In this document: one piece after another, positions 1 through 40,000 of the stretch
How positions within the stretch are numbered: position 1 is the first letter of the stretch
Layout of the letters: each line of letters starts with the position of its first letter
Assembly: GCA_001788835.1 (NCBI GenBank)
Contig: MFXK01000017.1
Coordinates: forward strand, 42,285 to 82,284
From: Candidatus Peregrinibacteria bacterium RIFOXYB2_FULL_33_20
Lineage (GTDB): Bacteria > Patescibacteriota > Gracilibacteria > UBA1369 > GWF2-33-10
Length of the DNA: 40,000 bases
Direction: 5' to 3'
Made by a program: the position numbers and the translations under genes
The notes under the pieces: model-generated
What the model saw: the letters and a program-made list of their open reading frames with translations, nothing else
What the model was told of the DNA's origin: nothing
Databases searched by the model: none

Positions 1-1228
1 TATCTTGTTTGTCTATTTCAATAATACCATCATTTAAATCATAAAAACGAAGTAGCATCTTAACTAAAGTTGTCTTACCTTCTCCTGAACGACCAACAAT
101 AGCAACTTTTTCACCAGCTTTAATTTGCAATGAAAATCTATCAAATACAAAATCTTTTTTATTATATCCAAAACAAACGTTTTTAAATTCAATAAGCCCT
201 TTATCAACTTTTAAAATTTTAGCATTAGGCAAATCCTTAATTTCATGCTCATTATACAAAATTTCAATCATATCTTCTCCATCAGCAAGTGCTCTATATA
301 TATCACGAATTATACGTCCAAAATTCCAAAGCCTATCCATTAATTGAAAAACATACGATTGAATCAAAACAAAATCTCCAATTGTAAAAATACCTTTCTG
401 CCACAGCTTCAAAGCAATATATAAAATTAAAACTTCAAACCCCATCATAAACGCGGCTTGAATTCCATCAATCATCATACTCAAATTCCATTCCTGTTTG
501 GTTTTCTTGGCATTATCATAAGTAATTTCTTTAAAATTCTGAACTTCGTTTTCTAAAGCAGAAAAAAGTTTAATATTAATATTATTTGTAATTGTATCAG
601 CCAAAAAAGCAGTTAACTTAGTATCAGACTCACTTCTAGCAAGATCATATGGTAATTTTATATACACTGCGATCAATGTAAATGTTAGAAAAATAAGGAC
701 CCAACCCAAAACCACATAACCCAAAAATTTATTTGATAAAAATATTATTGTACCAGACACAAATATTCTTAAGGCCAAAGGATACATATCCCAAAAATAT
801 TTATCACAAATTACTTCAAAACTACGAGCTAATCTTCCAACCTTCCTAACCAAAGCTCCAGCAAAATTATTTGTAAAAAATTTATAAGAATGTTTCTGAA
901 GATAATCAAAACAATTATTATAAATTTTCCTTATAATAGAAGCTTCAAATTTAACAAGTGTAAAACTAGTTATCCTCCAAAAAATCCATTCAAAGAAATA
1001 AATAATCCCAAGAGTAAAAATTAATTTCATCAATTGTGAAATTATATCTGCATTTTTATACGCCTCAACACCTGACAATAAATCAAAAAACTTTTTATAT
1101 ATAAGTGGAACATAAATATCACAAAGTATCGCAAATGTAATTGAAAAAAAAATTATAAAAAAAAGCAATTTTTTTGCTTTAAAAAATTGCAAGAAATATC
1201 CATACGTTCTTTTGGTAGAAATCCTCAT
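1..1228 (-). CDS. ABC transporter, fused permease/ATP-binding subunit (exporter type), C-terminal part cut off by window edge
   Basis: Absent from the supplied ORF track because it runs off the window. My reverse-complement translation from the ATG at 1228..1226 reads MRISTKRTYGYFLQFFKAKKLLFFIIFFSITFAILCDIYVPLIYKKFFDLLSGVEAYK..., which is hydrophobic TM-helix sequence. I hand-translated 841..1228 and 61..120. The two stretches are in the same frame (1228-118 is divisible by 3), and the second contains AGEKVAIVGRSGEGKTTLV. The Walker A motif GRSGEGKTT lies at nt 68..94. Confidence 0.85.
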   Translation of the reverse strand, partial: MRISTKRTYGYFLQFFKAKKLLFFIIFFSITFAILCDIYVPLIYKKFFDLLSGVEAYKNADIISQLMKLIFTLGIIYFFEWIFWRITSFTLVKFEASIIRKIYNNCFDYLQKHSYKFFTNNFAGALVRKVGRLARSFEVICDKYFWDMYPLALRIFVSGTIIFLSNKFLGYVVLGWVLIFLTFTLIAVYIKLPYDLARSESDTKLTAFLADTITNNINIKLFSALENEVQNFKEITYDNAKKTKQEWNLSMMIDGIQAAFMMGFEVLILYIALKLWQKGIFTIGDFVLIQSYVFQLMDRLWNFGRIIRDIYRALADGEDMIEILYNEHEIKDLPNAKILKVDKGLIEFKNVCFGYNKKDFVFDRFSLQIKAGEKVAIVGRSGEGKTTLVKMLLRFYDLNDGIIEIDKQD

Positions 1229-1326
1229 TTAAAAAATAGACAAGTAAACGGGAACAAATTATACTCTCAATGAACAAAATTTAAAAATGAAAATTAGTTA
1301 TGCAACTTACGTTACGCGATGTAAAT

Positions 1327-1393
1327 AGTAATCGGTAGTCAGTAATCAGTAAGACTGTAGCTAACTGACTACTGATTACTCACTTCTGACTAC
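1327..1393 (+). promoter_or_regulatory. Cluster of inverted/direct repeats (alternative stem-loops) in the ilvD 5' leader
   Basis: AGTAATCGGTAGTCA (1327..1341) pairs with TGACTACTGATTACT (1366..1380): 15 bp with one G-T wobble. A second left arm, AGTAATCAGTA (1341..1351), pairs perfectly with 1370..1380 and so competes for the same right arm. A third TGACTAC copy lies at 1387..1393. The cluster ends 25 nt before the ilvD ATG. Confidence 0.4.
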
Positions 1394-1418
1394 ATCCTCT
1401 TTCCTTCCTTCACACCTT

Positions 1419-3161
1419 ATGACCCCTCTCAACTCCGGTTTTGCCAATATCCAAAAAAAAGGTAGCCGTATAATTGCAGAAGGATTTCACATGTTACCTG
1501 CGGCTTCACTTATGATTGCGGCTGGTGTTATGAAATCCTTAAAAGATAGAAAGAAACCTTTTGTTACAGTTATAAATTCTTACACAAATCAAATTCCAGG
1601 ACATGCACATTTAGATGTTGTTGGAAAAATTTTAGTCGAAAAATTAAAAAAACTTGGTTATAATGTTTGGTATGCAAATATTGGTGGCGCGGTTGATGAT
1701 GGCATTGCCATGGGGCATTTTGGCATGAAATATTCACTGCCTTCTCGCGAATTAATTACAGATCAGATTGAAACAATCATTGGTGCTCACCCTTGCGACG
1801 CTTGGATCGGCATAGGCAATTGTGACAAAATTGTTCCAGGCATGCTTAATGCAATGGTTAGACTTAATGTACCTTCAATTTATGTTAGTGGCGGGCCAAT
1901 GCTTGCAGGCAAAAATAATTCTGATTTGGTTACTGTTTTTGAAGGCGTTGGCAAAAAATCTGCCAATAAAATGACTGAAAAAGAATTAGAAGCTTTAGCC
2001 GGAAGTTCCTGCAGAACATGTGGAAGTTGTGCCGGCATGTTTACGGCAAATTCCATGAATTGTATTGCAGAAGTCATAGGTCTAGCTCTACCTGGCAATG
2101 GTTCGATACCAGCGGCGGCTTGGACAGATAAGAAAAATTTTAAATGGAAAATAAATCCAGAAAGAATCAAATTAATTGAAAAAACTGCTGAAACGCTTAA
2201 ATATATTTTAAAAAACAAAATCAGACCAAAAGATATTGTTACAAAAAAATCAATTGATAACGGATTTATTCTAGATTTAGCAATGGGAGGATCAACTAAT
2301 ACCATTCTTCACACACTTGCTTTGGCACATGAAGCTGGAATTAAATATTCACTTAAAGATATAAACAAGTTATCAGACAAAACTCCAAATATTTGCAAAG
2401 TATCACCATCAAGACCTGAAATACACATGGAAGATGTTTATAAATGTGGCGGTGTTTCTGCAATATTGAAAGCCATTTCCAAATACTCAAAAGCTCCGCT
2501 CAATCTTAAACTTCAAACATGTGATGGAAAACTTGAACAAAGTGTTATGAAAGCAAAAGATCCAGATGGTGACGTAATAAGAGTTGGTAAAAATGCGTTT
2601 TCACAAACTGGAGGACTGGCTATTTTGTACGGGAATATTGCTCCAGAAGGAGCTGTTGTCAAAATTGCCGGAATTGATAAAGATATGATGCAATTCACAG
2701 GCAAAGCCAAAGTTTACAATTCTCAGGAAGAATGTTTAGAAGGGATTTTGAAAGGACAAGTCAAAGATGGCGATGTAGTTGTAATTAAATATGAAGGGCC
2801 AAAAGGCGGACCTGGAATGCAGGAAATGCTCTCCCCTACTTCTGCGTTAAAAGGTCGAGGCACAAAAGCCGCATTAATAACTGATGGCCGTTTCTCTGGC
2901 GGAACGAGAGGGCTTTGCATTGGACATATCTCACCTGAAGCCGCTAGCAGTGGGCCAATCGCAATAATTCAAAATGGCGATATTATTGAAATTGATGCTG
3001 TGAAAAGGACTTTGAATGTAAAATTATCAGATCAAGAAATTAGCAAGAGACTAAAAAATCTCAAACCATTTAAATCCAAAATCCAAAAAGGCTGGCTCGG
3101 CCGTTACGCCCAACATGTCTTAAGTGCAAATTATGGTGCGGTGATGGATAATTGTTTATAA
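1419..3161 (+). CDS. ilvD: Dihydroxy-acid dehydratase (IlvD/Edd family)
   Basis: 580 aa. N-terminus KPFVTVINSYTNQIPGHAHL, CDKIVPGM, VSGGPM, CGSCAGMFTANSMN (Fe-S cluster Cys region), ALITDGRFSGGT. Full-length collinear with IlvD. Confidence 0.93.
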   Translation: MTPLNSGFANIQKKGSRIIAEGFHMLPAASLMIAAGVMKSLKDRKKPFVTVINSYTNQIPGHAHLDVVGKILVEKLKKLGYNVWYANIGGAVDDGIAMGHFGMKYSLPSRELITDQIETIIGAHPCDAWIGIGNCDKIVPGMLNAMVRLNVPSIYVSGGPMLAGKNNSDLVTVFEGVGKKSANKMTEKELEALAGSSCRTCGSCAGMFTANSMNCIAEVIGLALPGNGSIPAAAWTDKKNFKWKINPERIKLIEKTAETLKYILKNKIRPKDIVTKKSIDNGFILDLAMGGSTNTILHTLALAHEAGIKYSLKDINKLSDKTPNICKVSPSRPEIHMEDVYKCGGVSAILKAISKYSKAPLNLKLQTCDGKLEQSVMKAKDPDGDVIRVGKNAFSQTGGLAILYGNIAPEGAVVKIAGIDKDMMQFTGKAKVYNSQEECLEGILKGQVKDGDVVVIKYEGPKGGPGMQEMLSPTSALKGRGTKAALITDGRFSGGTRGLCIGHISPEAASSGPIAIIQNGDIIEIDAVKRTLNVKLSDQEISKRLKNLKPFKSKIQKGWLGRYAQHVLSANYGAVMDNCL

Positions 3162-3172
3162 AAATTAAACAA

Positions 3173-4696
3173 TTACTTTTTTTCCCGTGCTTTTATCAAA
3201 GCATTTGCAAAGCCGAGTACAGCAGTACCAGCTAAACTTCCATCAACTTTGTTTGCATTTTCGCCACTTACTTTTAATTGTTCCGCCACTAAAATTTCTC
3301 TATCATTTCCACTAAGCTCTTTATAAATTTCATTTATTCTTGCAACATGTCTAGAATTTTCGGTAATCAAACTTCCTTCGGCAACAAATGTAAATTTAGT
3401 TTTAGTAACTTCTTCTGTTCCAGCCAAAATTCTTGCACAATAATCAGCTGATCTTTCTGTAAATTGTGTAGCAATTAATTTTAAAATTGCTTTCTCTTGA
3501 TCATTAAAAGTATTACTTGGTTCTTTCCCTCCATATACAAAAGAAAATATTAACCAAGTAACTGTGTCATTTAATTTCTTTGGTTCAGCTAAACTTAATA
3601 ATTTTTTATGCAAATCATGTTCTTCACCAAAGAAATGTTTAATAGCATAAATAAACGCATCTCCCATTACTGCACCAGCTGCCAATGTTTCAAATTCAAC
3701 GGATTTTTTATTTTTTTGACAAACATTTTTATCAATTTGTGAACCCTCAAAAGTGAATCTTCCTGCCTCAAGATTAGTAGCTTTGCCATTACTTAAAGTT
3801 GCACCATTAGTACCAGTCCCAAGTATAAATGCTCCATCTTTTCCATAAGCAAGTGCTGAGGAAACCGTATCATTCGGTGAAATGGCCACACAATCTTTTT
3901 CGATTGTTAGTCCATATGCTGATCGCATAAAATCACAAAAAGACTGAGCCATACTTACTTTCTGACCAGGATTTTGCTCCCTTCCATTACTATTTAATGG
4001 GGCTAATTCGTCACATTGAATTTTATCTGAAAAATGCAAACTATATCCATCAGTTTCAGAAGTCATTTGTATTGGCCATCCACAAGTTAAAGCAATATTA
4101 ATAGGTTTACCCGCATTAATATCATTTGTAATTTCTTGAATAAATTCTGCAGGCAAAACATGTTTCCAAAATTCAGTAGCAGTCGCACATGTTTTTATTG
4201 TCTCACCATCTTTTAATTCACATTCATAAAAACTTTGAACATCCAAACTTCGATCTACTTTGACCTTAACTTTTCCAGCTTTCACATGTGTTCCACCAAT
4301 AGATAAAGCATGTATTTCTTCTTCTGTCCCTTCTGGAATAGATTTCAAAGCATTTAATATTTCTGTCATATCTGTCTCAATCGAACGCATACCATTTCCC
4401 CCATTTCCTTCTCTAATACTATCAGCAATAGTTTCAACTGAGACTTCTGTGCCCCTACCAAATCCTATTCGTTCAAACAAAGCATCAACTTCCTCCACTG
4501 TTAATCCTTCATGATTAAGTATTCCAGCCAATTCATCAAATAATATTTCTTCTCTGGTTTTTTCTGTCTCTTCGATCACAGGGGCACCATCACCTGAATC
4601 TAACTCATTGATAGCGCCGTTTAACACCTGCGCTTCTATATCGGCTTCTTCACCACCATCTGATACTAATGTTCGATCTTCTTCGGTATATGTCAT
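3173..4696 (-). CDS. Hexokinase-family (actin-fold) sugar kinase with acidic N-terminal extension
   Basis: 507 aa. The ordered motifs parallel hexokinase: IPEGTEEEIHALSIGGTHVKA (P.G.E.G..LALDLGGTNFRV), INIALTCGWPIQ (LGFTFSFP), NDTVSSALAY (NDTVGT), ILGTGTNGA (GTGxNA), NLEAGRF (NTEWGAF), FETLAAGAVMGD (FEKxxSGxYLGE), FVAEGSLI (VxxDGSxY), DGSLAGTAVLG (DGSGxGAA). The first ~60 aa are Asp/Glu rich. Confidence 0.6.
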   Translation of the reverse strand: MTYTEEDRTLVSDGGEEADIEAQVLNGAINELDSGDGAPVIEETEKTREEILFDELAGILNHEGLTVEEVDALFERIGFGRGTEVSVETIADSIREGNGGNGMRSIETDMTEILNALKSIPEGTEEEIHALSIGGTHVKAGKVKVKVDRSLDVQSFYECELKDGETIKTCATATEFWKHVLPAEFIQEITNDINAGKPINIALTCGWPIQMTSETDGYSLHFSDKIQCDELAPLNSNGREQNPGQKVSMAQSFCDFMRSAYGLTIEKDCVAISPNDTVSSALAYGKDGAFILGTGTNGATLSNGKATNLEAGRFTFEGSQIDKNVCQKNKKSVEFETLAAGAVMGDAFIYAIKHFFGEEHDLHKKLLSLAEPKKLNDTVTWLIFSFVYGGKEPSNTFNDQEKAILKLIATQFTERSADYCARILAGTEEVTKTKFTFVAEGSLITENSRHVARINEIYKELSGNDREILVAEQLKVSGENANKVDGSLAGTAVLGFANALIKAREKK

Positions 4697-4745
4697 TTTT
4701 AAATGATTAAAAAATAAAAATTATTTATTTTGAAGATTTGTTAAA

Positions 4746-5411
4746 TTAAAAACGTGATCCATTATTTCTTATAAATTCACTTTTTGATTGATTTGTTGGT
4801 ATTAATTCTGGAATTATTTCCATTATTAAATCTTTAATTTGTTTAATATCTTCAGCAATAACATCTAACATAGGCTGTTCCATCTGAATATCATGATTCA
4901 TTGACTCAACTTCAACTTGTTTTAATGTTTCTTCGCCAATAGAACATTCATCACAACATACTTCATATGATCTTCCATTTTCTAAACTTAAAATAAAAGC
5001 AATTTTTCTTTTTATCATTGGGCCATAAGCTGTAATTGGGATTCTTATCCCCATTGTTCGTTCTGATTGAGCTGTGATCATTGCCTGATTTAAATCTTCA
5101 CTCTCACTTTCATACTTAAATATATTTTCAAGACTCCAATGTGCTACTTTATTTGTTGTTTCATGAGAACCATTTTTTTTCTTAAGAGTTAATTTCTTTT
5201 GTTTTATATCAAATTCAACCCAACAATTATTCCCACCTTCAATCTTATATAAGGCAACAATTCTTTCTCGTGTTTCACTTACTGTGAATCTTTTTCCTAG
5301 TATAAGACACCAGCCCATAATGTCCGTCAAAACATCATCTATATCTAGACACTTTGGTATAGATAATTTAGTCTCAATTCCTATTTGTCTAATTTCAGAG
5401 ATTTTCCCCAT
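4746..5411 (-). CDS. Hypothetical protein, possible CYTH-like (triphosphate tunnel metalloenzyme) fold
   Basis: 221 aa ORF with no competing frame. N-terminal IGIETKL resembles the CYTH EIExK motif. KKLTLKKK resembles LTxK. IKRKIAF...YEVCCDEC...LKQVEVES resembles K.R....D....EvE. The family call is tentative. Confidence 0.35.
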   Translation of the reverse strand: MGKISEIRQIGIETKLSIPKCLDIDDVLTDIMGWCLILGKRFTVSETRERIVALYKIEGGNNCWVEFDIKQKKLTLKKKNGSHETTNKVAHWSLENIFKYESESEDLNQAMITAQSERTMGIRIPITAYGPMIKRKIAFILSLENGRSYEVCCDECSIGEETLKQVEVESMNHDIQMEQPMLDVIAEDIKQIKDLIMEIIPELIPTNQSKSEFIRNNGSRF

Positions 5412-5490
5412 TTATGAATCCTTTAAAGATTCCATCTTACAACCAAAACAATAAAAGTCAAATTTTTTAAAAAAAACTATAAAATAAATT

Positions 5491-5823
5491 TTAATATTCC
5501 AACACCACCTCCAACGTTCCCTCCCCGCCACGGTCAAATCTCCCTTCATAAACACGAACTACAAAAGATTTGCTTAAAAGATATTTTTTCAAAAATGGTT
5601 TAATTACTGGCATTCCGTGTCTTGAATGTAAACCTTTTCCTGTTATAAAAAGTACTTTTGTTAGATTTCGCCTTTTGCACTCATCAAGAAATTCATTTAC
5701 TAAATCTTTCACGTCATCCATTGTTAAAACTCCACGATCATGAAAATCAAATTCTTCCTGAGGCTTGGTTAAATTATCATATTTGTTTGTTTTTTTGTTT
5801 TTTTCTTTTTTAAATTTAGACAT
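5491..5823 (-). CDS. Smr domain protein
   Basis: 110 aa. FDFHDRGVLTMDDVKDLVNEFLDECKRRNLTKVLFITGKGLHSRHGMPVIKPFLKKYL matches the Smr pattern (DLHG...A...v..fl.....ihGkGlhS....lk..v..wL). Confidence 0.75.
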   Translation of the reverse strand: MSKFKKEKNKKTNKYDNLTKPQEEFDFHDRGVLTMDDVKDLVNEFLDECKRRNLTKVLFITGKGLHSRHGMPVIKPFLKKYLLSKSFVVRVYEGRFDRGGEGTLEVVLEY

Positions 5824-5922
5824 TTGAAAAATATTTAAATAAATAAATCATCTATGTAAACAATAAAATTGTATTAAATTTTTACTAATAAATCTATATG
5901 GTCTAAAATAATTTTTGATCAA

Positions 5923-8604
5923 ATGGCTCATATGAAATTTAAATCAATGAAAACATCAAAATTATATTTTTTTATTGGGCTTACTACTATCTCTACAATT
6001 TTTTTCTTCACAAATTTATCGTTAACTAAAGCTGAATTCTTGGACGTAAAATCAAATAATCCTTTTTTTGATGCTATCAATTATATGCAGTCACAAGGTG
6101 TTATTAATGGATATGAAGATAATACTTACAAACCAAATAATCCTATTAATCGTGCTGAATTTGTTAAAATTATTGTTGATACGATTTTCACGAAAGATCA
6201 ACTTTCTGATTGTAAAATGAAGAAAAGATTTTTTGATGTTTCAAAAGAAGATTGGTTTTATCCTTATATATGTATTGCCTCAAATAATGGAATTATAAAT
6301 GGATATGCTGATCGAACATTCGCACCTTCGAATTATATAAATTTTTCAGAAGCTTCAAAAATTATTGTAAATGCTTTTGGTTATGAAACTTCTCCAAAAG
6401 ATTTTTGGTATCAATCATTTATAGAAAAACTAGAGGGATTAAATGCGATCCCTAGAAGTATTTGTTCTATTTTAAAAAATATTTCACGTGGAGAAATGGC
6501 AGAAATGATTTATAGATTAAAAGAAAAAATTACAAATAAAAATTCAAACAATTTCTTTTCTGAAAATGCAAAAACTATAGAAACAGCTCAAACAACAACA
6601 TTTATAAAATCATATCGTATTAAAGAAAAAACTGACTCTTATGGGATAGCGGAAAGTTCAGATGGCGGATATGTCATAACAGGAGACACTGTTAATCCAA
6701 ATGAAATGAAAGGATATAGTATGTTTTGGTTCAAAGCTGATAGCAATGGTGATAAACAATGGAGCAAAATTTTTGATAATGGCAGTTCTGATGGTTATGC
6801 TGTTACAGAACTAACAGACGGAAATTATGTTGTTGCTGGACAAGTTGCAGGAGAGTTCCGAACAGTTGAAAACCAGTTAGAACTTGAAGGTCAGGGCGAT
6901 AATTTTGTAATAAAACTTGATAAAAATGGAAATCAAATTTGGGTAAGAACAGTTAGCCAACAAAGCATAGACCTCCCATCGAAACTTTTCCCTTCTGAAA
7001 ATGGTGGATTTATAATGTCTGGATCAACAGGAGTATTAGTTGGACATCCAGATATTGCTGATATCAATCATACTTTATTTCTTGGAAATTTTAATACTGA
7101 TGGTGATACTAATTGGTTTAAAAAAATTGATAGTGATGAAATTATGACTAAATCAGTAGAACCAACTGATGATGGTGGATATATCTTGATTGGCAGTATT
7201 AAATTAAAAGATGAAGATGATCAAACTGTTCCAGCTCTTGTAAAATTAAAATCAGATGGAACTTATGAATGGGCAACAGGATTAGAAAATTTACCAATCG
7301 AAGTGCCTAATTTAATAATAAGTCCAGATAAAAAAAGTTATACAGTTGGAACACCTAAAAAATTCCATTTAGACTTTGCAAATTTTTTTGAGGCAGAACA
7401 AACTAATGATGGAGGTTTTATTGCTTTTGGGAATTATACTCAAATGCCAACAGGAAATGACACGTCTAATTTAACTATAAATTTTCTAAAAACATCAAAC
7501 ATTGTAGCAGTAAAACTAGATCAAAATGGCAAACTTAAATGGGCAAGAACTGTTAGTATAAAAAAATACTTAGAAGATACTGTAATAGAAAAAGCAAAAG
7601 ATGGTGGATATATTATTATGGGAAATAATCTTGTAGGTGGATATCTCGGTAATGATGAAAGAAATGAATATTCAAAAATGTTAGACGAATACTATGAAAA
7701 ATTTCCACCAATGACACCTGAGACTCCTGAATCAAAAAAAGCCATGGATGAAATTTCAGATTATATTGAAAAAACAGAATCCCCTTTAATGTCTAGAAAT
7801 ATTATTTTAGTAAAAACAGATGCAAATTTTAATTATCAATGGGGCAAAGTTATTGGAGGAACAAAAGATTTAGATGGATATGCAATAATATCAACTACTG
7901 ATTTTGGATATGCAATAACTGGCACATGGCACACAGGAATTAAATATAAAATTCTTGGTACAACAATGGAATACACTGAAGCAATGATTATGAAATTAGA
8001 CGCCAACGGTAATTTAGGCAATAATAACGGCCTTGTCTCAGATTTTACAGATGCCGAAGAAAATGATGTCAGTCCATATATAGTTACAAACCAATTAAAT
8101 GCAGACGAATTAATTACCGAATATCCAATGGAGAATATAATTAGGACAATTAAAATAGCAGATAAAAAAGGAGTAAATACAATTGCCTCAGAATCTCAAA
8201 CCTATGAAGTTCAATTTTGTGAGGAAGCAGAAAATGATGATTCTTCTGCAAATCCTATTACAAAAACACGACCTGAAATAAAATATGAAGATACAAAAGA
8301 AGTCGAAGTTACAAGTGAAAAAGGGAAAATAATTAATGATGAATTACTGCCTATTCTTAAGGAAATTTTTAATGATGAAGTTAAAGTTTGGGATGATTTT
8401 GAAGGCATATGTCTTGCATATCGATTTAAAAGACTTGTGACAGAACAGGACATCAATGAAATAACACAAGCAATGCAAGAACTTGGATATAATATTGCAA
8501 GTGATGCAAATAAAGATTTTACTGCAACTAAAATTGGAATGACTCTTAACTTTCATTTCATGCTTGGTGATACAAACACAGGACAACTTGAGCTAACATA
8601 TTAA
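5923..8604 (+). CDS. Secreted cell-surface protein: signal peptide, two SLH (S-layer homology) domains, repeated beta-propeller-like DGGY modules
   Basis: 893 aa. N-terminal hydrophobic signal (LYFFIGLTTISTIFFFTNLSLTKA). SLH-like repeats FLDVKSNNPFFDAINYMQSQGVINGYEDNTYKPNNPINRAEFVKII and FFDVSKEDWFYPYICIASNNGIINGYADRTFAPSNYINFSEASKII. At least 7 spaced repeats of the type DGGY(V/I)(I/L)xG...G(D/N)xxW (SSDGGYVITGD, TDGNYVVAGQ, ENGGFIMSGS, DDGGYILIGS, NDGGFIAFGN, KDGGYIIMGN, TDFGYAITGT). Confidence 0.8.
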   Translation: MAHMKFKSMKTSKLYFFIGLTTISTIFFFTNLSLTKAEFLDVKSNNPFFDAINYMQSQGVINGYEDNTYKPNNPINRAEFVKIIVDTIFTKDQLSDCKMKKRFFDVSKEDWFYPYICIASNNGIINGYADRTFAPSNYINFSEASKIIVNAFGYETSPKDFWYQSFIEKLEGLNAIPRSICSILKNISRGEMAEMIYRLKEKITNKNSNNFFSENAKTIETAQTTTFIKSYRIKEKTDSYGIAESSDGGYVITGDTVNPNEMKGYSMFWFKADSNGDKQWSKIFDNGSSDGYAVTELTDGNYVVAGQVAGEFRTVENQLELEGQGDNFVIKLDKNGNQIWVRTVSQQSIDLPSKLFPSENGGFIMSGSTGVLVGHPDIADINHTLFLGNFNTDGDTNWFKKIDSDEIMTKSVEPTDDGGYILIGSIKLKDEDDQTVPALVKLKSDGTYEWATGLENLPIEVPNLIISPDKKSYTVGTPKKFHLDFANFFEAEQTNDGGFIAFGNYTQMPTGNDTSNLTINFLKTSNIVAVKLDQNGKLKWARTVSIKKYLEDTVIEKAKDGGYIIMGNNLVGGYLGNDERNEYSKMLDEYYEKFPPMTPETPESKKAMDEISDYIEKTESPLMSRNIILVKTDANFNYQWGKVIGGTKDLDGYAIISTTDFGYAITGTWHTGIKYKILGTTMEYTEAMIMKLDANGNLGNNNGLVSDFTDAEENDVSPYIVTNQLNADELITEYPMENIIRTIKIADKKGVNTIASESQTYEVQFCEEAENDDSSANPITKTRPEIKYEDTKEVEVTSEKGKIINDELLPILKEIFNDEVKVWDDFEGICLAYRFKRLVTEQDINEITQAMQELGYNIASDANKDFTATKIGMTLNFHFMLGDTNTGQLELTY

Positions 8605-8695
8605 TAGAACCCTTGACATAATTTAATTTATTCATTGAATAACTTTTCTTAAAATTTTAAAGTAAATATGTTTTTTATTATTTAATTAAAAAATT

Positions 8696-9325
8696 ATGGT
8701 AAAGAAAATTTTTACTATCTTAATGTTATTATTATTGACTACAGCTTTATTTATTGGATGTGGTAAAAACAAGGATGCATCTTCAGACAATAAAGAAAAA
8801 GAATCAGTCAGTGAAAACAAAGAGAATACAAATGATGTTTCTGTATTAGATCAAATGAAAGGCTATAAGGAAATGTCTGATTTAGGTAAAGCTATGTCTA
8901 GTGGTAATGAAAAAGATGCGGCTATCGCAATGCAAAATTTAGCTGAAATACAAAAAAAATATGATTTAAAAACATTTGAAGAAGCTGAATCTCTTGAAAT
9001 CCCTACAAATTTTCCAAGCAATTTAATATATAAAAACAGTAAAGCTACTTCAGTATCTGACAATTCAATAGAGCCTAATATTGATTTAAGTGTTACTTTG
9101 GAAACAACTGATGCTTTTAATGATATTAAAAATTTTTATAAAGAAGAAATTAAAAAAGACTGGAAAATTACAAGTCAAAACAGTGAAAGCGATTCTTATT
9201 CTGTAAATGGAGAAAAAGAAGGTGGCTATTCAATTTCAGTCAGTATCAACGCTGATGATTTTTCAGCATTAAGATCAATTTATATAAGTTATTACTATGA
9301 AAATTATGATACAGGGAATGAATGA
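8696..9325 (+). CDS. Lipoprotein, unknown function
   Basis: 209 aa. Signal peptide with lipobox MLLLLTTALFIGC-G, followed by a low-complexity Ser/Asn/Lys/Glu linker. Confidence 0.7.
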   Translation: MVKKIFTILMLLLLTTALFIGCGKNKDASSDNKEKESVSENKENTNDVSVLDQMKGYKEMSDLGKAMSSGNEKDAAIAMQNLAEIQKKYDLKTFEEAESLEIPTNFPSNLIYKNSKATSVSDNSIEPNIDLSVTLETTDAFNDIKNFYKEEIKKDWKITSQNSESDSYSVNGEKEGGYSISVSINADDFSALRSIYISYYYENYDTGNE

Positions 9326-9404
9326 GAGATACTGAAATTTAAATCAAAAATTTGCTAAATATAAATATTTAATTAAAATATCATCTTAGATAATTGTTTT
9401 TCCA

Positions 9405-10172
9405 ATGCATTTCAAATCTCACATCATAGATCTTTTACAAAGAATAGGCTTGACTCATAATGAAGCGAAATTTTATCTAATATCTTATCAAAATCCCAAT
9501 GCAACAATTAAAGAATTGCAAAATAAACTTAATTTTTCACTCGCAACAACTTATAGAATTTTTGAACATTTAAAAGAACTTGGATTACTTATTTCATCTC
9601 AAAATAATTGGCGACAAAATATTAACGTCCTTTCATTAAAAACTTTAGCTTCTAAACTTTCCAAAGAACAAAAAAAATTACGAAAAATAGAATTAGAATT
9701 ACAAAAAGTAAATAATTTAATGAACTTAACAAATTTCAATGATTCTGAAGACTCAATAAATATTTTAACTGATAAAAATCAAATTATTGAACATAATTAT
9801 CAAATCTTAAATAAATCCTGGGAAAATATGCTTGTATATGGCTCTGCAGAAATATTAATTGATGTGGTTGGATATAAGGCAGAACATGATTTCAAAGATA
9901 TAAGGGTACGTAAAGGGAAAAAATGCAATGTTATTCTTACTGAAATCGGTGAATATGCAAAAGAATTAGTTCCAAATAATGAACGGGAATTTAGAAATAT
10001 GAAAATTCAAATAGACAAAAATAATCAAAATTATATGTTCTATATATATGATAATGAAATAACTATTTGGAAAAAAGACGACACTAATTCTCGTTCTATA
10101 ATTATATCTGAACCAGACGTAATTAAAATCTACAAACAAATGTTTGATCATTCATGGCTCAACGCAAATTAA
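9405..10172 (+). CDS. TrmB-like winged-helix transcriptional regulator
   Basis: 255 aa. N-terminal LQRIGLTHNEAKFYLISYQNPNATIKELQNKLNFSLATTYRIFEHLKELGLL follows the TrmB-type HTH pattern (L..lGLt..EakvYl.Ll..g..ta.ela......r..vY..L..L...Glv). Confidence 0.6.
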   Translation: MHFKSHIIDLLQRIGLTHNEAKFYLISYQNPNATIKELQNKLNFSLATTYRIFEHLKELGLLISSQNNWRQNINVLSLKTLASKLSKEQKKLRKIELELQKVNNLMNLTNFNDSEDSINILTDKNQIIEHNYQILNKSWENMLVYGSAEILIDVVGYKAEHDFKDIRVRKGKKCNVILTEIGEYAKELVPNNEREFRNMKIQIDKNNQNYMFYIYDNEITIWKKDDTNSRSIIISEPDVIKIYKQMFDHSWLNAN

Positions 10173-10311
10173 CATTTCTCATTTTCACGAAAAAAATATT
10201 TAGAATCAAACATCGATTAAATCTAGCTCTTTAAAATATTTTTAAATAAAAACATCTATTTTTGACATTTATTTAAGCTCAAGTATTTTAAGATATATAA
10301 TCATTATTGTT

Positions 10312-12066
10312 ATGCAAAAAATTTGTAAAACCTGTAATCAAAATTTTGAAATCACGGATGATGATTTAATTTTTTTAGAAAAAATTTCCCCTGTTTTTAA
10401 CATAACTCAGGAAAGCCTTCATTTGAAAATACCAGCTCCAACCTTATGCCCTGATTGTAGAATGCAAAGGCGTTTGTCTTGGCGAAATGAAAGACATTTA
10501 TATATGAGAAAATGTGATTTATGCGAAAAATCATCCGTAATGCTGTATTCACCTGATAAAAAATATACTGTTTATTGCAGAAATTGTTGGTGGAGTGACA
10601 AATGGGATCCTTTAAATTATGGCAAAGATTATAATTTCAATAAATCTTTTTTTGAACAATTTGAAAATTTATTACAAAAAACTCCATTGCTTGGACTTTG
10701 GAACGTACATGATGAAAATGCTGAATATAACAATAATAGTTTTTATCTGAAAAATAGTTATATGAATTTTAACAGTGATAAAAGTGATCGAATTTTTTAT
10801 GGATATGGAGTGGAAAATTGTATTGATTGCATTGATTGTACCTTTACTCATGACAGCGAACTTTGTTATGAATGCATAGACAGCGAAAACATATATCAAT
10901 GTTTATTTTCACAAAATTTAAAAAACTCAAATGAATGTTATTTCTCAACAGATTTAATTGGATGTAGTAAATGCTTTGCCTGTCATGGACTTAGGAATAA
11001 AGAGTATTTTATTTTTAATGAAAAAGTTACTAAAGAAATTTTTGAAGAAAAAACAAAAAATTTAATTTTTACACATAATCTTATCAATGATTTTAAAAAA
11101 CAATCACAAAATTTATATTTAAAAATTCCAAAACGATTTGCTCAAATAATAAATTCTGAAAATTGTACTGGCGATCAAATAAGAAATTACAAAAATGCAA
11201 TTAATTGTTTTGACTGCACTGGTGGAGAAAATATAAAAAATGTTACATATGGGGCTTTTGATGTAAATAATACAGAGGATGCTTATGCCGCAGGCTCTAT
11301 TAATTTTGCTTATGAATTTCTTGGTGGAGGTTTTGGGATTAACAATGTTGCATTTACAATTAATCCTGCAAATGGATTATCAAATTCTTATTACACAATT
11401 CAATGCGCAAATAATAGTGCTAATTTATTTGGATCTATTGGTCTAAAACATAAAGAGTATTGCATTCTAAACAAACAATACAGCAAAAAAGAATATGAAA
11501 AATTAGTGCCAAAAATAATTGAAGCGATGAAATCCCCTAAATCCCCTTTAACAAGGGGACTTGGACACCCCCTTGACAAAGGGGGCTTGGGGGATTGTGA
11601 ATGGGGCGAATTTTTCCCCTCCTCAATTTCTCCTTTTGCCTATAACGAAACCTTAGCGCAGGAATATTTCCCATTAACTAAAGAACAAGCATTATCAAAA
11701 GATTTTAAATGGTCAGATTACGAACCAGAATTTCCGCATGTTGAAAAAACAATTCCTGCAAATCTTTTACCTGATTCTATAAATGATATCCCCGATGATA
11801 TTTTAAATTGGGCTATTGAATGTGAAATTTCAAAGAAACCATTTAAAATTATTAAACCCGAATTAGATTTTTACAGAAAAATGAATTTACCGATTCCAAG
11901 AAGACATACTGACCAAAGGCACAAAGATCGAATGGCTTTGCGAAATCCAAGAAAACTGTGGAAAAGAAATTGCATGAAATGTAATACTGAAATTCAAACT
12001 ACTTATTCACCTGAAAGAAAAGAGATGGTATATTGTGAAAAGTGTTACCTTCAAGCAGTGTATTGA
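10312..12066 (+). CDS. Cys-rich multi-zinc-ribbon protein of unknown function
   Basis: 584 aa. CxxC pairs at both ends (CKTC...CPDC...CDLC...CRNC and CMKC...CEKC). The central region is dense in C.DC..C / C.EC / C.KC..C repeats. No enzyme motif recognised. Confidence 0.75.
   Translation: MQKICKTCNQNFEITDDDLIFLEKISPVFNITQESLHLKIPAPTLCPDCRMQRRLSWRNERHLYMRKCDLCEKSSVMLYSPDKKYTVYCRNCWWSDKWDPLNYGKDYNFNKSFFEQFENLLQKTPLLGLWNVHDENAEYNNNSFYLKNSYMNFNSDKSDRIFYGYGVENCIDCIDCTFTHDSELCYECIDSENIYQCLFSQNLKNSNECYFSTDLIGCSKCFACHGLRNKEYFIFNEKVTKEIFEEKTKNLIFTHNLINDFKKQSQNLYLKIPKRFAQIINSENCTGDQIRNYKNAINCFDCTGGENIKNVTYGAFDVNNTEDAYAAGSINFAYEFLGGGFGINNVAFTINPANGLSNSYYTIQCANNSANLFGSIGLKHKEYCILNKQYSKKEYEKLVPKIIEAMKSPKSPLTRGLGHPLDKGGLGDCEWGEFFPSSISPFAYNETLAQEYFPLTKEQALSKDFKWSDYEPEFPHVEKTIPANLLPDSINDIPDDILNWAIECEISKKPFKIIKPELDFYRKMNLPIPRRHTDQRHKDRMALRNPRKLWKRNCMKCNTEIQTTYSPERKEMVYCEKCYLQAVY
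11530..11597. repeat. GC-rich nested palindromic element lying in frame inside the 10312..12066 CDS
   Basis: Hairpin 1: CCCCTT-taac-AAGGGG (11543..11558). Hairpin 2: CCCCCTT-gaca-AAGGGGG (11568..11585). Outer inverted pair AATCCCC (11531..11537) / GGGGATT (11590..11596). Direct repeat AAATCCCC at 11530 and 11539. Translates as KSPKSPLTRGLGHPLDKGGLGD. It stands out sharply against the AT-rich flanks. Confidence 0.6.
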
Positions 12067-12202
12067 TACTGACCACTAAATTCACTACGCCACGAAACTA
12101 GTAACCCAGCCAGGCTAAATTAAAAACTTAACTTTTAATTTTTATTCAATAAAATATATTGGTTTACCATCCGAAGCACATAACGTAGTGAAGTGCGAAG
12201 GA

Positions 12203-12279
12203 TGGTGGACCCTAAGAGAGTCGAACTCTTGACCTCCTCGGTGCAAACGAGGCGCTCTAGCCAACTGAGCTAAGGGCCC
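12203..12279 (-). tRNA. tRNA-Ala: tRNA-Ala (anticodon UGC), CCA encoded
   Basis: The reverse complement reads GGGCCCTTAGCTCAGTTGGCTAGAGCGCCTCGTTTGCACCGAGGAGGTCAAGAGTTCGACTCTCTTAGGGTCCACCA. It folds as a cloverleaf with a 7-bp acceptor stem carrying the G3:U70 alanine identity pair. The anticodon stem CCTCG/CGAGG flanks the loop TTTGCAC. The T-arm is AAGAG-TTCGACT-CTCTT. Confidence 0.95.
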
Positions 12280-12414
12280 TAAAAAAAATTTGAATTCTAA
12301 ATTCTAAATTTTGAATTTAAGGAAGATGAATTTGCTCGAAATTTATACGCTAATGACGAAAAAAACTCAAGTTATTTTGAAATTTATTTGATACTTTTTA
12401 AAATTTTCCTCAAT

Positions 12415-13071
12415 TCATCGATCAAAAGATGATCTTGGTTCTTCATATTCTAGAAATTCATCAGTAGAGATATAACACAATTTAATATCCTCAATATCGA
12501 ATCTTTGTGCCATATTTCGTCTCTTTGGATCTGAACTATTACGATATAACTCTAAAAGACTAGCAGCACCTGAATTTCTCTTCATCTCTATTGGTAAATC
12601 AACGACATGAAATCCTCCAAACCTACTAGCAAAATTAGCTAAATAACTAATGCCATATATAGCGACTGGTAATTTCCTGTCATTATTTGACCATAAATAT
12701 TCACGCAGTCTTCTTAAAGATCTTGGGACATCACCCAAATTAATAGTTTGTGGAGGTATATGTATTTCTAAAACAGTTTCATCCTGATAAATGTCCACGC
12801 CATTACCACATAAGATAGGACACATTTCTGGTGGCAAATTAACTTCTCTTACAATAAATATACCTAGTCTTTTCCATTCTTCCCAAGTGTTAGAATTATC
12901 ATCCTTAGATATTTTATCTTTTATTTGAATTTTTTGATTTAATTTTCCAAAAATAAACTCCATTGATTCCCTGCTGTTCAAAACATCTCTACATATATTA
13001 TCTACCCTTTCTTGTCCTACATTAGGGGTTTCTATATATCGCCGACCTGGGACTTCAAAATTATTTCGCAT
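12415..13071 (-). CDS. Hypothetical protein
   Basis: 218 aa uninterrupted ORF occupying the whole gap between tRNA-Ala and trpD. No family recognised with confidence. It contains VLEIHIPPQ...L..VPRSLRRLREYL. Confidence 0.6.
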   Translation of the reverse strand: MRNNFEVPGRRYIETPNVGQERVDNICRDVLNSRESMEFIFGKLNQKIQIKDKISKDDNSNTWEEWKRLGIFIVREVNLPPEMCPILCGNGVDIYQDETVLEIHIPPQTINLGDVPRSLRRLREYLWSNNDRKLPVAIYGISYLANFASRFGGFHVVDLPIEMKRNSGAASLLELYRNSSDPKRRNMAQRFDIEDIKLCYISTDEFLEYEEPRSSFDR

Positions 13072-13119
13072 ATTATGCTGGCAATAGTGAATCTGTTAAT
13101 TATACATGTTTTATATCTT

Positions 13120-14151
13120 TTAAGAAACTGATATTTTAAAATTTATCAATTTTTCTAATTTCTCAAAAGCTTTTCCAGTGTCAATTGCATCATTTGCCAT
13201 TTGAATTCCTTTTTCCCAGGACAAAACTTTATTTGATACTTTTAAACAAGCCGCGGAATTTAAAAGTACGATATCTCTTTTTGGGCCTTTTTCTTTGCCA
13301 GATAAAATATTTTTGGCAATTTCTGCATTTTCCAAAACATCACCACCTCTCAAATCATCAATTTTTACTCTTTTAAATCCAAAATCCTCAGGTTTAATCT
13401 TATAATTAAAAATATTTCCATTCTCAAGTTCATAAATTATTGTTTCTCCAGTATTTGTTATTTCATCAAGTCCACTTCCATGAACAACCATAGCATGTTT
13501 CAATCCTAAATTCTGTAAAGTCTCAGCATAAATTTCTAAAATATTTGGATCATAAATACCAATAACTTGAAAATCTGGACTTACAGGATTAAGAAGTGGG
13601 CCAAGTAAATTAAAAATTGTACGTATTTTCAAAGCATTTCTTATTGGCGCAATTTTTTTAAATTCCGGATGGAAATTTGGCGCAAACAAAAAAGCAATAC
13701 CATTTTTCTCAATACATTGTTCAACCTGTTGCGGAGCTAAATCTATATTAACTCCTAAAGCTTTCAAAACATCAGCGCTCCCACACTTACTGGAAGCTGC
13801 TTTATTGCCATGTTTCGCAACATTAACCCCGCAGGCGCTAACTACAAAAGCCACGGTAGTCGATATATTAAAAGTAGCTGTGTCATCTCCCCCCGTACCG
13901 CAAGTATCCAAAAGACCTTCAGCTTTGAGATGGATTCTTAAAGATTTTTGCCTAAAAACATTGACAAAACCAATTAATTCATCACTGACAAAGCCTTTCG
14001 TTTGTAAAGCCGTCAAAAGTGCCGCCATCTCAATATCAGAGATTTCCCCTGCTAACATTGCTTCGGCTAAACTTTGACTCTCAGCTATAGTTAAGTTTTG
14101 ACGATTAATCAGCTGTCTTAACAACTGAAATTTTAAAATTTCACTTTCCAT
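13120..14151 (-). CDS. trpD: Anthranilate phosphoribosyltransferase family protein (glycosyl transferase family 3, TrpD-like)
   Basis: 343 aa. LDTCGTGGDDTATFNISTTVAFVVSACGVNVAKHGNKAASSKCGSADVLKALG matches the TrpD signature (GTGGDg..t.NiSt.aA.v.A..G..V.KHGNra.SS..GsaDvLeaLG). No other trp genes are in the window. Confidence 0.85.
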   Translation of the reverse strand: MESEILKFQLLRQLINRQNLTIAESQSLAEAMLAGEISDIEMAALLTALQTKGFVSDELIGFVNVFRQKSLRIHLKAEGLLDTCGTGGDDTATFNISTTVAFVVSACGVNVAKHGNKAASSKCGSADVLKALGVNIDLAPQQVEQCIEKNGIAFLFAPNFHPEFKKIAPIRNALKIRTIFNLLGPLLNPVSPDFQVIGIYDPNILEIYAETLQNLGLKHAMVVHGSGLDEITNTGETIIYELENGNIFNYKIKPEDFGFKRVKIDDLRGGDVLENAEIAKNILSGKEKGPKRDIVLLNSAACLKVSNKVLSWEKGIQMANDAIDTGKAFEKLEKLINFKISVS

Positions 14152-14232
14152 AAATATTTTTTTTGCTAGAATAGTTCCAGTTTAGAAAATTTTTTCAGGA
14201 ATTACCAATTTTTTGGTAAGTTTTTTTTTTCG

Positions 14233-15852
14233 ATGAACACAAAATACATTTTCGTTACGGGCGGAGTATGTTCTTCTCTAGGTAAAGGCATTACCAGTGC
14301 TTCCATTGGTACCTTGATGAAAGCTTCTGGTTTAAAAGTTTTCAGCATGAAACTTGATCCTTATTTAAATGTTGACCCGGGGACAATGAATCCATTTCAG
14401 CATGGCGAAGTTTTTGTAACTAATGATGGTTCGGAAACTGATCTTGATCTTGGACATTACGAAAGATTTACCGATGAAAACCTTACGAATATGTCCAGTG
14501 TCACGACTGGCAAAATCTACATGGAAGTTTTGGCCAAAGAACGTAAAGGCGATTTCCTGGGAGGAACAATCCAAATTATTCCGCACATTACCAACGCTAT
14601 TAAAGAAAAAATCTATACCGCTGCCAAAAAAAGCACGGCTGACATTATCTTGGTGGAAATCGGCGGCACGGTAGGAGACATAGAAGGTTTACCATATCTG
14701 GAAGCCATGAGGCAAGTTCGCCATGAAATCGGTAGAGACAATACGCTGTTTGTGCATGTCACACTTTTACCCTACTTAAAAGCCTCCAAAGAATTGAAAA
14801 CCAAACCAACTCAAGCTTCAGTGCGAGATTTAAGATCAATCGGTATTCAGCCTGACATCATTATGCTCAGATCCGATTACAATATTAATAAAGATATCAT
14901 TGGCAAAATTTCGCTTTTCTGTGATGTGGATCAAGATGCAGTAATTCCAGCTGTCACTGCTAAATCAATTTATGAAGTACCCTTAGAATTTGAAAAATAC
15001 AAATTAGCCCAGCTAATCAACAAAAAACTGGATATGCCTCAAGTTGAACCAAATTTGCAAGATTGGATCGAATTGGTAGATAAGATCAAAAGCAAACCAG
15101 CAAATCTAAAAATTGCCTTGGTTGTTAAATATGGCGGACTTAATGATGCCTACCTCAGCGTCATAGAATCTCTCAAAATTGCTTGTTATCACAATAACAG
15201 GGAACTTGACTTGGAATGGATTGACGCCGAAAAAATGGAAAATAACGATGAAGATACTTGGCAAAGACTCAAATCATGCCAAGGAATTTTGGTGCCAGGC
15301 GGTTTTGGCATTAGAGGTACTAATGGCAAAATTATGGCCGCTCAATATGCCAGAGAGCACAAAACCCCCTACTTCGGCATTTGCTTAGGTCTGCAAATCA
15401 TGACTATTGAATATGCCAGACATGCCCTAAAAGATCCTGAAATTACTTCGGAGGAATTTGACGAAAACAACGAATATCCACACAAACACATCATTCACTT
15501 TTTGCCAGGACAGAGTATTCACAGAGCTAAAGGCGGGACTTTGAGATTAGGAGCTTATAAATGTAAATTACTCCAAAACACCCTAGCCTATCAAATTTAT
15601 GGCCAGGAAGAAATTTTAGAAAGACATAGACACCGCTATGAAATTAACAATGATTTTATCAAAAAATTAAAAAATAGTGATTATCAAGTTTCAGGCCTTC
15701 ATGAATACGCAGATGGCAACTTGGTAGAAATAGCAGAACTAAAAAATCATCCTTTCATGATTGGGACTCAGTCCCATCCAGAATTTCTATCCAGACCGCT
15801 TCGTCCACATCCTTTATTTGATGCTTTCATTAAAGCGAGTAAAGGACAATAA
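14233..15852 (+). CDS. pyrG: CTP synthase
   Basis: 539 aa. N-terminal KYIFVTGGVCSSLGKGITSASIG, DPYLNVDPGTMNPFQHGEVFVTNDGSETDLDLGHYERF. C-terminal glutaminase domain with GICLGLQ and SHPEF. Confidence 0.97.
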   Translation: MNTKYIFVTGGVCSSLGKGITSASIGTLMKASGLKVFSMKLDPYLNVDPGTMNPFQHGEVFVTNDGSETDLDLGHYERFTDENLTNMSSVTTGKIYMEVLAKERKGDFLGGTIQIIPHITNAIKEKIYTAAKKSTADIILVEIGGTVGDIEGLPYLEAMRQVRHEIGRDNTLFVHVTLLPYLKASKELKTKPTQASVRDLRSIGIQPDIIMLRSDYNINKDIIGKISLFCDVDQDAVIPAVTAKSIYEVPLEFEKYKLAQLINKKLDMPQVEPNLQDWIELVDKIKSKPANLKIALVVKYGGLNDAYLSVIESLKIACYHNNRELDLEWIDAEKMENNDEDTWQRLKSCQGILVPGGFGIRGTNGKIMAAQYAREHKTPYFGICLGLQIMTIEYARHALKDPEITSEEFDENNEYPHKHIIHFLPGQSIHRAKGGTLRLGAYKCKLLQNTLAYQIYGQEEILERHRHRYEINNDFIKKLKNSDYQVSGLHEYADGNLVEIAELKNHPFMIGTQSHPEFLSRPLRPHPLFDAFIKASKGQ

Positions 15853-15876
15853 AAAAACCGCCTCTTACTTTCCCCC

Positions 15877-16848
15877 TTGCTTCAACACATCGTTCTCTTC
15901 CACGGACCAAATATTTTTTTTCTGAATCAAACACTCACCAGATGGAAAAATACTTTTTGCGAGAAACATGGTGGCGATTTAAATGTAGAAATGCTTGAAG
16001 GCTCGCAAACTAAAAGCGCTGATATTATTGAAAAATCTGCTTGTCTGCCATTTTTGTCTGAAAAAAGACTAATAATCATCAAAAATTTCCTAAATGAAAC
16101 AAACAAAGAAGATCAAAAAAAATTAACTGATAATTTAGACAAAATTCCTGATTTCACGGTGGTTATTTTTGCCGAATTCATGCCTCCCGACAAAAGAACC
16201 GCTTTATTTAAAAAACTAAGCAAAGACTGTCGAGTGGAATTTTTTGAAGAGTTGAACGATCTATCTTTAACCAAATGGATCATTGATGAAGTGAAAAAAA
16301 ATAATGGACAAATTTCCGCCAATAATGCCAATTATCTCAGCATGTATGTTGGCAATGATTGTACGACTTTACATCAAGAAATTCAAAAACTCACTCTTTA
16401 TAAAGGCAAAAATGAAATCAGCAAAGAGGACATTGAGAAGCTCACAAGCCCTGTCATTTCCATGTCGATTTTCAAACTAACCGATGCCATTGGCTTCAAA
16501 AAAACCAAAGATGCTTTGAATATTTTAGAAAAAATCATTTTAAGCGGGGAAGATTTGCAAATGGTCTTTCATATGCTGATCAGGCAATTTCGTTTAATCA
16601 TTCTCATCAAAGAATTACAAAACCAGGGTCTGCCAAATGCTCAAATCGCTTCGCAATTGAAACAACATCCATTTATCATTTCCACCATTTCTAAACAAAC
16701 CGTGCTTTATAAACCGGAAGAATTAGAAAAAATCTACGACAAATTGCTGGAGATAGAAATCACTTTCAAAACTGGCAAAATTTCTGTAACTGTTGATGAC
16801 AAAAGAGAATTTATACTGGCTCTGGAAAAACTTGTCGTTAGTTTATGA
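15877..16848 (+). CDS. holA: DNA polymerase III delta subunit
   Basis: 323 aa. HolA-like N-terminus (IVLFHGPNIFFLNQTL), ...RLIIIKNF..., ...NANYLSMYVGNDCTTLHQEIQKL. The ORF track uses a TTG start at 15877, so the exact start is uncertain. Confidence 0.75.
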   Translation: MLQHIVLFHGPNIFFLNQTLTRWKNTFCEKHGGDLNVEMLEGSQTKSADIIEKSACLPFLSEKRLIIIKNFLNETNKEDQKKLTDNLDKIPDFTVVIFAEFMPPDKRTALFKKLSKDCRVEFFEELNDLSLTKWIIDEVKKNNGQISANNANYLSMYVGNDCTTLHQEIQKLTLYKGKNEISKEDIEKLTSPVISMSIFKLTDAIGFKKTKDALNILEKIILSGEDLQMVFHMLIRQFRLIILIKELQNQGLPNAQIASQLKQHPFIISTISKQTVLYKPEELEKIYDKLLEIEITFKTGKISVTVDDKREFILALEKLVVSL

Positions 16849-16915
16849 AATATATCAAAAATTTGCACCAACAAGGTATAAAATATTATATTTAAAAGGT
16901 AATTATTAAATACCA

Positions 16916-17857
16916 ATGCAAATAACCTTTATCACCAACCAGATTTCACAATTAAAAAAAGATGATTCCACCATGCAGATATTAAGAGAATGTGTAAATA
17001 GGAAACATAAGGCTTTTCTACTCGAAAAAGACTCAATCTCATGTAAAAACGGCATAATTTACGGACAAACATATGTTGGAATTGAAGCTTTAAATTATTT
17101 TTCAAATCAAAAAATACCCATAATACAAACTCGGGATTTAGCTAAAAATGATATTATCGCCATGAGACAAGATCCTCCTTTTGACGAAGATTATATCTAT
17201 ATCACCTACTTATTGGAATTATTAAAAGATAAAATTTTCATATTTAATGATCCAGTCGGAGTCAGAAATGCTAATGAAAAAATGTTCATTTTAAAATTCC
17301 CACAATATATCCCGCCAACTCTAGTAACTAGATCAGCTCAGGAAATTAAAAATTTTCTAAAACAATTCCCAGACGGCATTGTTATCAAACCTTTAAACAA
17401 CAAAGGCGGTACAGGTGTTTTCTATCTACAGCAGCATGATGTAAACAAAAATGAAATTATTAAAATTGCCACCGATAACGGACAAAAATTTCTCATGGCG
17501 CAAAAATTTCTCAAAGCCATCAAAAAAACTGGGGATAAAAGAATTACTATTTTAAATGGTCAAGTTATTAATGCTTTCATCAGGATCCCTCATCAAGAAG
17601 ATTTTCGGGGCAATGTTTGTTCAGGAGCCATCGCCCAAAAAACCAAAATTACTAAAAAAGATCTAGAAATAGTAAAAATAATTGCCCCAATTTTAAAGAA
17701 AATGGGCTTATATTTAGTAGGGCTTGATTTAATTGATGGCTATCTTACAGAAATCAACAGCACCAGCCCAGTCATTGGCAATACTATGTATCCGCAAACT
17801 GCGCCAAAAATTGTAGATTTTTTAGAGTCACAAGCTAAATTTGCAATTCCTAATTAG
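16916..17857 (+). CDS. gshB: Glutathione synthetase (prokaryotic GshB-type ATP-grasp)
   Basis: 313 aa, collinear with E. coli GshB: MRQDPPFDEDYIYITYLLE, NANEKMF, PPTLVTR, IVIKPLNNKGGTGVF, FLMAQKFL.AIKKTGDKRITILNG, RGN..SG, VGLDLIDGYLTEINSTSP. Confidence 0.85.
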   Translation: MQITFITNQISQLKKDDSTMQILRECVNRKHKAFLLEKDSISCKNGIIYGQTYVGIEALNYFSNQKIPIIQTRDLAKNDIIAMRQDPPFDEDYIYITYLLELLKDKIFIFNDPVGVRNANEKMFILKFPQYIPPTLVTRSAQEIKNFLKQFPDGIVIKPLNNKGGTGVFYLQQHDVNKNEIIKIATDNGQKFLMAQKFLKAIKKTGDKRITILNGQVINAFIRIPHQEDFRGNVCSGAIAQKTKITKKDLEIVKIIAPILKKMGLYLVGLDLIDGYLTEINSTSPVIGNTMYPQTAPKIVDFLESQAKFAIPN

Positions 17858-17894
17858 AAAGCTTAATTTAAAAAATAATCGATAAAATTAAAAT

Positions 17895-18191
17895 ATGCCA
17901 AAAAAATCTAAAAAAGCCTTATCCAATGAAGAACTTTTTGAAATGCTGAAAACTTTTATTGATGAAGAAATCAGACCTTATCTCCAATATGATGGAGGCG
18001 ATATTGATATTATTGAATTCACCAAAGATCACGTTTTGCGGGTAAAACTGCAAGGTGCCTGCGTTGATTGTTTCAGCTCTACCGCAACGCTAGAGTGGGG
18101 TACCCAAGAAAGAATTGATTTGGAATTCAATGAGCCCCTGAAACTTGACCCGCCAATAATTATCGAAAGAATTGAACCTGATATAATTTAA
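17895..18191 (+). CDS. NifU-like (Nfu C-terminal domain) Fe-S cluster protein
   Basis: 98 aa. IDEEIRPYLQYDGGDIDIIEF..DHVLRVKLQGACVDCFSSTATL matches the Nfu domain pattern including the CxxC motif. Confidence 0.8.
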   Translation: MPKKSKKALSNEELFEMLKTFIDEEIRPYLQYDGGDIDIIEFTKDHVLRVKLQGACVDCFSSTATLEWGTQERIDLEFNEPLKLDPPIIIERIEPDII

Positions 18192-18228
18192 CCGGAACTA
18201 ACTTTTTATTAATAAAATCTAAAATTTT

Positions 18229-18318
18229 CTACACTCCTCTAGCTAAAATAGAAATAAATGCATAACCAATCATCATCGTAACAAAAAATGTTGCACGAAT
18301 TAAAATTTTGTTCCGCAT
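18229..18318 (-). CDS. Possible 29-aa small hydrophobic protein (below ORF-track cutoff)
   Basis: My translation gives ATG at 18318..18316, MRNKILIRATFFVTMMIGYAFISILARGV, and stop TAG at 18231..18229. That is a basic N-terminus followed by one TM-length hydrophobic stretch. It sits in the otherwise unexplained 286-nt gap between the Nfu-like gene and pepA. Confidence 0.25.
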   Translation of the reverse strand: MRNKILIRATFFVTMMIGYAFISILARGV

Positions 18319-18477
18319 ATTTTTATTTTTTTAATTGATTTAACCTAAATAAAAATAGCACTATTTTTTTGTTCAAAGCAAGAGAAATTTTTAAAAATAT
18401 TTAAAATCATTTGCGAACAAATAAATTATTCTTTATGTTAAAAATGGTATTAAATTTATAAATATTTTTTTATCATC

Positions 18478-19935
18478 ATGAAAGTAAAAATTTCCAACAA
18501 AATTGGCATAGCCGAAATATTAATTCTTCCGATCATCAAAAATGGACATATCCATTTAAATCTCTCCAAAAACACTAAAAATCAAATTAATAATGCTTTG
18601 CAGACCAAAGATTTCACCGGTGATGAAGATGAAACTCTGATGATTTATGACGAAAACCCTAGCAAAAGAATTTTATTAGTTGGACTGGGCAATAAGAAAG
18701 ATTTAAATTCTTTAAATTATAGACAGGCGGGAGGCAATGCTAGAAACGCTTTAAAAAAAATTAAAGCCGCTAGCGTGGAAATCGCCATGGAGCAAAAATA
18801 CCTATGGCCTTTTCTGGAAGCGTTTCTATTGGCCGGATACAAATTTAATAAATACAAAACCGACATTGATAAAGACAAACATAATATCCAGGATATTTAC
18901 ATCCTTAATGAATCAAAAGACCTCAAGGATCTCCAACAAGAACTGGAAGAGATAACCCAAAATTGCCAAATGATGGATTATGTCCGAGACATGGTCAATG
19001 CGCCAGCGGAAGAAATGTCGCCAAGTGAACTTGTCGCTCAAGCCCAAAAAGTTGCCAATTTATCAACTAACATTAAATTAAAAGTTTTAGATCAAAAAAA
19101 ATTAAAAAAATTAGGATTGAACGCCATCTACACTGTTGGCAAAAGTGGGAAATCAGGATCATATTTAATTCTGCTGGAATATAAATATCAAACTAAAAAC
19201 AAAAACCCATACTCTTTTATCGGTAAAGGAATTTCTTTTGATACGGGCGGTTTACATCTCAAACCCAGAGATAATATTTCTGATATGCACTTAGATATGG
19301 CTGGTGCCGCTACGGTCCTAGGGTTATTCCACAAATTAGCTCTTAACAAAATCCCCGGATATTTCTTGGGAGTAATTGCCACAGCAGAAAACGCTATCGG
19401 CCCTGATGCCTACCATCCCAACGACATCATTAAAACCTATTCCGGAAAAACAGTAGAAATCAAGAATACTGATGCGGAAGGACGTTTGGTATTATGTGAT
19501 GCTATTTCATATAGTAACAAACACTATAAACCAGCCTGCATCATTGACATTGCCACTCTTACAGGTGCCGCTACAGTCAGTGTCGGCGATGAAATCACCC
19601 CTTTCACCTCTAATAATTCAGATTTAACCAAAAAACTTTTATCAGCCGCCAAAAAAACTGATGATTTATTCTGGCAATTGCCTTTGGAAAAATTTCACAT
19701 CAAAGCCACTAAAGGCAAAAATGCTGATCTGACAAATTTCACCAAACACATGCCCGGCCAGGTAATTATGGGCGCTGCCTTTTTGGCGAATTTCATTGCA
19801 GACAACACTCCCTGGCTACATCTCGATATTGCTTCCACTTCTTGGCAGGACAGAAAAATTCTTAGCTATATCCCTGAAGGTGGCACTGGCGTACCACTGT
19901 TAACGTTAATTGAATTAGTAAAAAAACTTGGTTAA
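18478..19935 (+). CDS. pepA: Leucyl aminopeptidase (M17 family)
   Basis: 485 aa. GKGISFDTGGLHLKP, MHLDMAGAA, and the M17 signature NTDAEGRLVLCDAISY. Confidence 0.93.
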   Translation: MKVKISNKIGIAEILILPIIKNGHIHLNLSKNTKNQINNALQTKDFTGDEDETLMIYDENPSKRILLVGLGNKKDLNSLNYRQAGGNARNALKKIKAASVEIAMEQKYLWPFLEAFLLAGYKFNKYKTDIDKDKHNIQDIYILNESKDLKDLQQELEEITQNCQMMDYVRDMVNAPAEEMSPSELVAQAQKVANLSTNIKLKVLDQKKLKKLGLNAIYTVGKSGKSGSYLILLEYKYQTKNKNPYSFIGKGISFDTGGLHLKPRDNISDMHLDMAGAATVLGLFHKLALNKIPGYFLGVIATAENAIGPDAYHPNDIIKTYSGKTVEIKNTDAEGRLVLCDAISYSNKHYKPACIIDIATLTGAATVSVGDEITPFTSNNSDLTKKLLSAAKKTDDLFWQLPLEKFHIKATKGKNADLTNFTKHMPGQVIMGAAFLANFIADNTPWLHLDIASTSWQDRKILSYIPEGGTGVPLLTLIELVKKLG

Positions 19936-20015
19936 GCTGTATGACTGTCAAAATTTCTATTTACATCTGCTTAAGTGAATTATAATATTGACACTCATGT
20001 AATTCATCTTAGTCT

Positions 20016-21692
20016 ATGCCAATGCGCGAAATTTATAATACAGATAATCTCCTTCAAAATTTACCAGAAACAGCTAGAACTCATCTTGATTATCTTGACA
20101 CCTCAACAAAATTTAGAAATTTTTATCAATTAGCATTATGTTTGACACCAGCAATTATTAGTATAATGGCAAGTTGTGGAACGTCTGATGATTATGATAT
20201 TAATGATGCATCTCCTCCGCCTGACAACAGAATAATATTAGAGGAATTGAATTTGATCAGTGCTTATCTAATCCCCGATAGCTCCTCCACCATAAATTAT
20301 CGTATATATTTATGCAGTCCAAGTGATCTAAGTGTATGTATTGATTTTACCGATTCCATTAATAATTGTATAAGCCAGGGCGTATTCTCCTCGGATGATT
20401 TAAAATTAAATAAAATATATGATGAAACTGGTAGTAATAAATTTAACATTTATTTTAATGCTTCCGAGTCGAGCTATTCGATTGATAAAGATAAAAAAGC
20501 TTTAGTGTTAAGTTTAGATACTTCTTTGAATATCCTAAGCTTATTTTCCACCTGCGCCCTACCATTAAATATAGAAGAGCGTCATTTAAATTGTGAAGAA
20601 AGTAATTCGAGCCTCAATGGCTCTTTGAATCCTACCGAATTAAAATACTGTTGCCATGCAGCCTTAAATGGGATAGGTGGTGATATTGATGCTTGTAAAG
20701 AGCCATATTTATATACCAATATGAGTTTCCAATCTTTAGCTCCAGGGCTTATCACGCAGTATATATTGAATAAAGTAGAGACCAATGAATTACTAGAGGA
20801 TGAGTTACAGGGGGCATGTTTTTATACTAACCAAGCAACGGAATTAGTATATGATTACGAACTGGCAAGCCACATGTATGGTGGGGATTTCCCTACACAG
20901 CCAGATATTAATAATTTATGGAATAGTACCAATTCTTACGTACAATGGTTTTTAGATTCATACTGTTCTGTATTTAATTTTCCACCTACATGGGATCAGG
21001 ATTTAGATGGATTCGGAGTGGACACTGGCGTACCATCTTCAGATTGTAATGATGCTGATGCGGCTATCAATCCAGGTAATTTAGAAAGAGAAGATGATAC
21101 TGTAAATCTTTGTAATAATAAGAAAGATGATGATTGCGATGGAGTAGTTGATGGTAGCACTTTTTATGTAGACAAGGATGGTGATAAATCTGGAGATAAC
21201 TCTTCCGGAATTATCCTATGCCCTAATTTTACGACTCCAGAGTATACTTTAATATCTGATTATAGCATGGTTTCAGAAATTACTTATCAAGGGTCTCCAT
21301 ATATAAACGTTAGTGGAGATTGTGATGATAACAATACTACAGTATATCCTAGCTACCCAGAAATATGTAATGGGATAGATGATAATTGTGATGGAGAAAT
21401 TGATCTGAGCTGTGGTTCTGAAAATGACTATGATCTAGATGGTTTGACCACAACAGATTGTGCGCCTCACTATGCTCCCTGGTCAATTTGGGGATATTAT
21501 GATATGGATGAAGATGGTTTTGGCACTGGTATTTCGTACTGTGCAATGTCTCCATTGCCGTCAAATATGTCTTCTATATCTGGAGATTGTAATGATATGG
21601 ATTCAATGATCAATCCAGGATCTTTAGAACGCTGTCATAACTGGACAGATGATGATTGTGATGAAGCTACTGATGAAGCTGAATGCCAATAA
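20016..21692 (+). CDS. Lipoprotein with C-terminal repeats of a Cys/Asp-rich putative metal-binding motif (MopE-like, DCxDxxxxxxPG...C(N)xxDDDCDG)
   Basis: 558 aa. Lipobox IISIMASC-G after a hydrophobic stretch. Three repeats: DCNDADAAINPGNLERED..CNNKKDDDCDGVVDG, GDCDDNNTTVYPSYPEICNGIDDNCDGEID, GDCNDMDSMINPGSLERCHNWTDDDCDEATDE. Also DxDxDGFG segments. The true start may be internal to the 45-aa pre-signal region. Confidence 0.7.
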   Translation: MPMREIYNTDNLLQNLPETARTHLDYLDTSTKFRNFYQLALCLTPAIISIMASCGTSDDYDINDASPPPDNRIILEELNLISAYLIPDSSSTINYRIYLCSPSDLSVCIDFTDSINNCISQGVFSSDDLKLNKIYDETGSNKFNIYFNASESSYSIDKDKKALVLSLDTSLNILSLFSTCALPLNIEERHLNCEESNSSLNGSLNPTELKYCCHAALNGIGGDIDACKEPYLYTNMSFQSLAPGLITQYILNKVETNELLEDELQGACFYTNQATELVYDYELASHMYGGDFPTQPDINNLWNSTNSYVQWFLDSYCSVFNFPPTWDQDLDGFGVDTGVPSSDCNDADAAINPGNLEREDDTVNLCNNKKDDDCDGVVDGSTFYVDKDGDKSGDNSSGIILCPNFTTPEYTLISDYSMVSEITYQGSPYINVSGDCDDNNTTVYPSYPEICNGIDDNCDGEIDLSCGSENDYDLDGLTTTDCAPHYAPWSIWGYYDMDEDGFGTGISYCAMSPLPSNMSSISGDCNDMDSMINPGSLERCHNWTDDDCDEATDEAECQ

Positions 21693-21738
21693 CATCTTAT
21701 ACTACTTCGCTTCACAATTTGTGTGGAGCTTCAATTTA

Positions 21739-23064
21739 TCACATTTCCATAACCTCCTCCATCTGCCTAATTCTCTTCCCTATCAACTCTTTTGTCCCAA
21801 TGTCTTTACGATGAAAAACTGGACCTGTAATTAAATTGACCGCTTGTTCACAAATTTTCTCAGCCTTTTCCAAATTTTCGGCAATACCAACAACTCCAAT
21901 AGCTCTAGATCCACATAATTTCAAATCATTTCGCATCCCATCAACCGATGCAAAATAAATTCTCACATCTTTTGACATTTTTTCATAATCAATAAAAATT
22001 TTCTCACCTTTCACCGGCTTGTCAGGATAGCCTTGCGGCACCACATATTTACAAACAGTAGCCTTATTCTCAAACTGAACAACTTTTTTATTCAATTTTT
22101 CATTAACCATAGCCTCACAAATATCAACAAAATCACTTTTCAGCAAAGGCATAATATTCATAGCCTCAGGATCCCCCAACCTAATATTATATTCAATCAA
22201 CTTAACTCCGTTTTTCGTAACAATAAATCCTCCATACATAAAACCTTTAAATTTAAAACCAGTTTCTTTTTCCAAAGCTTTCATCACCGCAACATTAATT
22301 TCATGAGCAGATTTCAAGTCCTGTTCAGTCAGAAATGGCAAACTCAAATTCGCATCAGAATAAGTCCCCATACCACCCGTATTGGGACCGCAATCGCCAT
22401 CATAAGCCCTCTTATGATCCTGCACAGCTGGAAAATCAACAACCGTCACACCATCAACTAAACTTATCAAACTAAATTCCTGTCCAATCAATTTTTCCTC
22501 AATCACAACTTTTCCGCACTCTTTTACACAATCAACAGCATACTGATATCCTTCCTCTATTCCATTCAAATGGTCACCTGAAACTTTCACACCTTTCCCG
22601 CCCTTCAACGCATCATATTTAACAACAAAATCACCACCAAGTTCATCCAAAAACTCTCTAATTCCATCAACATGTTCAAAGGATTTAAACTTCGGATTTC
22701 CAATAATTTTATATTTCTCCAAAAGATTTCGTGTAAAACCTTTTGATGATTCAAGCTGAGAATTAACCTTATTCGGTCCAACTGTCTTAATTCCCAATTC
22801 TAATAAAAAATCTGCCATTCCATTTGCCAATGGATCTTCTGGCCCAACAATCACAAAATCAGGTTTAATTTTTTCAACAAAAATCTTCAAATCGTCAAAA
22901 TTATTCAAACTATTCGTCATAAAATAATCTTCAGACATTTCCAAAATTCCAGGATTCTTAGCTGTTGCAAAAGTAAATAATAAAGTTTTCTGAGGACTTC
23001 TTTTTATAGCTTCTGCAATCGAATGTTCACGCCCACCACTACCAACAAGTAAGATTTTTTTCAT
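21739..23064 (-). CDS. purD: Phosphoribosylamine--glycine ligase
   Basis: 441 aa. MKKILLVGSGGREHSIAEAI, VVIEEKL.GQEFS, DHKRAYDGDCGPNTGGMG, LIEYNIRLGDPE. Confidence 0.95.
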   Translation of the reverse strand: MKKILLVGSGGREHSIAEAIKRSPQKTLLFTFATAKNPGILEMSEDYFMTNSLNNFDDLKIFVEKIKPDFVIVGPEDPLANGMADFLLELGIKTVGPNKVNSQLESSKGFTRNLLEKYKIIGNPKFKSFEHVDGIREFLDELGGDFVVKYDALKGGKGVKVSGDHLNGIEEGYQYAVDCVKECGKVVIEEKLIGQEFSLISLVDGVTVVDFPAVQDHKRAYDGDCGPNTGGMGTYSDANLSLPFLTEQDLKSAHEINVAVMKALEKETGFKFKGFMYGGFIVTKNGVKLIEYNIRLGDPEAMNIMPLLKSDFVDICEAMVNEKLNKKVVQFENKATVCKYVVPQGYPDKPVKGEKIFIDYEKMSKDVRIYFASVDGMRNDLKLCGSRAIGVVGIAENLEKAEKICEQAVNLITGPVFHRKDIGTKELIGKRIRQMEEVMEM

Positions 23065-23073
23065 AATTAAATA

Positions 23074-23412
23074 TCAACTTAAAATATTATGAACTTTCTG
23101 AAGAACTTCATTTAATTTTTCTTTTTTAATCACAGCAACTTTTGCTAAAATAATACTTTTTTCAACTGTCATTATATCACCACATTTAATATATGATTTT
23201 TTCAATATCTCTCCCTTTACAATATCTCTTTGATCTATTTCAAGTTGAAATTTATTTAAATTCTCTTGAGTAGTTATTGCTACAGTGACTACATCAAGAG
23301 ATCCCATATTAAAGACATCATTAGAAATTACTAAAGCAGGTCTTTTTTTATAAGCAGAAAAATCTGTATAAGGGAACTCAAATAATATAATCTCACCTTG
23401 TTTTATGTTCAT
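23074..23412 (-). CDS. Type II toxin, MazF/PemK family endoribonuclease
   Basis: 112 aa. QGEIILFEFPYTDFSAYKKRPALVISNDVFNMGSLDVVTVAITTQ matches the PemK pattern (GdI......P......G.E..K.RPalVvs....n.......v.pitt). Its start overlaps the upstream antitoxin gene by 4 nt (ATGA). Confidence 0.8.
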   Translation of the reverse strand: MNIKQGEIILFEFPYTDFSAYKKRPALVISNDVFNMGSLDVVTVAITTQENLNKFQLEIDQRDIVKGEILKKSYIKCGDIMTVEKSIILAKVAVIKKEKLNEVLQKVHNILS

Positions 23413-23678
23413 ATGGATATATTTTCATTAAAAATATTATCATCATTTTCAGATTTCCAAAAAGCAAAACTTTTTTCTGCAACTGCAAATCTATCAGCTT
23501 GGGATAATTCAGGAAAATCCTCAGGCTTTTCAGTAATTTTAAAAGGAATTCCTTTATTTATAATTATCTGCTGAAAATAAATTTTGATAGCTCCACTCAT
23601 ATCAAGACCCAATCCATCCAAAATTTCTTTTGTTTGATTTTTTATTTTTTCATCTATACGAATTTGTACCGTAGTCAT
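23409..23678 (-). CDS. Type II antitoxin, RelB/DinJ family (ribbon-helix-helix)
   Basis: 89 aa. TTVQIRIDEKIKNQTKEILDGLGLDMSGAIKIYFQQIIINKGIPFKI matches the DinJ pattern (v.aRiDe.lK..a..vl...GLt.S.ai......v.....lPF.). It is translationally coupled to the MazF-like gene. Confidence 0.75.
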   Translation of the reverse strand: MTTVQIRIDEKIKNQTKEILDGLGLDMSGAIKIYFQQIIINKGIPFKITEKPEDFPELSQADRFAVAEKSFAFWKSENDDNIFNENISI

Positions 23679-23753
23679 ATAAAAAAATTAATTATAATCT
23701 ACAATTAGTATAAATACTCAGTAATGACAATGTCAATACGTTTCATGAAAACT

Positions 23754-24143
23754 TTAAAACTTTTTATAAACTTCCATCAACTCTTTATCAAAACTAAAAA
23801 GTTCAAAATTACGATTTTTTGAAACAATAAGCAAAGATAAATCCACCATTGAGAGTTTTGTTCTTTGATATGGGAAATTATTTACTATTTGGCTAAATTC
23901 ATCAAGAAGTAAATTTACTATTTCTATATTTTCACTATTATTTAAAAAATCAATAAATTGCTTTGATATTTCAGCTCCTTCTTTTAACAATAAAACCGTT
24001 CCAATTTCAAAAAGCACATGCTCTGAAATACAAAACCCATCTAATTTTGACAAAAATTCAATTACCTTTTTGTGATGTACATCTTCTCTACGAAAAAAAG
24101 CAATTAAAATATTTGAATCCAATAAAACTTTTTTATTTATCAT
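23754..24143 (-). CDS. vapC: Type II toxin, PIN-domain VapC
   Basis: 129 aa. N-terminal VLLDSNILIAFF (first PIN acidic residue), ...ISEHVLFEI... (conserved Glu), ...MVDLSLL... (third acidic residue). Overlaps the upstream antitoxin gene by 11 nt. Confidence 0.75.
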   Translation of the reverse strand: MINKKVLLDSNILIAFFRREDVHHKKVIEFLSKLDGFCISEHVLFEIGTVLLLKEGAEISKQFIDFLNNSENIEIVNLLLDEFSQIVNNFPYQRTKLSMVDLSLLIVSKNRNFELFSFDKELMEVYKKF

Positions 24144-24399
24144 AAAGTATTTTATCTATTTTGCCTGCTAAATTACGTTCTTTTTTATTTTTGGAATTAA
24201 ACTGCGCTAATTGCAAAAATTCCTTATAACTATATTTTTTCTTTTTTTTAAGGTTATAAAATCCACTTTCTTTCACATAAGGCTTATATCTTAACTCATT
24301 ATCAACTATATTTACTTCAAAAAATATCTCATCATATTTATCTCTATATTCTTTCGGCACATATATCTGTCCGCTTTTTGATAATCTTACTATTTGCAT
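24133..24399 (-). CDS. vapB: Type II antitoxin, AbrB/SpoVT-type (VapB/MazE-like)
   Basis: 88 aa. N-terminal MQIVRLSKSGQIYVPKEYRDKY is the swapped-hairpin AbrB motif (v.l...GqvtIPkeiR..l). It lies immediately upstream of, and overlaps, the PIN gene. Confidence 0.65.
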   Translation of the reverse strand: MQIVRLSKSGQIYVPKEYRDKYDEIFFEVNIVDNELRYKPYVKESGFYNLKKKKKYSYKEFLQLAQFNSKNKKERNLAGKIDKILYDK

Positions 24400-24519
24400 A
24401 CAAAATTTTTACTATACAAATATTGTATAATACAAAAACATTAAAAACAAGTTTTTTTATTATTAACAAAAAACACCATATTGCAGGATTAGAATCTTAA
24501 AAATAAAATTACATAAAAA

Positions 24520-27500
24520 TTATTTTAATGCCTTTGCCTGTGTTTTCTTATTTCCTCCTCCACATAAGGCAACAGTACTGGCAAATGTTCTTCTAACATT
24601 TTCTATACAGCTATCTAAATCTCTTTGCGCTGATTGTCGTAAAATTTGTTGTTGATTAGTGGTTAATTCATTTCTATGAAAGATACCATTTGGCAAATCT
24701 CCTCCTCGATCCACAGCTTCTTGGTAAGCTTTACAATTTTTAGCCCAATTCCCGTCATTGTAGAGAATATAATTCTTAGATGGATCAAATAATTCTCTTA
24801 TATTATCTTGTATAGCACCAGCATCTTTTAAAGATTGTTTACATTCTTTTATTTCTCTTCCAGTTACTGTAGTTATATCACTACTTATTATATCTATAGC
24901 TTCATCATCTAAATTATAATTTATAAAAGACAAACATCCATTAATTTCAGGTTGCCCAAGTTCATTACATATTGAATGCCAATCAGTTGCTTTATTTTGT
25001 GCATTTGAAGATACAGTTACAGTTAATGGATCGCTATCTGTTGATTTTGACAATGCATTTGTCCATGCCTCATAAGTTATATCATGTCCAGATAAAATTA
25101 AATTAACAGGCTGTGTACCAGGGAATACAACTGTGTCAAAAGTAACTTTTGGAGTTGTACTAGTCATAGCTCCTTCTGGCATAACTACTGCCTGACACTC
25201 TGATTTTATACAATACAAAGCGCCTAATCCATAATCAACAGTATTTATTAAAGTAGCTTGAACAGATAATTCTCCGACACCTAATTGTAGAGGACCACAT
25301 TTTTTTCTTTTTTTAAATCCATTATCTCTATCTGATCCCAAACATTCTTTCAAATCAGTTAAAGTTTTACCTTCGACCGTAATTATTTGAGGAAAAGAAA
25401 TAGCTTCACCTCCCTTCACTGGTTTTTCAGTGGGAGGAGGAAGTGTAGACCCGCTTGTTTCTTCACTAACTGATTGAGTCGGAGATAAAGTTGGATCAGC
25501 TAATCCTGTTTGAGCCTGTTGTGCATTTGATTGATAAGTGTCATACATTTGTATCCCTGCCCCAACAATCATTCCTGCAGACCCAATTCCTACCAATGGC
25601 CAAATCCAGCGATGTGAGGAAGTGGAAGGAGAGGATGGAGTTTTAAGCTGATGTTCTCTTTCTGCTAATGGAGAAACGGCTACTGGTAATTCATTTTGTT
25701 TTTCAATATGGAATGGTAAAGCTGAAGCTGGAGCTGGAGCTGGAGCTGGAGCTGGAGCTGGAGCTGGAGCTGGAGCTGGAGCTGGAGCTGGAGCTGGAGC
25801 TGGAGCTGGAGCTGTCACTACTTCAATCAATAATTCAGGCTCTCCTTCAGTAGATGCAGTTGTTTCTGGCCTTCCATCTTTTACCACCTCAGTTAAGAGA
25901 ACAACATCTTCATCTCCATTTCCATCTCTATTCCCACTCTGTTCAGATAACATGACCATTGATTCTTCTTCCAATGTTAATACTTCTTCTGATTCAGACT
26001 CATCTTCTAAATCAGGTGAAACAGCTATAATTAGCGCTTTTAAAGAATTATCAACGAACTCTCTTATATCTGTGCTAACAGTAACAGGTCGGCCATCCCT
26101 TATAATAAGGAAAGGTATATCTGCATTTTCTTGTTCAATCTCTGTTTTTCTGCTTGCTATTAATTCCTTTACTTTAGCTTCTGTTTTTGCTCTTTCTGCT
26201 ACATCCATTAAATTTACAATTTTTGTGGCATCTTCCAGCCTATGACCATTTAATTTTAAGACCACCATTGTTTGATTACCGCATTTCATTCTATTTAAAA
26301 TATCATCCATCATGCGTGCTGGCTTCACCAAAACCTGATTACTATTATACCTTTCTTCTCTCGGGATAGATTCATCACAAAACCTATCTTCAACGTCTTC
26401 AGATACTAATTTATAACACAATTCTATAAACTCTATAATTGCATCATAATCAGAACCAGTTTCCGCACTGATATTTGCTGCGTATTTCTGTTTTTTTTCA
26501 GATATTTCCTTAGCGCCTTCTCTTATTTTTTTACCAATATAACCAAGCGCATTATTTTCTGTTATCTTTAACTTATCACCGTTTAACTTTGTTCCTTCTG
26601 TAAATTTGGCTCTCATTAAATCAGAATCAATTATTTCCAACCCAATTACACCCAAAGCATAAGCATCTGTTGCAAAGGTTGGCTTATCTGATTCTTTCAA
26701 CATCCATGGGATATATTTAGGTGTCCCAGTCATCAATTTTTTCTTACGTTTTTTTATACGTTCAGGAGTCGTACAAAATGAATTGTCTCCAAGTTTACCT
26801 GTATCAGCCTCATTATTACCACCCAAAAATATATTTTCAGGTTTTAAATCTCTATGTATTTTACCTCTTAAATGTTTATTTTTAACTTCTTCCAAAGCTG
26901 TACCCAATGATCTCATTTGAAAAAAACGAGTTTTTTTTGCTCGGTCTTCAACAGAATCATCTGTTTTTCTTTGCCTTAAAAATTTCCTTAAAGTATTTGC
27001 TCTTCTAATGTATTCCATTTTTTCCATTAGCCCTCCGCAGTCAGATCCTTCCAGCCCACACAATCCTACTCCAACCCACTTTGTTTCTACACTTGCTGGA
27101 TTATTAACAGAAAATGGCAACTCTTCTTTAAGACTTGTTAAGTCAAACAAACACGCTCTAGGACTTGTACAATCAAACCATGAAAATTTTAATACATCAT
27201 CTGTTGGCCTTAATACAGAACATTTAATATCTGGACTCCATAACCTAAATGCTTCCGCAACAGCTCCTTTACCCAAAAATCCTCCAGCATATATCTCTAA
27301 TTCACCTTCTTTCACTTTCTTAAATATAGATTGATTCGATAGAAGTTTTTCAATAGCTGCTCTTGTTTTTACACCTGGATGACTATATGGCCTTTCATCA
27401 GCATCAGCATCATCCTCACCATTGACATCTCCTACATATATCGTAGCCTTATCTAAGGTAGCTAATTTAGCTATACTACTATCAGAATCAAGCAAAACCG

Positions 27501-27573
27501 ATGGTATAAAGATAGGTCTTCTATTATATTTTAAAGCTTCATCTAACGCGGTGGATTTTTGGCTGGTTTCCAT
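24520..27573 (-). CDS. Transmembrane eukaryotic-like Ser/Thr protein kinase homologue (atypical), with (Ala-Pro)14 linker and Cys-rich extracytoplasmic C-terminal domain
   Basis: 1017 aa. Gly-rich loop GGFLGKGAVAEAF (~aa 97-109). Catalytic loop IHRDLKPENIF (H codon at 26854..26856). KLGDNSF occupies the DFG position (DNS at 26779..26787). TGTPKYIPWML resembles GTPxYMAPE. An acidic region and then T(AP)14ASA follow. There is a single TM helix, WIWPLVGIGSAGMIVGAGIQMY (~25543..25608). The ~340-aa C-terminal domain has more than 10 Cys. Confidence 0.8.
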   Translation of the reverse strand: METSQKSTALDEALKYNRRPIFIPSVLLDSDSSIAKLATLDKATIYVGDVNGEDDADADERPYSHPGVKTRAAIEKLLSNQSIFKKVKEGELEIYAGGFLGKGAVAEAFRLWSPDIKCSVLRPTDDVLKFSWFDCTSPRACLFDLTSLKEELPFSVNNPASVETKWVGVGLCGLEGSDCGGLMEKMEYIRRANTLRKFLRQRKTDDSVEDRAKKTRFFQMRSLGTALEEVKNKHLRGKIHRDLKPENIFLGGNNEADTGKLGDNSFCTTPERIKKRKKKLMTGTPKYIPWMLKESDKPTFATDAYALGVIGLEIIDSDLMRAKFTEGTKLNGDKLKITENNALGYIGKKIREGAKEISEKKQKYAANISAETGSDYDAIIEFIELCYKLVSEDVEDRFCDESIPREERYNSNQVLVKPARMMDDILNRMKCGNQTMVVLKLNGHRLEDATKIVNLMDVAERAKTEAKVKELIASRKTEIEQENADIPFLIIRDGRPVTVSTDIREFVDNSLKALIIAVSPDLEDESESEEVLTLEEESMVMLSEQSGNRDGNGDEDVVLLTEVVKDGRPETTASTEGEPELLIEVVTAPAPAPAPAPAPAPAPAPAPAPAPAPAPASALPFHIEKQNELPVAVSPLAEREHQLKTPSSPSTSSHRWIWPLVGIGSAGMIVGAGIQMYDTYQSNAQQAQTGLADPTLSPTQSVSEETSGSTLPPPTEKPVKGGEAISFPQIITVEGKTLTDLKECLGSDRDNGFKKRKKCGPLQLGVGELSVQATLINTVDYGLGALYCIKSECQAVVMPEGAMTSTTPKVTFDTVVFPGTQPVNLILSGHDITYEAWTNALSKSTDSDPLTVTVSSNAQNKATDWHSICNELGQPEINGCLSFINYNLDDEAIDIISSDITTVTGREIKECKQSLKDAGAIQDNIRELFDPSKNYILYNDGNWAKNCKAYQEAVDRGGDLPNGIFHRNELTTNQQQILRQSAQRDLDSCIENVRRTFASTVALCGGGNKKTQAKALK
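25721..25813. repeat. Perfect hexanucleotide microsatellite (GCTGGA)14 inside the kinase CDS
   Basis: 14 perfect GCTGGA units at 25727..25810. They are flanked by a degenerate unit GCTGAA (25721..25726) and a partial GCT (25811..25813). On the coding (minus) strand the codons are GCT-CCA, giving (Ala-Pro)14. Confidence 0.95.
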
Positions 27574-27713
27574 AAATTATAAAATCTTTTTTATAGAAAA
27601 GATACCATTATATATGTTTTTTATTTTTTGTCAATATGTTAAACTTTTGTTAAACAGATTAACGTAATAGTACACGAAAAAGCAACAAAAAGAGTTTCAA
27701 AAATAAAAATCTT

Positions 27714-28013
27714 TTGTCCAAAAAATGCTTTTGTGCAATACTTATAATAATTAATCTTCTCTCTATGCCCGACTACCTATATATAATCATTGCCAGTTCT
27801 GTTTCCTTGCTCACTATTCTGCTGGCCCTGGCCCTTATCTACTTAGTTTTTATCCTGCGCGATGTCACCAAAATTGTTGATCAGGTCGATGAAACCGTGA
27901 ACAAAGTGCAAGACTGCCTGCTCAAACCCATCGCTTTGACCAACCAGCTCTTACAAATAATCAGGTCGATTTTAGAATCAGCCAACAAAAAGGTCCGAAA
28001 CAAAAAAGAATAA
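27714..28013 (+). CDS. Small membrane protein (N-terminal TM helix plus coiled-coil tail; DUF948-like by eye)
   Basis: 99 aa from a TTG start in the ORF track. A more plausible ATG start at 27765 gives MPDYLYIIIASSVSLLTILLALALIYLVFILRDVTKIVDQVDETVNKVQDCL..., one TM helix followed by an amphipathic helix. Confidence 0.6.
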   Translation: MSKKCFCAILIIINLLSMPDYLYIIIASSVSLLTILLALALIYLVFILRDVTKIVDQVDETVNKVQDCLLKPIALTNQLLQIIRSILESANKKVRNKKE

Positions 28014-28022
28014 ATATAAAAT

Positions 28023-28050
28023 TTGACAAATTACTCGTTTTAGCTATAAT
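28023..28050 (+). promoter_or_regulatory. Sigma70-type promoter candidate for the 28072 gene
   Basis: TTGACA (28023..28028), a 16-nt spacer, then TATAAT (28045..28050). Both hexamers match consensus exactly. The element lies about 20 to 30 nt upstream of the TTG/ATG start candidates at 28072/28078. Confidence 0.5.
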
Positions 28051-28071
28051 TTCTTATCCGTAAATTAATCA

Positions 28072-28449
28072 TTGCGTATGGGAAATTTCGAAAAACATTA
28101 TCATAATAATAATCTAAGAGACGCTAATAAGTTATTAGGAATAGCAACTGCTGTGCTAACTTTTTTGTCTGCGTGCCAGATGCCACGAACTCCAGAAATA
28201 GTGGATTCATCAGCAGAAACAAGACAAAATTTGGCAGTAAAAGCTATAACAAGAACAGGGCTTGTCCATCCAAATGAAGATAAGACTTTTGCGGTTGATG
28301 GTTTTGGTGATCAAGAATGGTGTTGGGTTGATGGAAGACTTCAGAGAGCAAATGAAAATATCTGTGATGATCAATTGCTAGATATAAATCCAACTAATGG
28401 TGATGATGACACTTTCCCTCCGGAAGCCAGCGTCGCCTCCATTCAGTAA
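28072..28449 (+). CDS. Small lipoprotein, unknown function
   Basis: 125 aa (TTG start; alternative ATG at 28078). Lipobox LLGIATAVLTFLSAC-Q. The mature part is acidic with 2 Cys. Confidence 0.6.
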   Translation: MRMGNFEKHYHNNNLRDANKLLGIATAVLTFLSACQMPRTPEIVDSSAETRQNLAVKAITRTGLVHPNEDKTFAVDGFGDQEWCWVDGRLQRANENICDDQLLDINPTNGDDDTFPPEASVASIQ

Positions 28450-28471
28450 TCAAAATATTTTTCAGGAAAAC

Positions 28472-29677
28472 CTATTCCCCTTCCCCCAGCTGCCCTTCCA
28501 AAACATTCTCTAGAGTAGCCTGTGGTTTTTGCCAATTGGCTGGGGCATTTGATTCTTCTTTACCTTCAAAATCTAAAAAATATTTATTATTATAAGCATA
28601 CCAAAGTTGATCTACTTTATATTCATGCGTCAAAAAGTAATCAAAAACAATAGTATCAATTCCTTGTTTCATAACTCCATTCTCAATATACTCACCCATC
28701 GTGCCATCAATAGGCACCCACACCTGATTACTTTCATCATAATATTCTCCAAAGGCATGACCACCTTTTTGCCCCTCACCAAAATCAACTTCCGCTAAGA
28801 CTACTCGCATATTATCTGGACTGTAGCCCTTAACAATTAAAGCTGAAACCAAAAAATTCGCCTGCTCTGAGCAATCACTTTTAATGACTTGCGGACCAGG
28901 ATTCAAGACAGGCGTAATAGTCAAAAGTTCCTCAGGCGTAAACCAGTAATCACTCTCAGATGCCACTTTGCCACCACTTTCCACATAATATGGGATAAAT
29001 TCGCTATCCGCAATCCAAGCCACTTTTTGCAATACAAAATCCAAAATATCCTGATAAGAATTTAATCCTGCCACAATTTTTTGCAGATCTTGCGACTCAG
29101 GAGTGACATATAATTGGTATGGAGATAAAACTTCAAACTGTTCTCCTTGATCTTCTCTTTCCTGCATTCTCTTTTTTAACATCTCATTCAAAAAAATTTT
29201 ATCGCTGACATCTTTGGCCAAAATCGCTTTACCGATATTGCTTTGGGCAAATTTCTTAATTCGGTCAGAAGCAAAATCAATTTTTAAATTAGCTATTTCA
29301 CTCTTAAATTCAATTGGTTTGACTAATTTAAGCACGCAACTATTATCTTGCAATGCCTCGCCTTTTTTATAAGGCATTTTCGCAATAACAAAAATAAAAC
29401 TATCAGAACTAGCTTGCAAAGTGATTTGACTATCGGAAGTTAATACCCTTTCCGCTGCACAATCACTACTTTTTTTTAATTCAAAACCCATTGGTAAAGG
29501 AATATCGCTATCTTTGATTCTCCCAATTAATTTATCTTTCAACGGACTTTTGTTGTTCTTCAAAAGCTCTAATTGTGGCTTGGTATTTTTGACTGTTTCT
29601 GCTGGTTTTTGATCACCACAGGCACTTAAATTTAATACTAATAAGCAAAGAAAAATGCTTAGAAAAAAATTTTTCAT
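28472..29677 (-). CDS. Lipoprotein with transglutaminase-like cysteine protease core
   Basis: 401 aa. Lipobox FLCLLVLNLSAC-G. The C-terminal DCSEQANFLVSALIVKGY...GGHAFGEYY...WVPIDGT gives the Cys-His-Asp spacing of the transglutaminase-like superfamily. Confidence 0.7.
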   Translation of the reverse strand: MKNFFLSIFLCLLVLNLSACGDQKPAETVKNTKPQLELLKNNKSPLKDKLIGRIKDSDIPLPMGFELKKSSDCAAERVLTSDSQITLQASSDSFIFVIAKMPYKKGEALQDNSCVLKLVKPIEFKSEIANLKIDFASDRIKKFAQSNIGKAILAKDVSDKIFLNEMLKKRMQEREDQGEQFEVLSPYQLYVTPESQDLQKIVAGLNSYQDILDFVLQKVAWIADSEFIPYYVESGGKVASESDYWFTPEELLTITPVLNPGPQVIKSDCSEQANFLVSALIVKGYSPDNMRVVLAEVDFGEGQKGGHAFGEYYDESNQVWVPIDGTMGEYIENGVMKQGIDTIVFDYFLTHEYKVDQLWYAYNNKYFLDFEGKEESNAPANWQKPQATLENVLEGQLGEGE

Positions 29678-29704
29678 TTTTTTGCTAAATTAAATTTTAA
29701 AAAG

Positions 29705-30865
29705 TTATCCAGCCAACGCTTTCACCCCTGGCAATTCTCGGCCCTCCAAAAACTCCAACATGGCTCCACCACCCGTTGAGACATGATAAAACTTTTTCTC
29801 ATCAATCTTAAACCTTTTTAAAGCATCGATTGTTTCTCCGCCACCAATTATTACCTTGCCTTTAGCAATTGCTAACGCTTCAGCAATTTTTTTTGTCCCT
29901 TTCGCAAAACATTCGCATTCAAAAAGCCCCAATGGTCCGTTCCAGATAATCATGGCGGATTTATTAATCACATACAAATATTTCATGAGCGTAGTTTTGC
30001 CAATATCCAAAATTTTCATATCGCCTTCCACATCCTCTACCGGCAAATTTAAGGTTAGAGCTTTATCATTCATCTCACTTGCCACCACGGCATCGCTTGG
30101 AATTACAAATTTATCTTTATAAACTTCAGCACTCAACATAATTTCTTGCGCAGTTTCTAATTTATCCTCCTGATAGAGTGATTTTCCAATATCAAAACCC
30201 TGCGCAAATAAAAAAGTATTGGCAATGCCTCCGCCCACCAAAATATTATCTGCCTTATGAATAAATTCTTTTAACACGCCAATTTTAGTGTCAATTTTGG
30301 CTCCACCAATTATCAAAGTTAAAGGTTTTTGGGGATGATCTAAAACTTCAGTCAAAACCTCAATTTCTCTTTGCAACAAAAGTCCGGCATAACTTGGCAA
30401 AAGCTTAGCAATACCAACAATTGAAGCATGAGCTCGATGGGAACAGCCAAAAGCATCATTAACATAAATATCCGCCAGTTTCGCCCAAGCTTTAGCCAGT
30501 TTTTCATCATTTTTTTCTTCGCCAGGATCGAATCTGACATTTTCCAGCATAGCGATTTTGGCTGAGTTTGGTATTTCTTTTGGCGCTACTTCTTTCGATT
30601 GCCAAATTGTTTCTTTTAAAATTTTTTCTAAATATTTAGCGATAAATCCTACCCGTAAATCATCAATAATTTGTCCTTTGGGCCTACCAAAATGCGTGGC
30701 AAGAATAATCTGTTTTGCTCCTTTTTTCAACAAATATTTAATGGTCGGCAAGGCAGACATAATTCTAGTATCATCTGAAATAAGGCCTTGGCTATCCACT
30801 GGCACATTAAAATCTACTCTAAGCCAAACACGTTTATTTTTGAGGTTTACTGATTTTAAATTCAT
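29705..30865 (-). CDS. pgk: Phosphoglycerate kinase
   Basis: 386 aa. RVDFNVP, ILATHFGRPKG, NVRF..GEE.ND, NDAFG.SHRAHAS, ISTGGGA.LEFLEG..LPG. Confidence 0.96.
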   Translation of the reverse strand: MNLKSVNLKNKRVWLRVDFNVPVDSQGLISDDTRIMSALPTIKYLLKKGAKQIILATHFGRPKGQIIDDLRVGFIAKYLEKILKETIWQSKEVAPKEIPNSAKIAMLENVRFDPGEEKNDEKLAKAWAKLADIYVNDAFGCSHRAHASIVGIAKLLPSYAGLLLQREIEVLTEVLDHPQKPLTLIIGGAKIDTKIGVLKEFIHKADNILVGGGIANTFLFAQGFDIGKSLYQEDKLETAQEIMLSAEVYKDKFVIPSDAVVASEMNDKALTLNLPVEDVEGDMKILDIGKTTLMKYLYVINKSAMIIWNGPLGLFECECFAKGTKKIAEALAIAKGKVIIGGGETIDALKRFKIDEKKFYHVSTGGGAMLEFLEGRELPGVKALAG

Positions 30866-30909
30866 AATAATAAAATTACTGATTATTTATATACTCCGTA
30901 GCTTTAGCA

Positions 30910-31341
30910 TTAGCATCTTTTCATGGTCTCCATCATTTCAAAAATAGTTCTGACACCAATATAGCCTTTGTTTTCATGCCAATTTTTAAGGGAAGCCCTC
31001 GCTTTGGCATGCAAAATATCGCGCACCATCAACACCTCAAACACAATCGGAATTTCAAAATCCAACATCACTTGCCGCACTCCATCTACCATGGCCCGAC
31101 AAAGCATTTCATAGTGATCAGTCTGGCCTTTAATCACCGCCCCCAAAGTCAAAATCGCATCATATTTCTTGCTTTTGGCTAATTTTTTACAAATTAAAGG
31201 AATTTCAAAAACTCCAGGAACTTCCACAATTTTGACATTTTTCACGTTAAATTTCATTTCTTGCAAATATTTCAAAGCGCCTTTGAGTAAATTACTGGTA
31301 ATTGGCAGATTAAAATTAGAATAAACAATGGCTATCCTCAT
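30910..31341 (-). CDS. ribH: 6,7-dimethyl-8-ribityllumazine synthase family protein
   Basis: 143 aa. RIAIVYSNFN..IT..LL.GA...L, VEVPGVFEIPL..KKLA.S.KYDAILTLGAVIKGQTDHYE, V..G......D..IP..FEVL. No other rib genes are in the window. Confidence 0.85.
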   Translation of the reverse strand: MRIAIVYSNFNLPITSNLLKGALKYLQEMKFNVKNVKIVEVPGVFEIPLICKKLAKSKKYDAILTLGAVIKGQTDHYEMLCRAMVDGVRQVMLDFEIPIVFEVLMVRDILHAKARASLKNWHENKGYIGVRTIFEMMETMKRC

Positions 31342-31403
31342 ATTTAGGTAAATTCAACAAATACATATTTATTTTAGCGATTTTTAAAATTTTGTATACC
31401 CCA

Positions 31404-32747
31404 TCACGCATTCGCATAAACAACTGATCTCAACTGACGCAAATTTTCAAAAGCACGCCATAATTGAGGACTGGTATTTTCCTTAGTAAATTTATCAATA
31501 CGATAATGGAAATGGCTGAAAGCATTTTGCATATTCAATTGCGCTTCCGCCGCATTATTCGCTTTGACCGTTACCCAGCCTAAATAGTCATAACCTTCAG
31601 GCGGCGCAAAAATCGCATCGCCTTCTTGTTTAAATAGTTGAAAATCGTATAAATATTTTTTACCATAAATATCTTCGTTTACGTTAAATGTTGCTAAATG
31701 CCCTGAAAAATCAGGCAAGAAATATTGACCCATTAAATACATGTTTGGCTTAGCTCCACGCTCAATTCTACCCATATCAATGCCTAAAGCGATTTTGGCG
31801 GCGTTTTCCACCAAATCACAGCCCCACGCCCCTTTCACAAAACTCCAAACCTCATCGCCTCCCATTCGTAAATTCACTTCAATCGGTACGGCTCCATTCT
31901 TCGTAGACTTGGCTTCAAAATGAATGCAACCGTTTTTCACTCGCAGTTTTTCCAAAGTAGACTTGGCCATACTAATCAATTCATCCTGATTGTTACCTGG
32001 TAAAAGAGAAGGAATAATCTGTCCGGTCTCCACGAAGTAAGGCTCACGGGTCTTAAAATTATCAGTAATTGAGTAATATCTAATTTCGCCATTTTGGACC
32101 AAAATATCAATATCCACTTCATCACCATCAATGTACTCTTCCACCAAAATATCTGACTCGCGAATCACAGCTTCCTCTCTTTTGCACAAATTATCTTTTA
32201 AATAATTATAAAATTTCACTAATTCATAAGTGTTTTCAATTTTGATCACGAACAAGCTTGCCGCTCCGCAAGTTGGTTTAATGACACAAGGAAACGTAAA
32301 ATTCCGCGCAATATAATCCAAATCCTCCTTGTTTTTGATCAATTTATGCTTAGGCGCTGGCAAATTATTGTTACGACAAAATTCCCGAAATAAATACTTA
32401 TTTCTGACCTGAGAAGAAATAGTTAAAGGGATGCCAATAAAACCAAATTTATCCACAATTTTGGAAGTCAACACTACATCCTGCTCCCAAAAAGTTAAAG
32501 CCCCTTCAATTTTCAGATCCGGATGTCTCACCATAAAGCGTTCTACCGCTGTTATGGCTTCCGCATGATTATTGTTATCGGCAATAATAAAATGATCAAC
32601 TAGACTTTCCGCCCAATTCTTTTCTTTGTGAAGGGCGATAATTTTCAAGCCTAATTCTTTTAATCTCTCAACGATAAATTTCTTTTTAATAGAACCGGTA
32701 TTAACCAACAAAATTGTTTTACCCTGTAAAGAGTTTATAACTTGCAT
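31404..32747 (-). CDS. ATP-grasp ligase, L-amino-acid-ligase / carnosine-synthase-like, paralogue 1 of 3
   Basis: 447 aa. GKTILLVNTGSIKKKFIVERLKELGL, NWAESLVDHFI, FPCVIKPTCGAAS (ATP-binding Lys strand), VEEYIDGDEVDIDIL, PIEVNLRMGGDEV (Mg/phosphate-binding E-x-N). It carries a ~30-aa C-terminal tail that the other two copies lack. Confidence 0.8.
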   Translation of the reverse strand: MQVINSLQGKTILLVNTGSIKKKFIVERLKELGLKIIALHKEKNWAESLVDHFIIADNNNHAEAITAVERFMVRHPDLKIEGALTFWEQDVVLTSKIVDKFGFIGIPLTISSQVRNKYLFREFCRNNNLPAPKHKLIKNKEDLDYIARNFTFPCVIKPTCGAASLFVIKIENTYELVKFYNYLKDNLCKREEAVIRESDILVEEYIDGDEVDIDILVQNGEIRYYSITDNFKTREPYFVETGQIIPSLLPGNNQDELISMAKSTLEKLRVKNGCIHFEAKSTKNGAVPIEVNLRMGGDEVWSFVKGAWGCDLVENAAKIALGIDMGRIERGAKPNMYLMGQYFLPDFSGHLATFNVNEDIYGKKYLYDFQLFKQEGDAIFAPPEGYDYLGWVTVKANNAAEAQLNMQNAFSHFHYRIDKFTKENTSPQLWRAFENLRQLRSVVYANA

Positions 32748-32764
32748 AAATAAAATTTAATTTA

Positions 32765-34015
32765 TTATATAATTTTATAACTTAAATGATTAAAAGCATC
32801 TTGCATATTGCTTTCCGCTTCCTGCGCGTTATCACCTTTCACCGTTACCCAGCCCAAATAATCATACCCATCGGGCGGAGCCATAACTTTGTCGCCTTTT
32901 TTCCAAAACAACTGCAAATCGTATAAGTATTTTTTTTGGCGCACTCTTTCATCCAAATTACAGTAGGCCAAAACCCCAGACTTATTCGGCAAAAAATATT
33001 TACCCATCAAATAAGTCAATGGTTTCAAGCCTCGTTTAATTTCGCCCATATCAATTCCCAAAGCAATTTTGGCCGCATTTTCCACCAAATCACAGCCCCA
33101 CGCCCCTTTAACAAAACTCCAAACCTCATCGCCTCCCATCCGCAAATTTACTTCAATCGGCACGGCTCCATGCTCACTAGACTTTGCTTCAAAATGCATA
33201 CAGCCATCAGTAATATGTAATTTACTCAAAGTATCTTTAGCCATAACAAAAAGTTCGTTTTGTCTTTTTTTAGATAAAATTGATGGAATAATTTGTCCAG
33301 TTTCCACAAAATATGGCTCTTGAGTTTTAAAATTATCAGTAATCGAATAATACCTAATCTCACCACCTTGAATCAAAATATCCATATCCACTTCATTGCC
33401 GTCAATATATTCCTCCACAAATAATTCTGATTCTCTAATAAATTTTTCTTCATCGCTATTAATATTACTTTTGATAAATTCAAAGGTTTTTTTCAAATCC
33501 GCTTGGCTTTCGATTTTGACCACCCAGCAACTAGCCGCTCCCAAAGTCGGCTTCATCACCAAAGGAAAGGTAAAATTTTCAGACACATATTTCAAATCAA
33601 CTTCATTTGTAATCAATTTATGTTTTGGCGCGGGGATATCGTGTTGACCGCAAAATTCTCTAAAGAGATACTTATTACGAACCTTATTAGCAACTTTCCA
33701 AGAAATTCCCTTAAATCCATATTTATCAACTAATTTGGAAGCCAACAAAACATCATGTTCCCAGAATGTCATCACCCCGCCAATCTTAATTTCAGAATGA
33801 ACTTTCATAAAATTGGCAATATCTTGCAAAGCTCTATCATGATCCTCATTGTCAGTAATTACCCAATGATCTATGCAATCCTCCGCCCAGTTTTTAGTTT
33901 TATTAACCACCACCAAATTTAACCCAAGCTCTTTCAACCGCTCCAGAATAAATCTTTTTTCATGAGGACCAGTGTTCAGTATTAGTATTGTTTTACCATG
34001 TAAAGTCTCGCTCAT
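32765..34015 (-). CDS. ATP-grasp ligase, L-amino-acid-ligase / carnosine-synthase-like, paralogue 2 of 3
   Basis: 416 aa with the same motif set (GKTILILNTG, FPLVMKPTLGAAS, VEEYIDGNEVDMDIL, PIEVNLRMGGDEV). It shares a 41-aa block with paralogue 1, AVPIEVNLRMGGDEVWSFVKGAWGCDLVENAAKIALGIDMG, with 100% identity. Confidence 0.8.
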   Translation of the reverse strand: MSETLHGKTILILNTGPHEKRFILERLKELGLNLVVVNKTKNWAEDCIDHWVITDNEDHDRALQDIANFMKVHSEIKIGGVMTFWEHDVLLASKLVDKYGFKGISWKVANKVRNKYLFREFCGQHDIPAPKHKLITNEVDLKYVSENFTFPLVMKPTLGAASCWVVKIESQADLKKTFEFIKSNINSDEEKFIRESELFVEEYIDGNEVDMDILIQGGEIRYYSITDNFKTQEPYFVETGQIIPSILSKKRQNELFVMAKDTLSKLHITDGCMHFEAKSSEHGAVPIEVNLRMGGDEVWSFVKGAWGCDLVENAAKIALGIDMGEIKRGLKPLTYLMGKYFLPNKSGVLAYCNLDERVRQKKYLYDLQLFWKKGDKVMAPPDGYDYLGWVTVKGDNAQEAESNMQDAFNHLSYKII

Positions 34016-34030
34016 ATTTTTAAAAAATAT

Positions 34031-35335
34031 TTAAGAGTGAATTTTAGAAATTTCATAATTGATTAAGCCCAAAGCTTCTTGTAAATTTTGCTTCGCTTCA
34101 TATTCTGTATCCCCTGAAACAGTGACAAAACCCAGATATTCATAACCATCTGGAGGCACTAGCAAGGTATCACCTTCTTTTTTAAAAAATTCTAATTTTT
34201 GCAAATAACTTTTCTGATGAATACGCTCATCAACATGCAATCTTTTCACTACGCCTGAATGATCAGACATCAAATCAAATCCAGCAAAACATTGCTTGGC
34301 TTGTGATGATTTAATCACTTTAACATCTTCTCCCAAAGCTATTTTTATTGCCTGTTCAATCAAATCAATACCCCATGCCCCTAATACAAAATCTCTCACT
34401 TCATCCCCCCCCATGCGTAAATTTACTTCAATCGGCACCGCCCCTTCCTTTGTCGATTTAGCTTCAAAATGGATACAGCCATCAGTAACAGAAAATTCCT
34501 TCAACACTTTCACCGCCATAGCATACAAATCATCCTGTTCATCAACAGGCAGCCGTGATGGAATATTAAATCCTGTCTCAATAAAATAAGGTTCACAAGT
34601 TTCTAAATTATCAGAAATAGAATAAAATTTAACCTCACCATTTTGAATCAAAATATCAATATCCACTTCACTGCCGCTAATATATTCTTCGACTATAATT
34701 TTGGCATCTTTCGTTACATATTGTTTATTGGCAGGCACCTTCAATCTTATCGCTTCATATTTTTCAATTAAATCATCTTTATTGTCAGCCTTGATCACAA
34801 AGGCACTGCTTGAACCATGGGTAGGCTTCACTACCACCGGAAATGTCAAAGTGGTGAGCGCGGTGTGCAAATCTTTTGCTGAATCTATCAAAACACACTT
34901 GGGCGCATGTACATCATATTTCTCACAAAATTTTCTAAATAAAAATTTATTCTTAAAATTTTCTACCACTACCGATTTAAGGCCCTTAAGACCATATTTA
35001 TCAGCAATTTTGGCGACCAATAACGGTTCGTTATTGTAACTTTCACAAAATGTAATAACTCCATCAATTTTCACTGCTGGATGCAAAGTCAAGAAATCTG
35101 ACAAATCATGCAAAGCTTGATCATGATTAGAAACATCAGTAAAAATCCAGTGACTGATATAAGGCTCAGCCCAATTGATCTGTTTATGTAAGACAATAAT
35201 ATTTACACCTAATTCTTTGATGCGTTTCAAAATGAACTCTTTGCTTGGAAAACCGGTATTAACAAGGAGAATAGTTTTATTATTAGCCCCCAACGGGTCC
35301 GGAGGAGGTTCTTCGTTATTTATATCAACTATCAT
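34031..35335 (-). CDS. ATP-grasp ligase, L-amino-acid-ligase / carnosine-synthase-like, paralogue 3 of 3 (most divergent)
   Basis: 434 aa with the same motif set (NKTILLVNTG, FPVVVKPTHGSSS, VEEYISGSEVDIDIL, PIEVNLRMGGDEV). First gene of the minus-strand run, with a 147-nt AT-rich upstream region. Confidence 0.8.
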   Translation of the reverse strand: MIVDINNEEPPPDPLGANNKTILLVNTGFPSKEFILKRIKELGVNIIVLHKQINWAEPYISHWIFTDVSNHDQALHDLSDFLTLHPAVKIDGVITFCESYNNEPLLVAKIADKYGLKGLKSVVVENFKNKFLFRKFCEKYDVHAPKCVLIDSAKDLHTALTTLTFPVVVKPTHGSSSAFVIKADNKDDLIEKYEAIRLKVPANKQYVTKDAKIIVEEYISGSEVDIDILIQNGEVKFYSISDNLETCEPYFIETGFNIPSRLPVDEQDDLYAMAVKVLKEFSVTDGCIHFEAKSTKEGAVPIEVNLRMGGDEVRDFVLGAWGIDLIEQAIKIALGEDVKVIKSSQAKQCFAGFDLMSDHSGVVKRLHVDERIHQKSYLQKLEFFKKEGDTLLVPPDGYEYLGFVTVSGDTEYEAKQNLQEALGLINYEISKIHS

Positions 35336-35482
35336 ATAAAAAAAATACTTCTATAAATTTATTTACTCCTTTGTATATATTTTGCAAGAGATTTTAAGTT
35401 AAAATGATCCAAATCAAAATTTGAATTTTTAATTATTTTCTGTTAGATTGTACTCTTCTTTTTTTAAAAAAATTTTTAAATT

Positions 35483-35860
35483 ATGGAAATTATAAGTCAT
35501 GAGTCTCGTCAATCTTCCAGTCAGTCACTAATACCTCCTCTTAATATACAAAATTTAAGAGGCATATTGAAAACATATCCTGAAGTATTTTTAAACACAC
35601 CTGTAATGCTAACTCACCTCGCTAATTTAGTTGACAGTTGTGGAGAAGGGCTTCCATTAAATATGCATTTAGAGGCGGAATTTAAGAAGCTATGGGCAAC
35701 AATTATTGGGAAAAGCAGGCAGGATCTTCGTGAATATTTAGTGAAAATTTTCAAATCAGATATAATAGAATTTACATTATTTCCTGATTTACTACGAAAA
35801 TTTGCAGATATATTAAGAAAGGCAAATGACAAGGAAACAGATGATATTTTTGAAAATTAG
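35483..35860 (+). CDS. Hypothetical protein
   Basis: 125 aa ORF, the only plus-strand gene between 28472 and 40000. No motif recognised. Predicted helical and soluble from composition. Confidence 0.5.
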   Translation: MEIISHESRQSSSQSLIPPLNIQNLRGILKTYPEVFLNTPVMLTHLANLVDSCGEGLPLNMHLEAEFKKLWATIIGKSRQDLREYLVKIFKSDIIEFTLFPDLLRKFADILRKANDKETDDIFEN

Positions 35861-35948
35861 TAAAAACCAGAATCTAGAATTTATTATAATTATCCGTCAA
35901 GATTTTCATTCAAAATCTATTCACGATAAATCTTTTCGATACTATTAA

Positions 35949-37289
35949 TTACTCCTCTAAATTTGTATCTCCAAAAGATATTGGTAATAATTCTTCAATA
36001 TCATTTTTTACCAAAACATTACCTGTACTGGAAACCATAATAAATCTATGCTCCTCTCCTGGTTTTGCAAAATCTCTTAATGCTTGACGACATCTGCCAC
36101 AAGGAGCGGTTGGTATACTGGATTCAATCCCGGCAGGTTTACCGATAGTCACTATTTTTTTGAATTTTTTCTTATCTCCTTCTAATTTAGCTAAAGCTAT
36201 TCGTTCAGCGCATATACCATCTCCATTGCTTCTTTCACCATTAGCGCCCACATAAATTTCCCCTGTTTCAGCCTGTACAGCCGCGCCAACTACAAAACGG
36301 TAATGCTTGCTTTGAGCCATAGTTTCCATTGCTTCTCTTGCGCTTCTTACCAATTCCTGTTCGTCTTCAGGTAATTCATCAACAGTTAAATATGGCTTAT
36401 AATTGATTGACACACCTTTTTCCTCTATATCTTTATTAAGATAATCCATAACAATTCGTTCTGCATTACCGGAAAATTTCTTTAATTCTTCAGGCGTTGA
36501 AGTAATTTGATCGCCATTAAACCGATTTACAATTACTGTGCATATAACCGCCGCCGGTATACCTGCTGCTAAACAAAAAGCCGCTATTTGTAACGCTTCC
36601 ATTTCTATATTTCTTACTCCAGCTTCATAAGCTTTATGCAAAAACGCCATAGCTTCTTCTGATGTATATAGTGGTTTTAGAGCGCCATCAAGACGTCCCT
36701 GCTCTTCATAAAAACCGTCACAACTCATGGTTTTACCCATCACAGTTACTATATCTCCTCGCGCCGCAAATATTCTCTCAGTTAATGCTCGATTTATTTG
36801 TGTCGGACGTTTCACTTTTTCCCCAAAAATTGTTCTTTCATCTTCAGCTTTAAGTTCACCATTTACCGCTTCTGAAGTAACTACTACTGTACCTGGTTCC
36901 ACTCCCAAACTACCAGAAGTACCTATTCGAATATACTCATAATAGGGACATTTAGCGTGTTCTAAAAGTTTGGTTATTTCATTCAAAGGAAGACTAGCAG
37001 ATGGAGCTCCAATTCCATGGGATACGATTAGAATCGGACCTACTTTATACAATGAATATCTTTCTTTTGTGCCAATTGGCTGTAATCCTCCAAATGGCAA
37101 TTCAAATCCAAATTCTTTTACTAATTGTTCCGCAAAATTCTTTACTCTATCAGCACTCCCAGACATACAAACATATCGCACATCTCCAAACATTCCTTTG
37201 AGAGGCATCGTATTATTCAAGCCTAAATGATGTAAATAATCCACATCTAATTCTTTTAAATAAGGATTTTGAACTGATTCTGCTATCAT
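35949..37289 (-). CDS. Bifunctional fusion: eukaryotic-type uridine phosphorylase (N-terminal) + cytidine deaminase (C-terminal)
   Basis: 446 aa. The N-terminal ~300 aa are collinear with UPP1-type uridine phosphorylase (FGDVRYVCMSGSADRVKNFA, YKVGPILIVSHGIGAPSAS, IRIGTSGSLG.EPGTVVVT, FYEEQGRLDGAL, AGVRNIEMEA, NRFNGDQI). The C-terminal ~135 aa carry the cytidine deaminase zinc motifs CAERIALAKL and PCGRCRQAL, plus LLPISFG. Confidence 0.85.
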   Translation of the reverse strand: MIAESVQNPYLKELDVDYLHHLGLNNTMPLKGMFGDVRYVCMSGSADRVKNFAEQLVKEFGFELPFGGLQPIGTKERYSLYKVGPILIVSHGIGAPSASLPLNEITKLLEHAKCPYYEYIRIGTSGSLGVEPGTVVVTSEAVNGELKAEDERTIFGEKVKRPTQINRALTERIFAARGDIVTVMGKTMSCDGFYEEQGRLDGALKPLYTSEEAMAFLHKAYEAGVRNIEMEALQIAAFCLAAGIPAAVICTVIVNRFNGDQITSTPEELKKFSGNAERIVMDYLNKDIEEKGVSINYKPYLTVDELPEDEQELVRSAREAMETMAQSKHYRFVVGAAVQAETGEIYVGANGERSNGDGICAERIALAKLEGDKKKFKKIVTIGKPAGIESSIPTAPCGRCRQALRDFAKPGEEHRFIMVSSTGNVLVKNDIEELLPISFGDTNLEE

Positions 37290-37312
37290 AAAGGTAAAGT
37301 AAAAAATATTTA

Positions 37313-38410
37313 TTAATTTTGAACAGGTACCATTCGAGAAATATTTCCATTTCTTGATTCCACTAAAATCTTTTTAATTATATTTAATAATTCAACCTTC
37401 ATTTGATTAGCTTTCCTTTGTACTTCTTCTCCATCTAATTGAGCAACAAAACCATTTGGGCCTAAAGATGCCGCATAATTAGTTAAAACACTAAAAAATA
37501 AAATCAAATTTTGGAAAGCAGGATGTTTTTTTGATTGCATTGCATGAAAAATTGTTAACAATTCATATACTGTAGACATACCTACAACGCCTCTTGCCTG
37601 ACCTTGGAACCATTCGTTAAGTCCATTTTGTTGTTGTCCTTGTCGCCAAAAATTTTCAAGTCTTGCGCGCATATCCAAAACAGTAGCAACTGTTTCATAA
37701 TTTGGACCAGGGGCTCTAAAATAAATACCATCTGTTACAGATCCACATATTTCTCTAGCTAAATCTAATATTTTTTCATGAAACGCTACATTATACATTG
37801 CAGTAACAGAAGGAAATCTTACACCACACTCTGATTCATTTTTTCCTTTTAATGGATTATTATCTCCACAATTAACTTCCAAAAAATCATTAATCAACAT
37901 AATAGAAGGTTCTTTTAATGTATTTGGAGTAAGAATCCCAGCCGCATTTGAACCAATAATAGTTTGCACTCCTAATAACTGCATCAATCTCAACCAAATA
38001 ATTGCTCGTTTAGGATCAGTGCCTTCATATAAATGTTCTCGGCCATCTTGAACTATAAGTGGTTTATCTCCTAAACCTACAATCGGACCTATGATAAGTC
38101 TTTTTTTGTGTCCAGTATCATTTTCACCAGAATCTCTGCCAAAAAGTATATATAAAAAAGCCCTTACTTGATCAGACCAACCAATTATTCCAGCTTCTTT
38201 TAATACGTCTTCATAAGTCAAAATAATAGGACCGCTAGGTTCACCAGCCTTTTCGATATTCATATTTTCTTCTGGAATGGCACCAGAACCAGAACCTATA
38301 ATGATGGCTTCATCTATTTCGTCAAAATTAAGACCATGATCTTCTCCCCTTCTTACCACAACATCTCGTAAACGACTTACAGAATCATATCCATATTTTT
38401 CTTTAGTCAT
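37313..38410 (-). CDS. Purine nucleoside phosphorylase (trimeric, human-PNP-type, PNP/MTAP family)
   Basis: 365 aa. AIIIGSGSG, DGREHLYEG (GRFHxYEG), IGSNAAGIL (TNAAGGL), NPLKGKNESECGVRFPSVTAMY (NPLxGPNDxxFGxRFPxMSxAY), APGPNYET (GPSFET), VVGMSTVYE (GMSTVPE). Longer than the usual length I recall (under 300 aa) because of internal insertions. Confidence 0.85.
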   Translation of the reverse strand: MTKEKYGYDSVSRLRDVVVRRGEDHGLNFDEIDEAIIIGSGSGAIPEENMNIEKAGEPSGPIILTYEDVLKEAGIIGWSDQVRAFLYILFGRDSGENDTGHKKRLIIGPIVGLGDKPLIVQDGREHLYEGTDPKRAIIWLRLMQLLGVQTIIGSNAAGILTPNTLKEPSIMLINDFLEVNCGDNNPLKGKNESECGVRFPSVTAMYNVAFHEKILDLAREICGSVTDGIYFRAPGPNYETVATVLDMRARLENFWRQGQQQNGLNEWFQGQARGVVGMSTVYELLTIFHAMQSKKHPAFQNLILFFSVLTNYAASLGPNGFVAQLDGEEVQRKANQMKVELLNIIKKILVESRNGNISRMVPVQN

Positions 38411-38519
38411 AAACCATCATTTGATTAAAAAATAAGAAAAAAATTTATCATTTAATCAAAAAAAATACAACTAATTTTTGCAATTTTATTTTTTTACTTT
38501 CAATTAAAATTCTTCACAC

Positions 38520-39470
38520 TTAAATCAAATTAAACAAATATCCAATCAAAATAATACCAACGCCAACTGTGCCAAAAAAGATTGTTAGAAGTTTCATGGA
38601 AATAACTTTTTTGAGCATTATTGCTTCAGGCAGTGATAATCCAGCTATAGCCATCATAAAAGCTAAGGCTGTTCCAAGAGGTATTCCTTGAGCTGTCAGA
38701 GCAAAAATAATTGGTACGAGAGTGGAACATCCTGCATAGATTGGAATGCCTATCAAAGTTGCTATAGGTACTGCCAAAAACGAATTAATTGCAAGATATT
38801 TCTGGAAAAAATCTACTGGCACATAGCCGTGAATCCCAGCTCCTATTGCTACACCTATTAATATAACTATCCAAAGTTTTTTGAAAGTTGTTATACTTTC
38901 AGTAAAAGCAAATTGGAATTTACCCTCAATAGTTTTTGGCAAATAAGTTAAAGATAATTTTTCACCTTTATTATTTCTAAATTTCAAAATTACTTCTTTC
39001 TCAAGATTCATTTTTCCAAGAATTAAACCTGCAATAACACCTAAAAAAATTCCAGCTAAAGCATATAAAATTGCAATCTTCCATCCAAAAGTTCCACCCA
39101 TAAGAACAAAAACAACCTCATTTACAAGCGGTGAAGTAATTATAAAAGAAAAAGCAATTCCAAGTGGTATTTCCGCCTCCAAAAAACCTATAAAAATTGG
39201 AATTGAGGAACAAGAACAAAATGGAGTAACGGCACCAAGAATTGACGCTGACAAATTACCGATTCCAAATCTTTGTTTAGCTAATGTTTCTTTGATTTTA
39301 TGTGGTGATAAAAAAGTACGAATAAATGCAATAACAAAAACTACTATTAAAATTAAAAAATAAATCTTAATTGTATCGTAAACAAAAAAATTAACACTAC
39401 TAGCTATTCTTGAACCACTATCAAAATTGAGGAATGAATAAACTAACCAATCAGCAAATTGTTGAAGCAT
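38520..39470 (-). CDS. Integral membrane permease (DUF318 / ArsP-YraQ-like, CSC-motif)
   Basis: 316 aa with about 8 hydrophobic helices. GAVTPFCSCSSIPIFIGF is the characteristic two-Cys motif of this predicted permease family. It lies directly downstream of an ArsR-type regulator. Confidence 0.75.
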   Translation of the reverse strand: MLQQFADWLVYSFLNFDSGSRIASSVNFFVYDTIKIYFLILIVVFVIAFIRTFLSPHKIKETLAKQRFGIGNLSASILGAVTPFCSCSSIPIFIGFLEAEIPLGIAFSFIITSPLVNEVVFVLMGGTFGWKIAILYALAGIFLGVIAGLILGKMNLEKEVILKFRNNKGEKLSLTYLPKTIEGKFQFAFTESITTFKKLWIVILIGVAIGAGIHGYVPVDFFQKYLAINSFLAVPIATLIGIPIYAGCSTLVPIIFALTAQGIPLGTALAFMMAIAGLSLPEAIMLKKVISMKLLTIFFGTVGVGIILIGYLFNLI

Positions 39471-39493
39471 ATTATAATTTAATGAATATTCTT

Positions 39494-40000
39494 TTATCTA
39501 CAGCAATCATTATTTGACTTGCAACATTTTTTCTCTTTACTTTGAACCTTGCAATCATTACCAGAACAACAACTTTGACTATTATTCTTGAAAATATTTT
39601 TTATAAAATTAACAGCAGAGAATTCTTGACTCAAATTTTTGGATAAACATCCAGGACAAATAAATTTATCACTTGTTCCCTCTTCTTTTTCTTGAATTGT
39701 TGCTTGAATCTCAAAAATATTTGCACAATCCAAACATTTATAAGTGTATGTTGCCATATATTTTAAATTATTAATATTTAAAGAATAATGTATCCACTTT
39801 CCTTCTCTTCTTCCTATTATAATTTTTTGTTTCTTTAGTATTCCTAAATGATGAGAAACAAGATTTTGTGACAAATTTAAATGTTCAAATATTTTACAAA
39901 CACATTTTTCACCTGAAATAAGATAAAAAACAATATCAAGCCGAACTTTATTACTTAAAGCTTTTAATACTTCTAATATTTGTTCTTTATTATTTTCCAT
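39494..40000 (-). CDS. ArsR/SmtB-family HTH regulator fused to an FmdB-type zinc ribbon and a poly-Cys tail
   Basis: 168 aa, with the ATG exactly at 40000..39998. ArsR core: LKALSNKVRLDIVFYLISGEKCVCKIFEHLNLSQNLVSHHLGILKKQKII..RREGKWIHYSL. Then, in frame, MATYTYKCLDCANIFE...FICPGCLS (CxxC...CxxC zinc ribbon). Then CCSGNDCKVQSKEKKCCKSNNDCC. Confidence 0.8.
   Translation of the reverse strand: MENNKEQILEVLKALSNKVRLDIVFYLISGEKCVCKIFEHLNLSQNLVSHHLGILKKQKIIIGRREGKWIHYSLNINNLKYMATYTYKCLDCANIFEIQATIQEKEEGTSDKFICPGCLSKNLSQEFSAVNFIKNIFKNNSQSCCSGNDCKVQSKEKKCCKSNNDCCR

Follow-up and report, generated by a model that had tools for sequence, protein, structure and literature searches.

The window, the whole stretch of 40,000 nucleotides of Peregrinibacteria (CPR) DNA that was analysed, contains three adjacent genes (A, B and C) for related ATP-grasp proteins. 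The question they raise is whether three such enzymes build one peptide in consecutive steps, as the preliminary description of the locus suggested, or serve several products side by side. The answer depends on what kind of ligases they are, on how they diverged and on the company that their relatives keep in other genomes.

Three paralogous genes and their surroundings

The coordinates, shared strand and gaps of 15 and 17 nt originally given for the three genes match the list of open reading frames exactly (Table 1). Scanning for terminator-like sites gave none in the A-B and B-C spacers, and the three genes are probably co-transcribed. The AT-rich divergent region upstream of A may be the promoter region for the run, and a promoter scan there scored no better than shuffled sequence. 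The triplet is flanked by nucleoside-salvage genes on one side and by ribH and pgk on the other. An ArsP-type permease is encoded 3 kb upstream.

Table 1. Coordinates of the three ligase genes and of other features of the window
Feature	Coordinates	Strand	Remarks
gene A	34031..35335	-	434 aa; KKP37524.1, UR28_C0029G0006; most divergent copy; stand-alone LAL-type ATP-grasp ligase
gene B	32765..34015	-	416 aa; KKP37525.1; stand-alone LAL-type ATP-grasp ligase
gene C	31404..32747	-	447 aa; KKP37526.1; stand-alone LAL-type ATP-grasp ligase; sister of B; ~30-aa C-terminal tail
A-B spacer	34016..34030	-	15 nt, from sequence
B-C spacer	32748..32764	-	17 nt, from sequence
AT-rich divergent intergenic region upstream of A	35336..35482	.	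147 nt, from sequence
ribH (lumazine synthase)	30910..31341	-	62 nt downstream of C; Pfam DMRL_synthase; TIGR00114 114.8 bits (cutoff 84.6 bits)
pgk	29705..30865	-	co-directional; Pfam PGK 446 bits; 44 nt from ribH
purD	21739..23064		separately present in the window
gshB	16916..17857		separately present in the window

As first described, no NRPS, precursor-like small ORF or exporter adjoins the triplet, and the same holds for tailoring and resistance genes; a Ddl-like gene was found nowhere in the window. Conservation of the ribH linkage had been put forward as a check, and no related locus shows the linkage with ribH and pgk: ribH is absent as a neighbour of family members in 84 related loci, pgk is not a conserved neighbour across them, and no evidence was found of a functional link of either gene to the triplet.

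A, B and C carry exact matches to FPxVxKPTxG(A/S)S, EEYI(D/S)GxEVDxDIL and PIEVNLRMGGDEV, and the other two motifs reported for every copy are also present with small variants, KTILLxNTG reading KTILILNTG in B and RLKELG reading RIKELG in A. The catalytic residues are invariant (in A numbering K130, K170, G174, S177, E216/E217, E291, E303, N305, R307 and G309/G310; in B numbering K115, K155, G159, S162, E201/E202, E276, E288, N290, R292 and G294/G295), and 90% or more of 53 members of the family have them too. With no frameshift and no catalytic residue lost in any copy, none looks like a decaying duplicate, in agreement with the first reading. A strain variant of A lacks residues 194-206.

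The three proteins are paralogues, with E values of about 1e-120 that chance would not produce. Pairwise identity is 63.8% for B-C, 48.4% for A-B and 47.9% for A-C, and B and C were sisters in 200/200 bootstraps; the tree gave A no stable position. The magnitudes estimated by eye, two-thirds and about half, were thus correct; their assignment was not, since it is the upstream gene (34031-35335), listed first, that stands apart, and the close pair consists of the two downstream genes rather than copies 1 and 2. Divergence is concentrated outside the nucleotide-binding core, in agreement with that description: all three proteins agree at 65-80% of positions in B residues 201-240 and 281-320, which form the Mg/acyl-phosphate core, in comparison with 5-20% in residues 161-200 of the lid region and 321-360 at the start of the C-terminal LAL domain.

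Family assignment by profile and fold

By sequence and fold, A, B and C are LAL-type ATP-grasp proteins, which upholds the original LAL assignment. Pfam ATP-grasp_4 (83, 80.6 and 91 bits for A, B and C, all above the gathering score) and LAL_C2 (47.4, 48.7 and 33.8 bits; gathering score 29.4) match all three, and ATPgrasp_N exceeds its threshold of 27 in B alone (27.6; A 23.4, C 17.1). They show the ATP-grasp fold, the two ATP-binding lysines, the Gly/Ser-rich loop, two Mg-binding acidic residues and E-x-N-x-R-x-G-G, within the three-domain LAL architecture with a C-terminal LAL_C2. The best solved relatives are stand-alone LALs, phmmer against the PDB ranking BL00235 (3vot, 5e-24), BacD (5e-13) and RizA (1.5e-11) first. 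In this line, Foldseek with the AF2 model of B (pLDDT 95.2) placed 3vot (TM 0.85), 4wd3 and 3vmm (0.82, the value for BacD) at the top, ahead of PurK, PurT and biotin carboxylase (about 0.65-0.72). Moreover, the spacing of the catalytic residues agrees with that of RhiC (K107/K147/E258/E271/R275/G278).

Equivalog models of individual LALs were also tried and rejected: BacD (NF053745) reaches 37-54 bits against a cutoff of 850 and DdaF (NF041595) 30-35 against 840, and the LdmS model is absent among the matches of A, B and C. Literature searches found no characterised member of the CPR family to which the three proteins belong. The closest characterised enzymes are ~21-25% identical, so that substrates cannot be read from sequence.

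That the three genes encode disguised housekeeping ATP-grasp enzymes (PurK, PurT, PurD, Ddl, biotin carboxylase, GshB), or else redundant or decaying duplicates, might be suggested by weak cross-matches to all ATP-grasp families and by the TM values near 0.7 that PurK, PurT and biotin carboxylase reach. This reading is largely refuted by the profile scores and looks hardly tenable, as no known-substrate clade reaches its curated cutoff, in line with the preliminary expectation. Ddl gives 34-42 bits against 243 (NF002378) and 25-35 against 246 (TIGR01205), PurK 28 against 326, PurT 24 against 339, PurD 22 against 288 and accC (biotin carboxylase) 22-25 against 723, and an HMM of the Ddl-like domain discussed below gives just 21-30 bits. 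The window has its own purD and gshB, the organism very likely has a Ddl-like domain in a fusion protein, and the intact copies speak against decay.

CARNS1 is an ATP-grasp enzyme as well, and the carnosine-synthase label of the first reading recurs only as an automatic JGI name on three stand-alone homologues (P0030, P0045, P0063). From this one might derive a putative role in making dipeptides of the beta-alanyl or GABA-yl kind that would serve as buffers, osmolytes or antioxidants. Such a role is very improbable: no carnosine synthase name from a curated source occurs among 250 matches, and no neighbourhood contains a link to beta-alanine or histidine metabolism.

ATP-grasp RiPP maturases exist in CPR bacteria (PMC8939145), and all copies have weak Pfam RimK matches, below or near threshold, which could point to ligases that extend a ribosomally made peptide or a protein (in the manner of PGM1, of a graspetide maturase or of RimK/TTL-type tailing). 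This is improbable too, given an architecture of ATPgrasp_N, ATP-grasp_4 and LAL_C2 that is LAL-type and not RimK-like, a TIGR00768 RimK score of 30-41 bits against 143, the lack of a precursor-like small ORF adjoining the triplet and structural neighbours that are ligases of free amino acids.

Relatives in CPR bacteria and probable origin of the triplet

Species-representative genomes that encode relatives of A, B and C number 256, and nearly all of them are CPR. Among the 80 best loci, 79 have the module as the N-terminal half of a ~810-aa protein fused to a Ddl-like ATP-grasp domain, and in the remaining one the two parts are split; one stand-alone family member (L001) lies directly upstream of a 322-aa Ddl. 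The fused C-terminal domain matches Dala_Dala_lig_C (1e-32 to 1e-35) and, among solved structures, Ddl/Van exclusively. Several co-directional neighbours recur in the related loci. A PP-loop-like protein of 458 aa is encoded in 35 loci, and its gene frequently overlaps by 4 nt; 25 loci have a LysA-like decarboxylase, 13 an L-Ala-D/L-Glu-epimerase-like enzyme and 10 a Fem-like GNAT, and a third ATP-grasp protein also recurs. The PP-loop-like, LysA-like, epimerase-like and third ATP-grasp genes often share an operon with the fusion gene. The order murD-ftsW-murG-ddl-PPloop-fusion occurs in two loci (L055 and L063), a third one ending at a contig edge. The functions of the fused domain and of these neighbours are to be taken as predicted, since their scores fall below the curated NCBIfam cutoffs (Ddl 152 vs 243 for the fused domain, epimerase 168 vs 500, LysA 171 vs 298). 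The CPR-wide spread of the family and its fusion to a Ddl-like ligase in most CPR bacteria are new here, and this fused module is a more interesting lead than the triplet itself.

The organism of the window very likely carries a fusion of this type as well, judging from accession adjacency, as KKP37490.1 precedes A-C by 34 accession numbers, and from an identical protein of a sister bin, rather than from a shared contig. The N-terminal domain of the fusion is 47-55% identical to A, B and C, with C closest (55%). Of the 138 columns that the fusions conserve, 21-33 are altered in each of the three proteins, which end after LAL_C2, with no Ddl-like part fused or adjacent. Among the matches listed, four of 19 similar places, the A-B-C arrangement is kept on every independent contig that carries B; homologue searches found the triplet in no other genome. 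As the organism very likely has the fusion too, the triplet looks like a lineage-specific paralogue expansion: A, B and C would derive from a module that CPR bacteria carry almost always as a fusion with a Ddl-like ligase, B and C being the younger duplicate pair and A an older, or perhaps separately acquired, copy.

These observations bear on the idea that A, B and C act in sequence, each adding one residue, to yield one tri- or tetrapeptide or the serial decoration of a metabolite. The genes are tightly packed, co-directional and intact, CPR operons also combine ATP-grasp ligases (the fusion with a third ATP-grasp, or with two extra LAL-like genes in L015), and there is a precedent in rhizocticin biosynthesis, where two LALs, RhiM and then RhiC, act in succession (PMC13579937). 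Against this, the three proteins do not differ in the donor/acyl-phosphate motif PIEVNLRMGGDEV or in the residues around it, as if all used one type of carboxyl donor and not a chain that grows from step to step, and their identity of 48-64% contrasts with 20% between RhiM and RhiC (PMC13579937). Tailoring, export and resistance genes are not adjacent, and an arrangement found in no other genome is no conserved module. Stepwise construction of one peptide, as first suggested, found no support here, the nearest relatives being a strongly conserved single-copy CPR module fused to a Ddl-like ligase, with neighbourhoods of cell-wall flavour or housekeeping character and not of natural-product genes. 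An obligatory sequence of three steps is accordingly judged unlikely.

Proposed function and comparison with known systems

The preferred reading, given about an even chance, is that A, B and C are diverged amino-acid or peptide ligases that arose by paralogue expansion, would act in parallel and may have an envelope-related role. By analogy with other LALs, each enzyme would bind Mg-ATP and convert the alpha-carboxylate of an amino-acid-like substrate into an acyl-phosphate; another amino acid, or a short peptide, would then attack this intermediate with its amino group to give an amide bond, ADP and Pi. The predicted donor site is common to the three, and the lid and the C-terminal LAL domain vary; these differences, together with the departures from the fusion consensus, make different small amide products most likely. 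Such products would be dipeptides or short peptides, made by copies working in parallel and not by one obligatory assembly line, although the short spacing of the genes fits sequential action equally well. The genomic associations of the family suggest a part in the metabolism of the cell envelope or of peptidoglycan peptides, perhaps with D-amino acids, in preference to an antibiotic-type natural product, with the counterpoint that the triplet locus itself has no cell-wall-type neighbours.

A bolder version, to be regarded as rather improbable, would place the LAL-like family in a CPR-specific route, independent of Mur ligases, to peptidoglycan peptide pieces: L-Ala-L-Glu, for instance, converted to L-Ala-D-Glu by the epimerase-like enzyme, D-Ala-D-Ala made by the fused Ddl and DAP turned into Lys by the LysA-like enzyme. 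The triplet might then provide other peptides for stems or cross-bridges, or else link the pieces together. If so, an organism without amino-acid racemases or biosynthesis would gain a route to wall peptides containing D-residues.

Among known systems, BL00235 of Bacillus licheniformis resembles B in its three-domain LAL architecture (the phmmer match extends over residues 12-406), in its fold (rmsd 3.3 Å) and in the same catalytic Lys/Glu/Glu/Asn/Arg/Gly set. It differs in sequence (~21% identity), in reading GGSGV instead of GGDEV after the catalytic Arg, and in genomic context and phylum, and its substrates are not transferable to A, B and C. BacD/YwfE, the Ala-anticapsin ligase of bacilysin, and the rhizocticin ligases RizA/RhiM and RhiC are likewise stand-alone LALs, which join unprotected amino acids through an acyl-phosphate; BacD and RizA/RhiM have folds close to that of B (TM 0.82 and 0.73). 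The genes of these ligases lie in antibiotic clusters with tailoring and resistance genes, in contrast to the A-C locus.

The ~810-aa CPR fusions (KKP37490.1/KKP39267.1, annotated 'D-alanine-D-alanine ligase') share family and motifs with A, B and C in their N-terminal half; the triplet lacks the Ddl-like half, the PP-loop-like, epimerase-like, LysA-like and third ATP-grasp partners and the mur/fts neighbours. Finally, chlamydial MurC-Ddl (NF011171) also joins Ddl to a further ligase from the synthesis of peptidoglycan precursors. The likeness is conceptual, as Ddl is paired there with a Mur-type ligase whose substrate is UDP-MurNAc and not with an ATP-grasp LAL, its sole data point being a weak 46-bit match of the L001 Ddl to NF011171. 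This precedent makes the LAL-Ddl fusion of CPR bacteria suggestive.

Layout and family of the triplet

The three neighbouring genes A, B and C are complete ORFs of the AT-rich window (G+C ~33%), and ORF calling placed them exactly where the preliminary description had put them, with spacers of 15 nt between A and B and 17 nt between B and C (see the table). B and C match UR28_C0029G0007 and UR28_C0029G0008, respectively, at 100% identity, and A is UR28_C0029G0006, all on a contig that matches the window and comes from a Candidatus Peregrinibacteria (Patescibacteria, CPR) bin of aquifer groundwater. The A-B-C order is retained on every independent contig among those listed, and scans for promoters and terminators as operon signals of the triplet gave results no better than shuffled sequence. 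In a strain variant (locus L087, protein P0013) the one difference over 6.6 kb of DNA is an in-frame 39-nt deletion, which removes EAIRLKVPANKQY (A codons 194-206), the lid segment most variable among the three proteins, and which may represent a polymorphism within the population or an artefact of assembly. The same variant keeps a small ORF divergent from A, with a 147-nt intergenic region common to this ORF and the triplet.

Coordinates of the features in the window and in related loci
Feature	Coordinates	Strand	Remarks
A	34031-35335	-	complete ORF, 434 aa
B	32765-34015	-	complete ORF, 416 aa
C	31404-32747	-	complete ORF, 447 aa
Deletion in L087	34718-34756		within A
Divergent ORF	35483-35860	+	125 aa; no Pfam or NCBIfam match
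Phosphorylase-deaminase fusion	35949-37289	-	446 aa; uridine/purine-nucleoside-phosphorylase-family and cytidine-deaminase domains
Second PNP_UDP_1 protein	37313-38410	-	adjoins the preceding fusion
ribH	30910-31341
1017-aa protein	24520-27573		partial Ser/Thr kinase domain match only
MazF-like toxin and PIN-domain protein	23074-24143		side by side
purD	21739-23064
M17 leucyl aminopeptidase	18478-19935
Glutathione-synthase-type ATP-grasp	16916-17857		NF003573, 294 bits against a cutoff of 272
trpD	13120-14151		431 bits against a cutoff of 199
SLH-domain protein	5923-8604		893 aa
ilvD/edd-type dehydratase	1419-3161
LAL-Ddl fusion examples	L034:9965-12400; L012:9989-18536; L055:3453-12397; L063:1676-12397		all outside the window
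SLH/S8 peptidase	L088:1-2338		adjoins the organism's LAL-Ddl fusion

All three proteins match Pfam ATP-grasp_4 (81-91 bits) and LAL_C2 (34-49 bits, gathering score 29.4), and ATPgrasp_N passes its threshold in B only. No NCBIfam model reached its curated cutoff in A, B or C, so that a firm placement in a clade of known substrate was looked for and not found: the scores were 37-54 bits for BacD (cutoff 850), 34-42 for Ddl (243), 30-41 for RimK (143), 28 for PurK (326), 24 for PurT (339) and 22-25 for biotin carboxylase (723). These six, together with PurD, GshB, DdaF, LysX, PylC and cyanophycin synthetase, were ruled out, all far under their cutoffs, and it is unlikely that the triplet consists of housekeeping enzymes in disguise. 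Among solved structures, the top sequence matches are L-amino-acid ligases (LALs), namely BL00235 (E=5e-24, near full length), BacD (5e-13) and RizA (1.5e-11). An AlphaFold2 model of B, built from a 53-sequence family alignment (mean pLDDT 95.2), likewise ranked BL00235 first in Foldseek (TM 0.85) and gave 0.82 for BacD, with PurK, PurT and the biotin carboxylases following at TM ~0.7. The LAL assignment made at first reading was thus right.

The structures of the rhizocticin LALs RhiM and RhiC define a catalytic set of two ATP-binding Lys, a Gly/Ser loop, two Mg-binding Glu, and an Arg that holds the substrate carboxylate with the Gly that follows it (PMC13579937). In B this set is matched by K115, K155, G159/S162, E276, E288, R292 and G295, with the same spacings of 40, 12-13, 4 and 3 residues, and none of these positions varies among A, B and C, with hardly any variation across the family. 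Domains, structural matches and catalytic residues therefore identify A, B and C as intact LAL-type ATP-grasp ligases. From their sequences, all three are predicted to be active enzymes.

Divergence was assessed by region-wise identity and by deviations at conserved columns. Every motif quoted in the preliminary description is present in each copy, and the donor/acyl-phosphate site PIEVNLRMGGDEV is identical in the three. Pairwise identity is 63.8% for B-C, 48.4% for A-B and 47.9% for A-C, magnitudes close to those first estimated by eye, but the outlier is the upstream gene A, which had been listed first. As anticipated, the divergence lies mainly outside the nucleotide-binding core: across A, B and C, 65-80% of positions are identical in the Mg/acyl-phosphate core (B residues 201-240 and 281-320), in comparison with only 5-20% in the lid region (161-200) and at the start of the C-terminal domain (321-360).

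A CPR-wide fusion to a Ddl-like ligase

Relatives of A, B and C, at 40-52% identity, belong almost entirely to Patescibacteria, and most have either no name or the generic one 'ATP-grasp domain-containing protein'. Automatic JGI annotation labels a few as 'biotin carboxylase', 'carnosine synthase' or 'D-alanine-D-alanine ligase'; a carnosine-type function is improbable for the triplet. A scan of one genome per species yielded 256 loci encoding a relative, and the best 80 of these were analysed. In 79 of the best 80, the LAL-like module makes up the N-terminal half of a protein of ~800-830 aa, and at the remaining locus, L081, neighbouring genes encode the two halves separately. Pfam Dala_Dala_lig_C matches the C-terminal half (1e-32 to 1e-35), which in the PDB hits Ddl/Van ligases only; Ddl models also score best in NCBIfam, yet below cutoff (152 against 243). 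Moreover, on metagenome contig L001 a 322-aa Ddl-like gene directly follows a stand-alone family member. The N-terminal domains of the fusions share a mean pairwise identity of 59% across many CPR lineages, with 138 columns at least 85% conserved and a median of 6 deviations per member, and behave like orthologues. Among CPR proteins without a known function, the LAL-like module is one of the more widely conserved. Current annotation of the fusion reads simply 'D-alanine-D-alanine ligase' or 'ATP-grasp domain-containing protein', a search of the accessible literature found no paper describing the fusion or its family, and the fusion with its operon appears to be undescribed so far.

Protein clustering, Pfam/NCBIfam annotation and gene order revealed recurrent co-directional partners of the fusion. 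The most frequent is a 458-aa protein (35 loci), always on the same strand and often with a 4-nt overlap, in which a PP-loop-like SFGKES motif and a CxxCxxC motif can be read by eye and which gave no Pfam, NCBIfam or PDB sequence match. Others are a LysA-like PLP decarboxylase (25 loci; 171 bits against a cutoff of 298), an enolase-superfamily (MR_MLE) enzyme whose best match is L-Ala-D/L-Glu epimerase (13 loci, for example L012:13770-14825; 168 against 500), an unknown 366-aa protein with no Pfam or NCBIfam match (11 loci), a Fem-like GNAT of the Acetyltransf_6 type (10 loci), an ABC exporter (9 loci) and, recurrently, a third ATP-grasp protein of ~430-446 aa, which is of the Pfam ATP-grasp_3 type and not LAL-like. 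Two loci (L055 and L063) show the order murD-ftsW-murG-(ddl-like, 349-358 aa)-458-aa protein-fusion, and L062 likewise has murG and the ddl-like gene leading in but is truncated at the edge of its contig. Elsewhere the fusion stands alone among housekeeping genes such as those for ClpB, Tmk, IleRS and RuvA. Other stand-alone relatives pair with amide-forming enzymes, namely an LdmS-like ATP-grasp (L004), or a GCS2 carboxylate-amine ligase together with a protein precomputed as CntK_N (L086), a tag that a fresh Pfam scan did not reproduce. By fusion and neighbourhood, the family is tied to D-Ala-D-Ala-type ligation and to enzymes acting on peptidoglycan-peptide constituents.

In four related loci the upstream neighbour of the fusion is an M17 peptidase, and within the window an M17 leucyl aminopeptidase adjoins the glutathione-synthase-type ATP-grasp gene; gshA was not found in the window.

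The triplet as a probable gene-family expansion

The sister bin GWA2_33_10 (L034) has an 811-aa fusion, deposited both as KKP39267.1 and as KKP37490.1; the latter accession precedes those of A, B and C (KKP37524-26) by just 34 numbers, and fusion and triplet proteins both recur in the same Rifle groundwater datasets. On these grounds the fusion is very likely to reside in the same genome as the triplet, and we infer that the organism has four LAL-like modules, the conserved fusion and three extra stand-alone paralogues. In this species the fusion lacks operon partners and is flanked by the SLH/S8 peptidase, an RF-1-domain protein and an ion channel. The window has an SLH-domain protein of its own, and such proteins suggest that this Peregrinibacterium has an S-layer, with secondary cell-wall polymers as its anchor.

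Identity to the organism's own fusion N-domain is 47% for A, 50.5% for B and 55% for C. At the 138 columns conserved among the fusions, A, B and C show 33, 32 and 21 deviations, respectively, counts typical of stand-alone members (median 39). In bootstrapped NJ trees the sole supported grouping is B with C (200/200); monophyly of A, B and C (48/200) and their exclusion from the fusion clade (89/200) each appeared in fewer than half of the replicates, and nesting in the Peregrinibacteria fusion clade was rare (26/200). No Ddl-like partner gene was found inside the window, JGI metagenome contigs held no closer relatives of A, and a set of 5.8 billion proteins gave nothing above ~50% identity save the organism's own copies. 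Genome and metagenome collections contained neither a closer relative nor a comparable array of stand-alone copies, the only other multi-copy loci found being L015, where a fusion is accompanied by two LAL-like genes of much greater divergence, and L064, with two fusions. The triplet looks like an example of a gene family that has expanded in a CPR organism of reduced genome.

The triplet's own neighbours give no functional clue. Nucleoside phosphorylases lie upstream, and downstream of C come 62 nt, ribH, pgk and a 401-aa protein of unknown function; this setting is not conserved with the family, and the ribH/pgk linkage, proposed as a synteny check, recurred in 0 of 84 loci. The two upstream phosphorylase genes look like a pair for nucleoside salvage in which one member is an unusual fusion. 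Like ribH, the trpD, purD and ilvD/edd-type genes of the window are isolated, with no pathway partners nearby, and reflect typical CPR patchiness or repurposing. A MazF-like/PIN pair adjoins the 1017-aa protein.

Possible function and comparison with known ligases

We give about even chances to a reading in which A, B and C are three active LAL-type ligases, each forming an amide bond through an acyl-phosphate, as parallel paralogues of different specificity within a family in which the core member has a link to cell-wall peptide metabolism. The common donor site and the diverged lid and C-terminal regions suggest such parallel paralogues. Ligation directed at peptides or proteins is, on the other hand, an unlikely task for them.

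The triplet is uncharacterised, and its kind of enzyme is already known; it would add three amide-bond-forming enzymes, probably active and possibly of new specificity, that could be useful for dipeptide biocatalysis. The CPR-wide LAL-Ddl fusion and its operon, outside the window, are the more notable lead. If the module serves cell-wall peptide synthesis or salvage, it would bear on how CPR episymbionts of minimal biosynthesis build their envelope.

The preliminary description had proposed a module for stepwise peptide or amide assembly. Such an assembly line is one of several possibilities, compatible with the tight gene spacing and with the RhiM/RhiC precedent, but neither context nor conservation adds to its support, and we consider it rather doubtful and not the best supported. 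RhiM and RhiC share 20% identity (PMC13579937), whereas A, B and C, at 48-64%, are far more alike.
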